From Cyanobium sp. FGCU52 (GTDB lineage Bacteria > Cyanobacteriota > Cyanobacteriia > PCC-6307 > Cyanobiaceae), in contig JANWUS010000044.1 of assembly GCA_024958715.1 (NCBI GenBank), positions 5,009 through 69,008 of the forward strand: DNA of 64,000 nucleotides, in the 5' to 3' direction. Positions 1-64,000 of the stretch are shown piece by piece. Both the position numbers and the translations under genes were made by a program. The notes under the pieces were generated by a model. The model worked only from the letters and a program-made list of their open reading frames with translations, ran no database searches and was not told the origin of the DNA. Each line of letters opens with the position of its first letter. The stretch's first letter is position 1.

Positions 1-989
1 CTAGCCCGCCTCACGGGTGCATCTTTCAGAATGCTTTGCATAGAGTTCGCGGTCGAGAAAAGAATGATGTTCGCTACCTAGGCTACTGCCTAAAGCAGGC
101 GGCAGAAGCAGGGTGGTTTGACGTCTTATGCAACAGAGCCACGATTGCCCATTTCACAGTTGAAAAGTTGCGCGAACTTCGCATTCACCTGCCCTGTGCC
201 GAAACTCAGCGTCTCATCGCCAACTACCTCGACCGCGAAACCGCCTGCATCGACAAGCTGATCGCCGAAAAGGAGCGCATGCTGGCCTTGCTGGATGAAA
301 AGCGTTCCGCTCTCATCAGCCGTGTTGTCACCCGTGGGCTTGATCCCAATGCGCCGCTCAAGTCGTCCGGACTGGAGTGGTTGGGGGAGATTCCGGCGCA
401 TTGGACAATTGAGAGAGCCAAGAACCTGTTTGCAGTTCGAGATGAACGATCAGATGACGGATTGGAAGAACTTCTAACCGTGTCGCATATCACAGGGGTT
501 ACCTCGCGTTCCGAAAAGAACGTGTATATGTTTGAGGCGGACGACAAAGCTGGTTACAAACGCTGCCTGCCTGGTGACCTCGCAGTCAATACACTGTGGG
601 CGTGGATGGGCGCAATGGGAATCAGCCCCTTGGAAGGCATCGTCAGCCCTGACTATCACGTCTACACATCCAAGGGAGAGTTGCTACCGGAGTACATTGA
701 TCTCCTGTGCCGCTCAAAGCCCTTCGTGGCTGAAGTGATCCGTTGGTCAAAGGGAGTCTGGTCTTCTCGTTTGCGCTTGTATCCCGAGAACTTTTTCGAA
801 ATGCGTCTCCCTGTCCCCCCAAAGAGCGAGCAACTCGAGATTTGCAGAGCAGTAGAAGCGGACCAACGAAAGGCAAATAATCTGAGAGATAGCTTGCATT
901 TGTCAATAACATTAGCTAAAGAACGCCGCTCCGCTTTGATTGCCGCCGCTGTCACCGGCCAAATTCCGCTAGAGGATATGGACGAATGA
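1..989 (+). CDS. hsdS: Type I restriction-modification specificity subunit S, 5'-truncated by the window edge
   Basis: The frame of the 36..989 ORF is open back to position 3. It has HsdS conserved-region motifs (LP..ETQRLIANYLDRET..ID.LI; KSSGLEWLGEIPAHW; ERRSALIAAAVTGQI) separating variable TRDs. Confidence 0.93.
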   Translation, partial: SPPHGCIFQNALHRVRGREKNDVRYLGYCLKQAAEAGWFDVLCNRATIAHFTVEKLRELRIHLPCAETQRLIANYLDRETACIDKLIAEKERMLALLDEKRSALISRVVTRGLDPNAPLKSSGLEWLGEIPAHWTIERAKNLFAVRDERSDDGLEELLTVSHITGVTSRSEKNVYMFEADDKAGYKRCLPGDLAVNTLWAWMGAMGISPLEGIVSPDYHVYTSKGELLPEYIDLLCRSKPFVAEVIRWSKGVWSSRLRLYPENFFEMRLPVPPKSEQLEICRAVEADQRKANNLRDSLHLSITLAKERRSALIAAAVTGQIPLEDMDE

Positions 990-2299
990 AACTTGAAAGC
1001 ATATCGCTTGCACACTGCGGCGGTTTCGAGCAACTTGATATTGCCTTTGAGCAGGATGTGACTCTAGTCGCAGGCGTCAACGGCGTAGGTAAATCCACAG
1101 TGCTGCACGCCTTGGCGGTCGTTCTGTCACGGGCACTTCCAGAATTCACGCCATCACGCTCCGCTCCTCTGTATTTCACAGATGACGACATTCACGCTGA
1201 AAAGGGCTCGTTGGAAGTGAGTGTCTGCCTTCAGCTCGATGGCCAGACCACTAACGCAGGGGTGCAGCGTCTACGTTCAGCCGAGGAGAAGGGAGACCGC
1301 TTCATCCTGTTGCGGCAGGCCGAATCCGCCACTGGCGCCGCTGATTTCGCGGACGTGCTCAACGCTCGCACGCTGACCGGCGATCTTGAGGCCGGCATGA
1401 AGGAAATGCGCACGGTGCTGGCCTCCCTGAAGAGCGCCGCCCACCCACCGCTTGCGGTGTATTTCACCCCCAAGCGACAGCTGCCCGGCCAGCCCCGCAG
1501 CCTGCCGGAGGCCAGGCCATTCGAGGTATCCATGGCCTTCAGCCGGGCGCTTCACGATCGTGAAATTGAGCTGCGGGAGTTCATGTATTGGTTCCGCACC
1601 CAGGAGAAGCTGGGCACGGCAGAGGAGCCGCGGCGCTTGAAGGTGTTGGACGCACTCCGGTCCGTTGTCACCGACCTGGTGCCTGAATTCAGCAATCTGC
1701 GGATCCAGGAGCACCCTCGCCTCGGGTTCGTGGTGGACAAGCGCGGCCAGCCCTTCTATCTGCACCAACTATCCGACGGCGAGCGTGGCCTGTTGGCCCT
1801 GGTTTTTGATCTCACCCGACGCTTGGCGATCGCGAATCCAGATAGTGACGATCCCATATCCGCAGGTGTGGCGCTGGTCTTGATCGATGAGATCGAGCTG
1901 CATCTGCATCCCAAATGGCAACGCAATGTCTTGCAGCGCTTGTGCGACATCTTCAAGGCTTGCCAATTCGTGGTGACCACCCATTCACCCCTTGTGCTGG
2001 GTGAGGTGCCGGCGCGTTGTGTGCGCTTCCTCGAATTCGTCGATGGCAAAGTGAAGGTGTTCACTCCCTCAGAGGCGTATGGCATGGATGCCAACCGCAT
2101 TCTGCAGGAGTTCATGGGGGCGCCGGTACGTAATCGGCAGGTGGAGGAAGAACTTGCGAATCTCTTCGAGTTGATTGACAATGAGGAGTTCGACAATGCT
2201 CGAATTGCGATGGCAGCGCTTGAAGAAAAGCTTGGCACAGCTGAGCCCGAATTAACCCGCGCCAGTTCGCTGATTCGCTTTCTGGAGGGCACTGACTGA
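986..2299 (+). CDS. ABC-type AAA ATPase, Septu PtuA / retron-effector-like
   Basis: Walker A GVNGVGKS, signature QLSDGERG, Walker B LVLIDEIELHLHPKWQR, H-loop TTHSP; immediately upstream of an HNH gene; ATGA overlap with hsdS. Confidence 0.8.
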   Translation: MKLESISLAHCGGFEQLDIAFEQDVTLVAGVNGVGKSTVLHALAVVLSRALPEFTPSRSAPLYFTDDDIHAEKGSLEVSVCLQLDGQTTNAGVQRLRSAEEKGDRFILLRQAESATGAADFADVLNARTLTGDLEAGMKEMRTVLASLKSAAHPPLAVYFTPKRQLPGQPRSLPEARPFEVSMAFSRALHDREIELREFMYWFRTQEKLGTAEEPRRLKVLDALRSVVTDLVPEFSNLRIQEHPRLGFVVDKRGQPFYLHQLSDGERGLLALVFDLTRRLAIANPDSDDPISAGVALVLIDEIELHLHPKWQRNVLQRLCDIFKACQFVVTTHSPLVLGEVPARCVRFLEFVDGKVKVFTPSEAYGMDANRILQEFMGAPVRNRQVEEELANLFELIDNEEFDNARIAMAALEEKLGTAEPELTRASSLIRFLEGTD

Positions 2300-2929
2300 A
2301 TGCGCACCATCCAGAAGGGCCCAGAGCCCCCCACACTCACGCAGCACCGGAAACAGCCACATGCCGTCTACGACAACTATCCAGATAAAGAGGCCTTAAG
2401 GGTCGCGCTTATTGCTGAACAGCGCGGTCTGTGCTGCTATTGCCAATCCCGCATCAGGCCATCGCACGAGCACATGAAGATTGAGCACTGGCAATGCCAG
2501 GACGCTCATCCGGATCGCCAGCTCGATTTCAGCAACTTGCATGGTGCTTGCCTTGGCGGCGAGGGGAGGCCGTACCGTGAGCAACATTGCGATACTCGCA
2601 AAGGCAAAGATGTGCTGTGCTTCAGCGTCTGCGATTCAACTCGCCCCATCGAGCACAAGATTCATTTCAAGGGCGATGGCAGAATCACTTCAGATGATCC
2701 TGCCATCGAGCAGGATATCAATGGGGTGCTGAATCTCAATCTGACAAGGTTGGTGAACAATCGCAAGGCTGTGCTGACTGCATTCAAGGAGCGGTTGGCG
2801 AGGGGGCCGCGACTCGATCCAGCCCGAGAACTTCAGAAATGGGACGGCAGCCAATCAGGTGAGCTGGAGCCATTCGCCCAAGTTGTCGTGTATTACTTGC
2901 AAAAACGGCAAGCCAGGCCCATTCGATGA
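2300..2929 (+). CDS. HNH endonuclease, TIGR02646 / PtuB-like
   Basis: [10 protein letters not shown]...IEHW...NLHGAC...HCDTRKG Zn/HNH motifs; the start codon abuts the ATPase stop (TGA 2297-2299, ATG 2300). Confidence 0.82.
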
Positions 2930-3528
2930 AGCCCATGGCTATCGAGGTTGCCACCAGTTCCCCCACCTGCTGGATCATCGCAGGCCCCAATGGCGCGGGC
3001 AAAACCACCTTTGCCCTGGAGTTTCTGCCGCGCACCGGCTGCATGCACTTCATCAATGCCGACCTGATCGCCGCCGGCCTGGCTCCCTTGGCACCTGAGC
3101 GAGAGTTGCTGGCGGCCAGCCGCCTGGTTCTGTGGGAACTCGAAACACGCATCGCGGCCCGCGACAGCTTTGCCTTCGAGACCACCCTCGCCGGCCGCAC
3201 CTATCTGCGCCTGGTTGAGCGCTTACGGCAACAGAGCTGGCGCGTGGAATTGATCTACCTGGCGCTGCCCAGCCCTGAAATGTCCGCCCTGCGGGTAGCC
3301 GAGCGCGTGGCTCACGGCGGCCACAACATCCCACAGTCCGACATCCAGCGCCGCTTTCCCCGCAGCCTGCGCCACCTGCTCCATGAGTTCAGCCATAGGG
3401 TGGATCGCTGCACCTGCTTCATGAACCACGCAGCCCGCCCAGTGCTGGTGTTCGAGCAAAATGGGCTGACGCGCACGATCCACGATCCCAGCTGGTATCA
3501 GCTGCTGCTCCACCAGGCCCAGGCATGA
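2926..3528 (+). CDS. Zeta-toxin-like P-loop NTPase (COG4185-like)
   Basis: [44 protein letters not shown] motifs typical of this family; ATGA overlaps on both sides. Confidence 0.75.
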
Positions 3529-3725
3529 CCACAACCACCAACACCCCCCAGGCCAGCCCCTCAGAACACGGCCGCCAGCTGCTGGACGCCCTCGGCCAGT
3601 CCGTCGCCAAGGCTCTGGACACCAAACGGCGCCTGGGCCACTACGCCGTGACCTGGCAGAACGGCAAACCCCTGCTGGTCGGCGATGACGCACCACCAAC
3701 CCAAGCGGCACCACCGGGCCGATGA
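3525..3725 (+). CDS. 66-aa protein coupled to the zeta-like gene (possible antitoxin or partner)
   Basis: ATGA overlaps with both neighbours; the [22 protein letters not shown] segment resembles small proteins I recall downstream of this NTPase family. Confidence 0.6.
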
Positions 3726-6700
3726 GCGACAAGCGCGTCTCCGAAACCGCCTTTGAGACGGTGATCGAAGCCCAGCTGCTCGCCGCTGGTTACACGGCGG
3801 TGGATGGCCAGGCCTTTGATCGCGAGCGCGCCATCTTCCCCGAGGAGGCGCTGGCCTTCATTCGCACCACCCAACCGCAGATCTGGAGCAAGCTGGAGGC
3901 CCTGCACGGCGAGCAGACCGGCCCTCGCGTGCTGGAGGCGCTGTGCAAGTGGCTCGACAGCTACGGAGCGCTGGCCACCTTGCGCCATGGCTTCAAGTGC
4001 TTCGGCAAAACCCTGCGGATCGCCTTCTTCCGGCCCGCCCATGGGCTCAATCCTGAGCTGGAGGCCCGTTATCAGGCCAATCGCGTTGGGCTCACACGCC
4101 AGCTGCACTTCAGCCCCAGATCCGAGCAATCGCTTGATGTGGTGCTGTCGGTGAATGGAATCCCAGTGGTCACGCTGGAACTCAAGAATCCACTGACAGG
4201 CCAGACCGTCAAGCACGCGATCAATCAATACCGGCAGGATCGTGATCCTCGTGAGCCGATCTTTGTCTTCACCAAGCGCAGCCTGGTGCATTTCGCGGTG
4301 GATACAGAAGAAGCCCATATGACCACCCGCCTGGCCGGATCCTCCACCCACTTCCTACCCTTCAACAAAGGTTTCAAGGGCAATGCTGGCAATCCACCAG
4401 ATCCCGAAGGCAGAAACTACAAGACAGCCTATCTCTGGGAAGAGGTGCTCCAGCGTGACAGTCTGCTCGATCTGCTGGCCCGCTTCCTGCATCTCTCCGT
4501 GGAGGAGAAGACGTCCGACCAAGGCAAGAAGATCCGCAAGGAAAGCCTGATCTTTCCCCGCTATCACCAGTTGGAAGCGGTCAGGTCGCTGCTTGCAGCG
4601 GTCGTCCGTGAAGGCGTTGGCCACAACTATCTGATTGAAAATTCTGCAGGCAGCGGCAAAAGCAATACCATCGCCTGGCTGTCACATCGTCTCTCCAGTC
4701 TTCATGACGATCAGGATCAGCGCCTCTTCGACAGCGTCGTCGTGATCACCGATCGCCTTGTTCTCGATCGCCAGCTGCAAGACACGATCTATCAATTCGA
4801 CCACCGTCAGGGCGTGGTACAGAAGATTGATGAAGATTCACGCCAGCTCGCCGAAGCCCTGCAGGCTGGTGTGCCGATCATCATCACAACCCTGCAGAAG
4901 TTTCCCTTTGTGAGCGAGCAGCTGTACAAGCTCAATGAGGAGCGAGGCCAAGCAGGTCAGGATCATCTGCCCACCCGCAAGTATGCGGTGATCATTGATG
5001 AGGCTCACAGCTCACAGTCGGGCGAAACAGCCACCGAACTCAAAGGCGTGCTTGGGGGTGCAGATCTTCGTAACAAAGCCAAGCAGATGGCGGACGAGGA
5101 AGAGGGTGTGGCACTGGAAGGCGTCTTTCGAGCCATGGCCAAGCGAGGCCAGCAAGCCAACATCAGCTTCTTCGCCTTTACAGCCACGCCCAAATACAAA
5201 ACATTTGTCCTGTTTGGACGCAATGGCGATGCTTTCCACCGCTACACCATGCGGCAGGCCATCGACGAGGGCTTCATCGAAGACGTGCTCAAGAACTATG
5301 TCACCTATAAAACCTATTACAAGCTGCTCAAGAAAGCGGAACAAGACCCGCATGTGGAGCGCAAGAAGGCGGCCAAGGCCCTCGCCCGCTTCATGAAGCT
5401 GCACCCCCACAACATCGCCCAAAAGACCGAAGTGATGGTGGAGCACTTCTATCTGTCCACACGCCACAAGATCGGTGGCCATGCCAAAGCAATTGTTGTG
5501 ACGGGCTCGCGCCTGGAGGCGGTGCGCTACAAGCAAGGGTTTGATCAGTACATCCAAGCCAAGGGATATCCGATCAGGAGCCTCGTCGCCTTTTCCGGCA
5601 AAGTCGAAGACGACAAGCTACCTAACACGAGCTATACAGAAGTCGACATGAACGGTGGCATCAAGGAAAAGGATCTGCCCGAGGCCTTCGCAACCCCCGA
5701 GTATCAGGTGCTTTTGGTGGCTGAAAAGTACCAGACCGGCTTCGATCAACCCTTGCTGCACACCATGTATGTCGACAAGCGGCTCTCTGGTATCCAGGCC
5801 GTCCAGACCCTGTCGCGCCTGAACCGCACCCATCCGCTCAAGGAAGACACCTTTGTCTTGGATTTTGTCAACAATCCAGAAGAGATCCAGGAAGCCTTCA
5901 AGCAATATTATGACGGCGCTGTGATGGGAGAAGAGGTTGATCCCGATAGGCTCTATGAACTAAAGGTTGATCTCGACGCATCTGGCATTTACCTGCAAAG
6001 CGAAGTCGATGAATTCTGTAGAATGTTCTTTGCTCCAAAACGCCGTCAGAGCCCAAGCGATCACAAAGCGATCAACGCCATTCTTGATCAAGCACGAGCA
6101 CGTTTTGTGCAATTCCAAGCCAAGGATGACGAAGAGGCTGAGCTATGGCGCGGCAAACTGCAAGCCTTCAGCAACCTATACAGCTTCCTCAGCCAGGTCA
6201 TCCCCTATCAGGACAGCGACTTAGAAAAGCTGTATACCTACCTTCGCCATCTGGCGCTGAAGCTTCCTAAACGAAGCCTCGGCAAGAGCTACCAGTTCGA
6301 CGACGAGATCGATCTCAACTATTACCGGCTGCAGAAAATCAGCGAAGGCTCAATCAGCCTCTCTGAAGGGCAAGCCACACCATTGGACGGCCCCCATGAG
6401 GTGGGAACTGGCTTATCCCGGCCAGAGCAGGTTCCGCTCTCTCGCTTGATTGATCTGATCAACGAACGTTTTGGCGGTGAACTCAACGACGCTGATCAGC
6501 TCTTCTTCGATCAGATTGTCGAGACAGCGAGCCAAAGCGAAGGCCTTGAGCAAGCTGCCAAAGTGAACTCTCTTGATAAGTTTCGACTTGTCTTTAACCA
6601 GACCTTGGACGCATTGTTTATTGAGCGCATGGAGCTCAATGAAGAACTCTTTGCCGACTACATGGGCAGACCCGAACTGCGGGATTTGATCAGCGACACC

Positions 6701-6742
6701 TTGGGGAAGCAGGTCTACAAGCGATTTCGTGAGCCAATGTGA
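3722..6742 (+). CDS. hsdR: Type I restriction endonuclease subunit R
   Basis: 1006 aa; nuclease motif DVVLSVNGIPVVTLELKN, helicase motifs SAGSGKS, IIDEAHSSQ, FTATP, TGFDQP and QTLSRLNR. Confidence 0.95.
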   Translation: MSDKRVSETAFETVIEAQLLAAGYTAVDGQAFDRERAIFPEEALAFIRTTQPQIWSKLEALHGEQTGPRVLEALCKWLDSYGALATLRHGFKCFGKTLRIAFFRPAHGLNPELEARYQANRVGLTRQLHFSPRSEQSLDVVLSVNGIPVVTLELKNPLTGQTVKHAINQYRQDRDPREPIFVFTKRSLVHFAVDTEEAHMTTRLAGSSTHFLPFNKGFKGNAGNPPDPEGRNYKTAYLWEEVLQRDSLLDLLARFLHLSVEEKTSDQGKKIRKESLIFPRYHQLEAVRSLLAAVVREGVGHNYLIENSAGSGKSNTIAWLSHRLSSLHDDQDQRLFDSVVVITDRLVLDRQLQDTIYQFDHRQGVVQKIDEDSRQLAEALQAGVPIIITTLQKFPFVSEQLYKLNEERGQAGQDHLPTRKYAVIIDEAHSSQSGETATELKGVLGGADLRNKAKQMADEEEGVALEGVFRAMAKRGQQANISFFAFTATPKYKTFVLFGRNGDAFHRYTMRQAIDEGFIEDVLKNYVTYKTYYKLLKKAEQDPHVERKKAAKALARFMKLHPHNIAQKTEVMVEHFYLSTRHKIGGHAKAIVVTGSRLEAVRYKQGFDQYIQAKGYPIRSLVAFSGKVEDDKLPNTSYTEVDMNGGIKEKDLPEAFATPEYQVLLVAEKYQTGFDQPLLHTMYVDKRLSGIQAVQTLSRLNRTHPLKEDTFVLDFVNNPEEIQEAFKQYYDGAVMGEEVDPDRLYELKVDLDASGIYLQSEVDEFCRMFFAPKRRQSPSDHKAINAILDQARARFVQFQAKDDEEAELWRGKLQAFSNLYSFLSQVIPYQDSDLEKLYTYLRHLALKLPKRSLGKSYQFDDEIDLNYYRLQKISEGSISLSEGQATPLDGPHEVGTGLSRPEQVPLSRLIDLINERFGGELNDADQLFFDQIVETASQSEGLEQAAKVNSLDKFRLVFNQTLDALFIERMELNEELFADYMGRPELRDLISDTLGKQVYKRFREPM

Positions 6743-6765
6743 CTGCGAGGTATCTGTTGGCGGAG

Positions 6766-6854
6766 GTCGAACAATCCGATGCAACTGACCCGCATCCAGT
6801 GCGTCCATTGATCACCACAAGATCTTTGCGGGCAGGTGATCGGAAGCGTTCGAA
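6766..6854 (+). mobile_element. attC site 1 (integron cassette recombination site), 89 bp
   Basis: GTCGAAC (6766-6772) ... GTTCGAA (6848-6854). Left arm tccgat[g]caactg[a]cccgca pairs with right arm tgcgggcaggtgatcgga, with two unpaired bases and one mismatch. It lies 23 nt after the hsdR stop. Confidence 0.8.
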
Positions 6855-6982
6855 GGAGGATTGAAGCTCTATCCACATGGGTCGTTCATACCGTAAAGAT
6901 TTATGCCTATTTTACGCTGATGCGCCGGCCGCTTGCCTTGGCAAGGAAATACTGGAAAAAATCCACTTCATGGAGGAGCATC

Positions 6983-7252
6983 ATGAGTCTTTGGTTCGTG
7001 ACAGTTCCCGGGAAACTTGATCGGTACTTTTATTGCGAGAGCCAGTCAGTCAACAATGCTTTTGAGTTAATTAAGAAAAGCTTAGGTTGGCCGTCATTGT
7101 CCTGTGATGCAACGGGCGAGGGGCCAACAGCAAGTGCAGTCAATATGTTCAAGCCCTCGGATGAGATTCTTATTATTTTGGCACGAGATGGCATATTTGA
7201 AATAAGAAACGCTGAGAGTATGCCACCATCGCAATCTCTTATGCCATTCTAA
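6983..7252 (+). CDS. Orphan 89-aa protein, first ORF of cassette 6849-8835
   Basis: GGAGGAG Shine-Dalgarno just before ATG 6983. The longer 6836 start lies inside attC1 and is unlikely. No recognisable domain. Confidence 0.55.
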   Translation: MSLWFVTVPGKLDRYFYCESQSVNNAFELIKKSLGWPSLSCDATGEGPTASAVNMFKPSDEILIILARDGIFEIRNAESMPPSQSLMPF

Positions 7253-7259
7253 ATAAAAT

Positions 7260-7282
7260 GTGGTTTCCGGTACTGGAACCAC
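7260..7282. other. Intergenic hairpin between the two ORFs of the cassette
   Basis: gtggtttcc-ggtact-ggaaccac imperfect inverted repeat; no U-tract on the + strand. Confidence 0.35.
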
Positions 7283-7321
7283 GCCGCTAACTCACTCAAT
7301 CAAAACCATCTGAGGTGTCTT

Positions 7322-8688
7322 ATGGAACTGACGGCCGTCCTTGCTTCTGAATACATCAATCTTTGGGATAACTGCACGATCAACCCACGCTATGAAAGTG
7401 ACGTAGTTTGGTCTATTCAGAAAATCAGCGAGAGTAGACAGCTCTACGAGAAAGTCTCCGCAAAGACAGGTGTGCCCTGGTATGTAATAGCCGTTATCCA
7501 CAGTCTTGAGTCAAGTATAGATTTTAGCACGCATCTTCATAATGGAGACCCATTGTCCTCACGAACTAAAAACGTGCCTCAAGGCAGGCCTTTACATGGC
7601 ACTCCTCCATTTACATGGGAAGATTCAGCTATTGATGCCTTAAACTATGATGGCGCTTGTGGAGTAAGAAACTGGGATTTACCCACTCTTTTTGGTTTCT
7701 TGAAGGGTTTAATGGTTGGGGATATAGGATAGGCTCTGGCAGGAAAACTACACCAGCGCAACGTAGTGCGTACTTATTTTCAGGAACGAATCATTATGAA
7801 AAGGGGAAATATGTCGCCGACGGGTCCTTTGACCCGGAAGCCATTAGTGCACAGGTTGGCTGTATGGCCTTGCTCAAAGCACTTGAGAAGAATGGCCAAA
7901 TATGCATATCTCCATCAGCTGGGGAGCAGCTTAATGAAAACATAGTGGGATCAGTTCAAGCCTGGCAGCACCTCCTGAACGGGTGTGGATATCTACCATC
8001 ACTGATTATAAATGGACATCTTGATGCTGCTACAGTCCAGTTAACTAAGAGTTTCCAGACGGATTTAGGATTAGACGTAACGGGAGGTGTTGATTTGTCG
8101 ACCTGGAAGGCTGGCCTGAGGCATAAGAAGCTTCCAGGATGGCAACAAATTGTCCCACCACTATCCTCTATCAAAAATCCACCACCACGTATAGCGCAAA
8201 AGAATCCGAGGAATTATGCTAGCGGTGGTAACACAACAAGAAGGCTTCATGACTTTTATTCACGAGAAAACAACTATGATTCTGTTTACGACAATGTCAT
8301 GAGTTGGTACGGCACAACTAGCAACGGGTGTACCGCTTTTGTTTCAACCGCGCTTCGACTAATTGACTATGATGTGCCGATTGAGACCAATGCCGAAGGA
8401 TTTAATATTTCTCTTTGGACGGCAGCTCTCTCAGGGTACCTGGAAGATAAAGGCTGGAAAAGATCGGACCTTGCTAATAACATGTTGCCAGGCGATATCG
8501 TTTTTACTGACGATGGTGGGTATGATGATGGCATACCTTGCCACGTATATGTATTCTCTAAATGGCATGACTCATCCAAAGAAGTCGCATGGGTTATAGA
8601 CAATCAGGCCTTCACTCATAGACGTAACATCTACGCTGGTGGTGGTGGCTTCAACTTCTCTCCCTTTGCATATTTTTTACGCGACTAG
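7322..8688 (+). pseudogene. Three-domain peptidoglycan hydrolase (COG5526-like lysozyme + PG-binding + NlpC/P60-like), split by a -1 frameshift at 7689-7693
   Basis: ORF 7322..7732 has TGVPW..IAVIH.LES..DF.THLHNGDPL..RT..VP.GRP..PPFTWEDSA.DAL. ORF 7657..8688 continues it with EGFNGWGY...YLFSGT..Y.KGKYV.DG.FD, then a PG-binding-like segment and a GCTAFVS...PGDIVF...HV papain-like domain. Adding one T to the T5 run gives the continuous reading LPTLFWFLEGFNG. Confidence 0.75.
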
Positions 8689-8749
8689 ACTTATCATGAT
8701 ATTGGCCATAGTGGCTGGCCTATAGATATGGGTTGTTTAGATGATCCCC

Positions 8750-8841
8750 TTCGAACAAGCCCCTCGAGTGGACAGGCCCCCACTAGCCCTCTGCTGCGCC
8801 ACCCAGAGCTCCCTGCCTGCCACTCAGGGGCAGCGTTGGAA
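8750..8841 (+). mobile_element. attC site 2, 92 bp
   Basis: TTCGAAC (8750-8756) is the exact reverse complement of GTTCGAA at 6848, which opens this cassette. Arms gcccct[c]gagtgg / ccactcaggggc; ends GTTGGAA (8835-8841). Confidence 0.82.
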
Positions 8842-8938
8842 GGGCTCCAGAGATATTACGAAGCGATAGCAAGCTTCAAATACGAATGCCGACTCTTACA
8901 GCCATCCGCAAGTGAAGTTATTATGATATATTACTCTT

Positions 8939-9535
8939 TTGACAAGACCAGAGAAAGTCATTAACCTTGATAGGTCACAGCGTAAATCAATGGAGGATCT
9001 TCTAGAGAACAATGACACTGGGAAAGTCACCTACAAAAGGCACAATAAAGTTATCGTTTTCGCGGCTCTGACTGGTGTTGTATTTACTGGCGTTATAGTT
9101 GTTGCTTTCTTAACAAGTCTCATTGGCAAGAGCGGTGGGGAGCAGTTCCCAAAGGTATATTTTCTACTTATTTCATCCATTCTCGGAGCGCTTGTCAACC
9201 AGCCGTTTCGTGGCGCAGAAGACAATGCAAGCAAAGGGGCCTCTCTATTGGTTCTATATTTGGCATGGAAATGCGCAATTGCTTCTGTATTCGCCATTAT
9301 TGTTAATCTTATCTTTATCTCGGGCGTGATTAGTGGCGAGCTATTCCCGCAGTTTGAGGGAGCAAATAGGTCCTATAGAGACATGGTTAGCTGGGCACTA
9401 GAAGTAGATCCCAAGACCAATGCGGATATGGCTAAAATGTTGATCTGGAGTTTTGTTGCTGGTTATTCAGAAAAACTTGTTCCAAACATGGTGACGAAGA
9501 TCTTTGTCATGCCGGAGCAGGACAATAGAGGATAA
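8939..9535 (+). CDS. Uncharacterised multi-pass membrane protein (cassette 8836-9681)
   Basis: About four hydrophobic segments; GELFPQF and AKMLIWSFVAGYSEKLVP motifs; alternative start ATG 8990. Confidence 0.7.
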   Translation: MTRPEKVINLDRSQRKSMEDLLENNDTGKVTYKRHNKVIVFAALTGVVFTGVIVVAFLTSLIGKSGGEQFPKVYFLLISSILGALVNQPFRGAEDNASKGASLLVLYLAWKCAIASVFAIIVNLIFISGVISGELFPQFEGANRSYRDMVSWALEVDPKTNADMAKMLIWSFVAGYSEKLVPNMVTKIFVMPEQDNRG

Positions 9536-9603
9536 GAAATAAATATAGATTGAATGTCCTGGGATTAAGTCAAGTTTTGGGATTTTGTGATGCCAAAGCA
9601 GCC

Positions 9604-9687
9604 TTCCAACATCAAGATGCAGAAGACAGGACCGTAGTCTGCTTCCTGTGCCGAGGTTTATGCCCGCTTCTGATCTTGGCGTTAGAT
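9604..9687 (+). mobile_element. attC site 3, 84 bp
   Basis: TTCCAAC (9604-9610) is the reverse complement of GTTGGAA at 8835. Arms caagat[g]cagaag / cttctgatcttg; ends GTTAGAT (9681-9687). Confidence 0.85.
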
Positions 9688-9812
9688 GGGCCCAAAGGCT
9701 TCCTTCCTGCCAACTCCTTCTGCCTTGCTCCCAAGTTGGATTCTGCAGAACTTAATGCGTAAGTCGCAGCCCTGGACTATACTCTCAAGGACATTCATAT
9801 TCTTATGATGCC

Positions 9813-10340
9813 ATGAAGAGAGAGCAAGCTCTTATTGAAACTCTCTTGGCCGAAATTGAATCAATGCCGATTGGCAATGGCGGGACGGTGCCAGCGCAGT
9901 ACTTCTTCTTGAAGCTGAACAACATTTCCTCGGAGCTTAATCCTGGCCACTTCGCCGCAATTGAGTCCGCGCTCACAGCTGTTCGACAGCATGAAAACCT
10001 TCCCTTCTCACAGGGAAAGATCACCTATCACCTTAGGCTACTTCTTGAAGAAGGTCTCATAAGCGCTGTGCTGTCTGAGACCTATGACGGCACTTTTATC
10101 GCCGTGAAGGGTCTAACAGCGAAAGAGCATAACTACTTGGACGACCGTCGTAAAAAGGAAGAGGGGCCGCTCTTAAAGGCGCTCAACGCATCCAAGGCGA
10201 ACGCTCCTGAATGGGTTGCACGATCCCTGATCACAGATGGCTTAAAATGGTTTCTTGGATTTGTAGGAATCCTCGCTACTTCTCAGATTCCTGCCGTTAA
10301 GCAGTTTTTGCTTAGTGCTTGGTTTGGTCAGCATCATTGA
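9813..10340 (+). CDS. DUF2513-like protein with C-terminal hydrophobic extension (cassette 9682-10480)
   Basis: MKREQALIETLLAEIE ... ITYHLRLLLEEGLI ... GLTAKEHNYLD matches the recalled DUF2513 pattern MKRD.DLIR.ILL.IE/YH..LL...GLI/LT..GH.FLD. Confidence 0.6.
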   Translation: MKREQALIETLLAEIESMPIGNGGTVPAQYFFLKLNNISSELNPGHFAAIESALTAVRQHENLPFSQGKITYHLRLLLEEGLISAVLSETYDGTFIAVKGLTAKEHNYLDDRRKKEEGPLLKALNASKANAPEWVARSLITDGLKWFLGFVGILATSQIPAVKQFLLSAWFGQHH

Positions 10341-10398
10341 GGAAGACTCTGATCGATTACAGTCAGTTACTTGGGACTCATTCTTGCAGCGATAGGCC

Positions 10399-10486
10399 AT
10401 CTAACATCAAGATCCAGCGGCCTGGGCAAGGGGTTGCCTGAAATGCGTGCTGAGATTTCTGCCGCCGCTGATCTTGAGCGTTGGGC
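10399..10486 (+). mobile_element. attC site 4, 88 bp
   Basis: ATCTAAC (10399-10405) is the reverse complement of GTTAGAT at 9681. Arms tcaagat[c]cagcggc / gccgctgatcttga; ends GTTGGGC (10480-10486). Confidence 0.88.
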
Positions 10487-10499
10487 GCCAGGAGGTACC

Positions 10500-10532
10500 A
10501 TGAGTATTCTCAAGAGGAGGGCCAAGTCATGA
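10500..10532 (+). other. 10-codon leader mini-ORF (MSILKRRAKS) whose stop overlaps the cupin start
   Basis: AGGAGGT at 10490-10496 precedes ATG 10500; TGA 10530-10532 overlaps ATG 10529. Confidence 0.35.
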
Positions 10533-10972
10533 GTTCCAAGCCATTTGTCGTCAGACCAGCTGATCGCAAGCCGGCTCTTACCGTTGTCGGCACTCAGGTC
10601 ACCGTCCTTGCATCAGGGTCCGACACCCAAGACCAGCAGATTACGGTGCAGTTGGGTGACGAAGGGACGGGGCCGCCGCCGCACAGCCACCCTTGGGAAG
10701 AGTCGTTTTACGTCACCAAGGGCCAGGTTGAGTTCACGTGTGGTGGCGAAACTACCAAGTGCACAGCAGGGACACTCGTCCATATTCCAGCCGGTACGGT
10801 TCATGCGTTTAGCTATGGTCCGGGTGGCGGCGAAATGCTGGAAATCACTGGTAGACGAAGCAAGGCGATTTCGATGTTCACCGCGCTGGATCGCGAGGTT
10901 CCGCCTGGTTCGCCAGACGTCGCGAAAGTGATCCAGGTTGCAGGCGAGTACGACGTCAAGTTTCACATCTGA
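10529..10972 (+). CDS. Cupin domain protein (cassette 10481-11090)
   Basis: PPPHSHPWEESFYV..G and IPAGTVHAF cupin motifs; GAGGAGG SD at 10514-10520 supports ATG 10529. Confidence 0.85.
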   Translation: MSSKPFVVRPADRKPALTVVGTQVTVLASGSDTQDQQITVQLGDEGTGPPPHSHPWEESFYVTKGQVEFTCGGETTKCTAGTLVHIPAGTVHAFSYGPGGGEMLEITGRRSKAISMFTALDREVPPGSPDVAKVIQVAGEYDVKFHI

Positions 10973-11001
10973 TTCGGCTCCAGCACTTGCCTGTGCTTGT
11001 C

Positions 11002-11096
11002 GCCCAACAACGCGCTCCAGCCGACGCTCAAGTCGCCGCTGCGCGCTCCATGAGTTCCCTCGCTACGCTCGGCGCGGCTGAGCGCGGGCGTTGGGC
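11002..11096 (+). mobile_element. attC site 5, 95 bp
   Basis: GCCCAAC (11002-11008) is the reverse complement of GTTGGGC at 10480. Arms cgcgct[c]cagcc / ggctgagcgcg; ends GTTGGGC (11090-11096). Canonical RYYYAAC/GTTRRRY. Confidence 0.9.
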
Positions 11097-11231
11097 TGTA
11101 TGCCAGCCTGGGATGACATCTGCCTTAGGTGAGCGCGCCTTGGCCAATTGTGTATGTTCGTGAACATATGGCCATCTGCGTCGCGTGCCATGGCTTGACT
11201 TGGTATCTAGCTATAAGTTAACGGAGCAAGC

Positions 11232-11561
11232 ATGAAAGAATCGCAATCAGATCCAAGCTTGCAAGCTGGCTTTGTTAAGCCTATTGGCCGTTATACGTAT
11301 TCTTTGTTTGCAAGAGATGAGCATGCTGGCCCGATCTTCCTCTATGACACGGGCGGAGCGCTGATAGGGCGCATTTACTTCTTTACTAGAACTCCATCCC
11401 AAGCAACATTGCCACCTCCGTCAATTCGGCAGGATGGAACTGTCGAGCTGGTCTATTGGGTGGCGGCCTTTACGGACATAATTTGTATGCTTGGTAACGA
11501 AGCGTATAAAGCCCTTATTTGGACTGGAGATGATAACAGTCGGATCTCGACCGGCTCTTAG
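11232..11561 (+). CDS. Orphan 109-aa protein (cassette 11091-11731)
   Basis: Single ORF between attC5 and decayed attC6, with ggag upstream of the ATG; no recognisable domain. Confidence 0.55.
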   Translation: MKESQSDPSLQAGFVKPIGRYTYSLFARDEHAGPIFLYDTGGALIGRIYFFTRTPSQATLPPPSIRQDGTVELVYWVAAFTDIICMLGNEAYKALIWTGDDNSRISTGS

Positions 11562-11644
11562 TGATAAGTTAGAAGTAAATTTGCTGCCTTGATCCTTTTG
11601 CGGAGTCCATGCTACGTGGGTTAAGTCTGCCGAGGAGCGGTTTC

Positions 11645-11737
11645 TCCCAGCAAGCCCATCGAGTGCATTGGCCAGCACCATCCCCGCTGCTCAGCAGCCC
11701 CAAACTACTTGCCACCCAGTCAGGGAGAGCGTTAGGC
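11645..11737 (+). mobile_element. Decayed attC site 6, 93 bp
   Basis: tcccagcaagcccatcgagtgcattggcc aligns with the start of attC2 (ttcgaacaagcccctcgagtggacaggcc), but AAC has become AGC and the arms pair poorly. It ends GTTAGGC (11731-11737), directly before the tspO SD and start. Confidence 0.6.
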
Positions 11738-11753
11738 CGCAGGAGGGGCGTCG

Positions 11754-12266
11754 ATGACCGAGCGAAAAGGATTCCGTTGGTGGCATGCCGCGCTCATCCT
11801 CGCGGGTGCCAACGCCATCAGCGCCCTCCCTGCGGGCTTTGGCGGCGACTTCGTCTTCTACAACTCCTTCCGCCAGCCCGCCATCGCCCCGCCTGACTGG
11901 GCCTTCGCCCCGGTGTGGCTGTTCCTCAACGTCACCTCGCTCGTCGCCCTGTCTCGCATCGCCAACTTCCCCGAGCGATCATCTGCCACAACCTTGTTCC
12001 TGTGGTCCGAGGGTGTGGCGTGGGTGCTGTTCGCCGCCTTCACCACGGTGTACTTCCTCCTGCACAGTCCGGTCCTCGCGGCAGCGGACACGGTCGCCGG
12101 GCTCCTGGCCGGCCTGGTCAGCCTGGCGTGCGCTTTCCGGCTCGACCGCCTGTCGGCAGGGTTCATCCTGCTGCGTGTGCTGTGGCTTGTGCTGGCCACC
12201 TACGTGTCGCTGTTCGTGGCTTTGTCTAACGCGGATCCGTTCCTGGGGATCAGCGCCCTCTGGTGA
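11754..12266 (+). CDS. tspO: TspO/MBR family tryptophan-rich sensory protein
   Basis: FYNSFRQPAIAPPDWAFAPVW motif, five hydrophobic segments, AGGAGG SD. Confidence 0.85.
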   Translation: MTERKGFRWWHAALILAGANAISALPAGFGGDFVFYNSFRQPAIAPPDWAFAPVWLFLNVTSLVALSRIANFPERSSATTLFLWSEGVAWVLFAAFTTVYFLLHSPVLAAADTVAGLLAGLVSLACAFRLDRLSAGFILLRVLWLVLATYVSLFVALSNADPFLGISALW

Positions 12267-12274
12267 TGGGCGCC

Positions 12275-12661
12275 ATGAACCCGCAGGTCACCTTCGAGAC
12301 GGATTTCTTCAAGCCGCTGCCCGGTGAAGAGGAGCAGACCAATCCCGGCTGCTATGGGCAAGCGCTGGCGCTGTGGCTCCGGGATCAGCTCGTAAGTCGC
12401 GGTGTGTCTGTGGAAGAGGTTCTGCCGGAAGACTTCGGCTGGGTTGTGCTGGTTACCCGCCAACCCTTCCTGCTCTGGCTGGGTTGTGGCAACACCGATG
12501 GATCCACCACGGAGTGGATCATCTTCCCCCATGCGGAACGTTCGTTGCGGCAGCGCATCTTCGGCGGGCCCGATCCCTCGGCGGCTGTTCAGGAGTTGTG
12601 GAGCCATGTTCAGGTGCTGGTGCCCACCATTCCTGGGTTGCGGGTGGTCACCTGGCAGTAG
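12275..12661 (+). CDS. Hypothetical 128-aa protein
   Basis: VTFETDFF...TNPGCYGQALALWL...EDFGW pattern, a type I recall from gene cassettes; function unknown. Confidence 0.65.
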   Translation: MNPQVTFETDFFKPLPGEEEQTNPGCYGQALALWLRDQLVSRGVSVEEVLPEDFGWVVLVTRQPFLLWLGCGNTDGSTTEWIIFPHAERSLRQRIFGGPDPSAAVQELWSHVQVLVPTIPGLRVVTWQ

Positions 12662-12824
12662 CGCCCTCGGCTCACTGTGCAGGAGGCAAGCGTGAAGCAT
12701 TCTTTGCGGTGTCAGTTCATGACGTGCGTGAGTGGTCTGGGCGACGGCGGCTAGTAAGGGAAACCACTACCTGCCGAGGCGGCAGGCGCCTCGCCTCGTC
12801 CTGGCCTGAGTTCACGAGCCTCCG

Positions 12825-14255
12825 ATGCGACATCCCTGCCTGGCCCTGGCCTCTTCGCTGGTGGCCCTGCTCGCTGCTCCTTCGCTGGCTTCGGCGGCCG
12901 CCCCTCCGGCTCCGCTCACGCCGCAGGAGGCCGTGGCGATCGCCACCGATGCCTACATCTACGGCTATTCGCTCGTCACCACCGACGTGACGCGGCTTCA
13001 GATGTCCAATGTCGCCAAGGCGTCGGAACTGAAGGCGCCGCTCAACCAGTTCCTCAACATCAAGCGCTATCCGCCGGCGACCTACCGCGGCGTGTCGGCG
13101 CCCAATGCCGACACCCTCTATTCCCTGGCCTGGCTCGATCTCAAGCAGCCGCAGGTGTTCAGCCATCCGGACATGGGCAAGCGCTTCCACCTGTTCCCGA
13201 TGGTCGATCTGTGGATGACGATCTTCGCCAGCCCGGGCACCCGCACCGGCGACAGCAAGGCCGCCAACTACCTGATCACCGGTCCCGGCTGGAAGGGCGC
13301 GGTGCCAGCGGGCATGAAGCACATCCCGGCCGCCACGCGCTACATCGTGATCCTCGGCCGCACCTACGCCGACGGCACCGAGGCCGACTACAAGGCCACC
13401 AATGCCCTGCAGGCCCAATACCGGATCACTCCGCTGTCGGCCTGGGGCAAGCCTTACAAACCTGCGCCGCCGCCGGTGGATGCCAACCCCGGCATCTCGA
13501 TGACCGACAAGCCCCAGGCGGTGATCCTGGCGATGGGCACCGAGGGCTACTTCAACTGGCTGAGTAAGCGGATGTGCACCGACGCGCCCGCCTACGCGGC
13601 CGATGCGCCGGCGCTGGCCCGCTTCGCCAGAATCGGCTTCCAGCCCTGCAAGCCCTTCACGCTCTCCAAGCTCAACCCTGCCGTGCAGGCGGCGCTGCAG
13701 GATCTGCCCACCACCGCGCTCGCGCGCATCGGCGCCAACCAGCAGAGCCTGGGGGTGATGGTCAACGGCTGGCAGGTCACCAAGGGGCTGGGCGTCTACG
13801 GCACCGATTACCTCAAGCGCGCTGTGGTGGCCGCCTTCGGCTGGCCGGCTAACCTGCAGCAGGACGCCGTCTACCCCTACACGCTCGTCGACAGCACCGG
13901 CGAGCGGCTCAGCGGCGATCACCGCTACACGCTCACCTTCGCCAAGGGGCAGACGCCGCCGGTGAACGGTTTCTGGTCGATCACGATGTACATGATCGAT
14001 CAGGGCTGGTGGTTCGTGCCCAACCCGCTCAACAAGTTCACCGTGAGCCCGCGCGACAACCTCAAGCCCAATCCCGATGGCTCGATCACCCTCTACCTCC
14101 AGAAGGATTCACCGGGCAAGGACAAGGAAGCCAACTGGTTGCCCGCCCCCGCCGACGACTTCATCCCGATGCTGCGGATGTACTGGCCCAAGGACACAGC
14201 GCCCTCGATCCTCAACGGCACCTGGACGCCGCCGATGGTCAAGCGGGTTCCGTAG
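12825..14255 (+). CDS. Exported DUF1254/DUF1214 domain protein
   Basis: Signal peptide; AYIYGY, PNADTLYSLAWLDL, GFWSITMY, NPDGSITLY and MLRMYWP motifs. Confidence 0.88.
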   Translation: MRHPCLALASSLVALLAAPSLASAAAPPAPLTPQEAVAIATDAYIYGYSLVTTDVTRLQMSNVAKASELKAPLNQFLNIKRYPPATYRGVSAPNADTLYSLAWLDLKQPQVFSHPDMGKRFHLFPMVDLWMTIFASPGTRTGDSKAANYLITGPGWKGAVPAGMKHIPAATRYIVILGRTYADGTEADYKATNALQAQYRITPLSAWGKPYKPAPPPVDANPGISMTDKPQAVILAMGTEGYFNWLSKRMCTDAPAYAADAPALARFARIGFQPCKPFTLSKLNPAVQAALQDLPTTALARIGANQQSLGVMVNGWQVTKGLGVYGTDYLKRAVVAAFGWPANLQQDAVYPYTLVDSTGERLSGDHRYTLTFAKGQTPPVNGFWSITMYMIDQGWWFVPNPLNKFTVSPRDNLKPNPDGSITLYLQKDSPGKDKEANWLPAPADDFIPMLRMYWPKDTAPSILNGTWTPPMVKRVP

Positions 14256-14331
14256 GTCGCCGCCTGTTCGAAAGCAGGCTGGTGAAGGATTCCATCGCTT
14301 TGCTTCCCAGTTTCCCGGCAAGCTGAACACT

Positions 14332-14889
14332 ATGCAGCTCCTTGCGCCTGTGCCAACTATGAACATACGCAGACTGAAAGCTCCCCTTTCACTCCTGGTG
14401 GTGTTCCTTGCATGGGGCGAAGAGAGTGCCGCAACCGCCCAGGTCAACAACTTCTATGCAGGCACGGCTTCTAATGGGCAGGCCGTGAATGTCGACCTGG
14501 GGAGCATCCGCCAGGTCAGCGCCTCGTCGTTGGATTTCACCTACTACCTTGGGGATCTGCGTGTCTACGCCCAGGCCAACTGCCCAGGAAGCTACTGGGT
14601 CAGTTTTCCGGAGAGACAGGTCAACAGGCCACAGTCAAGCGCCACCCAGCGCATGCTCTCGAAGGTGTGTTCCTATCTCGGGGGGTCTTCATCCCCAGCC
14701 CGCTCATCCACAGGCGCAGCGCTTGTCTTTGATCCGCCAAGCAACATCAGGTCGTCCCCGAACGGACCCATTCTCTGCTCTGTTCGCTCTCGCACCATGA
14801 TCAATGTTTATGGCAGATCGGGGCAATGGTACGCAACCGACTTCTGTGGTCCACAGGGCTATATTCATGAAAATCAGCTGAGATTCTGA
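14332..14889 (+). CDS. Exported protein with C-terminal bacterial SH3-like domain
   Basis: Hydrophobic N-terminus (start 14332 or 14359); C-terminal VFDPPSNIRSSPNG...GQWYATDFCG..GYIH..QLRF. Confidence 0.65.
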   Translation: MQLLAPVPTMNIRRLKAPLSLLVVFLAWGEESAATAQVNNFYAGTASNGQAVNVDLGSIRQVSASSLDFTYYLGDLRVYAQANCPGSYWVSFPERQVNRPQSSATQRMLSKVCSYLGGSSSPARSSTGAALVFDPPSNIRSSPNGPILCSVRSRTMINVYGRSGQWYATDFCGPQGYIHENQLRF

Positions 14890-15093
14890 GGCGATGTTCA
14901 TGATGGCTTTCTCGCGACGCCATCGTTCACCACGTTCTCAGCGGGAATCCTGGATCAGCCCCACCGGCAGAGCTTGCTGATGCCGTCATTGCCCGGGGCC
15001 GCACCATGCTGGCGGGTGTGCTCATTTGCGGACAGGCTCTGAAGCTCAAGCCGTCACCTGCAGAAATGCGCTATATAGTCCGACCACGTTGAG

Positions 15094-15162
15094 GTAGGGA
15101 GATCATCTCTCTCTTCCCTGCCTAAAGCCTTGGGCCGAGGCTCAAGGCTTCGCCCAGGCGAA
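15094..15162 (+). promoter_or_regulatory. Three tandem hairpins in the leader of the GMC gene
   Basis: gtagggag..ttccctgc; aagccttgggc-cgag-gctcaaggctt (11 bp with one G-U); ttcgcc-ca-ggcgaa. Confidence 0.3.
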
Positions 15163-15193
15163 CGCAGGATCCACAACCAGACAGGATAAACGT

Positions 15194-16873
15194 ATGACAT
15201 TCAAGCCGGCTGACTATGTGAATTTCGTTGCTGAGCGCACGCGGGCCGGCGAGAGGCTGTTTCTGGAGTACACGGGGCCGCGTAATGACTTTGACATCAT
15301 CATTGTGGGATCAGGCATCGGCGGCGGGTTGCTGGCCGATGATCTGGCTGAACGGGTCGGCAAGAGCAAGCGCATCCTTGTGCTGGAGGCGGGCTCCTAT
15401 CTCTATCCCACACACGCTTACAACTTCTGCCGCTTCCCCAACAGCAGCCTGGCCAAGCATTTCGCTTGTGATACGTTCTGGCAGTCTGGCAATAACTCCA
15501 GCGAATTCTTCATTGATGAGAAGCCTCAGCTCAACTTCGGCGGTCGTTCGATCTTCTGGTCGGGGCTGATCCCAACGCCTCAAGGTTGGGAGATGGACTA
15601 TTTCCCCCAACGTGTGAGGCAGGATCTCAACGGCGGCCTGCTGGAACGGGCGGGTGCGGTGATGCTGGCCTCCCGTTCGATGGGCAGCACGGCAGAGGCG
15701 GTTGTCGCCCGCCTACGCCAATCGAGCCTGGCAGCCGATTTCTCGATTCAGCAAACGCCGCGCGCTCTCCATCAGCCCTATCTCAAGGATGACGGCAGCC
15801 CCAGTGAGGAGCACTTCACCGAACCAACGGGCGTGTTCAACACCGCTGAACTGCTCATCAATCAACTGGGTCTGACTCCCGGCGTCAGCCATGGTGATGG
15901 CCCTGGCCTGCACCTGCTGCTGAATTCCTTCGTGGAGGATGTGCGCCGATCCGGCAGCGGCCATGAGCTTGTGGTGCGCAACACGCTCAGCGGCCAGGCC
16001 CGTATCTTCACGGCTCCGCAGGTGGTGCTGGCCGCTGGCTCGATTGAGAGTCCGAAGCTGCTGCGCCGCTCGTCGCTCTTCGCTTCACTCCCGGCGCCGG
16101 TTCAGGGTCTTGTGGGCAGGGGGCTCACCGATCATCCAACAACGAGTGAGATCTCCACCTACGTGAACCGGATTGGCAATGTCACCCTCGACGCCAGTGA
16201 TCACGCCAAGATCGTTTTCTACTCCAGAGGGCTTCGCGATAACGGCGTCATTCGCTACCCCTTCAATGTTGAGCTCAACCTGAACCACGAGTATTGGCAC
16301 CTGCGGGAGAACGACCCCGGCGAGTCAGCCCGCCCTGCGGGCGGCCCCACGGGTGCGGCACGCGTGGACATCAAGTTCAGCTTCGCCAACTGCCTCGATA
16401 ATGACAACCAGATCCATGCGGCCCCGCCCTTCGGTTATGTGCCGCAGGTTGTTTTCCGCAACCAAAGCTGGGTTGATCATCTCTCCCAGGTTCGCCTGCC
16501 GGCCCTGGCTGGCTGGCAGAAGAGCCCCACGCAGATCTGGGCCGTGCTGAACGACATCACCTACCGGATCATGTCCGAGTTTTCGATGGATGGCGTCTCC
16601 GCCCGGCCCGCAGGAGAGGTGTGGTACGGCCAGGGCGGCAAGGGTTTTGGCTGGGGGACGGTTCATCACGCTGCTGGCAGTCTGCGGATGCCGTATCGCC
16701 CCAGGTTGGATGCCCCCTTCGCGCCTGATTCGGTTGTGGACGAGGATCTGAAGGTGATCGGAACCTCCGGGCTGTATGTCTGCGATATGTCGGTGATGCC
16801 CCTGAGTTGTGCCGCCAATCCGGTGCGCCCTCTGGCCGCCCTGGCCCTGCGTTTATCGCAGCATCTGAGTTAG
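15194..16873 (+). CDS. GMC-family FAD-dependent oxidoreductase
   Basis: DIIIVGSGIGGG dinucleotide fold, RILVLEAG, GGRSIFW, VVLAAGSIESPKLL, HHAAGSLRM, CDMSVMP...ANP motifs. Confidence 0.85.
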   Translation: MTFKPADYVNFVAERTRAGERLFLEYTGPRNDFDIIIVGSGIGGGLLADDLAERVGKSKRILVLEAGSYLYPTHAYNFCRFPNSSLAKHFACDTFWQSGNNSSEFFIDEKPQLNFGGRSIFWSGLIPTPQGWEMDYFPQRVRQDLNGGLLERAGAVMLASRSMGSTAEAVVARLRQSSLAADFSIQQTPRALHQPYLKDDGSPSEEHFTEPTGVFNTAELLINQLGLTPGVSHGDGPGLHLLLNSFVEDVRRSGSGHELVVRNTLSGQARIFTAPQVVLAAGSIESPKLLRRSSLFASLPAPVQGLVGRGLTDHPTTSEISTYVNRIGNVTLDASDHAKIVFYSRGLRDNGVIRYPFNVELNLNHEYWHLRENDPGESARPAGGPTGAARVDIKFSFANCLDNDNQIHAAPPFGYVPQVVFRNQSWVDHLSQVRLPALAGWQKSPTQIWAVLNDITYRIMSEFSMDGVSARPAGEVWYGQGGKGFGWGTVHHAAGSLRMPYRPRLDAPFAPDSVVDEDLKVIGTSGLYVCDMSVMPLSCAANPVRPLAALALRLSQHLS

Positions 16874-16914
16874 CCCCTGCAGGCCAGCGCCATGGGTGTC
16901 TGGCGTCATTCCTG

Positions 16915-16954
16915 GGCTGGGTTGCGGCAACACATCTTCGGCGGCTCCGATCCC
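16915..16954 (+). repeat. Deleted relic copy of part of the 12275..12661 gene
   Basis: 16921-16954 matches 12544-12577 at 30/34 nt; 16915-16933 matches 12477-12495 at 18/19 nt. Confidence 0.7.
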
Positions 16955-16955
16955 C

Positions 16956-17669
16956 TCAGGCCGGCGTGAGCGCCGCCAGGGCCTCGGCGTCGTGGTGGCC
17001 CTGCCACAGCCACCGCCAGTGCCAGCCCGCCGCCATCGCAACCTGTTCGATGGTGGCCCGATCGGCCGGATGATCCCAGGCGCTCAGGTGGGCGATCACC
17101 TCCTCCTGCCGGTCCGCCTCCAGCGGCGTCCAGCCGTGCACGCGCTGGCAGTAGCGCGCCACGTAGGCCTCCCGGCTCTCGCCGGCGGGGCGGAACACGT
17201 CGGCCCAGAGCAGCAGGCCGCCCGGGGCGATGCGGCGGCGGCAGCCCCGCAGGAACCGTTCCTTCTCCGGCTCCCGCAGGTGGTGCACCGCGAAGCCGCT
17301 GATCACCACATCCACCGGCGGTCCGTCCGCCTCGGCCCAGCCCAGCAGATCCCCCTCCTCGAACCGGCAGGGGTAGGGCACGGGGCCCAGGGCCTCGGCC
17401 GCCAGGGGCAGCACCGCTCCATTCAGGTCGAGCGCCGTGAAGGAGGCCAGCGGCAGGCGCCGCAGCAGCGGCGGCAGCAGGCCCAGATCTCCGCTGCCCA
17501 GATCCACCAGATGGGGCAGGGGCGCGGCGGGGTCTCGTTGCGCCAGCCAGCCGTCGATCGCCGCCGCCAGCGCCGCCGTCAGGTCCCGGTGCTCCATCAG
17601 GTCGTTGTCGACCACGCGGCGGTAGGTGGTCCACTGCCGCCGGAACATCTCGATCACTTCAGCAGCCAT
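16956..17669 (-). CDS. Class I SAM-dependent methyltransferase
   Basis: LVDLGSGD, DVVISGFAVHHL, GGLLLWADV motifs; start reassigned to ATG 17669 (MAAEVIE). Confidence 0.85.
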   Translation of the reverse strand: MAAEVIEMFRRQWTTYRRVVDNDLMEHRDLTAALAAAIDGWLAQRDPAAPLPHLVDLGSGDLGLLPPLLRRLPLASFTALDLNGAVLPLAAEALGPVPYPCRFEEGDLLGWAEADGPPVDVVISGFAVHHLREPEKERFLRGCRRRIAPGGLLLWADVFRPAGESREAYVARYCQRVHGWTPLEADRQEEVIAHLSAWDHPADRATIEQVAMAAGWHWRWLWQGHHDAEALAALTPA

Positions 17670-17723
17670 CGGCGGCGCGCTCGCTCCTCCGAGGATGGCA
17701 GTGGTCGCTTCCTCCTGCCGCCG

Positions 17724-18506
17724 GTGCCCCGCCTGTTCCCTTCCCCCCGGCCTGCCGCCGCCACCCTTGCGACCCTGACGGCGCTGCTCGCCGGTTGCGG
17801 ACGGTTCTCGGGCGCCCGGGTGCCGGAGCTCACCGATGCCCGGCTGCCGCGGCTGGAGCCCGCGGCGCTGCAGGCCTGCGCCACCCGCCTCGGGCTGGCG
17901 GCCGAGCTGCCCCGCCCCGCCGATGCCACCAACTTCGGCGAGCGCCAGCCCCGCGACGCCCAGGGGCGCAGCGTGCCCCACCTGCCCCAGCTGATCGTGC
18001 TGCACGAAACGGTGCTCTCGGCGCCGGACACCGTGAAGCTGTTCGCCACCCCCCATCCCAACGACGACGACCAGGCCAGCTACCACCTGCTGATCGATCG
18101 CCAGGGCCGGCGGCTGCGGATCGTGCCCGACGAGCTCCGCGCCTTCGGGGCCGGCATGTCGGCCTTCGGCGATTTCGCCGTGCGCATCCGGCCCGCCTCG
18201 GTGGGCTCGCTCAACAACGTGGCCCTGCATCTGAGCCTCGAAACCCCGGCCGATGGCCGCGGCGACAGCGACGGCCACTCCGGCTACACCCCGGCCCAGT
18301 ACGAGGCGGCGGCCGCCCAGGTGCTGCTCTGGCAGGCCCGTTTCGGCATCCCCTTCAGCCGCCTCACCACCCACGCGGCGATCGACCGCAGCCGCAGCCG
18401 CTACGACCCCCGCAGCTTCCGCTGGGAGCGCTTCCTGCCCGCCTACCGCAAGGCGGCCGCCGCCTGCTCGCTCACGGCCTACGACAACGGCCGGGCCGTT
18501 CCCTGA
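17724..18506 (+). CDS. N-acetylmuramoyl-L-alanine amidase (Amidase_2), probable lipoprotein
   Basis: LLAGC lipobox after GTG 17724; LIVLHET, ASYHLLIDRQG, A(F)GAG, LHLSLE and LTTHAAID motifs. Confidence 0.8.
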   Translation: MPRLFPSPRPAAATLATLTALLAGCGRFSGARVPELTDARLPRLEPAALQACATRLGLAAELPRPADATNFGERQPRDAQGRSVPHLPQLIVLHETVLSAPDTVKLFATPHPNDDDQASYHLLIDRQGRRLRIVPDELRAFGAGMSAFGDFAVRIRPASVGSLNNVALHLSLETPADGRGDSDGHSGYTPAQYEAAAAQVLLWQARFGIPFSRLTTHAAIDRSRSRYDPRSFRWERFLPAYRKAAAACSLTAYDNGRAVP

Positions 18507-19489
18507 AGCGGTGGCGTCGGCGGGCCGGCCCCCCGGGGCAGGAAGCGCAGCAGCGCTCCCGCCAGGATCAGGGCGCTGCCCCCGAGCACGGGCGGGGACA
18601 GCGGCTCACCGAGGAACAGGGCGGCGCTGCCGATGGTGATCACCAGGCTGGCACTGCCCACCAGCGCCACCTGGGCCACGCTGTAGAAGCGGGCGCACAC
18701 CTGCCGCAGCACCTCCGTGCCCAGGCTCACGGTGACGCCGTACACGGCGATCACCCAGAACACCCACCAGATCCGCGCATAGAAGAAGTGCTGGGGCCCG
18801 TAGATCTTCAGGGCGAGGAGGCCGAACACCAGGGCGCCGCCGAGGTTGCCCACGCCGGAGGTGAGCCCCCTGCAGAGGTGCAGCGCGGCGATGCGCTGGC
18901 GTAGGCACTGGCGCACGGCGGTGGCCGCCACCGACGCCAGGGCCCACACCACCCCGATCAGCTGATCGCTTCCCATCGCGCTTCCCATCGGCACCACCCG
19001 CGAGAGCAGCAGACCGGCCACGATCAGGCCCAGGCTCAGCCAGAAGCGCGGCGGCAGCGGTTCCCGCAGCCAGGCCAGGGCCAGCAGGCCCGACGCCGGC
19101 AGCGCCAGGGAGAACAGCAGCGTCTGGGTGATCACCGAGAGGTGATCGAGGCTGAGATAGAAGGAGAGCGGGGCCAGGAAGCTGCCGAGGAAGGCGTCGA
19201 GGGCCAGGCGGATCCGCACCGGCGTTTCGATCCGCACCAGTTCGCGGCGCACCCGGGCCGGCTCCCGCACCAGCAGCGCCGCGCCCAGCATCAGCTGGGA
19301 GATCAGGAACACGTTGCAGAAACTGATCGGGTTCTCGCCGTCGATCGGGTGGGCGGCCCCCTGGATCTGCAGGAACCGCAGCACGGTGTTGCGCAGACCG
19401 CTGAGCAGCACGAAGCCCAGCAGGGCTCCGGCCGCGAAGGGGGTGGCGCGGGCGAGGGAGGGGGCGTTGGGGTGGGCCGGCGCGCTCAT
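18479..19489 (-). CDS. DMT/EamA-like membrane transporter
   Basis: About ten hydrophobic segments in two repeats, with WLREPL and LFLGEPLS motifs. Confidence 0.65.
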   Translation of the reverse strand: MSAPAHPNAPSLARATPFAAGALLGFVLLSGLRNTVLRFLQIQGAAHPIDGENPISFCNVFLISQLMLGAALLVREPARVRRELVRIETPVRIRLALDAFLGSFLAPLSFYLSLDHLSVITQTLLFSLALPASGLLALAWLREPLPPRFWLSLGLIVAGLLLSRVVPMGSAMGSDQLIGVVWALASVAATAVRQCLRQRIAALHLCRGLTSGVGNLGGALVFGLLALKIYGPQHFFYARIWWVFWVIAVYGVTVSLGTEVLRQVCARFYSVAQVALVGSASLVITIGSAALFLGEPLSPPVLGGSALILAGALLRFLPRGAGPPTPPLQGTARPLS

Positions 19490-19657
19490 GCCGCATCCAT
19501 GGAGGGGGAGGGGTGCGGCGCCGTGCCCTCACCGTAGGAAGGAGGCCTGGTCACGGCCAGCGGCCGGGCTGTTCCCTGAAGCGGTGGCTACTCGATGGCG
19601 TCGCCCGGCCGGACCTCTCGTTAGGGTCCCGTGCCATCACCGCGAGAAGCACCCAAG

Positions 19658-22477
19658 ATGTCTGCAGCCCAGGCGCCGGAGCGGCGGCTGCATCTGGTTC
19701 GCTGGCTCCTCACCACCGGCTGGCTGCTGATCATCGGATCGCTGTTCTTCGATCCGTTCACCTCCCGCTTCACCGAACCGGATCACCCCTGGAGCCCGCT
19801 GCGGCTCATCGACACGTGTGTGCCGGTGCAGGGCCGCTGCCTGGTGGAGCAGCCCTATCCCCTGGGCACCACCCTGTTCTGGGGCGCGGTGGTGCCCGCG
19901 GGGATCTTCGTGCTGCTGGTGTTCGGCCACGAGCTCTGGCGCCGCATCTGCCCCCTGTCGTTCCTCTCCCAGATCCCGCGCGCCCTCGGCTGGCAGCGGC
20001 AGACCGCCAAGAAGAATCCCAAAACCGGGGAGGTGCGCTTCCAGCTGGCCAAGGTGCCCGCCGATTCCTGGCTGGCGAAGCACTACTCCAAGCTGCAGTT
20101 CGGCTGGCTGTTCGTGGGCCTCTGCGGCCGCATCCTCTTCTTCAATGCCGACCGGCTCGTGCTGGCCGGCTGGTTGCTGTTCACCATCGCCGCCGCGATC
20201 ACCGTGGGCTGTCTCTACGGCGGCAAGGCCTGGTGCCAGTACTTCTGCCCGATGGCGCCCGTGCAGAGCATCTACTCCACCCCGTCCGGCCTGCTCGGCA
20301 GCGCCGCCCACATGGCCAGCGGCCCGATCACCCAGTCGATGTGCCGCGCAACCCTGCCCGACGGCAGTGAGCAGAGCGCCTGCGTGGCCTGCCAGCAGCC
20401 CTGCATCGACATCGACGCCGAGCGCATGTACTGGGCCCGGATCAACACGCCTGCCTTCGCCTTCGAGCGCTACGGCTACGTGGGCCTGGTGGTGGGCTAC
20501 TTCCTCTACTACTACCTCTATGCCGGCAACTGGACCTACTACTTCTCCGGCGCCTGGGCCCGCCAGGACAACCAGCTCTCCCAGTTGCTGAGTCCGGGCC
20601 TGTTCCTGTTCGGCCAGCCGATCGACGTGCCCAAGATCGTGGCCGTGCCCCTGGTGCTGGGGCTGTTCACCTGGCTGGGGCTGCTGGTGGGCCGGGGCAT
20701 CGAGGCCTGGATGCGGCGCCGCGTCCGGCAGCAGGGCGCCGAACCCGACCGCGAGCGCATCCGCCATCGCGTGTTCGTGGCCGCCACCTTCCTGGTGTTC
20801 AACTTCTTCTTCCTGTTCGCCGGCCGCCCGCTGCTGCAGCTGGCGCCGGCCTGGGTGCAATACCTCTTTGATGTGTCGCTGGTGGCCACCAGCACCCTCT
20901 GGCTGTTCCGCTCCTGGCGCCGCAGCCCCGCCCTCTACGGGCGCGAGAACCTGGCGGAACGCTTCCGCCGCCAGCTCGAGCGCCTCGGCCTCGACGTGGC
21001 CCGCTACCTCGAAGGTCGCACCCTCGGCGATCTCAGCCCCGACGAGGTGTACGTGCTGGCCCGGGTGCTGCCCGGCTTCGGCAGCGAGCAGCGCCATGAG
21101 GCCTACAAGGGCGTGGTGCGCGAAGCCCTGGAGGAGGGCTACGTGAACGCCGCCAGCAGCCTGGAGGTGCTGCAGCAGATGCGGAGGGAGCTCGGCATCA
21201 CCGACGACGAGCACCGCCAGCTGCTTGATGAGCTGGGGGTGGAGGACCCGGGGCTGCTCGATCCCGGACAGCGCCGCAGCCTTGAGGAGCAGGTGCGGCT
21301 CAGCGGCTACCGCCGCTCGCTCGAGCGGCTGATGCGCCTGCAGCAGGGGCCGGCCGGGATCGGCCCCGGGCAGGGCGCCGGCGGCGACGCGGAGCCGGCG
21401 GCGATGCTGCGCCAGCTGCGCCGTCAGTTCTCGATCGACGACAGCGAGGAGGCCCTGGTGCGCGAGGACAGCTCCGCCGTGGACAAGGCCGCCCGCCGGG
21501 CCGAGCTGCTGCTGCAGCGGTTGCCGGAACTGATCGAGGCCTACCGCTCCCTGCATCAGCCGGCCCTGCGGGATCAACCCGTTCTGGTGGCCCTGCTCGA
21601 CGACCACCTGCAGCACCGCAAGGAGCTGGCCCTGGAGGCGATCCTCTCGGCTCTCGCCACCCTGGAGGGCGCGCCACCCACCCAGGAGCTGGTGGCGCGC
21701 CTGCAGGCGGGTTCGCCGCTGATCCTGCAGGAGCTGCTGGCCACCGACACCTGGCGGCAGCGGCTGCCGGCTGAGGTGTTCGAGGCCCTGCGCAGCCCCG
21801 GCGCGGCGGCCGCCTCCTGTTCGCTGGAGGTGCCCGTGGCCCAGACCCTCCAGCACCTGGAGCGGCTCAGCCGCGCGGGCAATCCCACCGAGGCGGCCGC
21901 CGCCCTGGTGCTGGTGGCGGTGCTCGACGCCTCCCGGGGCCGCGCCCTCGCCCATGCCCTGCTCGCCGCCGCCCCGCCGCCCCTGCTGAAGGACACGGCG
22001 GAGCGGCTGCTGAACCTGGAGGGCCCGCCGGTACTGGCGGCCTTCCCGCCCCTGGAGAAGCGGGTGGTGCTGGCCACCAGCGACTTCTTCCGCCGCACCT
22101 GGGCCGACACCCTCGATGCCCTGGCCGAGCGGGCCGAGATGCGCACCTACGGCGCCGGGGCGCTGATCACCGAAACCGGCGACACCTGCCGCGAACTGCT
22201 GCTGCTCGTGGATGGAGCTGCATCTGTGCAGCACCGGGAGGAGGGCCGCGCCTGGGAGGAGCAGGTGCGCCCGGGCCACGTGCTCGACGAGCTGGAGGTG
22301 CTCACCCACAGCGCCGCCGAGAGCACGATCGTGGCCGAAACCGAAGGCACGCGCGTGCTGGCGGTGCCGGTGGATTCCTTCGACACCATGCTCGAGCGCG
22401 ACCCCGACTTCGCCCGCCGGGTTCTGGATCTGGAGAGCCGCCAGCTGCAGCGGCTCACCAAGGCCGGACGCCTTTAG
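19658..22477 (+). CDS. Membrane 4Fe-4S-binding protein with C-terminal cyclic-nucleotide-binding domain
   Basis: ELWRRICPLSF, WCQYFCPMAPV and CVACQQPC Cys motifs in a multi-TM N-terminus; C-terminal LITETGD...LLLLVDG...GHVLDELEVL cNMP-like fold. Confidence 0.7.
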   Translation: MSAAQAPERRLHLVRWLLTTGWLLIIGSLFFDPFTSRFTEPDHPWSPLRLIDTCVPVQGRCLVEQPYPLGTTLFWGAVVPAGIFVLLVFGHELWRRICPLSFLSQIPRALGWQRQTAKKNPKTGEVRFQLAKVPADSWLAKHYSKLQFGWLFVGLCGRILFFNADRLVLAGWLLFTIAAAITVGCLYGGKAWCQYFCPMAPVQSIYSTPSGLLGSAAHMASGPITQSMCRATLPDGSEQSACVACQQPCIDIDAERMYWARINTPAFAFERYGYVGLVVGYFLYYYLYAGNWTYYFSGAWARQDNQLSQLLSPGLFLFGQPIDVPKIVAVPLVLGLFTWLGLLVGRGIEAWMRRRVRQQGAEPDRERIRHRVFVAATFLVFNFFFLFAGRPLLQLAPAWVQYLFDVSLVATSTLWLFRSWRRSPALYGRENLAERFRRQLERLGLDVARYLEGRTLGDLSPDEVYVLARVLPGFGSEQRHEAYKGVVREALEEGYVNAASSLEVLQQMRRELGITDDEHRQLLDELGVEDPGLLDPGQRRSLEEQVRLSGYRRSLERLMRLQQGPAGIGPGQGAGGDAEPAAMLRQLRRQFSIDDSEEALVREDSSAVDKAARRAELLLQRLPELIEAYRSLHQPALRDQPVLVALLDDHLQHRKELALEAILSALATLEGAPPTQELVARLQAGSPLILQELLATDTWRQRLPAEVFEALRSPGAAAASCSLEVPVAQTLQHLERLSRAGNPTEAAAALVLVAVLDASRGRALAHALLAAAPPPLLKDTAERLLNLEGPPVLAAFPPLEKRVVLATSDFFRRTWADTLDALAERAEMRTYGAGALITETGDTCRELLLLVDGAASVQHREEGRAWEEQVRPGHVLDELEVLTHSAAESTIVAETEGTRVLAVPVDSFDTMLERDPDFARRVLDLESRQLQRLTKAGRL

Positions 22478-22534
22478 GATCCCCGCGCGCCAAGCCGTCG
22501 GGCCCCGCCCGCGGGGTTGCCAGGAGTCCCGGAG

Positions 22535-24166
22535 ATGACCACAGCCCCCGCCCCAGCTCTGCACATCGAGCCGCCGGGGCCTGGCTTCTGGGAGCTGGAT
22601 CCGGTCCACTTCCCCCTGCCCGTCTCGCGCTACTGGACGGAGGTGCACCCGGGCGGCTTCCAGCGCGGCACCGCCGATTTCGCCCGCGCCTACGGGATGC
22701 TGATCGAGGCCCTGGAGATGGCCTATCCCCAGGGCTTCGCCTACAAGCGGGTGACGCCCGTGGCCGAGGGCGAGGTGCCGGAGCGTCTGCAGCGGGCCCA
22801 GGAGGTGTTCGCCAGCCGCTTCTGGCGCCAGCAGCTGGCTGAGTGGACCACCACGGTGAAGCCGGCGGCCATCGCCGCCCATCGCGCGATCCAGGTGATC
22901 GATCCAGGCGGCCTCAGCGACGACGACCTGGCCGCCCATCTGCGCCGCTGCCGCGACCACCACGCAGCGATGCTCGCCCAGCACATGCGCTACACGGCGG
23001 CGGCGATCGTGCCCACCGGCGATTTCCTCGCCCATGCGATCGAGTGGACCGGGCTCTCCCCGGCCGAACTGCTGGGCCTGATGCGGGGCACCTCGCCGGT
23101 GTCCGCCGGGGCCTCGGCCGAACTGGCGGCCCTCACCGAGGCCCTGCGCGCCGATCCGGAAGCCCTGGATCTGCTCCACGCCGAGGGCGATCCGGCTGCC
23201 CGGCTGGCTGCGCTCCGCAGCCGCGAAGGCGCCACGGGGGTGGCGGTGGGCGCTTATCTGGATCTGGTGGGCTACCGCCTGCTCGACGGCTTCGACATCG
23301 TCAACCCCTGCGCCATCGAACTGCCCGACGTGCTGCTGCGCACCCTGCGGGTGGCGGTGGAGGGGCAGGTGGCGGCTGACGACCCCCAGGAGCGCATCCA
23401 GGCGGTGCGCGCCAAGGTGCCGGAGGCCCACCAGGAGGACTTCGACGGCCTGCTGGTGGAGGCCCGTCTCACCTATCCGATCCGCGATGAGCGCGGCGTG
23501 TTCAGCGACATCTGGGCCTCCGGTCTGATGCGGCGGGCCGCGCTGGCCGCCGGCCGGCGGGTGGCGGAGCGGGGCGCGATCCACGAGGCGGTGCACCTGC
23601 TCGAGGCGGGACTGGAGGAGATGGTGGAGCTGCTGCTGGGCCGCGGCGGCCCCGGCGCCGATGAGCTCGCCGCCCGCGCCGCCTTCCGCACCGCCCACAC
23701 CGCCCGCCAGGTGCCGGCCACCCTGGGCACCCCGCCGCCGCCACCGGATCTTGCGGCCCTTCCGCCGGATGCCGCCCGCCTGATGCGGGCCACCGGCATC
23801 GCCCTCGGCGCCCTGTTCGGCAGCTCCGATGCCCCCCAGGAGCAGCACAGGCTGCGGGGCCTGGCCGCCAGCCCCGGCATCTACGAGGGTCCCGCCCGCC
23901 GCATCACCCACGCCACCGAGTTCGACCGCATCCAGCGCGGCGACATCCTCGTCACCGCCTCCACCACCGAGGCCTTCAACATCCTGCTGCCCCTGCTGGG
24001 GGCGATCGTGACCGACAGCGGCGGCCTGCTCTCCCACTCGGCGATCGTGGCCCGCGAGTACGGCATCCCCGGGGTGGTGGGCACCCGCCAGGCCACCGCG
24101 GTGATCGCCGATGGTCAGCGGCTGCGGGTCGACGGCACGGCCGGCACGGTGACGGTGATCGGGTGA
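22535..24166 (+). CDS. PEP-utilising enzyme: central substrate-binding region plus phospho-His swivel domain
   Basis: GLAASPG..EG.AR, GDILV, IVTDSGGLLSHSAIVAREYGIPGVVG, RVDGTAGTV; no ATP-grasp domain in this chain. Confidence 0.85.
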   Translation: MTTAPAPALHIEPPGPGFWELDPVHFPLPVSRYWTEVHPGGFQRGTADFARAYGMLIEALEMAYPQGFAYKRVTPVAEGEVPERLQRAQEVFASRFWRQQLAEWTTTVKPAAIAAHRAIQVIDPGGLSDDDLAAHLRRCRDHHAAMLAQHMRYTAAAIVPTGDFLAHAIEWTGLSPAELLGLMRGTSPVSAGASAELAALTEALRADPEALDLLHAEGDPAARLAALRSREGATGVAVGAYLDLVGYRLLDGFDIVNPCAIELPDVLLRTLRVAVEGQVAADDPQERIQAVRAKVPEAHQEDFDGLLVEARLTYPIRDERGVFSDIWASGLMRRAALAAGRRVAERGAIHEAVHLLEAGLEEMVELLLGRGGPGADELAARAAFRTAHTARQVPATLGTPPPPPDLAALPPDAARLMRATGIALGALFGSSDAPQEQHRLRGLAASPGIYEGPARRITHATEFDRIQRGDILVTASTTEAFNILLPLLGAIVTDSGGLLSHSAIVAREYGIPGVVGTRQATAVIADGQRLRVDGTAGTVTVIG

Positions 24167-24981
24167 GCCGGATCGTTCCGCTCAAGGCCGCGCTCGACGT
24201 GGCCATTCACGGCGCCAAGGCGGTGGGGCTGGGCCAGGCCCTGCGCGACGGCCTGCCGGTGCCCGAGGGATTCGCCCTCTCTGGGCCGTTGGTGGAGGCG
24301 GTGACCTCCGGCGATGAGGCCGCCGAGGCCGAGGTGCGGGCGGCGGTGGGATCGCTCGCCGGCCCGTTCGCGGTGCGCTCCTCCGCCATCGACGAGGACG
24401 GCGACGCCAGCAGCTTCGCCGGCCAGCACCTCACCCTGCTCAACGTGCCCGGCGCGGCCGAACTGCCGGAGGCCCTGCGCGAGATCTGGTGGTCGGCGAA
24501 CTCCGATGCCGCGATCACCTACCGCCAGAAGGTGGGCCGCTTCAGCCGGCCGAGCGTGGCGGTGGTGGTGCAGACCCTGCCGGCCCCCGAAACGGCCGGC
24601 GTGCTGTTCACCCGCAACCCCGTCACCGGCGCCGATGAGCGGCTGATCGAGGCCAGCTGGGGGCTGGGGGAAGCGGTGGTGGCGGGCCTGGTGATCCCCG
24701 ATCACTTCCTGCTCGATCGCCAGGGGCAGGTGCGCGAGCGCCGGCCCGGCTACAAGACCGTGGCGATCCGCCCGGTGGCCACCGGTGGCACGGTGGAGGA
24801 GGAGCTGGCCCCCGACCTGGTGGAGCGCCTGTGCCTGGACGACGCCCAGCTGGCGGCTCTGCACCAGCTGGCGCTGCGCTGCGAGGCGGTGCATGGCCCG
24901 GACCGCGACCTGGAATGGGCATTTGCCGATGGCCGGCTGCATCTGCTTCAGTGCCGGGCCATCACCACGTCCGGATCCTGA
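24163..24981 (+). CDS. Stand-alone PEP/pyruvate-binding (PPDK_N, ATP-grasp) domain protein
   Basis: GAKAVGLG..VPEGF, FAVRSSA.DEDG..SSFAGQH.T.LNV, AGVLFTRNPVTG, WGLGEAVV.G, DLEWAF...LLQCRAIT; GTGA overlap with the upstream gene. Confidence 0.88.
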   Translation: MSRIVPLKAALDVAIHGAKAVGLGQALRDGLPVPEGFALSGPLVEAVTSGDEAAEAEVRAAVGSLAGPFAVRSSAIDEDGDASSFAGQHLTLLNVPGAAELPEALREIWWSANSDAAITYRQKVGRFSRPSVAVVVQTLPAPETAGVLFTRNPVTGADERLIEASWGLGEAVVAGLVIPDHFLLDRQGQVRERRPGYKTVAIRPVATGGTVEEELAPDLVERLCLDDAQLAALHQLALRCEAVHGPDRDLEWAFADGRLHLLQCRAITTSGS

Positions 24982-25394
24982 TGCGCGGCGCCCCCATCGA
25001 CGTGCTGCAGCGCGTTCCCCTGTTCGCCGATCTCAACCCTGACGAGCTGGCTCAGATCGCCCTGCTGTTCAAGGAACGCGACTTCAACCAGGGCACCACG
25101 ATCATCCAGGAGGGTTCGGGCGGCGCCGCCTTCTTCGTGATCGAGGCCGGTGAGGCCACGGTGTCGATCCGCGGCACGCCCCATTCCACCCTCGGGCCCG
25201 GCGATTACTTCGGCGAGATCGCCCTGATTGATGAAGGGCCGCGCATGGCCACGATCACCGCCGCCAGCCGGCTGGATTGCTGGGGCCTCACCTACTGGGA
25301 CTTCCGGCCGCTGGTGGAGGCCAACGGGGTGATCGGCTGGAAGCTGCTGCAGCGGATGGCGATGATGCTTCGCGACGCGCGGGCCCAGCAGTGA
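24981..25394 (+). CDS. Stand-alone cyclic nucleotide-binding domain protein
   Basis: LQRVPLF..L, IIQEG, FFVIEAG, GDYFGEIALID..PRMATI; TGATG overlap with the upstream gene. Confidence 0.88.
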   Translation: MRGAPIDVLQRVPLFADLNPDELAQIALLFKERDFNQGTTIIQEGSGGAAFFVIEAGEATVSIRGTPHSTLGPGDYFGEIALIDEGPRMATITAASRLDCWGLTYWDFRPLVEANGVIGWKLLQRMAMMLRDARAQQ

Positions 25395-26482
25395 CGCAGG
25401 CGGGGCTCCGGCCACGGGGTCCCCGAGCACTGGGGGTGCTGCTGGCGCTGGTGCTGCTCCTGGCGATCGGGCCGGTTCGGGCCCAGGGGCCGGCCGATGG
25501 GCAGCCTCCTGGGCCGGGGGGCACGGAAACCCTGGAGCGCTGCCTGGGACCGGCCCGTTCCCTGCTGCTCTCCGGCCCGCTGCCCTATGCCCTGGTGCGG
25601 CTGGATGGGCGGTTCGGCTTCTTCCTGGTCGACTTCGGCTCCGATGGCAGCTCCGTCTCCCCCACCACCTTCCTCGGGGGTCGTGGGCCGACGCCCCTGC
25701 CCGGGAGCAGCGACCGCTTCGCCGGCTTCGATTTCTTCGGCCCCTGGGGCCCCGTGCGCCTCACGCCGCAGGACCACAGCGGCATCCGCGCCGTGGTGCC
25801 GCAGGCGGGCCTGCTCGGCACCGACATCCTGGCCCGGCAGGTGCTCACCTTCGACGGCGAGCAGGCGCTGCTGCGCTGGGCGCCACCCGAATCCTTCTGC
25901 CGCGACGCCACCCTGCGCGCCGCCGGCTTCGTGCCGATCTCCAGCCGGGGTTACTTCGGCCCCAGCGCCCGCGGGCTCACCTGCCCCGCCGCACCCCGGC
26001 GCGGCGGCTGCCCCAACATCCCCACGGTGCCGGTGCGCATCGGCGCCGTGACCGCCGTGGCCCAGGTGGACACCGGTTACGACGACAGCCGCCTTCCCGG
26101 TTCGGTGAACATCAACACCGCCCTGCTCCAGCGGCTGCAGCAGGCGGGGATCCGGCTGCAGCGCCTCCCGGAGGCCGACCTGACCCTCAGCACCTGCACC
26201 GGCGGGAGCGAGCCGGTCACGGCCTGGCGGCTGCCGGCCGGCGCCAGCTTCGAGATCCTCGGCGACGACGGCCCGCCGGCCCTGCGCAACCCTGACGCCA
26301 CCCTGTTCGTGAAGGCCACGCCGGCGGCTGCTGCTGCCTGCGGTGGCATCGGCACCTGGAGCCGGCCCGCGGCCCAGCTCGGCGCCAGCTTCATCACTGC
26401 GCAGCGGGCGGCGATCTTCGATCCGTTCACCGCCCGGATCTGGCTGAAGCCGGCCGCGGCGTCAGGGCCGGAGGGGCGTTGA
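25391..26482 (+). CDS. Exported retropepsin-like aspartyl protease-type protein (two lobes)
   Basis: Signal peptide after GTG 25391; FLVDFGS and AQVDTGY motifs, GLLGTDIL. Confidence 0.55.
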   Translation: MTQAGLRPRGPRALGVLLALVLLLAIGPVRAQGPADGQPPGPGGTETLERCLGPARSLLLSGPLPYALVRLDGRFGFFLVDFGSDGSSVSPTTFLGGRGPTPLPGSSDRFAGFDFFGPWGPVRLTPQDHSGIRAVVPQAGLLGTDILARQVLTFDGEQALLRWAPPESFCRDATLRAAGFVPISSRGYFGPSARGLTCPAAPRRGGCPNIPTVPVRIGAVTAVAQVDTGYDDSRLPGSVNINTALLQRLQQAGIRLQRLPEADLTLSTCTGGSEPVTAWRLPAGASFEILGDDGPPALRNPDATLFVKATPAAAAACGGIGTWSRPAAQLGASFITAQRAAIFDPFTARIWLKPAAASGPEGR

Positions 26483-27585
26483 TGGCGTTCTCGCTCGATC
26501 GGGTGGTGCCCTGGGGACGCTCGTACGACGAGTACGTGCGGATGTTCGACCTGGGGCCCGACGAGCTTGGCGGCCGGATCCTCGGCTGCGGCGACGGCCC
26601 GGCGGCCTTCCAGGCGGAACACCACCGCCGGGGGGGCCGCGGCGTGGCGATCGATCCGCTCTACGCCTTCTCCGCCGCGGAGATCGAGCAGCGGATCGCC
26701 GCCACCCACCGGCAGGTGATGGCCCAGGTGCGCGCCAACCGCGCCGACTTCGTGTGGATCACCATCCCCTCGCCCGAGGAGCTGGAGCGGCAGCGGCTGG
26801 CGGCCATGGCCCCCTTCCTCGCCGACTACGAAACGGGCCGGCAACAGGGGCGCTACGTGGCCGGCGAGGCCCAGGCCCTTCCCTTTGCCGCCGATCACTT
26901 TGATCTGGCCCTCTCCTCCCACTTCCTGCTGCTCTATGCCGAGGCGGTGCCGCTCGCGGAGCAGCGGCAGGCGATCGCTGAGCTGCTGCGGGTGGCGCCG
27001 GAGGTGCGCATCTTTCCGCTGCTCGAACTCGGCGGCGCGCCCTCGCGCCATCTGGAGCCCCTGATGGAGGAGCTGCGCGCCCAGGGCTGCGGCCTGGAGC
27101 TGCGGCGGGTGGCCTACGAGCTGCAGCGGGGCGGCCACACCCTGCTGCGCATCGTGCGGCCCGTGCTGACCAACGAGGCGATCGAGGCCCTGGCGGCCGA
27201 TGTCCTGGCCCTGCGGCTGCCCCGCGAGCGCTGGACCCACCAGGCCCATCTGGCGGTGGGGCTCTGGCACCTGCGCCGCCACGGCGAGTCGCAGGCGCTG
27301 GAGCTGCTGCGCACGCGCATCCGCGCCCACAACGTCTCCGCCGGCATCGTCAATGACGTCGACCACGGCTACCACGAAACGCTCACCTGCTTCTGGCTGC
27401 GGCTTCTCGCGGTCCACGAGGCCGCCCATCCGCAGGCAACACTCGCGGGATCGCTGGCCCTGCTGCTGCGCTCCCCCCTGGCCTCCGCCGATGCGCCCCT
27501 GCGGCACTACAAGCCGGAGCGGCTCTTTTCCCGCCAGGCGCGGGCCGGCTGGCTGGAGCCCGATCGAGCGCCTCTGCCCCGGTAA
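26482..27585 (+). CDS. SAM-dependent methyltransferase fused to an unknown C-terminal helical domain
   Basis: N-terminal VVPWGRS..EY..MF.L, ILGCGDGPAAF, FDLALSSHFLLLY, EVRIFPL; C-terminal WTHQAHL...GYHETLT.FW...LFS..AR..W.EPD module. Confidence 0.7.
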   Translation: MAFSLDRVVPWGRSYDEYVRMFDLGPDELGGRILGCGDGPAAFQAEHHRRGGRGVAIDPLYAFSAAEIEQRIAATHRQVMAQVRANRADFVWITIPSPEELERQRLAAMAPFLADYETGRQQGRYVAGEAQALPFAADHFDLALSSHFLLLYAEAVPLAEQRQAIAELLRVAPEVRIFPLLELGGAPSRHLEPLMEELRAQGCGLELRRVAYELQRGGHTLLRIVRPVLTNEAIEALAADVLALRLPRERWTHQAHLAVGLWHLRRHGESQALELLRTRIRAHNVSAGIVNDVDHGYHETLTCFWLRLLAVHEAAHPQATLAGSLALLLRSPLASADAPLRHYKPERLFSRQARAGWLEPDRAPLPR

Positions 27586-27595
27586 ACCGCGGCGC

Positions 27596-27997
27596 TCAGG
27601 GAAGGGCGGTGTAGGTGATCCGCTCGCCCACGCTCAGCACGGCCACATTGCTCTTCACCACGGTGTCCACCGTCTGATCCTTTCGGCGGTGCTCCTCGGT
27701 CTGCACCAGCACGGTCCCCGGCGGCTTGCTGTAGGTGTAGATGTTGGTTTTTCTGGCCGGGTCGTATTCGCCCGTGCCGGCCGTTTCCACCGTGCGGCCG
27801 TCGATCGTCCAGGTCTCCTCGAAGGCGAAGCTGTTCCTGCCCGTGCGCCGCTGGGTCACCACGCTGCTGGAGCCATCCGACGACACTCCTTTCCAGCGGC
27901 GGGTGGAGGCGTTGAAGGGCACGCCCGGGATGTCGGCCCTGCCCGACTTCCCATCGCTGCCGCAGGCGGCCAGGCTGAGCAGCAGGGCCATCACCAT
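27596..27997 (-). CDS. Hypothetical lipoprotein
   Basis: MVMALLLSLAAC lipobox followed by a beta-rich domain; the start could be 27997 or 28021. Confidence 0.55.
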   Translation of the reverse strand: MVMALLLSLAACGSDGKSGRADIPGVPFNASTRRWKGVSSDGSSSVVTQRRTGRNSFAFEETWTIDGRTVETAGTGEYDPARKTNIYTYSKPPGTVLVQTEEHRRKDQTVDTVVKSNVAVLSVGERITYTALP

Positions 27998-28158
27998 GCC
28001 GCCCCTGATCACGCGTTCCATCGATCGCGGGAAGTGTGGCGCCATTCTGGGCGGCGGCAGCGGCGGTGGGAGTGGCGGCGGCAGCGGCCCGCTCAGTGCA
28101 TGCTCCCGCCTCCGGAACCCTGGCTAGCTTCCGGAAGCCTGCCCGGATCCGCTCCTCC

Positions 28159-30513
28159 ATGGCCCTGAAGGAATACAAGCCGGGAACAAGCTTCCCGGGG
28201 GTGATCGGTCGCACCGCCGACGTTTCGACCCCCGCCTGGCCGATGCCGAACCGGGCCAAGGAAGGGGCCCCGAACGTGCTGTTCCTCGTGCTCGACGACA
28301 CGGGCTTCGGTCAGCTCGGATGCTTCGGCAGCCCGATCGCCACCCCCAACCTTGATGCTCTGGCGGCCGACGGCCTGCGTTTCAACAACATGCACACCAC
28401 GGCGCTCTGCTCGCCGTCACGCTCCTGCATGCTCACGGGCCGCAACCACCACTCCAACGGCTTGGCCTGCATCACCGAGGGCTCCATGGGGTTCCCCGGG
28501 TCGAACGGCATCATCCCGTTCGAGAACGGGTGCCTTTCCGAGATCCTGCTGCCCCACGGCTACAACACCTACGCCATCGGCAAGTGGCATCTCACCCCCG
28601 CCGAGCAGACCTCGGCCGCCGGCCCCTACGACCGCTGGCCGCTGGGTCGCGGCTTCGAGCGCTTCTACGGCTTCCTCGGCGGTGACACGCACCAGTACTA
28701 CCCGGAGCTGGTGCAGGACAACGCCCAGGTGGAACCGCCGGCCACCCCCGAGGAGGGCTACCACCTCACCCCCGATCTGGTGGCGAAGGCCAAGGCGATG
28801 ATCGCCGATGCCAAGCAGGTGGCGCCCAACAAGCCCTTCTTCATGTACTTCTGCACCGGCGCCATGCATGCGCCCCACCATGTGCCGAAGGAGTGGGCCG
28901 ACAAATACAAAGGAATGTTCGATGGCGGCTGGGATGCCTACCGCGAGCAGACGTTCGCCCGCCAGAAGGAGCTGGGCATCATCCCGCCGAACACGGTGCT
29001 CTCCCGCCACGATCCCGACGTGCCCGACTGGAACGGCCTCTCGGAGCCGGAGAAGCGGCTGTATGCCCGCATGATGGAGGTGTTCGCCGGCTTCCTTGAG
29101 CACACCGACCACCACATCGGCGAGCTGATCGCCTTCCTCAAGGAGATCGGCGAATACGAGAACACCCTGATCATGGTGATCTCCGACAACGGCGCCAGCT
29201 CCGAGGGCGGCCCCACCGGTTCGGTGAACGAGGGCAAGTTCTTCAACAACGTGCCGGAGAACCTCGAGCAGAACCTCGCCGCCATCGATGACATCGGCGG
29301 CCCGAAGTACTTCAACCACTACCCCTGGGGCTGGACCCACGCCGGCAACACGCCGTTCCGCCGCTGGAAGCGCGAAACCTACCGGGGGGGCACCAGCGAT
29401 CCCTTCATCCTCAGCTGGCCGAAGGGCATCGCCGCCCGCGGCGAGATCCGCAGCCAGTACTGCCACGCGATCGACATGGTGCCCACCGTGCTCGACGCCC
29501 TCGGCATCGAGGCGCCCACAACCCTGCGGGGGGTGACCCAGAGCCCGATCGAGGGCTTCTCGCTGCGCTCCTGCTTCGACAACCCCTCAGCGCCCAGCCT
29601 GCATCTCACCCAGTACTTCGAGATGTTCGGCCACCGTTCGCTCTATCACGACGGCTGGCGGGCCGTGTGCCCCTGGCCGGGCACGTCGTTCGTGGAATCG
29701 GGCCGGCGCTTCGGCGATCCGATCAGCTACGAGCAGCTGATCCAGCTCGATGCCCACGGCTGGGAGCTCTACAACCTGCAGGAGGATTTCGCTGAAACCA
29801 ACAACCTGGCCGAGATCGAGCGCGACCGGCTGATCGCCATGATCGGCATGTGGTACGTGGAGGCCGGCAAGTACAACGTGCTGCCGATCGACAGCCGCGG
29901 CACCCAGCGCTTCGCCGAGGAACGGCCCCAGATCACCGCCGATCGCCAGCACTACGTTTACTACCCTGGCACCCAGATGGTGCCTACCAACGCGGCGCCG
30001 CGGGTGCTCAACCGCCCCCATTCGATCTCGGTGGAAGTGGAGGTGCCCGACGGCGGCGCCGAGGGGGTGCTGTTCAGCATGGGCGGCAACGATGGCGGCT
30101 TCGCCTTCTACGTGCAGAACGGCCTGCTCACCTACGGCTACAACTATGTGGCCGAGCAGTTCTTCCACGTGCGCTCCAGCGGCCCGATCCCGCCCGGCCA
30201 CCACATCGTCAGCGCCGAGTTCACTCCCACCGGCGCGCCCGATCTCGCCAACGGCAGGGGCACACCGGCCAAGGTGGTGCTGTTCGTCGATGGCGAACCG
30301 GTGGGTGAGGGCGACCTGCCGGTGACGATCCCGCTCAGCCTCGGCCTGGCCGCCGGCGTGGCGGTGGGGGCCGATCCCGGCTCACCCGCCCTGCCCGACT
30401 ACAAACCCCCCTTCGCCTACGCCGGCCGCATCAGGCGGGCCCTGGTGGATGTCAGCGGCACCCCGGTCGACGACCTCAAGGAGCGGATGCGCCAGATCCT
30501 GGCGCGGCAGTGA
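28159..30513 (+). CDS. Arylsulfatase (Cys-type, CxPxR)
   Basis: PNVLFLVLDDTG, LCSPSRSCMLTGRNHH, GKWHL, SDNGAS and WELYNL.EDF.E..NLA motifs; no signal peptide. Confidence 0.92.
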   Translation: MALKEYKPGTSFPGVIGRTADVSTPAWPMPNRAKEGAPNVLFLVLDDTGFGQLGCFGSPIATPNLDALAADGLRFNNMHTTALCSPSRSCMLTGRNHHSNGLACITEGSMGFPGSNGIIPFENGCLSEILLPHGYNTYAIGKWHLTPAEQTSAAGPYDRWPLGRGFERFYGFLGGDTHQYYPELVQDNAQVEPPATPEEGYHLTPDLVAKAKAMIADAKQVAPNKPFFMYFCTGAMHAPHHVPKEWADKYKGMFDGGWDAYREQTFARQKELGIIPPNTVLSRHDPDVPDWNGLSEPEKRLYARMMEVFAGFLEHTDHHIGELIAFLKEIGEYENTLIMVISDNGASSEGGPTGSVNEGKFFNNVPENLEQNLAAIDDIGGPKYFNHYPWGWTHAGNTPFRRWKRETYRGGTSDPFILSWPKGIAARGEIRSQYCHAIDMVPTVLDALGIEAPTTLRGVTQSPIEGFSLRSCFDNPSAPSLHLTQYFEMFGHRSLYHDGWRAVCPWPGTSFVESGRRFGDPISYEQLIQLDAHGWELYNLQEDFAETNNLAEIERDRLIAMIGMWYVEAGKYNVLPIDSRGTQRFAEERPQITADRQHYVYYPGTQMVPTNAAPRVLNRPHSISVEVEVPDGGAEGVLFSMGGNDGGFAFYVQNGLLTYGYNYVAEQFFHVRSSGPIPPGHHIVSAEFTPTGAPDLANGRGTPAKVVLFVDGEPVGEGDLPVTIPLSLGLAAGVAVGADPGSPALPDYKPPFAYAGRIRRALVDVSGTPVDDLKERMRQILARQ

Positions 30514-33170
30514 GGGCGGGAGGCGCTGCCCCGTCGGCCGCCGACCTTCTGCAGGCGGCCCGCGAGGAGGTCGACGCGCTTCTGGCCCGGCTCAACACCT
30601 CCGCCGACGGGCTGAGCCGGCTGCAGTCGCGCCTGCGGCTCGAGCGCCTGGGGGCCAACGTGATCGCCCAGGAGAAACCCGTTCCCTGGTACTGGCAGCT
30701 GCTGGCCACCTTCGCCAATCCGCTGGTGGGGCTGCTGGCCTCGCTGGCGCTGGTGTCCCTGCTCACCGGGGATGCCAAGGCCGCCCTGATCATCAGCGGC
30801 ATGATCCTGTTCAGCGTGGGGTTGCGCTTCTCCCAGGAGTACCGCTCCGTGCGGGCCGCCGAAGGTCTGCGCCGCCTCGTGCACACCACGGCCACGGTGA
30901 AGCGCCGCGATGCCCGCCGGGACATCTCTCCGGCCCTGGCGGCCGACCTCGGCCTGCAGCTTGAGGGAGAAGGGTCCCTGCAGGAGGAGGAGCCCATCGA
31001 GCGGCTGGTGCCCGGCGACGTGGTGCTGCTGGCAGCGGGCGACATGATCCCCGCCGACGTGCGGGTGCTGACGTCGAAGGATCTGTTCGTGAGCCAGGCC
31101 GCCCTCACCGGCGAATCGCTGCCGGCCGAGAAGCATGCGCTGCTGCCGCCCGAGCAGCAGCAGACAGGGGAGCCGCTGGAGCTGGTGAATCTCTGCTTCC
31201 TCGGCACCAACGTGATCAGCGGCACCGCCACTGCGGTGGTGCTCCACACCGGGCCCCGCACCCTGCTCGGCGCCCTCGCCCAGACCCTCGCGGGTCAGCG
31301 GACCAGCAGCAGCTTCGATCGCGGCATCCGCGACGTGAGCCTGCTGCTGCTGCGGTTCATGGCTCTGATGGCGCCGGCGGTGTTCCTGATCAACGGGATC
31401 GGCAAGGGCAACTGGGGCGAGGCCTTCTTCTTCGCCCTCTCGGTGGCGGTGGGCCTCACGCCGGAGATGCTGCCGATGATCGTGACCGCCAATCTCTCGC
31501 GGGGAGCGATCGCGATGTCGAAGCAGAAGGTGATCGTCAAGAACATCGACTCGATCCAGAATCTCGGTGCCATGAACATCCTCTGCACCGACAAGACGGG
31601 CACCCTCACCCAGGATCGGATCATCCTCAAACTCCACCTCGACTGCCGGGGCCGCGACAGCAACGAGGTGCTCGAATTCGCCTATCTCAACAGCTTCTAT
31701 CAAACCGGCCTGCGCAATCTGCTCGATGTGGCGGTGCTGGACCATGCCGATGTGCATACGGCCCTGGAGGTGGAGCATCGCTTCAGCAAGATCGACGAGA
31801 TCCCCTTCGATTTCCAGCGCCGCCGCATGTCGGTGGTGGTGGAGGAGGAGAGCCACCACCACGAACTGATCTGCAAGGGAGCCGTGGAGGAGGTGCTGGC
31901 GGTCTGCACCCAGGTGCGCGATCGCACAGGCGTGCTGCCGATCGATCCCGGCCTGCGCCAGTCGATCCTGCGGCTCCACGATGACCTCAACGAGGATGGG
32001 CTGCGGGTGATCGCCGTGGCCTACAAGGAGGTGCCCCGCCGCGACGGGCCCTATGCCCTGGCCGATGAATCTGATCTCACCTTCCTGGGCTTCATCGCCT
32101 TCCTCGATCCTCCCAAGGACTCCGCGGCCCAGGCCATCCGCGAGCTCGGCCAGGGAGGCGTGAGCGTGAAGGTGCTCACCGGCGACAACCCGGTGATCGC
32201 CGCCAAGACCTGCCGCGACGTGGGCATGACGGTGGAGGGCATCCTCCTGGGCGCCGAGGTGGAGGCCCTCGCCGATGAGCAGCTGATGCTGCGGGCCGAG
32301 GCCACCACGATCTTCGCCCGTCTGTCGCCGCTGCAGAAATCGCGCATCATCCGCCTGCTGCGCCAGCGCGGCCACGTGGTGGGCTTCATGGGTGACGGCA
32401 TCAACGATGCGGCCGCCCTGCGCGAGGCCGATATCGGCATCTCCGTGGATACGGCGGTGGACATCGCCAAGGAGTCGGCCGACATCATCCTGCTCGACAA
32501 GAGTCTGCTGGTGCTCAACGACGGTGTGCGCGAAGGTCGCCGCACCTTCGTGAACATCGTCAAGTACATCCGTATGGGAACGAGTTCCGCCTTCGGCAAC
32601 ATGTTCAGCATGCTGGGGGCGAGCATCCTGCTGCCGTTCCTGCCGATGCAGCCGGTGCAGATCCTGCTCAACAACCTCCTCTACGACTTCTCCCAGACCG
32701 GCATCCCCTTCGACAACGTCGACCCCGAGGATCTGCGCAAGCCGCGGCAGTGGCAGGTGGGCGGAATCCGGCGCTTCATGCTGTTCATCGGGCCGGTCAG
32801 CTCCCTGTTCGACTACGCCACCTTCGCTCTGATGTGGTTCGTGTTCCAGGCCCGGGATCCGGCCCGCCAGAGCCTGTTCCAGTCGGGCTGGTTCGTGGAG
32901 AGCCTGATGACCCAGACCCTGATCGTCCATGTCATCCGCACCCGACGGATTCCGTTTCTGCAGAGCCGGCCCTCCCTCACGATGGCCCTGGCCACGCTGG
33001 TGGTGATGGCGATCGGCATCGCCCTGCCGTTCACCTCGATCGGCGCCGGCCTCAATCTGGTGCCCCTGCCCCTGCCCTACTTCGCCTGGCTGGCGGCCAT
33101 CGTGCTGGGCTACACCACCCTCACCCAGCTGGTGAAGAGCTGGTTCGTGCGCCGCTTCGGCTACGGCTGA
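30510..33170 (+). CDS. mgtA: Magnesium-translocating P-type ATPase
   Basis: TGES, VAVGLTPEMLPMIV, DKTGTLT, KGAVEE, MGDGINDA and GNMFS motifs diagnostic of MgtA/B. Confidence 0.92.
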   Translation: MRAGGAAPSAADLLQAAREEVDALLARLNTSADGLSRLQSRLRLERLGANVIAQEKPVPWYWQLLATFANPLVGLLASLALVSLLTGDAKAALIISGMILFSVGLRFSQEYRSVRAAEGLRRLVHTTATVKRRDARRDISPALAADLGLQLEGEGSLQEEEPIERLVPGDVVLLAAGDMIPADVRVLTSKDLFVSQAALTGESLPAEKHALLPPEQQQTGEPLELVNLCFLGTNVISGTATAVVLHTGPRTLLGALAQTLAGQRTSSSFDRGIRDVSLLLLRFMALMAPAVFLINGIGKGNWGEAFFFALSVAVGLTPEMLPMIVTANLSRGAIAMSKQKVIVKNIDSIQNLGAMNILCTDKTGTLTQDRIILKLHLDCRGRDSNEVLEFAYLNSFYQTGLRNLLDVAVLDHADVHTALEVEHRFSKIDEIPFDFQRRRMSVVVEEESHHHELICKGAVEEVLAVCTQVRDRTGVLPIDPGLRQSILRLHDDLNEDGLRVIAVAYKEVPRRDGPYALADESDLTFLGFIAFLDPPKDSAAQAIRELGQGGVSVKVLTGDNPVIAAKTCRDVGMTVEGILLGAEVEALADEQLMLRAEATTIFARLSPLQKSRIIRLLRQRGHVVGFMGDGINDAAALREADIGISVDTAVDIAKESADIILLDKSLLVLNDGVREGRRTFVNIVKYIRMGTSSAFGNMFSMLGASILLPFLPMQPVQILLNNLLYDFSQTGIPFDNVDPEDLRKPRQWQVGGIRRFMLFIGPVSSLFDYATFALMWFVFQARDPARQSLFQSGWFVESLMTQTLIVHVIRTRRIPFLQSRPSLTMALATLVVMAIGIALPFTSIGAGLNLVPLPLPYFAWLAAIVLGYTTLTQLVKSWFVRRFGYG

Positions 33171-33185
33171 ATGCTGGCCACGGGT

Positions 33186-33557
33186 TCAGGCCATCGAATG
33201 CAGCCCGATCATGTTGCCCTCGCTGTCGCTCAGCAGGGAGATGAAGCCGTAGGGGCCGATCGACATCTTCGGGCGCACCACCTTGCCGCCGGCCGCCTCC
33301 ACCCGACCTTCCTCGATGGCGCAGTCCTGGCAGCCGAAGTACACCAGGCTCCCGCCGGGACCAGGGGTGACCCCCTCCATCTTCGCCAGGGCGCCTCCGG
33401 CGCCATAGCGGCCGTCCTCCATCGGAAACGACCAGTACTCCATCCCCTCCACGGGAAGCTGCTCCAGCACCACGCCGAACACCGCTTCGTAGAAGGCGCG
33501 GGCGCGGGCCATGTCGGCCACGTAGATCTCAAACCAGGGGACGGGATTGCCGGCCAT
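33186..33557 (-). CDS. VOC/glyoxalase family protein
   Basis: NPVPWFEIYVADMARARAFY..VFG and DSEGNMIGLHS. Confidence 0.85.
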   Translation of the reverse strand: MAGNPVPWFEIYVADMARARAFYEAVFGVVLEQLPVEGMEYWSFPMEDGRYGAGGALAKMEGVTPGPGGSLVYFGCQDCAIEEGRVEAAGGKVVRPKMSIGPYGFISLLSDSEGNMIGLHSMA

Positions 33558-33620
33558 CGGCCTCTCCGCGTGGTGCGCGGTCAATCTAAGGTCAATCCCG
33601 CATGGGTCTCAGGCTGGGCG

Positions 33621-34049
33621 TCAGAGCCCCTCGAAGCGCACGTTCAGGTTCAGCTGCCCAGGGCCGAGCGCTGTGGCCTGCAGCACCAGGGTCGCGGTCT
33701 TGCCCGAGGGCGTGCCGTCCACCTTGGTGTCGGCCGGAGGGTCCATCACAAGGTTGAAGCCCCACGATCCGCTCACCGTGTTCACCGGCCGCTCCCGGTA
33801 GCCCTGTGCCGTCAGCGACGCGCGCACCTGGGCCAGCAGCCCCTCCGGCGTGCCGGCCAGCTGGGTGTTCAGGCTGGTCTGGCCGATGGCGTTGGCGGCG
33901 GCCAGGGCGGCGGCCGGCTTGGGCAGGGGCAGCTTCAGGCCCGCCAGAAGCGCGCCGGCCGGGGCGGCAAGGGCGGCGGTGGCGGCGAGGCCGATCAGGC
34001 TCAGCCCCAGCAGGGCGGAGCGCAGCGGCCGGAGGGCGGACGAGCGCAT
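33621..34049 (-). CDS. Hypothetical exported protein
   Basis: Signal-peptide-like N-terminus (MRSSALRPLRSALLGLSLIG...); no recognisable domain. Confidence 0.55.
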   Translation of the reverse strand: MRSSALRPLRSALLGLSLIGLAATAALAAPAGALLAGLKLPLPKPAAALAAANAIGQTSLNTQLAGTPEGLLAQVRASLTAQGYRERPVNTVSGSWGFNLVMDPPADTKVDGTPSGKTATLVLQATALGPGQLNLNVRFEGL

Positions 34050-34103
34050 GGCGGCGACGGCGAGGGCTGCCGGCAAGGTAGGAACGCTGCATCGAGCCCG
34101 GCC

Positions 34104-34637
34104 ATGGCGTCACCGTGCCTGTTTCTGGTGGTGCTCGGCGGCCGCACCGCCCGGGCGCACATCGAGCTCCACGACGTGCGCTTCGTGGTGGGCCAGCGGA
34201 TCGAGGACACCTTCGCCGCCCTGCGGCAGCAGTGGTTCGGCGACCGCCGCGGCCTTCACCTCGACAGCTGGATGGCGGTGCGTTTCGTGGACGGCTTCCG
34301 CGTGGAGCTGCGCCCGGAGCCGGCGCAGGAGCCGGCGCAGGGCCCGGAGCGGCTGTGGTTCGTGAACCTGGGGGGCTACGACCCCCACCAGCTGGCGGAG
34401 CTGCATCAGTTCCTGCTGGTGGTGGCGCCCACGCCCCAGGCCGCCCGGGCCCGGGCCCTGCGACGCGGTCTGCCGGAGGCCGAGGGCCGCCACAAGGACG
34501 ACCTCCATGCCGTCGACGACTGCCTGCCCCTGGATCTGCTGGAGGGGTGGCATGTGCACCTGGTTCCCGATCCCCAGGGCCGCAGCCAGCCCCTGGTGCC
34601 TCACTGGTTCGGCTACCGGCGGATCGATCGCACCTGA
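34104..34637 (+). CDS. DUF1543 domain protein
   Basis: LFLVVLGG....IELHDVRFVVG, LHLDSW, LWFVNLGGYDP..LAELH and HKDDLHAVDD motifs. Confidence 0.8.
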   Translation: MASPCLFLVVLGGRTARAHIELHDVRFVVGQRIEDTFAALRQQWFGDRRGLHLDSWMAVRFVDGFRVELRPEPAQEPAQGPERLWFVNLGGYDPHQLAELHQFLLVVAPTPQAARARALRRGLPEAEGRHKDDLHAVDDCLPLDLLEGWHVHLVPDPQGRSQPLVPHWFGYRRIDRT

Positions 34638-34681
34638 GTGTTGCGGCTGAGGGTGGCGGCGCGGCCGCGGAGGCTGGCGGG

Positions 34682-35623
34682 CTAGCTCCAGGCCACCTCC
34701 TGCCCCGTGCTCACGGCAAAGGTGGTCTCCACCAGCGAGCCGTTCGGCCAGTCGATGTCGAGGGTGGTGGTGGTCTGCTGAGGGGGGATGGACCCCTGCA
34801 CCAGGCGCCGGGGGCCGCTGCCCAGCGCACCGAGCTGGATCAGATCCAGCTGATCGCGGCGGGCCGGGAACCAGGCGTGCTGGTGGCCGCTGATGTAGGC
34901 CTGCACGCCGCCGGCCTCCAGCAGGTCCTGCACCGCGGCGGCCTGATCCAGCACCTCGCCCGGCCGGTCGCGGCCCTGGCTGATGCCGAACAGGGGCAGG
35001 TGCCCCATCACCAGCCGCAGCCGCGCCTGGCGGGCGGCGGGGCTGGCCAGCTGCCGGCGCGCCCAGGCCAGCTGCTCGGGCGGGATGCGGCTGGAGCTCG
35101 CATCCCACACCAGCCAGAACACCTCGTTCTGCAGAACGCTGTAGTGGAAGGGAAACAGGCCGCTGTCCACGAAGTTCAGCCCCAGGGCCTGGCGGCGCGG
35201 CAGCCAGAAGCGCCGCACGGCCTCGCGATCGGCCGTGAACCCCGGGGAGCCGTCGTGGTTGCCCACCGCCGGCAGGAACGGCACGCCCGCCTGGCGCACC
35301 GGCATCAGCACCGTTCGGCCGAAGGCGTCCCACATCGCATCCAGCCGGGCAGCGCCGAGGCCCGGCTTCTGGCCCGCCACCATGTCGCCGGCACAGGCGA
35401 TCAGGGCCGGCCGGCGGGCCAGAAGCTGCCGCAGCCCCTGGGACACCGTGGGCATGTAGGTGGTGGAGCCGTAGCTGCTGTTGAAATCGCTGATCAGGCC
35501 CAGGCGCAGATCACCCGACCCCGGCAGCGCTGCGGCCGGGGCGAGGCGCTCCGCCAACAGCCAGCCGGCGCCGCCCAGGCCGGCGGCGGCGAGCTGCAGC
35601 AGCTGGCGGCGGCGCAGAGCCAT
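34682..35623 (-). CDS. Metallophosphoesterase with probable Tat signal
   Basis: MALRRRQLL twin-arginine start; ISDFNSSYG, AGDMVAG, GNHD, MGHLP and SGHQH motifs. Confidence 0.82.
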   Translation of the reverse strand: MALRRRQLLQLAAAGLGGAGWLLAERLAPAAALPGSGDLRLGLISDFNSSYGSTTYMPTVSQGLRQLLARRPALIACAGDMVAGQKPGLGAARLDAMWDAFGRTVLMPVRQAGVPFLPAVGNHDGSPGFTADREAVRRFWLPRRQALGLNFVDSGLFPFHYSVLQNEVFWLVWDASSSRIPPEQLAWARRQLASPAARQARLRLVMGHLPLFGISQGRDRPGEVLDQAAAVQDLLEAGGVQAYISGHQHAWFPARRDQLDLIQLGALGSGPRRLVQGSIPPQQTTTTLDIDWPNGSLVETTFAVSTGQEVAWS

Positions 35624-35710
35624 GAACCGATGGGGTGGGTGCCGCCCAGCATGGAGCAGGCGCGCCGGCGGCCGGAGATGATCAGGGCTCCACGCGGCCA
35701 GCGGCCCCCC

Positions 35711-36808
35711 ATGAACATCGACGGCAAGGCCTGGCGCACCATCTGGCTGGAGGAGGGAGGTCGCTCGGTGGGGGTGATCGACCAGACCCGGCTGCCGCAC
35801 CGCTTCACCACCCGCTCGCTCGCCACCCTCGATGAGGCGGCCGAGGCGATCACCACGATGGTGGTGCGGGGGGCGCCGCTGATCGGCGTCACCGGCGCCT
35901 ACGGGCTGATGCTCGCCCTTCAGGCCGATCCGAGCGATGACGCGCTTGAGGCGGCCTTCACCCGGCTGAACGCCACCCGGCCCACGGCGGTGAACTTGCG
36001 CTGGGCCCTCGAGCGGGTGCGCGCGAAGGTGGCACCGCTGCCCCCGGCCGAGCGGGCTGAGGCGGCCAAGGCCGAGGCCGCCGCCATCGCCGACGAGGAC
36101 GTGGCGATGTGCGACGCCATCGGCGAGCACGGCCTGGCCCTCTTCCGCCAGCTGGCGGCGGCACGGCCAGCCGAATGCCGGGGCGAGCCGCTGAACGTGC
36201 TCACGCACTGCAACGCCGGCTGGCTGGCCACCGTCGACTGGGGCACCGCCCTGGCGCCGATCTACAAGGCCCACCGGGCCGGTATCCCCATCCACGTGTG
36301 GGTCGACGAGACCCGTCCCCGCAACCAGGGCGCCAGCCTCACCGCCTTCGAGCTGGGCCGCGAGGGGGTGCCCCACACGGTGATCGTCGACAACGCCGGC
36401 GGCCACCTGATGCAGCACGGCCAGGTGGATGCGGTGATCGTGGGCACCGACCGCACCACCCGCACCGGCGACGTGTGCAACAAGATCGGCACCTACCTCA
36501 AGGCCCTGGCCGCCCACGACAACGGCGTGCCCTTCTACGTGGCCCTGCCCGCCTCCACCATCGACTGGACGATCGCCGACGGGGTGGCGGAGATTCCGAT
36601 CGAGGCCCGCTCCGCCGCCGAGGTGACGGACATCCAGGGGCGCGATTCCGCCGGCGCCATCGGAAGCGTGCAGCTCACCCCCGACGGCTCCAGCGGTTTC
36701 AACCCCGCCTTCGATGTCACCCCCGCCCGGCTGGTGACGGCCCTGATCACCGAGCGCGGTGTGGCGCCGGCCAGCGAGGAGGGCCTGCGGCAGCTCTACA
36801 CCCAGTGA
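35711..36808 (+). CDS. mtnA: S-methyl-5-thioribose-1-phosphate isomerase
   Basis: IDQTRLP, MVVRGAPLIG, RPTAVNL, LTHCNAGWLATVDWGTA, DETRPRNQG, NKIGTY and NPAFDVTP. Confidence 0.92.
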   Translation: MNIDGKAWRTIWLEEGGRSVGVIDQTRLPHRFTTRSLATLDEAAEAITTMVVRGAPLIGVTGAYGLMLALQADPSDDALEAAFTRLNATRPTAVNLRWALERVRAKVAPLPPAERAEAAKAEAAAIADEDVAMCDAIGEHGLALFRQLAAARPAECRGEPLNVLTHCNAGWLATVDWGTALAPIYKAHRAGIPIHVWVDETRPRNQGASLTAFELGREGVPHTVIVDNAGGHLMQHGQVDAVIVGTDRTTRTGDVCNKIGTYLKALAAHDNGVPFYVALPASTIDWTIADGVAEIPIEARSAAEVTDIQGRDSAGAIGSVQLTPDGSSGFNPAFDVTPARLVTALITERGVAPASEEGLRQLYTQ

Positions 36809-36827
36809 TGAACCGCGTGCGCCACCC

Positions 36828-38405
36828 GTGGCGACTCCGCTTCCCACCCTGATCGCCGGCAGCGTTATGGCGGCGTTGCCAACGACCCTTGCCATCTCCT
36901 TTGTGGTGGGCTAGCGCTACCGGGCCGCCGTTCGACGCCTGATGCGCCTGGCGCCCATGCCCAGTGAGGCCGCACTCGCCGCAGATGGAGGCGAAGACGT
37001 TCCCCTCAGGCCTCGTCCGTTCCTCGCCCGGCCAACGCGCCGTCGTGATCGGGAACTGCCCTTGGCGCTGGCGGGCGTGAGTCTGCTGATCGGCATCACC
37101 TCGGCCGTGCTGTTCCTTCAGGTGCATGACGTGGCCCTCTCGCCGGCGCGGCTGTTCATCACCTCCCTGGTGATGGCCACGCCCGGGCTTGTGCTGCAGG
37201 CTCAGCTCCTTCGCTGGCCCGTGCTCAGGCAGGTGGTCGTCCTGGGCGTCTGGGGCCTGCTTCTTCTGCTGCTGGTCGGGCTGGCGTCCGGGGGCCTCGG
37301 ACCGGCTCAACTGAGCCTGGTGCTGGCTCCGTTGGTCCTTCCTCTGATCGTTCTGGGATTGCTGTTCGGCATCCCGCGGCTGCGGGCGATCGCTCCCTAC
37401 CTGCTTCCGCCGGTCTTCCTGATTGTCCTGCTGGGCCAGTTCGGGCTGGAGATCCTGCAACGGCTGGTCGCCGGTGGCCCGGAAGGTGCTTTCGGGGTTT
37501 TTATCTCCTAGGCCGGTGCCCTCGCCACGCTGCTGATCGCCGTACTCCTGCCCGTCGCCATCGCGCTCCTTCCTGCCCATGTCCTCACGGCCTCCCTCGG
37601 GCGCATCTACCGCGCCAAGGCGTTCTCCGACCTTTCTTACCTGTTCGGGAGCGGCTGGTTCCTGATGCTGCTGCTGCAGGTGCTCCCGGGTTGGAACAGC
37701 CAGGCGTCCGGCGGGGCTCCCTGGGATGGCCGCCCCCTGCTGCCCCTGCTGGCCTGGTTGTGGATTCCGCTGTTCTTCTACGGCTTCTCCCGCTCCAGCC
37801 GCAGGTCGGTCCCGGGGGATCCGCCGGCCCTGCTGATGCTGAGGGTGTTCCGCCGGAAGGGTCCGGTGGGATGGCTGTTCGACCATGTGGTGCAGCGCTG
37901 GCGCACGGTCGGGCCGGTGCTGCTGATCTCGGCGGCGGATCTGGCCTCCCGAACGATCGAGCCGGATGAGCTGGTGCTGTTTCTGGAGGGGCGCCTGCGC
38001 CAGCGTTACATCCTGGAGCCTGAAGATCTGCACCGCCAACTGGCGGCGATCGATCACACTCCCGATCATGATGGCCGCTACAGGATCACGGATTTCTGTT
38101 GCTACGCCAGCAGCTGGAAACAGACGCTCGATGCCCTGCTGTTGCGCGCCAGCACCGTGCTGATGGATCTGCGCGGTTTCACGGCTGAAAACAAGGGATG
38201 CCTCTACGAACTCGGCCGGATCAGCCAGGCATCCCATCTCGCGGCCGTGGTGCTGCTCGCTGATGGGCACACCGATCGTGCGGCTGCCGAGCATGCACTG
38301 CAGTCACACCGCGGTGCCCCTGCGGTGCAGTGGGTTGAGGCTGCGAACCGCCGGCTCGGAGGTGTCGATCGGCTGCTTGATCGCCTCCTCGCCGCAGGCG
38401 CTTGA
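36828..38405 (+). pseudogene. Multi-TM protein with C-terminal TIR/NDT-like domain, interrupted by two in-frame TAG stops (36912-36914, 37509-37511)
   Basis: ORFs 36942..37511 and 37665..38405 share one frame. The sequence reads sensibly across both stops (AISFVVG*RYRAAVRRLMR; FGVFIS*AGALATLLIAVLL). The C-terminus has VLMDLRGF..ENKGCLYELG. Confidence 0.7.
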
Positions 38406-38468
38406 GGCGTGAAAGATCGGCCTATTCAAAACATCTGCTTATGCTGAGAAAGCCAGATAGGAGCCTTC

Positions 38469-38941
38469 ATGCCCGTCTTGGATCGGGACACGTATGTCAC
38501 CAGCCGTATCGATGAACAGCTGAACTGGCTCAGCCGTGCGAGCAGAGCGAACAAGCGCGTGTTCGTGAGTCTGCGGATTTTCGAGATCGTTCTGGGAACC
38601 TCCATCACGATCTTCAGCCCCTACGCCGCCAGGCTCGCCTGGGGGCCTTTGGCGATCGCCGTGGCTGGCGGTGGCATCGCCCTTTCCGGTGGCTGGTTGG
38701 CCCTGAATCGCAACCAGGAGAACTGGGTGCGCTACCGCAGCCTTGGTGAGTCTCTCAAGCGGGAAAAGTATCTCTTTCTTACCGGCACTCCCCCTTACGA
38801 CGTCGAGCCCAAGCCTTCACCGCGTTCGTCACCACCTCAGAGGGGCTGATGCTCGAGGAGCGGGCCGGCTGGGCGAGGCAGGTGTCCCAGCAGGTGGAGG
38901 CGGACGTGCCGGTTTCTCCAGCTGCCGCCACAAAGAGCTGA
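38469..38941 (+). pseudogene. DUF4231 (SLATT-type two-TM) protein with -1 frameshift at 38808-38810
   Basis: Y...RIDEQLNW.S..S..NK, two TM helices, QENWVRYRSLGESLKREKYLFL..PY. The expected tail QAFTAFVTTSEGLMLEERAGW is in the -1 frame and is restored by one extra C in the CCC run. Confidence 0.75.
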
Positions 38942-39003
38942 GCGTTTCGCAAGGATGATGGCCGCAAGGTCGTGCTCCGCCCGCCCGCGCACCTCCCCGA
39001 TCC

Positions 39004-39981
39004 ATGGTTCAGGCTCCCTCCTCCGCCCCCGCTGTCCAGGCCCCGCCCCCCAACTGGGTGGAGAGCCGCCACCCCCTGGGCTGGGCGATCGATCGGCTGC
39101 TGGCGGTGGAGCCCCTGCGCCAGCTGCTGTTCCAGCAGGCCCGCGGCCTGATCATCCGCACCGCCGAGGGGCGTGGGATCGCCTGGCGCGAGCGGCGCGA
39201 GCAGCTGCGGGCAGCGGCCGAACCGCTGATGGCCGCCGTCACCGACGCCGCCACGCAGGCGCCGGCCTACTACCGCGCCCGCTTCCACGCCTACGACCAG
39301 GGCAACCTCTGCTGGGAGGCGGCCTGTGAGGCGGAGCAGGCCACCGACTCGATGGCCCTGCGGGTGTGGCCCAAGGAACCCGATCTCGCCCCGCAGGTCG
39401 CCCAGACCCGCCTGCGGTCGGCCATTTTCGCTGCGATCGAGCCCAGCCTCAGCGCTCCGGTGGCCCGGGCGCTCGACATGGGCTGCTCGGTGGGGGTCGG
39501 CACCCTCGCTCTGCTCGACTGGCTCGAAGGCCGCGGTGATGCTCAGGCCCCCACGGTGGAGGGCCTCGACCTCTCGCCCCAGATGCTGGCGGTGGCAAGG
39601 GTGCGCGATCCCCAGGGGCGCATCGCCGCCTGGCACCACGCCGCCGCCGAGGCCACCGGCCTGGAGGGCGGCGCCTACGACCTGATCACCCTGCAGTTCG
39701 TGTGCCACGAGCTGCCGGCCCCGGCCACCCGGGCCGTGCTGCGCGAGGCGGCCCGCCTGCTGCGCCCCGGCGGCGTGATCGCCCTGGTGGACCAGGACCC
39801 CGATTCGGAAGTGATCCGCCGGCTGCCGGCGCCGATCGCCACCCTGCTCAAGAGCACTGAGCCCTACCTGGAGGACTACTTCAGCCTCGATCTGCCGGCA
39901 GCGCTGGCGGAGGCTGGCTTCGGCGACGTGCGGCGGGAGGCCTGCGATCCGCGCCACCGGGTGCTGGTGGCCCGCCGCTGA
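39004..39981 (+). CDS. Class I SAM-dependent methyltransferase (cyanobacterial type)
   Basis: YY.ARFHAYDQGNLCW, LDMGCSVGVGT, GLDLSPQML, YDLITLQFVCHELP. Confidence 0.85.
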   Translation: MVQAPSSAPAVQAPPPNWVESRHPLGWAIDRLLAVEPLRQLLFQQARGLIIRTAEGRGIAWRERREQLRAAAEPLMAAVTDAATQAPAYYRARFHAYDQGNLCWEAACEAEQATDSMALRVWPKEPDLAPQVAQTRLRSAIFAAIEPSLSAPVARALDMGCSVGVGTLALLDWLEGRGDAQAPTVEGLDLSPQMLAVARVRDPQGRIAAWHHAAAEATGLEGGAYDLITLQFVCHELPAPATRAVLREAARLLRPGGVIALVDQDPDSEVIRRLPAPIATLLKSTEPYLEDYFSLDLPAALAEAGFGDVRREACDPRHRVLVARR

Positions 39982-40015
39982 TCCGCGCCCGGCCTGGTCT
40001 CACCGGCCCCGCCGC

Positions 40016-41044
40016 TCAGGCCCAGCCCTCGAGGGCGATCTTGCCGGTGGTGCGGCCGCTCGCCAGCAGCCCATGGGCTTGCTCCAGGGTGCGGGCGGCG
40101 ATCGGCCGGAGCGTTTCGCGGAGGGTGGTGCGCAGCTCACCGGCCTCCACCAGATCGGCGACCCGGGCCAGGATCCGGCCCTGCTCCGCCAGATCGGCGG
40201 TGCCGTAGCGCGGGCGGGTGAACATGAACTCCCAGCAGAAGCGCACGCTCTTGCTCTTGAGCAGATCCAGATCGAGGGGGGCGCGGTTGCCCACGATCGC
40301 CACGATCGATCCCTGCGGCCGGATCAGCTCCGCCATCGCTTCCCAGTAGGCGTCGGTGTCGTGCAGGTTGGCGATCAGATCCACGCCATCGAGGCCGAGG
40401 GCCTGCAGCTGCGGACCCAGCGGCTCGCGGTGGTCGAGCACGTGATCGGCGCCCATCTCACGCGCCCAGCTCTGGCTTTCGGGGCGCGAGGCGGTGGCGA
40501 TCACCAGCAGGCCGGCGTGGCGGGCCAGCTGGATCAGGATCGAGCCCACGCCGCCGGCACCGCCCAGCACCAGCAGGGAGCGGCCGGCGTCGCCCCCGTC
40601 CGGATCGAGGCCGAGCCGATCGAACAGCGCCTCCCAGGCGGTGAGGGCCGTGAGCGGCAGGGCCGCGGCTTCCGCCGGGCTCAGGTTGCGGGGGGCCCGG
40701 GCGGTGATGCGGGCATCCACGGCCACCAGCTGGGCCTGGCAGCCGGGGCGGGTGATGTCGCCGGCGAACCACACCCGATCGCCGGGAACGAAGCCGGCCA
40801 CGGCAGCGCCCATGGCCTCCACCCGGCCGCAGCCGTCCCAGCCCAGCACCCGGGGGGGTGATCCCGCGGCCAGTCCCGCGCGCACCTTGGTGTCCACCGG
40901 GTTCACGGCCACGGCTTCCACCGCCACCAGCAGGTCGTGCTCCCCGGGCCGGGGGGCGGGCAGATCGAGCTCCTGCAGCGGCGGAAGGGCGCCCCCGGCG
41001 GCTCCGGGATCGGCGGCGGTTGGAACGGCGGCGACGGCGCGCAT
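40016..41044 (-). CDS. Zinc-binding alcohol dehydrogenase family (quinone oxidoreductase-like) protein
   Basis: VNPVDTKVR, VLGWD, LPLTALTAWEALF, GGAGGVGS, WEFMFTRP and GKIAL motifs; start ATG 41044. Confidence 0.9.
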   Translation of the reverse strand: MRAVAAVPTAADPGAAGGALPPLQELDLPAPRPGEHDLLVAVEAVAVNPVDTKVRAGLAAGSPPRVLGWDGCGRVEAMGAAVAGFVPGDRVWFAGDITRPGCQAQLVAVDARITARAPRNLSPAEAAALPLTALTAWEALFDRLGLDPDGGDAGRSLLVLGGAGGVGSILIQLARHAGLLVIATASRPESQSWAREMGADHVLDHREPLGPQLQALGLDGVDLIANLHDTDAYWEAMAELIRPQGSIVAIVGNRAPLDLDLLKSKSVRFCWEFMFTRPRYGTADLAEQGRILARVADLVEAGELRTTLRETLRPIAARTLEQAHGLLASGRTTGKIALEGWA

Positions 41045-41060
41045 GAGAAGCGGCCCGGGT

Positions 41061-41957
41061 TCAGGCCAGGCGACCGCTGCGGGCGGCCTCCTGCAGCGCC
41101 CGGATGCGGGCCTCGATCGGCGGATGGCTGGCGAACAGGCGCAGGAACCCCGGCGGCTCGTTGATCTTGAGGGTGGCCAGGGTGGGTTCGTCGCGGGGAT
41201 CCTGCAGGTTCTCCATGCCCCCCAGCCGGGCCAGGGCGCCCGCCATGGCGTCGGGCGAGGTGAGGCGGGCGGCACCGGCATCGGCGCGGAACTCACGGTG
41301 GCGCGAGAACCAGGCGGTCACCAGCGACCCCAGCACGCCCAGCACCACCTCCAGCGGCCACACCAGCAGCATCGTCGGCGGCGGGGCGTAGTCGCGGCCG
41401 TCGTCGCGCTGGCCCCGCGGCAGCGCCAGGGCCACCGCCCGCGCCAGGAACATCACGAAGGCGTTGATCACCCCCTGCAGCAGGGTCATCGTCACCATGT
41501 CGCCGTTGCCCACGTGGCTCATCTCATGGGCCAGCACCGCCTCCAGCTCCTCGGGCGGCATGCCTTCGAGGATGCCGGTGGACACCGCCACCAGCGCCCG
41601 GTTGCGGGAGGGGCCGGTGGCGAAGGCGTTCCACTCCGGCGAGCCGTAGACGCCCACCTCCGGTGTGGGCAGCCCCGCCTGGGAGGCCAGCCGGGCCACG
41701 GTGGTGTGCAGCCAGCTGCCGGCACCGCCGCTGCCCGGACCCACCAGCTGCACGCCCATCATCCGCTTGGCCGATTCGGCCGAGAACTGCAGCGAGATCC
41801 AGGCGCCCAGCACGCCCCACACGAAGCAGCTCACCAGCAGCGGCAGCAGCGGCAGGTCGGGCGGCAGCAGCCCCAGGCCCGTGAGCAGGCTCAGGATCAG
41901 CGAGATCGTGAGCACCACCGCCAGGTTGGTGATCAGGAAGAGAACGGTGCGCAGCAT
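41061..41957 (-). CDS. htpX: Zinc metalloprotease HtpX
   Basis: NAFATG, LVAVSTG, AVLAHEMSHVGNGDMVTM, SRHREFRAD, SHPP.E.RI. Confidence 0.92.
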   Translation of the reverse strand: MLRTVLFLITNLAVVLTISLILSLLTGLGLLPPDLPLLPLLVSCFVWGVLGAWISLQFSAESAKRMMGVQLVGPGSGGAGSWLHTTVARLASQAGLPTPEVGVYGSPEWNAFATGPSRNRALVAVSTGILEGMPPEELEAVLAHEMSHVGNGDMVTMTLLQGVINAFVMFLARAVALALPRGQRDDGRDYAPPPTMLLVWPLEVVLGVLGSLVTAWFSRHREFRADAGAARLTSPDAMAGALARLGGMENLQDPRDEPTLATLKINEPPGFLRLFASHPPIEARIRALQEAARSGRLA

Positions 41958-42112
41958 GGCTGTGGCGGAGCCCCGGGCGAATCCTCCGGAACGCTAGCCA
42001 TGGCCTTGGGTTCAGACCCCGGCGCATCGGTGCGGCCACGGGCCGGATGCGCTGCTCGAGGATCTGGGCCGGCCCCTAGCCTCAGGCCCTGCATTCGCTG
42101 CCCCTTCCGCCC

Positions 42113-44203
42113 ATGCCCGTGCTCAACCGCTGGTCGGAGGCCGAGGCCGCCGAAGCGATCGCCCGCTACGGCGCCCAGGGGGTGGGCGAGGACCTCGCCC
42201 TGCGCACCTACTCCGCCCGCCTGCTGGGCGCCGACGCCGACCTGGTGCTCCACGGCGGCGGCAACACCTCGGTGAAGACCACCGTCACCGGCCTGCTGGG
42301 CGAGACGATCCCGGTGCTGTGCGTGAAGGGGTCGGGCTGGGACCTGGGCACGATCGAGCCGCCCGGTCATCCGGCCGTGCGCCTGCCGGAGCTGCAGGCC
42401 CTGCGCGCCCTGCCGGGCCTGAGCGACGAGGAGATGGTGGCCGCCCAGCGCCGCAACCTGATCGATCCGGCGGCGCCGAATCCTTCGGTGGAGGCCCTGC
42501 TGCACGCCTTCCTCCCCCACAAGTTCGTCGACCACACCCATGCGGTGGCCCTGCTGGCTCTGGCGGATCAGCCGGATGCCGCAGAGATCTGCCGCCAGGT
42601 GTATGGCGAGCGGGTGGCCCTGGTGCCCTACGTGATGCCCGGCTTCGACCTGGCCCTGGCGGCGGCGACGGCCTATGAGCAGGCCGAGGAGCGGGCCCGG
42701 GCTGCCGGCGTGGAACTCGAAGGCATGGTGCTGCTCAAGCACGGCCTGTTCTCCTTCGGTGCCAGCGCGAAGCAGAGCTACGAGCGCATGATCGCGCTGG
42801 TGCGGCAGGCCGAGGAGCGTCTGGGGCAGGCTGCGGGCGCCGCGGCGTCTAGCGCTCCTGCGCCGTTGCCGGAGCCCGCCGGTGGGGCGGCGGCCCTGCT
42901 GCCGGTGCTGCGGGGCGCCCTGGCCCGGGCGGCCCAGGCCGAGGGCGCCCCGATCCGCTGGCTGCTCAACCTGCGCGACACCCCGCTCAGCCGCTCGGTC
43001 GTCGACGACCCGCGCCTGGCCGACTGGGCCCGCCGCGGTGTGGCCACCCCCGACCACGTGATCCGCACCAAGGCGTTTCCCCTGGTGCTTCCGGCTGATC
43101 CCTCCCCTGCGGCGATCGAGGTCGCCCTGGCTGCCTATATCGCCGAGTACAAGGCCTATTTCGAGCGCCAGAACACTCGGGTGGGCGGCATCAAGAAGCC
43201 GCTCGATTCCCTGCCCCGGCTGGTGGCGGTGCCCGGCCTGGGGCTGATCGGCATCGGCCGGTCGGCGGCGGATGCGGCGGTGGCGGCCGACATCGGCGAG
43301 GCCTGGGCCCGCACCCTGCTGGCCGCCGAGGCCGTCGGCCGCTTCGACCCTGTCGACGAAGCCGACACCTTCGACATGGAGTACTGGAGCCTCGAGCAGG
43401 CCAAGCTCGGCAAGGGGGTGGAGAAGCCCCTGGCCCGCCACGTGGTGCTGGTCACCGGCGGCGGCGGCGCGATCGGGGCCGCCACCGCCAAGGCGTTCGC
43501 CGCCGCCGGGGCGGAGGTGGCCGTGCTCGATCGCGAACCCGAGGCCGCGGCCGCGGCGGCGGCCGCCTGCGGTCCCCAGGCCCTGCCCCTTGCCGCCGAC
43601 GTCACCGATCCGGCGGCGGTGCGGGCGGCGATCGCCAAGGTCGCCGCCCGTTTCGGCGGCCTCGACATCGTGGTGAGCAACGCCGGCGCCGCCTGGACGG
43701 GCGCCATCGCCGATCTGGCCGATGCCGATCTGCGGGCCTGCTTCGAGCTCAACTTCTTCGCCCACCAGAGCGTGAGCCAGGCCGCCATGGCGGTGTTCCG
43801 CGCCCAGAACGGCGGCGGAGCCCTCCCCGGCGGCCAGCTGCTCTACAACGTTTCCAAGCAGGCCCTCAACCCGGGCCCCGATTTCGGCGCCTACGGCATC
43901 GCCAAGGCCGCCCTGCTGGCCCTGATGCGCCAGTACGCCCTGGAGCAGGGGGCCAGCGGCGTGCGCGCCAACGGCCTCAACGCCGATCGCATCCGCTCCG
44001 GCCTGCTCGACGACGCCATGATCCGCGAGCGCTCCGCCGCCCGCGGGGTCAGCGAGGCGGCCTACATGGCCGGCAACCTGCTGGGGGCCGAGGTGCGCGC
44101 CACCGATGTGGCCGACGCCTTCGTGGCCCTCGCCCGCCTCGAGCGCACCACCGGGGCCCTGATCACGGTGGATGGCGGCAACGTGGCGGCGATGGTTCGC
44201 TGA
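42113..44203 (+). CDS. Bifunctional class II aldolase / short-chain dehydrogenase
   Basis: N-terminal LVLHGGGNTSVK, PSVEALLH, DHTH, TPDHVIRTK, EYW.LEQAKL; C-terminal VTGGGGAIG, NAG and YGIAKAA. Confidence 0.88.
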   Translation: MPVLNRWSEAEAAEAIARYGAQGVGEDLALRTYSARLLGADADLVLHGGGNTSVKTTVTGLLGETIPVLCVKGSGWDLGTIEPPGHPAVRLPELQALRALPGLSDEEMVAAQRRNLIDPAAPNPSVEALLHAFLPHKFVDHTHAVALLALADQPDAAEICRQVYGERVALVPYVMPGFDLALAAATAYEQAEERARAAGVELEGMVLLKHGLFSFGASAKQSYERMIALVRQAEERLGQAAGAAASSAPAPLPEPAGGAAALLPVLRGALARAAQAEGAPIRWLLNLRDTPLSRSVVDDPRLADWARRGVATPDHVIRTKAFPLVLPADPSPAAIEVALAAYIAEYKAYFERQNTRVGGIKKPLDSLPRLVAVPGLGLIGIGRSAADAAVAADIGEAWARTLLAAEAVGRFDPVDEADTFDMEYWSLEQAKLGKGVEKPLARHVVLVTGGGGAIGAATAKAFAAAGAEVAVLDREPEAAAAAAAACGPQALPLAADVTDPAAVRAAIAKVAARFGGLDIVVSNAGAAWTGAIADLADADLRACFELNFFAHQSVSQAAMAVFRAQNGGGALPGGQLLYNVSKQALNPGPDFGAYGIAKAALLALMRQYALEQGASGVRANGLNADRIRSGLLDDAMIRERSAARGVSEAAYMAGNLLGAEVRATDVADAFVALARLERTTGALITVDGGNVAAMVR

Positions 44204-45565
44204 TCAGGCGGCCCGGCGGCCCAGCCACAGGCCCAGGCCGATCCACAGCACCACCAGCCCCAGGCACACGCCCGTCCACAGGGGCAGGCCCCAGCCGGCC
44301 ACCGCCAGGGGGGCCACCACGGTGATCACGCCGCCGGCCAGCAGGGGCTGCAGCAGCAGCTGCTTGATCGAGAAGGCGGGCAGGGCCTCGCTGCGGTCGT
44401 CGGGGTCGGCCATGCGCAGCAGCAGCAGGCCGCTGGCCGCCACGCCGGTGGCCTGGCCGAACTCCAGGATTCCCCGCTCGAACCAGTCCGGCGGCAGGAT
44501 CCTGGGTGCCAGCAGCAGGATCACTGCCAGGTTCCACACCAGCCCCACCAGGGCCAGCACGGTGAGCGGACGCCAGTTGTGCGCCAGCAGGGAGAGATCC
44601 AGGCAGGCGGTGGCGGCGGTGATCAGCAGATCGGCGCAGAGGGTGCCGATCCGGCTCTGGATCGCCGCCGAGGCCAGGGCGGTCTTGCCGCTGCGTTCGA
44701 GCACGAGCCGCACCAGCAGCGAACCCACCAGCGCCAGCGGGAACACCGGCAGGGCGTCGATCACGCTGCGCAGTACCCCGTCGGTGCCCTGCGCCCAGGC
44801 CTGCAGCCCCTCCAGGGCGAGCCAGCCGATCGCCACCGCGATCCCGGCCAGCGCCAGGTTCACCGACCAGGCCGCCAGGCCGCCGGGCACAGGATCCGCC
44901 GCTGCCGTGGCGGGCGCAGCGGCCTGGGCAGCTTCGGTTTCGTCGGCGATGCCGGGTGGCTCCTCGGTGGCGATGGCCGGGAACACCGTCAGCCAGCCCC
45001 GGCTGCGGGCCACCACCACCACCAGGCCGCCCACCAGGGTGGAGGCGAGCAGTCCCACGGTGGCCATCGCCAGCCCCAGCGCTTCGCCCCCCACCAGGCC
45101 CAGCCGCTCGTAGGTGGGTCCCATGGCGGCGGCCGATCCGTGCCCGCCCTCGTAGGCCACCTCGATCAGGCAGGCCATCACCGGGCTCACCCCCAGCCAG
45201 GGCTGGAGCAGCAGCAGCACCGCCAGCGCCGCCACCAGGTACTGGCCGAAGGCCAGGGTGAGCGCGAGCAGCACCTGGGCCGACAGCGGCCGCCACAGGC
45301 CGCCGGGCTGCGGCAGCGGTTTTCCCAGCAGCAGGGAGCCGAACACCATCGTCAGCAGGATCAGCGGCAGCTGGTCCCAGAGGTCGATCACGGCCTGGGG
45401 GATCAGCGGCCACGGCCCCGACGGGGCCACCAGCAGCCCCAGGCTCCCGGCCAGCAGCGCCTCCGGAATCCCCCAGCGGTGGCTGCCCAGGCCCCGGCCG
45501 AGCACGGTCCCCACCGCCAGCAGGGCGATCAGCAGCAGCAGGGCGAGGGCGAAAGTGTGGATCAC
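44204..45565 (-). CDS. Sodium/glutamate symporter (GltS-like)
   Basis: Multi-TM, GIPEALLAG, EGGHGSAA, FGQATGV..SGLLLLRM.DP; GTG 45565 overlaps the peptidase stop. Confidence 0.78.
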   Translation of the reverse strand: MIHTFALALLLLIALLAVGTVLGRGLGSHRWGIPEALLAGSLGLLVAPSGPWPLIPQAVIDLWDQLPLILLTMVFGSLLLGKPLPQPGGLWRPLSAQVLLALTLAFGQYLVAALAVLLLLQPWLGVSPVMACLIEVAYEGGHGSAAAMGPTYERLGLVGGEALGLAMATVGLLASTLVGGLVVVVARSRGWLTVFPAIATEEPPGIADETEAAQAAAPATAAADPVPGGLAAWSVNLALAGIAVAIGWLALEGLQAWAQGTDGVLRSVIDALPVFPLALVGSLLVRLVLERSGKTALASAAIQSRIGTLCADLLITAATACLDLSLLAHNWRPLTVLALVGLVWNLAVILLLAPRILPPDWFERGILEFGQATGVAASGLLLLRMADPDDRSEALPAFSIKQLLLQPLLAGGVITVVAPLAVAGWGLPLWTGVCLGLVVLWIGLGLWLGRRAA

Positions 45566-47511
45566 AGGTGGAAGTGCCGGCGGAAGAAGGCTTCGGTGGC
45601 TTCGAGCACCTGAATCTGCACCTCCTGGCTGCGGAAGCCGTGGCCTTCGCCCGGGAACAGGTGCAGTTCCACCGCCACCCCCCGCTGCGACAGGGCCAGG
45701 GCCATCCGCTCGGTCTGCTCCGGCGGCACCACCCGGTCCTCCAGGCCCTGGAAGAAGATCACCGGCGCGCTGATCCGCTGCTGATGCTGCAGCGGCGAGC
45801 GCTCGGCGTAGATGGCCGCGGCCTCCGGCCATGGGCCCACCAGGCCGTCGAGGTAGCGGGCCTCGAAGCGGTGGTCGTCGTGACGGGCCAGGGCCGCCGG
45901 ATCCGTCACGGCATAGCGGCAGCCGCCGGCCCGGAACACCTCCGTGAAACAGAGGGCCGCCAGCACGGTGAAGCCGCCGGCGCTGCCGCCCTCGATCGCG
46001 ATCCGCTGCGGATCGGCCCGTCCCGCCGCCACCAGGGCCCGGGCCGCGGCGGCGCAGTCGGCCACGTCCACCACCCCCCAGAGGCCATCGAGCCGTTCCC
46101 GGTAGGCGCGGCCGAACCCGGTGGAGCCGCCGTAGTTCACATCCACCACCCCCCAGCCGCGGCTGGTCCAGAAGGCCACGGCAGGGTTCAGGCCGGTGCG
46201 GGCCATGGCGGTGGGGCCCGAGTGCCCCTTCACCAGCAGCGGGGCGCCGGGATCGGCGCCGCCGGCGGGGGGGTAAAACCAGGCGTGGGTCGGCCGGCCG
46301 CCGTGGCCCTCGAACCACAGGGGCTCGGGCACCGGGATCCGCTCCGCCGCCAGCGGACAGGGGGCCGCCGGCGTATGACGCCAGGCGCCGCCGGCCAGCT
46401 CCAGCTCCAGCAGGCCGGCGGGGGTGGTGGGGGAGGCGGCGATCGCCACCAGGCGCTCGCCATCGGAGTGCAGGGCGGCGAGATCGTCGAAGGGCAGCGG
46501 CACGGGATCCCAGCATCCCTCCGTGATTCGTCCCAGGCTCCACCGCCCTTCCCGGCAGGCGAGGGCCAGCAGCTGCCGCCCGTCCCAGACGCAGGTGCGC
46601 ATGCCGTACACCCACTGGGGCATGGCGAACTCCGCCTCCATCGGCAGCAGCGGCTCCCAGGCCGGCTCCGCCGTGGACGGCAGATCCGCCGCCCCTGCCA
46701 GCCGCTCCAGGTTCCACCAGCCGCTGCGGTCGTTGGCCACCACCAGGTCGTCTCCCGCCCACAGCGGCTGGAACACCGAGATGCCGCGTGCGTCCTCCGG
46801 CCCAGAGCCGGCCACCGGCCGGGGATCCACCAGGGTCCCGTGCGCATCCAGGCCGGCCAGCCACAGCCGGCTGCGGTCCCAGGGCATGAACGGCTGCTGC
46901 CATTCCACCCAGGCCAGGGCGTTCCCCTGGGGGCTCACCACCGCGTAGCCGCAGAAGTCGGCGGGCTCGCGGAGCACCTGCGGCTCCCCGCCCGCCAGCG
47001 GCACGGCCACCAGATGGTCGCGGCCTCCGCTTTCCATCACCCCCAGCCAGCGCCCGCGCCGGCGGTCGATCCGGCCATCGGCGAAGCCGCGGGGGGTCTC
47101 CGGTGGAGCCGGAGGCGTGAGGCGCACCGCCTCCGGCAGGGAAGCCGTGGCGGCGGTGGCTGAGGCGGCGTCGGGGGGAAGGTCGAGGCGCCACAGGCAG
47201 CCGTCGGCCCCGTCCACAACCACCACCGTGTCGCCCTCCACCGCGTAGGCGCCCCCTCCGTATTCATGCACCCGGCTGCGCACATCGCGCGGGGCCGGGG
47301 TGAGCTCGCTCACGGTGCCATCCGTGCCCCGCATCCACAGGGTGGTGCGGCCCTTCTCCTGGGGGCGCTGCTCCAGCCAGAACAGGCGGCCGGCTTCCAG
47401 CAGCGGCTCCTTCAGGGTCGGCGTGCGGCCCACGGCCACCGCCGCGGACACCGCCCTGCCGTGCTCCACACCCACCCTGGCTCCTCCCGCGACTCCTAGA
47501 ATCGCTCCCAT
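45562..47511 (-). CDS. S9 family (prolyl oligopeptidase-like) peptidase
   Basis: RSRVHEYGGG, HSGPT, VNYGGSTGFGR, IEGGSAGGFT nucleophile, QGLEDRVV, EGHGFR; exact start uncertain. Confidence 0.88.
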   Translation of the reverse strand: MGAILGVAGGARVGVEHGRAVSAAVAVGRTPTLKEPLLEAGRLFWLEQRPQEKGRTTLWMRGTDGTVSELTPAPRDVRSRVHEYGGGAYAVEGDTVVVVDGADGCLWRLDLPPDAASATAATASLPEAVRLTPPAPPETPRGFADGRIDRRRGRWLGVMESGGRDHLVAVPLAGGEPQVLREPADFCGYAVVSPQGNALAWVEWQQPFMPWDRSRLWLAGLDAHGTLVDPRPVAGSGPEDARGISVFQPLWAGDDLVVANDRSGWWNLERLAGAADLPSTAEPAWEPLLPMEAEFAMPQWVYGMRTCVWDGRQLLALACREGRWSLGRITEGCWDPVPLPFDDLAALHSDGERLVAIAASPTTPAGLLELELAGGAWRHTPAAPCPLAAERIPVPEPLWFEGHGGRPTHAWFYPPAGGADPGAPLLVKGHSGPTAMARTGLNPAVAFWTSRGWGVVDVNYGGSTGFGRAYRERLDGLWGVVDVADCAAAARALVAAGRADPQRIAIEGGSAGGFTVLAALCFTEVFRAGGCRYAVTDPAALARHDDHRFEARYLDGLVGPWPEAAAIYAERSPLQHQQRISAPVIFFQGLEDRVVPPEQTERMALALSQRGVAVELHLFPGEGHGFRSQEVQIQVLEATEAFFRRHFHL

Positions 47512-47527
47512 CGTTTCAGGTGAGCCC

Positions 47528-48133
47528 TTGGCGCGCAGCTTCGCCCAGATGGCCCGGACGGCCGAGCAGGGCAACCGCACGGTCCAGGTGCCCAAGGAGC
47601 CCCTGGACACCCCCCCGCTTGCCATCCACAAGCTGGGCTCCAAGGAGCTGCGTGCTCCGGCCCGCCGCATCAGCAGGGTCGATGAGGGCATCCGCGACCT
47701 GGCCCGCGACATGCTGCGCAGCATGTACACCGCCCGCGGCATCGGCCTGGCCGCTCCGCAGGTGGGCGTGCACAAGCAGCTGCTGGTGATCGACCTCGAC
47801 CTCGACGAGCCCGCCACGCCGCCGCTGGTGCTGATCAACCCCGAGATCACCGCCAGCGGTGCCTCCTTCAACACCTACGAGGAGGGCTGCCTGAGCATTC
47901 CCGGCGTCTACCTCAACGTGGTGCGCCCGTCGGTGGTGGAGGTGAGCTTCCGCGACGAACAGGGCCGTCCCCGCCGGCTCAAGGCCGATGGCCTGATGGC
48001 CCGCTGCATCCAGCACGAGATGGACCACCTCAATGGCGTGCTGTTCGTGGATCGCGTCACCGACGAGCTCAGCCTGAACGAGGGTCTGCAGCAGCACGGT
48101 TTCGAGCGCTCCGACGTGCGTTCGATCCACTGA
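47528..48133 (+). CDS. def: Peptide deformylase
   Basis: GIGLAAPQVG, EEGCLSIPG, QHEMDHLNG. Confidence 0.95.
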   Translation: MARSFAQMARTAEQGNRTVQVPKEPLDTPPLAIHKLGSKELRAPARRISRVDEGIRDLARDMLRSMYTARGIGLAAPQVGVHKQLLVIDLDLDEPATPPLVLINPEITASGASFNTYEEGCLSIPGVYLNVVRPSVVEVSFRDEQGRPRRLKADGLMARCIQHEMDHLNGVLFVDRVTDELSLNEGLQQHGFERSDVRSIH

Positions 48134-48140
48134 TACCGCC

Positions 48141-48338
48141 ATGCCGATGAAACCTCTGGCGGGTCTGTTCCTCGCCCTGGCCTGCCTGCTCGGCATCGCC
48201 GCCACCGGCTGCGTGTTCGAGCTGGCCTACGGCGATCCCGATCTCGGCGTGGGGCCCACCCGCTGGATCCTGGCCGGCAGTCTCCCCGGCACCGCCATCG
48301 CCCTGCTCACCGCCATCCGCATCAACCGGCCGGCCTGA
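48141..48338 (+). CDS. Small conserved membrane protein
   Basis: Two hydrophobic segments; GCVFELAYGDPDLG; directly follows def. Confidence 0.6.
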   Translation: MPMKPLAGLFLALACLLGIAATGCVFELAYGDPDLGVGPTRWILAGSLPGTAIALLTAIRINRPA

Positions 48339-48402
48339 GGCAGCGGCCGAGCTGAGGCACCGGCTGTCCTGGCACTCCCCACCGGGCTCTCTCCCCGCGG
48401 AG

Positions 48403-49116
48403 GTGCATACGATCGTCGTCCGCGGGCTCCAGCCCGCCATCTCCTCCCTGCTCGCCACCGTGTCGCTCGTCTCCTTCGCCCCGCTCCTGCGCCGTGGCGC
48501 CCGGCTGGCCCTGGCCGCCGGACTGGTGGCCACGATCCCTGCGCCGCCCGCCCCGGCCCAGTCCCTGTTCGGCGCCTCCGAGGTGGATGCTTCCCGCTTC
48601 GTGCTGGTGGCCGCCCCGATCGGCAACGGTGAGCGCTCCCAGCTCAACATCTACGAACAGGTGCGCAGCACTCGCCCCTGCTTCGCCGTGGGCACCGGCA
48701 AGCCCGCCGCGGTGGATCCCCTGCTCGCCAGCTTCGACTTCACCGGCATCTGCAGCCGCTACATCGACGCCAACGGCTTCTCGGTCCGCGTCGCCGGCAG
48801 CGACCTGGGCACCGTGTACCGGCTGATGGTGACCCGGGAAAAGGGCGACATGCTGCTGCTGGCGGTGCCCACCCGCGCCGGTGCCGGCCCCGAGATGGTC
48901 GTGGCCCGCACGGGAGGCCAGGCCAGCGGCTTCCTCAAGCTGGAACTCGAACCCGGCTGGAGGCTGATGCGCCGGAGCTTCCGCGGCCGGGCTCTCGGCC
49001 ACGTCTACCTCTACACCGATGCCTTCCCGGGCACCGCTGCCGCCGCTCCTGCGGCCGCCCCGGCTTCGACTGCTCCTGCTCCAGCGGCCGCCCCCCCGGC
49101 GCCACCCGCTCCCTGA
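48403..49116 (+). CDS. DUF3747 domain protein
   Basis: [16 protein letters not shown]...[25 protein letters not shown]; start uncertain. Confidence 0.8.
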
Positions 49117-49171
49117 GCACCGGCGGGGCACTTGCTATGGTTGCCAACTGCTTGTGCACCACCACCTTTTC

Positions 49172-49342
49172 ATGACCCAGGTGACCGTCGGCGAGAACGA
49201 AGGGATCGAATCCGCCCTGCGGCGCTTCAAGCGCCAGGTGTCGAAGGCAGGGATCTTCGCCGATCTCAAGCGCCTGCGCCACCACGAGACCCCCACCGAG
49301 AAGTACAAGCGCAAGGCTCAGCAGCGCCGCCGCCGTCGCTGA
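49172..49342 (+). CDS. rpsU: 30S ribosomal protein S21
   Basis: [46 protein letters not shown]. Confidence 0.95.
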
Positions 49343-49356
49343 TTCCGCTCTCGGAT

Positions 49357-49388
49357 CGGGGGAACCGGTGCTTCTACCTGTTCCCCCG
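49357..49388 (+). terminator. Stem-loop after rpsU (terminator-like, no U-tract)
   Basis: cgggggaac ... gttcccccg 9-bp perfect stem. Confidence 0.35.
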
Positions 49389-49434
49389 GGTCCTGCAGGT
49401 CGGCAGGCTGGAGAAGCCCTTCCCGCAGGTCCCA

Positions 49435-49638
49435 ATGGCTTCGTCTTCCGCCTCGTCGGTGGCCATGGCCGCCGCCGCTCCCCGTTCCCTGCCGGGCACA
49501 GGCTCCGCTCTGCTCCACTGGATGGCGGACACCATCGCGCACGTCTTCGGTGACCCCAGGCACGAGGCGCTCACCCGCCCTCCCGCCGTTGGCGTTCAGC
49601 CCTATCGCGATCGGCCCCGCTCCCGTCGCCGTCGCTGA
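49435..49638 (+). CDS. Small hypothetical protein
   Basis: 67-aa ORF with HVFGDP...PPAVGVQPY; overlaps the comM 3' end convergently. Confidence 0.4.
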   Translation: MASSSASSVAMAAAAPRSLPGTGSALLHWMADTIAHVFGDPRHEALTRPPAVGVQPYRDRPRSRRRR

Positions 49639-51172
49639 GATCGAAGCTGCGGTAGCTGAACGCTTCGGCGATCGCCCCCGCCTCCACCTGGGCGTGGCCT
49701 CCTAGATCGGCGATCGTGCGGGCCACCCGCAGCAGTCGCAGGGCCGCCCGGGCGGTGAGGCCGCGATGGGCCACCCCGGATTCCCACAGCGCGAGGGCCG
49801 CCGGATCCAGATCCAGCACCCTCGGCAGCTGGTCCACCGTCAGATCGGCGTTGGCGACGCCGCCGGGGTTGCGGCGGGCCATCGTTCTGCGGGCTGCCCT
49901 CACCCGTCGGGCCACGGTGCGGCTGTCCTCCGGCGGTGTTGCGTTTTCCGGGTTCCCTTGGCGCACAAGTCCGGCGAGGGCGCCGGCTTCCGTGCGGCGC
50001 ATCACCACCTGCAGGTCGAGCCGATCCAGCAGCGGGCCCGAGAGCCTGGCCCAGTAGCGCCGCCGCACCCCTTCGCCGCAGCGGCACTGGCGGTCGGGTT
50101 CGGTGGACCAGCCGCAGGGGCAGGGATTGGTGGCGGCCACCAGGGTGATGCGGCAGGGGAAGCGGCAGGAGTGACGCGCCCGGCTGAGGCGCACCTCCCC
50201 CTCCTCCAGGGGCTGGCGCAGCTGGTCGAGCACCTCGCGGCGGAACTCCGCCAGCTCATCGAGAAACAGCACGCCCCGGTGGGCCAGGCTCAGCTCGCCG
50301 GGCCGCGGCGGTGAGCCGCCGCCGATCAGGGCGGCCCCCGAGCAGCTGTGGTGCGGACTGCGGAACGGGCGGCGGCGCACCAGGCCTCCCCCTTCCGGCA
50401 GCAGGCCCGCCACCGAGTGGAGGCGGGTGAGCTCCAGGGCCTCCGCCCGGCCCAGCGGCGGCAGCAGCCCCGCCAGTCGGCGCGCCAGCATCGTCTTGCC
50501 GCTGCCCTGGGGGCCCACCAGCAGCAGGTGATGGCCCCCGGCCGCCGCGATCTCGAGCGCCCGCCGGCCATGGAGCTGCCCGTGCAGGTCGGCCAGGTCG
50601 GCTTCGGGCGCCGCTGGTTCGGCCGCGCTCGCCGCCGCTGCCGGCAGCCAGCGGTGCGACGAGGGATCGGCGAGCACCGCCAGCGCTTCGGCCAGCGTGT
50701 CGGCGGGCCACACGGGCAGCCCTCCCACCAGGGCTGCCTCGGCCGCGTTGGCCCGCGCCACCAGCAGCGCCCGGGCCCCCGCAGCCCGGGCGGCCATCGC
50801 CACCGCCAGCATCCCGCGCACCGGCCGCAGCCCACCATCGAGCCCGAGCTCGGCAGCGCTCCATACCCCCTGCAGCCGCTCCGGTGCCAGCTGGCCGCTG
50901 GCCGCCAGCAGGCCGAGGGCGATCGGCAGGTCGAGGCCGGGACCGGCCTTGGGCAGATCGGCCGGAGCCAGGTTCACCACCACCCGCGTCTGCGGCACCC
51001 GCAGGCCGCTGTGACGCAGGGCTCCCCGCACCCGCTCGCGGGCCTCCTGCACCGCCGCGTCGGCCAGCCCCACCAGCTGCAGACCCGGCAGCCCCGGGGC
51101 GATGTCCACCTCCACCGTCACCTCCCGGGCCTCCAGGCCCCGCAGGGCGGCGCCGCTGCACCGTGCCAACAT
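49571..51172 (-). CDS. comM: YifB/ComM family Mg-chelatase-like AAA+ ATPase
   Basis: EVDIAPGLP..VGL.D.AVQEARERV, NLAPADL.K.G...DLPIA, GPQGSGKTMLA, PFRSPHHS, GELSLAHRGVLFLDE. Confidence 0.9.
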   Translation of the reverse strand: MLARCSGAALRGLEAREVTVEVDIAPGLPGLQLVGLADAAVQEARERVRGALRHSGLRVPQTRVVVNLAPADLPKAGPGLDLPIALGLLAASGQLAPERLQGVWSAAELGLDGGLRPVRGMLAVAMAARAAGARALLVARANAAEAALVGGLPVWPADTLAEALAVLADPSSHRWLPAAAASAAEPAAPEADLADLHGQLHGRRALEIAAAGGHHLLLVGPQGSGKTMLARRLAGLLPPLGRAEALELTRLHSVAGLLPEGGGLVRRRPFRSPHHSCSGAALIGGGSPPRPGELSLAHRGVLFLDELAEFRREVLDQLRQPLEEGEVRLSRARHSCRFPCRITLVAATNPCPCGWSTEPDRQCRCGEGVRRRYWARLSGPLLDRLDLQVVMRRTEAGALAGLVRQGNPENATPPEDSRTVARRVRAARRTMARRNPGGVANADLTVDQLPRVLDLDPAALALWESGVAHRGLTARAALRLLRVARTIADLGGHAQVEAGAIAEAFSYRSFDLSDGDGSGADRDRAERQRREGG

Positions 51173-51233
51173 CACGCCAAGGGATCACTGCTCCACCAGT
51201 GCCACCCCCCGCTTCCCCCCTCCCGGCACGCCC

Positions 51234-51593
51234 ATGTCCGGCTCCGCTTCCGGCCCCGTCGACACGATCTTCGGCCGCATCCTGCGCGGCGAGATCCCCT
51301 GCGATGCGGTGTACTCCGACGATCTCTGCCTGGCCTTCCGCGACGTGGCCCCCCAGGCGCCGGTGCACCTGCTGGTGATCCCCCGCGAACCGGTCCCCTC
51401 CCTCGCCGAGGCCGGCCCCGAGCATCAGGCCCTGCTCGGCCACCTGCTGCTGGTGGCCGCCCGCGTCGCCCGCGAACAGGGGCTGGAGGGCTTCCGCACG
51501 GTGATCAACAGCGGCGCGGTGGCCGGCCAGACGGTGTTCCACCTGCACGTGCACGTGCTCGGTGGACGGGCGATGGCCTGGCCGCCGGGCTGA
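51234..51593 (+). CDS. HIT family nucleotide-binding protein
   Basis: DTIFGRILRGEIP, FRDVAPQAPVHLLVIP, FHLHVHVLGGR. Confidence 0.92.
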   Translation: MSGSASGPVDTIFGRILRGEIPCDAVYSDDLCLAFRDVAPQAPVHLLVIPREPVPSLAEAGPEHQALLGHLLLVAARVAREQGLEGFRTVINSGAVAGQTVFHLHVHVLGGRAMAWPPG

Positions 51594-51649
51594 GGGCGAC
51601 AACAGGGCGGGCGGGGCAGCGGCGACAATGCGCTGATCCGCGTCGCTCC

Positions 51650-53683
51650 ATGAATCCCCTCCAGGCCTTCCGGCAGCAGCTCGGCAAGCTGCAGCGCCTG
51701 GCCCAGCCCTATTTCCTCCCGCTCGAGGATGGAAACGGCAGTGCCGGCCCGTTCCTGCTCCTGGTGCTGGCCCTGCTGGCCGTGGTGGTGGGACTCACCC
51801 TGCTGCTGCTCACTGCGGCGGTGGCCGTCAGCGGCGCCCTGATCCCCGAGCTCCAGAGCCGTTTCCTGCCCGGGGTGCCCCAGCAGGTGGCGTCGATCTG
51901 GGCCAGTCCGATCGGCCCGGTGATCATGGTGCTGTTCGCCGCCGGACTGGGCTGCTTCGGCTGGTTCCGCGGCAAGCTGCGCCAGGGCCGCTGGCTGCCC
52001 TGGCTGCTGCTGGGGGTGATCACGCTGTTGATCCTGGTGATCAACGGCATCAACGTGGGCATCAGTTTCATCGCCCGCAACATCGAGAACGCCCTGGTTG
52101 CCTACAAGCAGGAGGAGTTCTGGAAGATCGTTGCCATCTATGCCTTCTGCCTCGTGCTCGCCCTGCCGATCCGGGCGATCCAGAGCTATTTGATTCCCAA
52201 GCTCGGCCTGCTGTGGCGGCAATGGCTGAGCAGTCGCCTGCTGCAGCGCTATCTCACGAACCGCGCCTACTACATCCTCAATCCCAATGACGAATCGGTC
52301 GAGGAGATCGACAACCCCGACCAGCGGATCTCGCAGGACGCCGCCAGCTTCACCGCCACCAGCCTGAGCGTGACGGTGGAGATCCTCTCCGCCCTGCTGA
52401 CGTTCTTCAGTTTCATCATCGTTCTCTGGAGCATCAACGTCACCCTCGCCCTCTGGCTGCTGGCCTACTCGGTGGGCGGCACAGCCGTGATCGTGTTCGC
52501 CAGCCGCAAGCTGGTGAACCTCAACTACCAGCAGCTCAAGCTCGAGGCCGACTTCCGCTACGGCCTCGTTCACATCCGCGACAACGCCGAGTCGATCGCC
52601 TTCTACCGCGGTGAACAGCAGGAGGCGAAGGAGGGCGAGCGGCGGCTGGGAGGGGCAATCCGCAACTACAACCGCCTGATCGTGTGGGAAGCGCTGATCA
52701 GCGTGATCCAGCGCTCCTACGACTACTTCTCCCGCTTCCTCCCCTGGCTGGTGATCGCCCCGATCTACTTCGCCAAGCAGGTGGATTTCGGTGTGTTCGG
52801 CCAGGCCAGCATCGCCTTCTCCCAGGTGCTGTTCTCGGTGAGTTACATCGTCAACAACATCGACCGGCTCGCCGCCTTCTCCGCCTCGATCAGCCGTCTC
52901 GAAGGCTTCCAGGGCAAGGTGGAGGCGATCGGCGGCGAGATGGCCGCCCTCGATGCCGAGGCGCTTGCCGCCGGTCCGCAGCAGGCGGCCGAGCCCCAGC
53001 GCCTGGGGGAGGAGGCTCCCGGCACGGCCTCCATCCGCGTCAGCCACGTGGATCTGGTGCCGCCGCGCAGCCAGCGGGTGCTGATCCGCGATCTCAGCCT
53101 CTCGGTGGGGCCCGGCGAACGGTTGCTGGTGGTCGGCCCTTCCGGCTGCGGCAAAACGTCTTTCCTGCGCCTGGTGAGCGGGCTCTGGCCCCCGGTCCGG
53201 GGCCAGGTGGAGCGCCCGCCCGTGGGTGAACTGATGTTCATCCCCCAGAAGCCCTACATGCTGCTGGGCAGCCTGCGGGAGCAGCTCTGCTATCCCCAGG
53301 CCACCAATCGCTTCAGCGACGACCAGCTGCGGCACGTGCTGGCGGAGGTGCGCCTGCCGGATCTGGTGCAGCGCTACCCCGACCTCGACATCAAGCAGGA
53401 CTGGCCCCGCCTCCTCTCGCTCGGGGAGCAGCAGCGGCTGGCCTTTGCCCGCCTGCTGCTCAACTCCCCCCGGTTCGTGGTGCTCGACGAGGCCACCAGC
53501 GCCCTTGACGTGGCCACCGAACGGGTGCTCTACGAGCTGGTGGCCCAGCGGGACATGGCCCTGGTGAGCGTGGGACACCGGCCCACCCTGGTGGACCACC
53601 ACGACACGGTGCTCGAGCTCGACGGCAGTGGCGGCTGGCGGCTGCTGCCGACGGCCGGCTATGACTTCGGTCGCCATGTCTGA
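51650..53683 (+). CDS. ABC transporter fused permease/ATPase (ABCD/YddA-like)
   Basis: IDNPDQRISQD, EADFRYGLVHIRDNAESIAFY, GPSGCGKTS, LSLGEQQRLAFARLL, VLDEATSALD. Confidence 0.9.
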   Translation: MNPLQAFRQQLGKLQRLAQPYFLPLEDGNGSAGPFLLLVLALLAVVVGLTLLLLTAAVAVSGALIPELQSRFLPGVPQQVASIWASPIGPVIMVLFAAGLGCFGWFRGKLRQGRWLPWLLLGVITLLILVINGINVGISFIARNIENALVAYKQEEFWKIVAIYAFCLVLALPIRAIQSYLIPKLGLLWRQWLSSRLLQRYLTNRAYYILNPNDESVEEIDNPDQRISQDAASFTATSLSVTVEILSALLTFFSFIIVLWSINVTLALWLLAYSVGGTAVIVFASRKLVNLNYQQLKLEADFRYGLVHIRDNAESIAFYRGEQQEAKEGERRLGGAIRNYNRLIVWEALISVIQRSYDYFSRFLPWLVIAPIYFAKQVDFGVFGQASIAFSQVLFSVSYIVNNIDRLAAFSASISRLEGFQGKVEAIGGEMAALDAEALAAGPQQAAEPQRLGEEAPGTASIRVSHVDLVPPRSQRVLIRDLSLSVGPGERLLVVGPSGCGKTSFLRLVSGLWPPVRGQVERPPVGELMFIPQKPYMLLGSLREQLCYPQATNRFSDDQLRHVLAEVRLPDLVQRYPDLDIKQDWPRLLSLGEQQRLAFARLLLNSPRFVVLDEATSALDVATERVLYELVAQRDMALVSVGHRPTLVDHHDTVLELDGSGGWRLLPTAGYDFGRHV

Positions 53684-53867
53684 ACCGATGACCACCGCAG
53701 ACACCCCGGCCACGAGCGCCACCACCCCGGATGTGCCGGCCTTCGGCTGGAGCGCCTATGCCGAGCGGGTGAACGGGCGCTTCGCCATGCTCGGCTTCGT
53801 GGCCGTGCTGCTGATCGAGGCCCTCAGCCGCGACACCTTCCTGCACTGGGCCGGGCTGGTGCCGTGA
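53676..53867 (+). CDS. hli: High-light inducible protein (chlorophyll a/b-binding motif)
   Basis: FGWSAYAERVNGRFAMLGF motif. Confidence 0.92.
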   Translation: MSEPMTTADTPATSATTPDVPAFGWSAYAERVNGRFAMLGFVAVLLIEALSRDTFLHWAGLVP

Positions 53868-53883
53868 GGCCCCTTCAGGCCCC

Positions 53884-54402
53884 TCACGGCACGGTGATCA
53901 GATCCACCTGCCACACCCCGCCCCGGCTCACCTCCACCGCGAACTGGCGGCCGTCGGCCTGGAGGCTCACCCGGCGCGGCACCCCCGCCGGCTGCATCGG
54001 GATCGGCTCCAGCGACTGGAAGGCACGGCGATAGAGCACCAGTTCGGTGCGGCCGTCCAGGCGCCGCACCACCGCCAGCCGGTCTCCGGCCGCGTTGAGC
54101 CCCACGCTCACCGGCTGGGCATCCGGCCGGTTGAGCCCCGGCAGCGGCACCGGCAGGCCCCGTTCCACATCGATCAGCTGCACCTGGTCGCGCCCGCCGC
54201 GCTCGGCGATCAGGGCCAGCCAGCGGCCGGCCAGCACCGGATCCCGGCTCGGCCCCGCCGCTGTCAGCGCCCGGTCGAGGCCGGCCATGGGCCGGGGCAT
54301 GGCGCCGCAGGCGGCCAGCAGCAGGCCCGTGCCCAGGGCGATCAGCAGGGGCACTGCCGGGGGGCGGCGCCAGCGGGGCGGCCTGGTCATCAGGCTGGTC
54401 AT
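53884..54402 (-). CDS. TolB-like lipoprotein (beta-propeller fragment)
   Basis: LLAAC lipobox, DPVLAGRWLA, GRDQVQL.D. Confidence 0.65.
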   Translation of the reverse strand: MTSLMTRPPRWRRPPAVPLLIALGTGLLLAACGAMPRPMAGLDRALTAAGPSRDPVLAGRWLALIAERGGRDQVQLIDVERGLPVPLPGLNRPDAQPVSVGLNAAGDRLAVVRRLDGRTELVLYRRAFQSLEPIPMQPAGVPRRVSLQADGRQFAVEVSRGGVWQVDLITVP

Positions 54403-54947
54403 CAGGGCTGCGGCCCTCCCAACGCCTGGCCCATCGGTGGGTCGGGTTCGATCAGGCCCGCGAGATCGAACAGTTCGATCCGCCGCTGGCCGCTGCGCAC
54501 CCGCTCCACCGCCAGGCGGCGGGCGTCGGGGGCGAGGCTCAGCCGCTCCGGATCCCCCTCCCCCGGCAGGGGCAGGGGAAGCAGGCGCCCGGTGAGCCTG
54601 TCGGCGATCACCGCCGTGGGCCGGTTGCCCCATTGCACCAGCACCGCCAGGTAGCGGCCGTTCCAGCTCAGGGAGGGGGAGCGGTGCGGCTGATGGCGCA
54701 TCAGCGGCCTCAGTGGCACCACCCGACCCGAGGCCTGCTCCTGCAGCAGCACGGTCTCGCGGCCGCCGCGGGGCACGATGCTGGCCAGCCAGCGGCCGTC
54801 GCCGCTGAGGGCCGGATCCTGCCGGTCAGCGGTGCCCAGGCCCAGGGAGGCCGCCGGGCGCCGGCCGTGGCCGATCCAGCCGCAGCTGGCCAGGAGCAGC
54901 AGCAGCCCCAGGCAGGCCGGCGGCGAGAGGCGACGGAAGGGGGTCAG
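54402..54947 (-). CDS. TolB-like lipoprotein, paralogue of the downstream gene; probable CTG start
   Basis: The frame of ORF 54402..54776 extends upstream through QDPALSGDGRWLAS and an LLLLLASC lipobox to CTG 54947, which overlaps the ycf66 stop. Confidence 0.6.
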   Translation of the reverse strand: MTPFRRLSPPACLGLLLLLASCGWIGHGRRPAASLGLGTADRQDPALSGDGRWLASIVPRGGRETVLLQEQASGRVVPLRPLMRHQPHRSPSLSWNGRYLAVLVQWGNRPTAVIADRLTGRLLPLPLPGEGDPERLSLAPDARRLAVERVRSGQRRIELFDLAGLIEPDPPMGQALGGPQP

Positions 54948-55885
54948 TCGTCGAAGCGTGAGCTGTTGTCGCGGGAGGAGGGGCCGGGACCCTCGGGACG
55001 CGGGCGGCTCGGCGGTGAGCTCGACGGCGGGTTCATCGGCGCGAAGTCGGCGTCGCTCACGTTGTTGCGCTCGGAGCGCGGCGTGCCCCGCAGGGGGTCG
55101 CCCTGGGGCACCCCGGGGGTGCCGGCCAGGGGTCCGCCAGCTTCAGCACCCCGGGGGGAAACGCCGCCCGGGCGGCGGCTGGAGCGGGGCATGGCATCGG
55201 CAGCGGCCGTGGGCCGGCTGCCGCGGCGCCCTTCGCTGCCGGCTTCCCGTTCGCGGCGCCGGGCGCCGAACTCGGCGTCACCGCGGTTGCGCGAGGGGGC
55301 GTAGCGGGAGGGATCCCGCGCCGGTGCCGGCGGTTCGCGATCCGGCCCGTCAGGGCGGGAGCCGCGGGGCTCATCCCAATCGGAGGAGGGGGGGCGGCGG
55401 CTGGCGGCCCGCTCCGGGATGGCGGCGCGGCTGGCGCGCCGGGGCCGGTAGAAATCCTCCTCCTCGGCATCGCGGGAGGGGATGCGGCGCCGCAGGGGCT
55501 CGGGTTCGTCGAAGCGCTCGCGACCGCCGTCCCAGTCGCGGTCGCCACCCAGACCCCCGCGGGGGCGGAACGGAGCCGGCTCCTCGTCGTCGAAGTAGGA
55601 GGAGCGGCGGGCCTGCTCGGTGGTGACGCCCCTCAGGCGCACGCTCTCGTAGGCGAAGAAGACCGTGGTGCCGGCGAGCAGGAACTGGCCGAACTGCAGG
55701 ATCGGATCGAGGCGCCAGCCCTGGAAGAAGAGAATGCCGCCGCAGAGCAGGCCAACGGCGGCAAAGAAGACGTCGTAGTCGCGGGCCAGTGCGGGCTTGA
55801 AGCTCCGCATGAAATACAGGAAGGCGCCACCGACGGCCAGCACGATGCCGACGATGCTGGCCCAGTTGAGACTGGCGTTGACCAA
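54944..55885 (-). CDS. ycf66: Ycf66 family protein
   Basis: NASLNWASIVGIVL...LARDYDVFFAAVGLLCGGIL.FQGWRLDPILQFGQFLL, then a low-complexity R/D/P tail. Confidence 0.9.
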   Translation of the reverse strand: MVNASLNWASIVGIVLAVGGAFLYFMRSFKPALARDYDVFFAAVGLLCGGILFFQGWRLDPILQFGQFLLAGTTVFFAYESVRLRGVTTEQARRSSYFDDEEPAPFRPRGGLGGDRDWDGGRERFDEPEPLRRRIPSRDAEEEDFYRPRRASRAAIPERAASRRPPSSDWDEPRGSRPDGPDREPPAPARDPSRYAPSRNRGDAEFGARRREREAGSEGRRGSRPTAAADAMPRSSRRPGGVSPRGAEAGGPLAGTPGVPQGDPLRGTPRSERNNVSDADFAPMNPPSSSPPSRPRPEGPGPSSRDNSSRFDD

Positions 55886-55926
55886 GGCGGTTCTCGGGAG
55901 GGGGCGCTGGATCAGCCGCCGGAGCC

Positions 55927-55969
55927 GGCGGCACCCGATCCCGGAAGGTCCGCCGGAACGGGTGCCGCC
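55927..55969. other. Strong hairpin in the psbX-ycf66 spacer
   Basis: ggcggcacccg ... cgggtgccgcc perfect 11-bp outer stem with further inner pairing. Confidence 0.55.
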
Positions 55970-56056
55970 ACTCTAGGGAAAGCGCCGTTGGGAAACCTGC
56001 CCGGCCGCTGGTCATCGAGCCGGGGCCCGCCGATCAGGATCGGCGAGCGGCCCCGA

Positions 56057-56179
56057 TCAGATGCGGCGATCGACCCGATCGTTCTGGCTGATGAAGAAGA
56101 GCGCCACGGAGATGGGCACCACGACGATCACCCCGCCCCAGAAGAGGCTGCTGAGGAAGTTGGCGAGGGAAGGGGTCAT
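56057..56179 (-). CDS. psbX: Photosystem II protein PsbX (not in the ORF track)
   Basis: Manual translation gives [40 protein letters not shown]. Confidence 0.93.
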
Positions 56180-56264
56180 GGCAGGGAGCGCCGCGGCAAA
56201 GCGGCCACGATCCTAGGCAGTGAGCGCGGCTTCCTACGATCGCTGCACTGCCGCTTAGAGCTTT

Positions 56265-56570
56265 GTGACGGCCCTGCCCCTGGTTCACCTGGCCCTCGGC
56301 GTGCTGCTGGCGGCCTGGACGCTGCTGTTCCTGTTCCGGATCGTGCTCACCTGGTATCCGGCGATCGATCTCAGCAAGGGGCCGATGCGCCTGATCGGCG
56401 CCCCCACCGAGCCGCTGCTGGCGCTCACCCGCCGCCTGATCCCGCCGATCGGCGGGGTGGATGTGACGCCGGTGGTGTGGGTGGGCCTGCTCAGCCTGCT
56501 GCGGGAGCTGGTGGTGGGTCAGCAGGGCCTGCTCACCCAGCTCCTCCACCGCCAACCGCCCATCGCCTGA
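56265..56570 (+). CDS. YggT/YlmG family membrane protein
   Basis: RIVLTWYP, TEPLL..TRRLIPPIGGVDVTPVVW. Confidence 0.88.
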   Translation: MTALPLVHLALGVLLAAWTLLFLFRIVLTWYPAIDLSKGPMRLIGAPTEPLLALTRRLIPPIGGVDVTPVVWVGLLSLLRELVVGQQGLLTQLLHRQPPIA

Positions 56571-56572
56571 GA

Positions 56573-57931
<1,359 letters not shown>

Positions 57932-58132
57932 CCGAAGGAACGCGGGGCGGGCCGGCCAGGGCGGACTGTATCAGCGCTCACACGGTCGCCATCGGCGCTG
58001 ACACGGGTGTCTGCTGGCCTGGAGGGACGCCGATGGGTATAGTCCTCACCCGTGGGCGGCTCCGTCGTTCACCCCACCCGGACGTCCCGGGCACGGCACC
58101 TTCGGTGCCGCAGCCGTGGGCGCTCGATCCAT

Positions 58133-58214
58133 GCGGATGTGGTGGAATTGGTAGACACGCACGTTTGAGGGGCGTGTGGCTTCGGCCTTGCGAGTTCAAG
58201 TCTCGCCATCCGCA
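58133..58214 (+). tRNA. tRNA-Leu (GAG)
   Basis: GCGGATG/CATCCGC acceptor stem, TGGTGGAATTGGTAGAC D arm, CACGT-TTGAGGG-GCGTG anticodon arm, long variable arm, GTTCAAGTC T loop, discriminator A. Confidence 0.95.
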
Positions 58215-58257
58215 TTCACCTTTCTGGCCACCCCGGGCCACCAGCCCTCGCCACAAT

Positions 58258-59547
58258 TTGGTCTCCTCCACGCCGCCGACAGCGCCCGCAGTGGAGTCCC
58301 CTCCCGAGGCCGCCATCGTTCTGGTGAGCAACGGCCCCGGCGAACTCAGCACCTGGGTGCGGCCCCTGGCCGAGCGGCTGCATGCGGAGCTCTCCCTCCG
58401 GCCGCGCGATCCGCTCGCCCGCACCGCGCTGCAGCTGGTGCTGGTGCCCTGTCCCAACGCCACCGGTCAGGAGCATCGGGTGGCCCGCACCTGGGGGCTG
58501 TTCGACCGCGTCCTCCCCGCCCACCGCTTCTGGTGGATGCTGCTGCGGCCCCGTCGCCACGGCCCCTGGGCGCCCCGGGGGGTGGTGGTGTTCCTGGGGG
58601 GGGACCAGTTCTGGACCGTGCTGCTCTCGGCACGCCTGGGCTATCGCCACCTCACCTACGCGGAGTGGGTGGCTCGCTGGCCGCGCTGGAACGACCGCAT
58701 CGCCGCCATGGGCCCCACCGCCGCCGCCCGCCTGCCGGCTCGCTGGCGCTCCCGCTGCACGGTGGTGGGCGATCTGATGGCCGATCTCTCGGAGTCGGCG
58801 CGCCAGGCCGACCCCCTGCCCCCCGGGGAATGGGTGGCGCTGCTGCCCGGCTCCAAGCGGGCGAAACTGCAGGTGGGCGTGCCCTTCCTGCTCCGCGCCG
58901 CCGATCGCCTGGCCGCCCTGCGTCCTGGGGTTCGCTTCCTGCTGCCGGTGGCGCCCACCACCTCGGTGGCGGAGGTGATGGCCTACGCGGATTCCGCGAA
59001 CCCGATCGCCCGCAGCTTCGGGGCCACCCTGCCCGCGCGCGATGGCGATGAGCTGCGCACGGCCGCCGGCACCCGCATCCTGCTGCTGGAGTCCCATCCG
59101 GCCCACGGGGCCCTGAGCCAGTGCCGCCTCGCCCTCACCACCGTGGGAGCCAACACGGCCGAACTCGGCGCCCTGGGGCTGCCGATGATCGTGCTGGTGC
59201 CCACCCAGCATCTGCATGTGATGCAGGCCTGGGACGGCTGGCTGGGACTGCTGGCCCGCCTGCCGCTGCTGCGGCGGCTGCTCGGGGTGGCCCTCACCGC
59301 CTGGCGGATGCGCCACCGGGGTTTTCTGGCCTGGCCCAACATCTCCGCCGGGCGGGCGGTGGTGCCGGAGCGGGTGGGCGCGATCACGCCCGAAGCGATC
59401 GCCGAGGAGGCCGCCGACTGGCTGGAGCACCCGGAGCGCCTGGCGGGCATGCGCGACGACCTGCGCAGCCTGCGGGGGAGCCCGGGTGCCGTGGCCGCCC
59501 TGGCCACGATGGTGCGGGGTCTGCTGCCGCCCGCGGGCCCCGCCTAG
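58258..59547 (+). CDS. Lipid-A-disaccharide synthase (LpxB)-related glycosyltransferase
   Basis: [42 protein letters not shown] and AWPNI motifs of the cyanobacterial family. Confidence 0.75.
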
Positions 59548-59572
59548 CCTGGGCCCCGGCTCACCTCCTCCG

Positions 59573-60019
59573 ATGTCCGACGCCCCCTCCTGCGCCTCCT
59601 TCCCCGATCCCAGCCTTGCCGCGGGCGGAGCCTCGCCGGTGCCCGATGAGAGCGAGTGGCGCCAGCGGCTCACCCCCGAGCAGTTCCGGGTGACCCGCCA
59701 GGGCGGCACGGAGCGGGCCTTCACCGGCGCCTACTGGAACCACAAGGGCGACGGGATGTACCACTGCATCTGCTGCGACGCCCCCCTGTTCGATTCGGCC
59801 ACCAAGTTCGATTCCGGCACCGGCTGGCCCAGCTTCTGGGACGGGGTGGCCAGCGGCGCCATCACCACTCTCCGCGACGAATCCCACGGCATGGTGCGCA
59901 CCGAGATCCGCTGCGCCCGCTGCGACGCCCATCTGGGCCACGTCTTCGGCGACGGTCCGGCTCCCACCGGGCAGCGCTACTGCGTGAACTCGGCGTCGCT
60001 GCGGTTCGAAGAGCGCTGA
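59573..60019 (+). CDS. msrB: Peptide-methionine (R)-S-oxide reductase
   Basis: [45 protein letters not shown]. Confidence 0.95.
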
Positions 60020-60062
60020 GCCCGGAGCGCGGGGTTCTCCCCGGCTGGCCTCACCAGGGCCC

Positions 60063-61271
60063 TCACCAGGGATCGTCGATCACTTCCGGTTCGACGTCGA
60101 TCGGCTCGGGGCGCTCCTCCCGGCTGCGGGGGGGCGCCGCCGGCCGGCGTTGCGGCAGGGGGTCGCGCGAGCTGCGCGGCGGCTCGTCGTCGTAGGGAAG
60201 GGGGTCGGGTTCTGAGCGGCGCGACCCGGCTTCGGAGCGGCGCGGTTCCGGCTCGTAGCCCTGAGGCTCCCGTTCGTAGCCCAGGGCTTCCCGCTGCCCG
60301 TAGCGGCCACCGCCATAATCCCGGGGCTCGTCGGCATAACGCTCGTCGTCGCGCCCCAGGCGGTCGTCGCGCTCGAGCCGCACATCGCGCTCGTCGTAGG
60401 CGGAGGGGCGTGGCGCCGGCCGGGGTGGTTCGGAACCGTAGGGCTCGTCCCGCCCCCGATCGCTCTCCTCCTCCAGGTAACGGCGCTGGCGCAGCGGTTC
60501 CCGTTCGCGCCGCTCCTCCAGCTCCACGTACTCCAGCTCGCTGCGGGGCTCGAAGGCGCGGCTGGCCGCCGGCTGGATGCGGCGCTGTTCGGTGGCCGAG
60601 GGCTGACCTGCCGGCAACTGGTTTTCCGCGGGCACCACACCGCTGCGGAATCTCTCTCGCTCCTCCTGCTCCAGCCCGCCGCCGCCGATGCCCAGCTTCT
60701 CGAGCAGGCCGGTGCCGAGCTGCTTGAGCTTCTCCTCGGCCCCTTCGTACACGATGATCCGGTCGGTGCCGCTGCTCACGATCTCCCCCACCGGCAGCTC
60801 CCAGGTGCTGAGCACGCCTTCACCGAGGAGGGGCACGCCCAGGGCGCCGATCACCAGGGTGGTGAGCTCGCCGGTTTCGATGTCGAAGCTGAAGCCGAGC
60901 ACCCTGCCGAGCTGTTCGCCCGATTCGGTGACCACCTGGCAGTTGATCACCTTGCTGTAGCGGTCGGGGTTGAACCCCTCGGCGAGCGAATCGGCGGAAT
61001 CCACCAGAATCACATCGCCCACCTGGCGGATGCGCTCGAGCGGCATCCAGCGGGGCAGGCCCGGCAGGAAGCGGGTGAGCGGGTTGTCGCGCAGGCCCAG
61101 CGCCACCACCTCGCGGCGGTCGATGTCCACCACCACCTCGCCCACCACGCCCAGCCGGCGGCCGGTGTCCCTGGTGATGACCTGGGTGCCCATCAGCTCG
61201 GAGCGGAGCCAGAGGCGATCGCTGGCGGCCGGGGCGTTCGGATCCGTGGCGGGGGGAGTCGAGGAGGTCAA
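60063..61271 (-). CDS. PRC-barrel domain protein
   Basis: RLWLRSELMGTQVITRDTGRRLG, tandem PRC-barrel region, charged low-complexity tail; start uncertain (61271 or 61295). Confidence 0.8.
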   Translation of the reverse strand: MTSSTPPATDPNAPAASDRLWLRSELMGTQVITRDTGRRLGVVGEVVVDIDRREVVALGLRDNPLTRFLPGLPRWMPLERIRQVGDVILVDSADSLAEGFNPDRYSKVINCQVVTESGEQLGRVLGFSFDIETGELTTLVIGALGVPLLGEGVLSTWELPVGEIVSSGTDRIIVYEGAEEKLKQLGTGLLEKLGIGGGGLEQEERERFRSGVVPAENQLPAGQPSATEQRRIQPAASRAFEPRSELEYVELEERREREPLRQRRYLEEESDRGRDEPYGSEPPRPAPRPSAYDERDVRLERDDRLGRDDERYADEPRDYGGGRYGQREALGYEREPQGYEPEPRRSEAGSRRSEPDPLPYDDEPPRSSRDPLPQRRPAAPPRSREERPEPIDVEPEVIDDPW

Positions 61272-61333
61272 ATCCTGTTGCAGAACGAACGGCACGGTCG
61301 GCCGATCGGCCCATTGTGACCCACCTGGTGGGC

Positions 61334-64000
61334 TCAGGCCGCTGGCGGCAAACCGACCACCTGGGTGTGGGCGCCGCGGGCCTGGGTCACGCCGATGGTG
61401 CGGGTGGCGGCGGCGATCATCGGGCGCCGGTGGCTCACCACCATGAACTGGGCATCGCTCGATTGCGACGCGATCAGGCCCGCCAGCCGCTCCACGTTGA
61501 CGCCGTCGAGGAAGCTGTCCACCTCGTCGAGGGCATAGAAGGGAGAGGGGCGGAAGCGCTGGAGGGCGAACAGGAAGCTGAGGGCCGTCAGCGACTTCTC
61601 GCCCCCCGACATCGAGGCCAGGCGGCGCACGGCCTTGCCCCGGGGATGGGCCACCAGCGTCAGCCCTCCCTCGAGCGGATCCTCCGGGTTCTCCAGCTGC
61701 AGGTGCCCCTCGCCATCGGAGAGGTCGGCGAAGATCGTGCGGAAGTGGCCATCCACGGCCCGGAAGGCCTCCAGGAAGGCCTCCTGGCGCAGGGTGCCCA
61801 CGGTCTCGATGCGCAGCAGCAGCTCCTCCCGCTCCTTGCCGAGCACCTCCAGGCGTTCCTCCAGGCCCGCCAGCCGCTCCTCCAGCTGCTCCAGCTCCTC
61901 GAGGGCGAGCATGTTCACCGGCTCCAGCGCCTCCATGCGCTGCTGCAGCCGGCGCAGCTCCTCCTGCAGCGCCTCCAGGCCCGCCGCGCGCACCTCCTCG
62001 GGCACCTCGGGGCGGGGATCCGGCAGCTCCCGCTGCAGCTGCTCCCAGCGCAGGGTCTGGCTGCGGCGCTCCTCGCCCAGGGCCTGCCGTTCCTCCGCCA
62101 GCCGCTCCAGCTCCCAGCGGTGCTGCTGCAGCCCCTGGCGCAGGCGGGCCAGGGCCGCTTCGGCCGCGTCGCGCACCCGCCGGCGCTCGCCGAAGCGGTT
62201 CTGAAGTTCGGCCATCTGGCGGTCCAGCTCCGCCCGCCGTTCGGCGTCGACCCGCTGGAGCTCCTTCCACTGGTCCCTTTCCTGCACCAGGGCGGCCACC
62301 TCGGCGGCCAGCCGCTGCTCCTCCTCGGCCAGGGCGGCGAGCTGGCTGGTGATCCGTTCGTCGGCCAGGGCCCGCTCCCGCCGCTCCGCCAGCCGGGTGT
62401 CCCGCTGCAGCCGCGCCTCGCTCAGGCTGCGGTCGGCGGCCTCCAGTTCGGTCTGGAGCCCCTGCCAGCGGCTGGCATCGGCCCCGGCGCCGGCCTCCGC
62501 CTCACCGGCCTGCAGCTGTTGGAGTTCCTGCAGCAGCGGGCCGATCTCCTGCTCCAGGTTCGCCAGGCGCTCGCCATCGGTGCGGCGGCTCGCCTCCAGC
62601 TGGCGGCGTCGCTCCTGCCGCTGGGCCTGCCGCTGCCGGCTGGGCAGCAGGGCCCGCTGCGCCGCCTCCGCCCCGGCCTCCAGGGCGGCCAGGCGCTGGC
62701 GGCACTGCTCCAGAGCCGGCCGGGCCTGCTCCAGCTCCCGGGCCAGCTCGGCCTCCCGCCGCCGGCAGGCCAGCAGGCTTTCGCCCAGCTCCAGCAACCG
62801 GCGCCGCAGGGGCTCGGCCTCGTCGCCGTCGGCGCTGCGGCCGAAGCCGAGCTGGCCGGTGCGGGCCTGCAGGCTGCCGCCGGTCATGGCGCCGCTCTTC
62901 TCCAGCAGTTCCCCCTCGAGGGTCACGGCGCGGCAGCGGCCCAGTTCCCGCCGGGCGCTCGCCAGATCCCGGAACACCAGCGTGTCGCCGAAGACGTAGC
63001 GGAACACCTCCGCGTACACCGCCTCATGGCGGATCAGATCCACCGCCCGGCCCACCAGGCCCCCGCCTGAGGCGCCCGGACCCCCTCCGCGCTGGAGGGC
63101 CGCCCCCGAACCGCCGCTGCCGCCGCCGCGGATGCGGTTCAGGGGAAGGAAGGTGAGCCGGCCGGCGCGCCGGTTCTTGAGCAGCTCGATGGCGCGGGCG
63201 GCGATGCCGTCGTCCTCCACCACCACCTGGCCGAGCCGGGCGCCGGCGGCCACCTCCAGCGCCACCCGGTGCTGGTCGTCGACCTCGCCCAGCTGGGCCA
63301 CCGGGCCATGGATGCCCTCCATCCCCGACTCCAGCAGCACCCGCAGGGCGCCGGTGCCCCGGCTCTCCTGCAGCGTCTCGCGGCGGCTGTCGAGCCGGGC
63401 GATCTCCCGCTCCAGGCCCGCCTGCTCCTGCTCCAGCCGACTGCGGGTGCGCTGCTGCAGGCCCAGTTCCTCAGCCTGCCGGGCGATCCGCTCCTGGGCC
63501 CGCTCCCGTTCCTCCTCCAGAGCGCGGCGCTCGGCCTCCAGGGCGGCCAGCCGCGATTCGGCCTCCGCGTCGTCGCGCCCGTCGTCCCCCTGCTCCCTGG
63601 CCAGATCCTCCAGACGCTCCTCGGTCTGGCGCAGCCGTTCGCGCAGCTGCTGGCGTTCGGCCTCCAGCGGGCCCAGGCGCCCCTGGCGCTCCTGGCGTGC
63701 CTCGCTGCGCCGCCGCTGCTCCTCCAGCCAGCTGCTGGAGCGGCCCGCCACCTCCCCCAGCCGCCGGCGGGAGAGCTCCACGGCCGCCTCCGCCGCCCGG
63801 CAGCGCTCCTCGGCCTCCGCCAGAGCGGCATCGTCGGCGGCCGCCTCAAGTGCGCGCCGTTCCTCCTTCAGCCGCCGCTGGCGATCGGCCAGCTCCTGCC
63901 GGCGCGCCTGCAGCTCCTCGGCCTGCTGGCGATGCCGCTCCGCCTGGCGGGCCCGCTCCCGCTCGCCCGCCTCCAGGCCCGCCCGTTCGCCCTGCAGGGC
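61334..64000 (-). CDS. smc: Chromosome segregation protein SMC, 5' part beyond the window
   Basis: Hinge GIHGPVAQLG...GRLTFLPLN...GAMTGG, long coiled coil, MSGGEKSLTAL, FYALDEVDSFLD; frame open to 64000. Confidence 0.96.
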   Translation of the reverse strand, partial: ALQGERAGLEAGERERARQAERHRQQAEELQARRQELADRQRRLKEERRALEAAADDAALAEAEERCRAAEAAVELSRRRLGEVAGRSSSWLEEQRRRSEARQERQGRLGPLEAERQQLRERLRQTEERLEDLAREQGDDGRDDAEAESRLAALEAERRALEEERERAQERIARQAEELGLQQRTRSRLEQEQAGLEREIARLDSRRETLQESRGTGALRVLLESGMEGIHGPVAQLGEVDDQHRVALEVAAGARLGQVVVEDDGIAARAIELLKNRRAGRLTFLPLNRIRGGGSGGSGAALQRGGGPGASGGGLVGRAVDLIRHEAVYAEVFRYVFGDTLVFRDLASARRELGRCRAVTLEGELLEKSGAMTGGSLQARTGQLGFGRSADGDEAEPLRRRLLELGESLLACRRREAELARELEQARPALEQCRQRLAALEAGAEAAQRALLPSRQRQAQRQERRRQLEASRRTDGERLANLEQEIGPLLQELQQLQAGEAEAGAGADASRWQGLQTELEAADRSLSEARLQRDTRLAERRERALADERITSQLAALAEEEQRLAAEVAALVQERDQWKELQRVDAERRAELDRQMAELQNRFGERRRVRDAAEAALARLRQGLQQHRWELERLAEERQALGEERRSQTLRWEQLQRELPDPRPEVPEEVRAAGLEALQEELRRLQQRMEALEPVNMLALEELEQLEERLAGLEERLEVLGKEREELLLRIETVGTLRQEAFLEAFRAVDGHFRTIFADLSDGEGHLQLENPEDPLEGGLTLVAHPRGKAVRRLASMSGGEKSLTALSFLFALQRFRPSPFYALDEVDSFLDGVNVERLAGLIASQSSDAQFMVVSHRRPMIAAATRTIGVTQARGAHTQVVGLPPAA

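Follow-up and report, generated by a model that had tools for sequence, protein, structure and literature searches.

Integron cassettes are viewed as small elements, mostly of one gene and without a promoter. The locus described here raises the question of whether a whole multi-gene defence operon can be one such cassette. It lies at the left end of a 64,000-nucleotide stretch of Cyanobium sp. FGCU52 (contig JANWUS010000044.1, here C44, positions 5,009 to 69,008), which we call the window. A sequence-only reading of the window had proposed that six genes over more than 6.8 kb appear to form a single cassette, that hsdM probably stands upstream of them, and that the cassette should open with a core close to GTTCGAC. 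Published cassettes typically consist of a single ORF, with a median CDS of 362-575 bp (PMC5371416), and the largest known are about 2 kb (PMC4889954). A survey of integrons in all of RefSeq found that cassette-borne defence systems never have more than two components; long loci were missing, which the authors explained by a requirement for compactness (Darracq et al. 2024 preprint, doi 10.1101/2024.07.02.601686). Cassette-borne anti-phage systems have also been treated by Kieffer et al. (doi 10.1101/2024.07.02.601719).

Our analysis makes it highly probable that C44:2324-11856 is one IntI-mobile gene cassette, composed of a 231-nt leader, seven translationally coupled genes and a single attC, with a predicted cargo of layered defence. 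C44 has 5,008 bases to the left of the window (L001 coordinates are C44 coordinates), and when the contig was continued leftward the unit was found to span window -2684 to 6848, or 9,533 bp. The proposal of a single cassette is supported, and its extent is corrected from six genes to seven. The block opens with the TT of attC0's core G/TTCGAC and closes with the G of attC1's core G/TTCGAA (Table 1). The GTTCGAC core expected upstream of hsdM is present at the end of attC0, and it is the exact reverse complement of GTCGAAC, the R'' box of attC1 after hsdR. The 5' core of the block (TTCGAC) complements the block's own R'' box, so that circularisation would restore a perfect attC.

The attC said to follow hsdR closely is indeed well formed and lies 23 nt beyond the stop codon, between 6742 and 6766. 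Its crossover falls between G6848 and T6849, and the R''/L'' arm carries two extrahelical bases 6 bp apart. It is the top scorer among 17 aligned attC sites of this genome, a family with compensatory changes at 14 of the 20 base pairs, and its bottom strand, folded as DNA, reaches -20.5 kcal/mol (z = -3.75). A covariance model built from this family (R1) also recognises attC sites on which it was not trained, with 27-77 bits, distant phyla included. Run over the block with cmsearch and its filters off, the same model found no internal attC, the best match scoring 7.7 bits against 65-78 for real sites; a generic structural scan of the block also found none. Further attC sites follow downstream, the last of which, at the distal end of the array, is probably decayed. 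At all six array junctions of C44, R' of one site is the reverse complement of R'' of the next, and the same holds in the array of L135, a metagenomic relative discussed below.

Table 1. Features of the candidate cassette and the adjoining array. Positions are those of the window unless prefixed with L001.
Feature	Position	Strand	Size or score	Details
Candidate giant cassette, in-window part	1..6848	+		remainder to the left, from window -2684
attC0 (upstream attC, left of window)	L001:2243-2329		67.6 bits (covariance model)	3' core GTTCGAC at L001:2323-2329
Conserved leader	L001:2324-2554		231 nt	between attC0 crossover and hsdM
hsdM (left of window)	L001:2555-4711		718 aa	Pfam and PADLOC matches; NPPF, AdoMet motif
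hsdS, type I specificity subunit	3..989	+	C-terminal 328 of 429 aa in window	starts L001:4708; PDLC03072, 3.3e-79
ptuA, Septu ABC/AAA_21-type ATPase	986..2299	+	437 aa	Walker A GVNGVGKS, Walker B LVLIDE; PADLOC PtuA PDLC00271, 8.8e-123
ptuB, Septu HNH nuclease	2300..2929	+	209 aa	His/Cys-rich HNH region; PADLOC PtuB PDLC00322, 1.1e-74
P-loop kinase-like gene (Zeta_toxin/AAA_33)	2926..3528	+	200 aa	Walker A GPNGAGKT
Small ORF	3525..3725	+	66 aa	no family match
hsdR, type I restriction subunit	3722..6742	+	1006 aa	HSDR_N, SWI2_SNF2/ResIII, T1R_D3
attC1, the block's own site	6766..6854	+	78.4 bits	R'' GTCGAAC 6766-6772, R' GTTCGAA 6848-6854
attC2	8750..8841	+	72.6 bits	R'' TTCGAAC, R' GTTGGAA; R'' complementary to attC1 R'
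attC3	9604..9687	+	71 bits	R'' TTCCAAC, R' GTTAGAT
attC3b	10399..10486	+	65 bits	R'' ATCTAAC, R' GTTGGGC
attC4	11002..11096	+	66.6 bits	R'' GCCCAAC, R' GTTGGGC
Weak terminal attC, distal array end	11641..11741	+	13.9 bits, E 0.18	ends GTTAGGC

The seven genes, hsdM, hsdS, ptuA, ptuB, a zeta-like kinase gene, a small ORF and hsdR, are co-oriented and intact; all frames are open, without internal stops, and the catalytic motifs are kept. The tight packing noted earlier holds at every junction: 4-nt ATGA overlaps join hsdS to ptuA, ptuB to the kinase-like gene, the latter to the small ORF, and the small ORF to hsdR, while ptuA and ptuB abut (TGAATG) and hsdM, located upstream of the window as predicted, overlaps hsdS by 4 nt. 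Judged by Pfam and PADLOC matches and by motifs, HsdM, HsdS and HsdR are a complete type I restriction-modification (RM) system; HsdR has D..ELK (PD-(D/E)xK-like), GSGKS and DEAH motifs, and the target-recognition domains of HsdS vary among cassette copies.

The sequence-only reading had spoken of two toxin-like modules within this operon. Two modules do exist, and they are better described as Septu PtuAB and as a pair made of a P-loop kinase-like gene and its conserved small neighbour. By its protein profiles, the ATPase-HNH pair is Septu PtuA/PtuB, a system reportedly described by Doron and colleagues in 2018. As in Septu and in the PtuAB effectors of retron Ec78, the ATPase and HNH nuclease genes are adjacent and abutting. 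In contrast to retron Ec78, neither a retron reverse transcriptase nor an msr-msd accompanies the block's PtuAB, the two proteins fall below the NCBIfam equivalog cut-offs (235 versus 500 bits and 102 versus 150 bits), and the pair lies within a type I RM operon. The kinase-like protein shows a weak Zeta_toxin match (32.1 bits, Pfam cut-off 22.3) and also matches AAA_33, with no PADLOC, NCBIfam or informative PDB match. Its gene is an optional insertion in the operon, and the small ORF lies directly 3' of it in 13 of the 13 copies checked, with 79-94% identity in metagenome copies and 53-62% in Thiocapsa and Accumulibacter. Such an arrangement recalls zeta/epsilon toxin-antitoxin systems and the toxin-antitoxin cassettes that stabilise arrays, in that a P-loop kinase is coupled to a small partner inside an integron array. 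However, the gene order is reversed with respect to epsilon-zeta (kinase first, small gene second), the partner has no detectable family, and the kinase-like protein is at most a putative toxin.

These proteins would provide phage defence in layers. An HsdM2S methylase would mark self DNA, and an HsdR-containing complex would cut unmodified DNA. Septu PtuAB, nested between hsdS and hsdR, could act as a second line, like other systems embedded in type I operons, and the kinase-like gene and small ORF may either serve as one more effector or stabilise the block as an addiction module. As in known hsd operons with embedded defence modules, the second module sits between hsd genes and is presumably co-transcribed with them; here, however, the module consists of Septu plus an optional kinase-like pair, and the whole composite appears to be an integron cassette. 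Transcription may be driven by the block's own promoter in the conserved leader, where an invariant CCCAAGGCTATACTGG block contains TATACT. Excision would proceed by attC x attC recombination and insertion by attC x attI recombination, in both cases with a folded bottom strand and catalysis by IntI.

The host is a high-G+C freshwater picocyanobacterium (Cyanobium/Synechococcus-like) with phycobilisome genes. Its genome contains two intI genes above the TIGR02249 cut-off of 265 (457 and 446 bits), located on contigs other than C44. Both are preceded by a 575-aa ORF and followed downstream by attC sites on the same strand, and both share the transcriptional direction of the cassettes. The assembly does not join C44 to either intI contig; the array is cut off by the 5' end of C44, and no contig-end overlap was found. 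The block resembles the cassettes of sedentary chromosomal integrons (Vibrio, Xanthomonas) in its single 3' attC with R'', L'', L' and R' boxes and extrahelical bases, in having G/TT at both ends, in a 5' core that complements its own R'', and in its co-orientation with the array. It also shares a defence cargo, and both attI and internal array positions, with cassette-borne anti-phage systems of sedentary integrons. It differs in having seven genes over 9.5 kb, its own conserved leader and identifiable attC-less ancestors, and in residing in a cyanobacterium with inverted intI orientation.

Copies of the block, all from metagenome contigs or MAGs, allowed us to examine its ends in other settings. 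L135 and L136 belong to the same population. The cassettes of C44, L132 and L135/L136 share about 91% identity in pairwise comparison. The blastn homology to C44 extends from 2323 to 11858 (L135/L136) and from 2320 to 11864 (L132), and in the alignments the sequence directly outside GTT is unrelated on both sides. The operon is thus bounded by G/TT junctions in other arrays, as had been anticipated, and such identical end points between unrelated flanks cannot be explained by a chance core match in one genome. In L136 the block is the first cassette at attI, beginning at 4212, 168 nt after an intact intI (2979-4043); in L132 it is also first, at attI, after an internally deleted intI; in C44 it is internal, after attC0. 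The 5' core complements the block's own R'' in L135/L136 as well, and L132 has GTTCGAA, with one mismatch. A degraded fourth copy in a Cyanobacteria MAG (L215) retains the 3' end only, with the end of hsdR followed by an attC1 homologue (55 bits) whose R' box has decayed to GCTCGCA.

One alternative is that the block is a true cassette that was captured once at attI in one ancestor and has been immobile since, while its neighbours changed around a stationary 9.5-kb element. We regard this as improbable, although several observations agree with it. New cassettes enter at attI and would turn a first position, as in L136 and L132, into an internal one, as in C44, leaving the G/TT boundary unchanged, and the differences in context could partly stem from the gain and loss of other cassettes on either side of the block. 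The deleted intI of L132 and the decayed R' box of L215 both fit fixation. Published assays, moreover, extend to about 3 kb, and excision frequency dropped with length for some attC combinations (PMC5371416). On the other hand, the block resides in three integrons with different chromosomal neighbours: in L136 a SelD-like gene and a 392-aa ORF precede intI, and L132 has a gene that matches contig C9 of the present genome (G000). The cassettes are also more similar (about 91%) than intI DNA (about 75%) or flanking chromosomal core genes (79-80%), which points to transfer between lineages after their divergence.

It is hardly plausible that the block is no cassette at all, namely an RM/Septu island lying between two independent attC clusters, or beside which an array has landed, with a coincidental match of GTTCGAC and GTCGAAC. 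The operon does usually travel without attC, its size and leader are unusual for a cassette, and GTCGAAC-type cores are one of about a dozen core variants here, so that a chance match would arise roughly once in 20 cases, judged from the sites listed for this genome. Nevertheless, the same two end points recur with unrelated flanks in L135/L136 and L132, the left neighbour in L136 is attI/intI and not a second array, and attC1, 23 nt past the stop, travels with the operon. As for a resident RM locus that received an array, the locus is absent from the 24 same-genus genomes examined, and an attC-less copy in a related chromosome (L138) occupies a different site that is empty here. Scarcely credible, finally, is an assembly or binning artefact that joined low-G+C cassette DNA of another organism to a cyanobacterial contig at repeated attC sites. 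G+C does drop from about 72% in the host (regained after about 12,000) to 45-61% across the cassettes, and the assembly is fragmented at arrays, where many contigs end close to an attC. Yet attC0 and attC1 are each unique and are not repeats of a length that would mislead an assembler, C44 continues past five further cassettes and over 80 kb of host DNA, and four independent assemblies (L136, L132, L138, L215) also place the operon next to intI of cyanobacterial type or to chromosomal genes with 75-81% identity to this genome.

If the block is a mobile cassette, its origin is of particular interest, as cassette formation is 'largely unknown' (PMC5371416). The arrangement hsdM-hsdS-ptuA-ptuB-hsdR occurs in at least 27 diverse, mostly proteobacterial genomes, with 68-79% nucleotide identity; homology begins at the hsdM ATG and stops before the hsdR stop, and none of these 27 copies has an attC. 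The attC-less copy of L138 lies in a Cyanobium-like chromosome. In hsdR trees, rooted at midpoint only, the cyanobacterial copies form a clade (support 100/100) with L138 basal and a subclade of C44, L132 and L135/L136 (100/100). The copies with an attC do not fall cleanly into one clade: L215, which has an attC, goes together with L134, a copy lacking a cassette-like 5' end, and the placement of L137, without attC at its 3' end, is not firm at 83/80. A single origin of the form with attC, in picocyanobacteria and from an ordinary operon that had none, is most likely. It is tempting to go further and to see here a record of cassette genesis at operon scale, in which an attC-less RM/Septu operon of about 9 kb, common among Proteobacteria and found as a plain chromosomal insertion in L138, gained a host-type attC 23 nt past its last stop and a defined 5' end in picocyanobacteria and then spread between integrons via attI. 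We advance this scenario tentatively, as a serious possibility that falls somewhat short of probable. If true, it would mean that size sets no practical limit to the formation of cassettes or to IntI recombination, that the integrons of these cyanobacteria move whole multi-gene islands, and that surveys clustering attC sites within 4 kb systematically miss such cassettes. Since the cargo has relatives without attC, including one from a related host, both states are open to a base-by-base comparison.

Picocyanobacteria rank among the major primary producers of fresh waters and face heavy pressure from cyanophages, and the present locus would extend integron-borne defence to them. At about five times the usually quoted maximum, a seven-gene cassette of 9.5 kb would also indicate that the size limit is not absolute. 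IntegronFinder, run with its defaults, would split L136 into a lone integrase and a separate attC cluster. In a Cyanobium integron (L051), a 6-kb lanthipeptide-like interval likewise hints at multi-gene cassettes.

The defence operon at the left end of C44, the contig that contains the window (at C44:5009-69008), appears to be a single giant integron cassette. The sequence-only reading had described ORFs from hsdS to hsdR chained by 4-nt ATGA overlaps or direct abutment, and an attC (attC1) 23 nt after the hsdR stop codon; both points were borne out. It had also predicted that hsdM would lie upstream, preceded by a core close to GTTCGAC. Such an arrangement was found in the 5,008 bases of C44 to the left of the window, where hsdM overlaps hsdS by 4 nt and where the R′ box (one of the two outer core boxes) of a further site, attC0, reads GTTCGAC, the exact complement of the attC1 R″ box (GTCGAAC). 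Within L001:2334-11769 (L001 being C44 from its 5′ end, with the same coordinates), R1, a covariance model built from the attC family of this genome (G000) and run with filters off, detected no internal attC above 7.7 bits. The matching cores and the lack of an internal attC thus define a unit of 9,533 bp, from T2324 to G11856, with seven genes and one attC. All reading frames are intact and the catalytic motifs are kept, and the type I restriction-modification (RM) subunits are recognised by Pfam, PADLOC and NCBIfam. Searches of PDB and NCBIfam with the kinase-like protein and its small partner returned nothing informative; comparison across operon copies indicates that this pair, inserted between ptuB and hsdR, is optional. 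The G+C content is 45–61% over the window's first 12 kb and ~72% in host DNA.

Features of the giant cassette, of the C44 array and of the host integrases (L001, contig C44 from its 5′ end; C39 and C66, other contigs of the same genome)
Feature	Location	Strand	Evidence or sequence
attC0	L001:2243-2329	+	R1, 67.6 bits; 225 nt before hsdM
hsdM (718 aa)	L001:2555-4711	+	N6_Mtase and HsdM_N
hsdS	window 3-989	+	Pfam, PADLOC, NCBIfam
ptuA (ATPase, Septu PtuA)	window 986-2299	+	PADLOC, E 8.8e-123
ptuB (209 aa, HNH, Septu PtuB)	window 2300-2929	+	PADLOC, E 1.1e-74
P-loop kinase-like protein	window 2926-3528	+	ORF
Small ORF (66 aa)	window 3525-3725	+	ORF
hsdR	window 3722-6742	+	Pfam, PADLOC, NCBIfam
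attC3	window 9604-9687	+	structural scan, alignment
attC3b	window 10399-10486	+	structural scan, alignment
intI	C39:9903-10991	+	above NCBIfam curated cut-off
intI	C66:228-1262	-	above NCBIfam curated cut-off
Junction attC0 to attC1			GTTCGAC / GTCGAAC
Junction attC1 to attC2			GTTCGAA / TTCGAAC
Junction attC2 to attC3			GTTGGAA / TTCCAAC
Junction attC3 to attC3b			GTTAGAT / ATCTAAC
Junction attC3b to attC4			GTTGGGC / GCCCAAC

We consider the recurrence of the unit in other integrons to be the decisive evidence for its proposed cassette status. When metagenomes were scanned with the kinase-like protein as query, contigs carrying the operon at 84–96% identity were retrieved. In blastn comparisons with C44, homology extends from L001:2323 to 11858 for L135/L136, which represent one population in two samples, and from L001:2320 to 11864 for another contig, L132; these end points are the two crossover points. 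At both ends, the sequences in the alignments (A2, A3) match from the GTT inward and are unrelated beyond it, so that the operon is indeed bounded by G/TT junctions in other arrays, a check that the sequence-only reading had proposed. Its observation is confirmed by this analysis and its interpretation as one cassette is supported by these comparisons. In L136, an intact integron integrase gene (2979-4043, 457 bits) lies to the left; its product is 76% and 74% identical to the two IntI proteins of G000. The gene is followed by ~168 nt of attI and then by the 9,680-bp cassette, which is therefore the first of a complete integron; downstream in L135, two ordinary cassettes of ~0.8 kb obey the rule of core complementarity. 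The L132 cassette (9,553 bp) is preceded by an internally deleted intI and a homologous but divergent attI. An internal deletion of ~760 nt has left only the N- and C-terminal ends of this intI (1038-1253), so this integron is probably immobile. The attI crossover context G(G/A)A(T/A/C)CC..C(C/T)AA(A/T)A..., then G/TT, is common to all four integrases.

A fourth and more divergent copy (84%) was found in a cyanobacterial MAG (L215), where the attC1 homologue scores 55 bits; the R′ box of that site is degraded to GCTCGCA, and the DNA beyond it is high in G+C. It is the one real case among six exact matches to a 19-mer of the attC1 left arm in a scan of genome contigs; the other five have neither attC nor operon, and we estimate that ~4 matches would be expected by chance in 596 Gb.

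The differences between cassette copies consist of whole segments that have been replaced. L135/L136 carry a divergent allele in place of the ptuA 3′ part and the entire ptuB (opposite L001:7033-7970), and their PtuB has 237 instead of 209 aa. Both target-recognition domains of hsdS (L001:4711-5214 and 5412-5929) also differ between copies, as would be expected if the RM system is actively used.

The three integrons that contain the cassette all have different chromosomal neighbours. The cassette could have been captured once and then fixed, since a first cassette that stays put would be shifted inward by newer insertions at attI, and differing neighbours alone are no proof of repeated movement. 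However, the cassettes are ~91% identical in all pairs, whereas identity is ~75% for intI DNA and 79–80% for the flanking core genes. Together with the different neighbours, this contrast points to transfer from integron to integron and makes at least two integration events likely.

The attC sites do form a genuine family. When the whole 3.48-Mb assembly was scanned for the structure AAC...GTT with two 6-bp stems, each followed by one extra left-arm base, only 24 matches resulted, grouped on few contigs and near contig ends; six of them follow one another on C44. Seventeen aligned sites form one family with invariant R-box triplets, an unpaired central spacer and a consensus fold of 20 pairs, 14 of which show compensatory changes. 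The R″/L″ arm has two extrahelical positions with a spacing of 6 bp. The conserved asymmetry AAC-A(A/T)...GC-GTT and the additional left-arm bases mark the + strand as the attC top strand, as in canonical sites such as attC-aadA, and this assignment agrees with the orientation of the ORFs. R1 recovered non-training sites at 30–49 bits in G000, at 25–77 bits in Cyanobium/Synechococcus integrons and at 27–63 bits in those of Acidobacteriota, Eisenbacteria, Betaproteobacteria and others, and can thus be used as a general attC detector. At every junction of the C44 array, the R′ box of one site is the reverse complement of the R″ box of the next.

The cassette before the giant one (L001:1-2243) is at least 2.2 kb long and runs off the contig end; its two ORFs (>286 aa and 414 aa) have no match in Pfam, PADLOC or NCBIfam. 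The cassette after attC1 (window 6855-8841, ~2 kb) contains the overlapping ORFs 7322-7732 and 7657-8688, the latter with a peptidoglycan-binding domain; a frameshift may have split a single gene into these two.

G000 has 11 matches to phycobilisome proteins and PsbA/D-type reaction-centre genes, and the closest relatives of its integrases (67–83% identity) are from Cyanobium, Synechococcus and Vulcanococcus. The attC sites lie downstream of the intI 3′ end on the same strand, an arrangement that corresponds to the ‘inverted integrase’ layout (Cury et al., PMC4889954). Both intI genes are full-length, and before each lies a 575-aa ORF of matching orientation without any family match (ORF and intI together, G000:C39:6763-10991 and G000:C66:228-3020; loci L006 and L007). 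Two short intI fragments are also present (C13:6528-6689 and C80:30042-30149), the C80 one being followed by attC sites. A search for exact contig-end overlaps joined C44 to neither intI contig. Core complementarity (R′ GTTGGGC and R″ GCCCAAC) and an ORF open to the contig end suggest C68, in reverse orientation, as a possible left neighbour of C44, onto which the cassette before the giant one could extend, although the same core occurs at other sites too.

We identified the core operon of the cargo, hsdM-hsdS-ptuA-ptuB-hsdR, at 68–79% nucleotide identity (63–84% amino-acid identity for PtuA) in 27 genomes, including those of Thauera, Nitrosomonas, Accumulibacter, Thiocapsa, Paracidovorax, Lysobacteraceae, Bryobacter and Geobacteraceae. 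In all 27, homology begins at the hsdM start codon and stops just before the hsdR stop codon, and neither R1 nor a generic scan detected attC at the operon ends. The locus is absent from 24 of 24 genomes of the same genus, which have distant type I paralogues only. A related picocyanobacterial contig (L138, 74.8 kb) carries a copy without attC at 83–84% identity; its flanks are 77–81% identical to G000:C6:71661-75304 and C6:75354-80738, so this copy is a simple insertion, and G000 has an empty site at the corresponding position. In this insertion (L138:3810-14882, opposite G000:C6:75304-75354), an additional 107-aa ORF is coupled to hsdM on its upstream side; downstream of the operon lies a 123-aa metallopeptidase-like ORF with a HELLH motif.

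Downstream of hsdR, no attC-like precursor was found in copies without attC (L137, L138, L022 and L019), whose similarity to the cassette copies ceases near the stop codon. To test for replacement of the cargo in an older cassette, we searched G000 and all fetched loci for sequences related to the leader or attC1, and nothing matched except the cassette copies. In maximum-likelihood trees of hsdR, cyanobacterial and freshwater copies form a clade (100/100) with L138 basal, and C44, L132 and L135/L136 form a subclade (100/100). Clean monophyly of the attC-bearing copies, supported in a first tree, was weakened and abandoned once L215 was added: L215 groups with another fetched copy, L134, and L137 is only loosely placed. 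In L134, a high-G+C fragment of a different hsdM (2000-2370) precedes that of the operon, the 5′ end is not cassette-like and hsdR is cut short, suggesting that the operon, on arrival, recombined with a type I locus already present there. The simplest history would be a single gain of attC within picocyanobacteria, then spread and some decay, in an order that these data do not fix.

In the standard integron pathway, the attC bottom strand folds and IntI cleaves it between G and TT; recombination of attC with attI leads to integration and that of attC with attC to excision. The giant cassette would be mobilised in the same way, by folding of its bottom-strand attC and cleavage by IntI. Its 231-nt leader, 85% conserved among cassette copies, contains an invariant block with a TATACT hexamer, the sole promoter-like match in the region, and fits a predicted promoter of its own. 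Defence is probably layered: RM would be the first line, and Septu, possibly with the kinase pair, would provide further ones, as is the case where other systems are nested within type I operons (PrrC; TgvAB, PMC12409362). Alternatively, the kinase pair could be an addiction module.

The largest known cassettes are given as ~2 kb, and 4 kb is used as a clustering threshold (Cury et al., PMC4889954). Synthetic cassettes have been tested up to ~3 kb, and it was proposed that small size stems from constraints at genesis (Loot et al., PMC5371416). Among RefSeq cassettes, 783 defence systems were reported, none with more than two components, long loci being ‘entirely absent’ (Darracq et al., doi 10.1101/2024.07.02.601686). 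Full-text searches revealed no earlier description of a type I RM system in a cassette or of integrons in Cyanobium, although such reports may exist outside the literature searched. In both size and content the giant cassette is exceptional, and the support that it has from sequence comparison is unusually good.

In a related integron, from a Cyanobium sp. MAG (JBIIJV010000052.1), attC sites are likewise separated by a long interval (L051:2264-8302, 6.0 kb); all cores there are the same TTCGAA palindrome, and the core rule is therefore uninformative. This interval also includes second copies of the antidote gene and the attC from the toxin–antitoxin cassette before it. Its four co-oriented genes encode an S8 subtilase, an APH-like kinase, a HopA1-like protein and a LanC-like cyclase, a set that resembles a split lanthipeptide synthetase cluster.

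Follow-up and report, generated by a model that had tools for sequence, protein, structure and literature searches.

The window analysed in this study, a stretch of 64,000 nucleotides from contig C44 of the freshwater cyanobacterium Cyanobium sp. FGCU52, carries six hairpins of 84-95 bp (R'' to R') on the + strand. They lie exactly where a previous sequence-only reading had placed them and start, as it had claimed, 23-83 nt past the stop codons of + strand ORFs. These are attC1 (6766-6854; R'' GTCGAAC, R' GTTCGAA), attC2 (8750-8841; R'' TTCGAAC, R' GTTGGAA), attC3 (9604-9687; R'' TTCCAAC, R' GTTAGAT), attC4 (10399-10486; R'' ATCTAAC, R' GTTGGGC), attC5 (11002-11096; R'' GCCCAAC, R' GTTGGGC) and attC6 (11645-11737; R' GTTAGGC, and TCCCAGC in place of GCCCAAC as R''), with which the array ends. 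The sites consist of paired arms between AAC...GTT boxes and a variable centre. The GTT box is present in six of six sites and the AAC box in five; attC6 has AGC in its place. Published work (PMC2811028) gives the GTT triplet as the only conserved part of the attC core, and the other core bases of attC1 and attC2 depart from RRRY. In the left arm a single additional base, G or C, which had been attributed to five sites before, was recovered by alignment in all six, and a second extra base (A in the top strand, T in the bottom strand) is located 6 bp further in in five of the six; both are confined to the R''/L'' arm.

The expectation that the bottom strands fold in an attC-like manner was borne out for attC1 to attC5, which form an R box, an unpaired spacer of 2-3 nt and an L box and leave a base of the R''/L'' arm unpaired (z = -1.65 to -2.98; attC1 -2.98, attC3 -2.21, attC4 -2.51, attC5 -2.55). 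The bottom strand of attC6 folds poorly (z = +0.5). Two covariance models built in this analysis, R1 and R2, were trained on window sites 1-5 but not on attC6. The scores of attC1 (89 bits with R1, 81.8 bits with R2) are therefore non-independent, as the site is in both training sets, and attC2 (84.6 bits with R2), attC3 (66 bits), attC4 (62.8 bits) and attC5 (59.6 bits) are likewise training sequences of both models; the opposite strand of attC1 reaches merely 9 bits with R1. The top non-training match in the window is attC6, to which R1 gives 18.9 bits (E = 0.019) and R2 gives 24.5 bits (E = 3e-4), and its arms look like those of attC2. By their fold, attC1 to attC5 are canonical attC sites, and attC6 is decayed yet detectable.

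With the crossover placed between G and TT of the GTT triplet, the sites delimit five small + strand cassettes, and the limits proposed earlier proved exact. Cassette 1 (6849-8835; 1,987 bp) contains an 89-aa ORF (6983-7252). Its second gene, for a peptidoglycan-binding protein (7322-8688; PG_binding_1 match), is interrupted by a frameshift within five consecutive T (7689-7693; two frames read from the sequence). Cassette 2 (8836-9681; 846 bp) encodes a 198-aa ORF without assigned function (8939-9535), cassette 3 (9682-10480; 799 bp) a 175-aa DUF2513 protein (9813-10340; Pfam), cassette 4 (10481-11090; 610 bp) a 147-aa cupin protein (10529-10972; Cupin_2, E = 8e-15) and cassette 5 (11091-11731; 641 bp) a 109-aa ORF without assigned function (11232-11561). 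Pfam, NCBIfam and PADLOC gave zero matches for the ORFs of cassettes 2 and 5, for the 89-aa ORF of cassette 1 and for the first cassette on contig C68 (see below). The GC content of cassettes 1-5 is 43-60%, compared with 70-71% in the flanking backbone and 68.5% in the genome, in agreement with the earlier impression of AT-richer cassette DNA. Scans of the array outside the attI region gave no excess of terminators or of consensus promoter-like sites, and no Pc promoter was identified.

In each of cassettes 1-4 the core at the start and that at the end are fully reverse-complementary (7/7), as was originally observed. For the probable fifth cassette the limits hold, whereas the cores match only in part (5/7; GTTGGGC versus TCCCAGC). 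The complementarity runs across cassettes and not inside one site. Among the 26 sites of the genome, 5% of random R'/R'' pairings are perfect; the chance is about 6e-6 for four of four and about 3e-7 for five of five, including the upstream pair attC0/attC1 described below. The same rule holds in arrays on contigs C39, C72 and C13. Cassette 2 was also found in another species (G110:C4; 77% nucleotide identity) as a discrete unit with identical limits: the homology extends from the G of GTTGGAA to just past the attC site, and beyond it only attC repeats of that locus match the genome of Cyanobium sp. FGCU52. A homologue of the cassette 5 ORF (65% amino acid identity) is located between two attC matches in a third species (G048:C131). 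Apart from these two recurrences, the cassette genes were not found in the congeners searched, and cassette 3 was not detected in 100 other species of the genus.

The site family and the integrases of the genome

For the genome searches, one covariance model trained solely on window sites 1-5 was used. It detected 16 further sites in the genome at E <= 2e-5 and found sites adjoining two intact integron integrase genes, both of which lie on other contigs; a filter-free search added weaker sites adjoining intI on C39. With the same model, sites were found downstream of an intI gene in a further five genomes, of which four are named Cyanobium, Synechococcus or Vulcanococcus. Matches were strand-specific, with one site orientation per array, and copies of attC2 in the genus relatives searched are 80-91% identical. 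Among 41 distinct sites, in an alignment fitted to the model and hence biased towards the structure, 88% of cells were paired, versus 65% in shuffles and 32-42% with slid partners, and double changes were present in 17 of 24 pairs (214 cells versus 77 expected). Rfam, which holds no attC family, matched just a tRNA in scans of the window and three loci. Thus, the covariation over 41 sites, the strand-specific model matches, the occurrence of the site family next to intI and the recurrence of cassette 2 support the identification of the six hairpins as attC sites and of the units between them as integron cassettes.

The earlier statement that the window lacks intI holds for the whole of C44, and neither C44 nor C68 gave a match to TIGR02249. 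The genome does encode two intact IntI genes elsewhere, one on C39 and one on C66; the scores of the pair against TIGR02249 are 457 and 446 bits, with a cut-off of 265. Both genes face an attI and cassettes of their own, in the co-directional or 'inverted' layout.

The 9.5-kb unit preceding attC1

A further site, attC0, is located at C44:2243-2329, 2.7 kb upstream of the window. Its R' (GTTCGAC) is the reverse complement of the R'' of attC1 (GTCGAAC), and the two sites frame a + strand unit of 9,533 bp, which starts outside the window at C44:2324 and whose 3' part occupies positions 1-6848. The unit comprises seven genes in the order hsdM-hsdS-ptuA-ptuB-kinase-like ORF-small ORF-hsdR (Pfam, PADLOC). 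Within the window, all on the + strand, these are the end of hsdS (3-989), the genes of the PtuA ATPase (986-2299) and the PtuB HNH protein (2300-2929), a zeta-toxin/AAA_33-like ORF (2926-3528), a 66-aa ORF (3525-3725) and hsdR (3722-6742). The cassette directly upstream of the small cassettes is a predicted seven-gene anti-phage operon, a type I restriction-modification system with a nested Septu PtuAB pair, and it is the unusual point of the array.

It is tempting, although rather speculative, to regard the attC0-attC1 unit as one functional cassette, in which case the entire defence operon could be excised and re-inserted by IntI. The largest cassettes known in 2016 were about 2 kb (PMC4889954), and a recent capture assay failed to recover a unit of 4 kb (bioRxiv 10.64898/2026.03.17.712381). 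BRiCs (bioRxiv 10.1101/2024.07.02.601719) are similar in that a defence system forms an attC-bounded cassette; however, the reported defence cassettes are one- or two-gene units, whereas here seven genes are found in one unit of 9.5 kb. A similar restriction-modification/Septu operon is present in another cyanobacterial family (genome G021); no attC match was found in 20 kb around it with a Cyanobium-trained model, which might miss another attC family.

Head, tail and class of the array

Contig C44 is broken by an insertion sequence (IS). In this fragmented, metagenome-type assembly, the join of C44 to C68 across the IS is inferred from four lines of evidence. Four relatives have C68-like and C44-like backbone on opposite sides of their attC region, and at the ends of C68 and C44 there are inverted-repeat tips from a single IS family, flanked in both cases by TACGTA. 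A 364-aa frame crosses the join; it is open for 96 codons upstream of the junction with C68, versus 13 with C3, the only other candidate contig, which carries the same IS end and flank as C68. The R' on C68 (GTTGGGC) matches the R'' of attC0 (GCCCAAC), and the GC content also favours C68. Nearly all contig ends are one of several multi-copy IS tips, and joining by end overlap failed. A group II intron was also considered for the contig start and rejected, since there was no Rfam match and the end behaves like the tip of an IS, having inverted repeats and a flank of the form TANNTA.

C68 carries an attI-like site, a 30-nt stretch ending in GTT that is identical in 29 of 30 positions to a site 3' of the intI gene on C39, and the R'' of the first C68 cassette matches its core. 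As the head of the array this site hinges on the C68-C44 join, across which the R'/R'' chain is perfect at seven consecutive junctions, from the attI-like site to attC5. It adjoins a YkuD gene of the conserved chromosomal backbone, and no intI pseudogene was found beside it (tblastn of IntI against C68:1-4000 gave only noise). The order of the array would thus be the attI-like site, a first cassette, a two-gene cassette split by the IS, the 9.5-kb cassette, the five small cassettes and the decayed attC6. A search of the 5.2 kb from attC6 to the conserved backbone gave no further decayed attC site with E below 0.26, nor did it give a GCCTAAC partner for the final core. All six congeners examined also have attC sites at the syntenic position.

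The sequence-only reading had proposed either a CALIN or an array with intI and attI further upstream. The CALIN alternative stands, and an attI-like start does lie upstream, on another contig and past the IS; intI is not there, and chromosomal backbone is found in its place. Seven sites on C44 and one on C68 share one orientation in the absence of intI, which corresponds to the definition of a CALIN (at least two attC sites on the same strand, no intI nearby) and not to that of a complete integron with its adjacent intI. In position the array resembles a sedentary chromosomal integron, but it has eight sites instead of more than about 19 and no adjacent integrase. Because no integrase gene adjoins the array, we read it as a CALIN that keeps an attI-like site. 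We estimate a probability of about 85% that the window represents the distal part of a chromosomal, picocyanobacterial cassette array of this kind, with an attI-like site and with bottom-strand exchange by IntI acting in trans. The array is presumably serviceable by the two IntI genes of the genome, and it is a new example within an already known class of element. In the proposed mechanism, the bottom strand of each attC would fold in single-stranded DNA into a hairpin that has an R box, a spacer, an L box and extrahelical bases. IntI provided in trans would bind the folded site and cut between G and TT of the GTT core. Recombination of attC with attC would free a cassette as a circle, and recombination of attC with attI would re-insert it; this exchange would explain why the opening core of a cassette is the complement of its closing core.

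The IS-split cassette, the frameshifted cassette gene and the decayed attC6 indicate that parts of the array are eroding. Together with the absence of an adjacent integrase, they would also fit a fossil array, made by IntI long ago, no longer recombinable and now merely a low-GC island. We consider this unlikely, since attC1 to attC5 and attC0 have kept every structural feature as well as fully complementary cores, the genome has two intact IntI genes, and the cassette content differs from that of all congeners searched, which argues for turnover since speciation. Less probable still, by a clear distance, is the distal part of a complete integron whose intI and attI lie past the contig break (e.g. 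from C39 or C66), with the link to C68 being an assembly illusion. Four relatives set C68-like backbone to the left of the array, and ORF continuity, GC content and the R'/R'' match favour C68, although C3 shares its IS end and flank. Array polarity does put attI upstream, and the two contigs with intI run into repeats a short way after or before their cassettes, so that their arrays continue somewhere; however, intI is on contigs other than the syntenic-array contig in five relatives, and a contig that covers 12.8 kb upstream of the array (G014) has no intI match. An ordinary intergenic repeat with no link to integrons (REP- or MITE-like elements or terminators) can practically be dismissed. 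The sites are palindromic, 3' of ORFs and recurrent in the genus at 80-91% identity, but they have invariant AAC/GTT boxes, consistent extra-base asymmetry, cores complementary across cassettes, one orientation per array, intI neighbours in six genomes and no terminator excess.

Comparison with known integrons and significance

The CALIN reading is in line with the elements described by Cury et al. 2016 (PMC4889954), which share several attC sites on one strand without a nearby intI, complete integrons in the same genome, and cassettes mostly of unassigned function without a resistance gene; mobilisation in trans was already proposed for them (PMC4889954). In contrast to these elements, the array has a recognisable attI-like head and lies at a locus that holds attC sites in all six congeners examined. 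In addition, one of its inter-attC distances (9.5 kb) exceeds the default 4-kb clustering threshold of IntegronFinder, which would therefore split the array. Co-directional integrons, in which intI points towards attI and the cassettes, are known from Treponema denticola (PMC3607928) and from Cyanobium/Synechococcus relatives, and the layout was also observed on C39 and in five other genomes. The attC sites of the window belong to the same family as those of C39 and these genomes, but the window array lost, or never had, an adjacent integrase.

A second point of comparison is Vibrio cholerae. Its superintegron is a sedentary chromosomal integron with species-typical attC repeats (VCRs). Shared features are the chromosomal location, attC subfamilies that recur in the genus at 80-91% identity, variable cassette content among relatives and, in other arrays of the genome, toxin-antitoxin cassettes. 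However, the array has eight sites, with about 26 in the genome, compared with well over a hundred in V. cholerae, and the sites are spread over several loci and interrupted by IS.

In summary, this study describes a picocyanobacterial integrase-less array with a defined head (attI-like site), tail (decayed attC) and chromosomal flanks, for which the likely trans-acting integrases can be named. One locus with attC sites in six congeners and intI on other contigs is useful for the question of how CALINs originate. The 9.5-kb unit may be the largest cassette recorded so far. If it does behave as one cassette, integrons would move multi-gene defence islands four to five times above the accepted cassette size, and an operon of the G021 type without attC flanks would provide a before-and-after comparison for the unsolved problem of cassette formation. 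With this unit, both the size limit of IntI recombination and the integron-borne spread of defence in ecologically important phototrophs become testable.

attC sites and cassettes of the window

The sequence-only reading had placed six attC sites in the window, and all of them were confirmed by sequence at the proposed positions: 6766-6854 (attC1), 8750-8841 (attC2), 9604-9687 (attC3), 10399-10486 (attC4), 11002-11096 (attC5) and 11645-11737 (attC6). The sites are 84-95 bp long, running from an R'' box (taken as the 7 bases ending AAC) to an R' box (the 7 bases beginning GTT), and according to the ORF list each starts 23-83 nt past the stop codon of a plus-strand ORF. The aligned left arms share one layout in all six sites (R'' box, 2 bases, 6 paired, an extra G/C, 6 paired), so that the single extra base is real, but the earlier count of five sites carrying it was too low. 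A second extra base follows next in five of the six, and the right arm mirrors the left without extra bases, followed by (A/G)GC and then GTT. In single-stranded DNA folding, the bottom strands of attC1-5 adopt the same hairpin (z = -1.65 to -2.98). attC6 folds poorly (z = +0.5); both its arms are like those of attC2, with several mismatches, and it has AGC where AAC is expected.

Since Rfam contains no attC family, a home-made covariance model (R1) was built, trained on the bottom strands of attC1-5 only. Bottom-strand scores of these five sites are 73-89 bits, while their top strands reach no more than 17 bits, and the best other R1 match in the window is attC6, which lies outside the training set (18.9 bits, E = 0.019). 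Genome-wide, R1 gives another 16 sites with E <= 2e-5, and a filter-free search adds weaker sites beside the integron integrase gene (intI) on contig C39. Over 41 distinct sites, 88% of cells are paired, versus 65% after shuffling and 32-42% when the partners are slid, and changes on both sides occur in 214 cells versus 77 expected, counts which lean somewhat towards structure because the alignment was fitted to the model. The AAC/GTT pairs are almost invariant and the outer R-box pairs are looser, as expected since those bases belong to the adjoining cassette. A second home-made model, R2, built from the 44 matches behind the 41-site set and again leaving attC6 out of training, returned just these six sites over the 64 kb of the window, with attC6 at 24.5 bits (E = 3e-4) and no other match below E = 0.26.

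When the crossover is set between G and TT, the cassette limits proposed earlier are exact: 6849-8835, 8836-9681, 9682-10480, 10481-11090 and 11091-11731 (cassettes 1-5, all plus strand). In cassettes 1-4 the opening core is the perfect reverse complement of the closing core. The fifth cassette, previously called probable, keeps its limits, but its cores match at only 5/7 positions. The cassettes are AT-richer than the backbone, as had been noticed, with 43-60% GC versus 70-71% in the flanking backbone; the genome as a whole has 68.5%. A scan for promoter-like sites showed no enrichment in the array.

There are signs of erosion of the array, namely the decayed attC6, a cassette interrupted by an insertion sequence (IS) and a frameshift in a cassette 1 gene. 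This gene, encoding a peptidoglycan-binding protein (7322-8688), is present as two overlapping frames split at a run of five T (7689-7693), which reflects either a true frameshift or an assembly error in the homopolymer. The C-terminal domain of the protein shows a distant likeness (24% identity) to that of a 414-aa ORF (C44:974-2218, on the contig that holds the window) two cassettes upstream of cassette 1. After attC6, 5.2 kb of intermediate GC (63%, 11738-16950) precede the conserved backbone and encode TspO, a DUF1254/DUF1214 protein and a GMC oxidoreductase, all on the plus strand. Relatives lack this stretch at the same locus, and a search of it found no attC remnant.

A defence operon and the probable head of the array

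R1 detected a further attC at C44:2243-2329, 2.7 kb upstream of the window, which itself covers C44:5009-69008. The R' box of this site, GTTCGAC, was found once among 26 R' boxes. It is exactly the reverse complement of GTCGAAC, the R'' box of attC1, which accounts for the one core that had been left unpaired. The gap between the two sites is filled by one tightly packed operon: hsdM (718 aa), hsdS (429 aa), the PtuA ATPase (E = 9e-123), the PtuB HNH nuclease (E = 1e-74), a zeta-toxin/AAA_33-like ORF, a 66-aa ORF and hsdR (1,006 aa), which ends 23 nt before attC1. The Septu pair and the two ORFs are nested between hsdS and hsdR of the type I restriction-modification operon. Judged by its limits, the whole unit would be a single cassette of 9,533 bp (C44:2324-11856, in the window up to 6848) with 57% GC. 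The largest cassettes known when the 4-kb threshold of IntegronFinder was set were about 2 kb (PMC4889954), and a recent capture assay failed to recover a 4-kb unit, from which its authors infer a size limit (bioRxiv 10.64898/2026.03.17.712381). A cyanobacterium from a different family (G021:C73) has these genes in the same order, with some 68% nucleotide identity, and no attC match lies within 20 kb of them.

The 50 nt with which C44 begins are also found at the ends of other contigs. As this assembly mostly breaks at tips of multi-copy insertion sequences, overlaps offer no way of linking its contigs. Four independent lines of evidence place C44 next to the start of contig C68, with C68 read on its reverse strand. 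In four relatives, the left flank of the attC-bearing region is homologous to C68:1959 onwards and the right flank to C44:21960 onwards. Each contig starts with one of the two tips of a single IS family (common terminal ...CAGCAAGCCC), followed by TACGTA, which fits an apparent 6-bp TANNTA target duplication at other copies. Joining the flanks with one TACGTA removed yields a 364-aa open frame with ATG across the joint. Finally, the C68 attC (531-441) ends GTTGGGC, and the attC at C44:2243-2329 opens GCCCAAC. Contig C3, the one other candidate partner, has the same IS tip and flank, but the GC content of that flank is 62%, and the frame is open for only 13 codons upstream of the junction versus 96 for C68. 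Terminal inverted repeats of this IS family lie at C44:1-50, C68:1-48 and at least 15 other contig ends; its interior is absent from the assembly, and there are contigs that end in one of several further IS families.

Upstream of the C68 attC stands one more cassette, which opens GTTATGC and closes GCATAAC. At C68:456-1181 (minus strand), this first cassette of the array codes for a 241-aa protein that has a hydrophobic C-terminal segment and matches no Pfam family; the frame continues into the attC. The GTTATGC core ends a 30-nt stretch that is identical at 29/30 nt to the site 3' of the C39 intI and is preceded by a related hairpin. We read this stretch as the putative attI of the array. From here to attC5 the core chain is perfect at seven junctions, and it is partial at the last; random core pairing is perfect in 5% of cases.

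The sequence-only reading had left a choice between an attC cluster without integrase (CALIN) and an array whose intI and attI lie upstream, where array polarity places them. An upstream attI is suggested by the attI-like site on C68, beyond the IS. An upstream intI is not: a YkuD L,D-transpeptidase gene of the conserved high-GC backbone lies directly upstream of that site, and no IntI remnant is detectable beside it. Having no adjacent integrase, the array fits a CALIN best.

Integrases and cassettes in this genome and its relatives

The assembly (3.48 Mb, 87 contigs, at least nine phycobiliprotein genes) contains two intact integron integrase genes, C39:9903-10991 and C66:228-1262. Their products score 457 and 446 bits with TIGR02249 (cut-off 265), are 71% identical to each other and have their closest relatives (72-83% identity) in Cyanobium and Synechococcus records. 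These features mark the host as a picocyanobacterium of the Cyanobium type. R1 matches lie directly downstream of the C39 intI and also downstream of intI in five other genomes retrieved with IntI as the query (four named Cyanobium, Synechococcus or Vulcanococcus), in the latter always in the same orientation relative to intI. On C39, intI, a hairpin, a site ending GTTCGAA and the cassettes follow on one strand, the atypical co-directional arrangement known from Treponema (PMC3607928). Synechococcus integron integrases and cyanobacterial integrons have already been published (PMC3108266, PMC4889954). Two C-terminal IntI remnants (C13:6528-6689 and C80:30042-30149), with attC sites within a few kb on the same contigs, suggest further decayed integron platforms. 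In the C39 integron, a MazE/MazF (PemK) toxin-antitoxin cassette is present twice in tandem (14194-15718), and three further cassettes are so short that any ORFs they have lie on the opposite strand. A contig labelled as a Chitinophaga pinensis MAG (CALRTY020000017.1) contains an intI of the Cyanobium type (69% identity), flanked on both sides by attC matches of that type; the contig is probably mis-binned, else this is a transfer.

In all six congeners examined, attC matches lie upstream of the C44:21960 homologue in the same orientation, with C68-like backbone on the other side too in four. Where intI was searched for (five congeners), it was on other contigs each time, and in genome G014 12.8 kb of contig upstream of the array gave no intI match. 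The cassettes themselves are rarely shared. In a DNA search of 18 species of the genus only the attC repeats matched, chiefly attC2 (80-91% identity), and a search of 100 species for the cassette 3 protein gave no match. Variation bounded by GTT, proposed earlier as a test among relatives, was observed. Cassette 2 recurs in genome G110 (77% nucleotide identity), where homology starts exactly at the G of GTTGGAA and stops just past the attC; the rest of that locus matches this genome at attC repeats only. In G048, a homologue of the cassette 5 ORF (65% amino-acid identity) lies between two attC matches.

Nature of the array

The analysis established the sites and their structure, the matching-core chain, the presence of integrases at other loci of the genome, the reappearance of cassette 2 in another species and the lack of an adjacent integrase. 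Judged from sequence, the locus holds a genuine integron cassette array that belongs to a known kind, namely a CALIN that has kept a putative attI. Following established integron biology, IntI acting in trans would bind the folded attC bottom strands and cut between G and TT, and cassettes would leave as circles and re-enter at an attI. The host genome of this CALIN carries co-directional integrons. What lifts the locus above the routine is its complete reconstruction, together with the putative 9.5-kb defence cassette at the upstream edge of the array.
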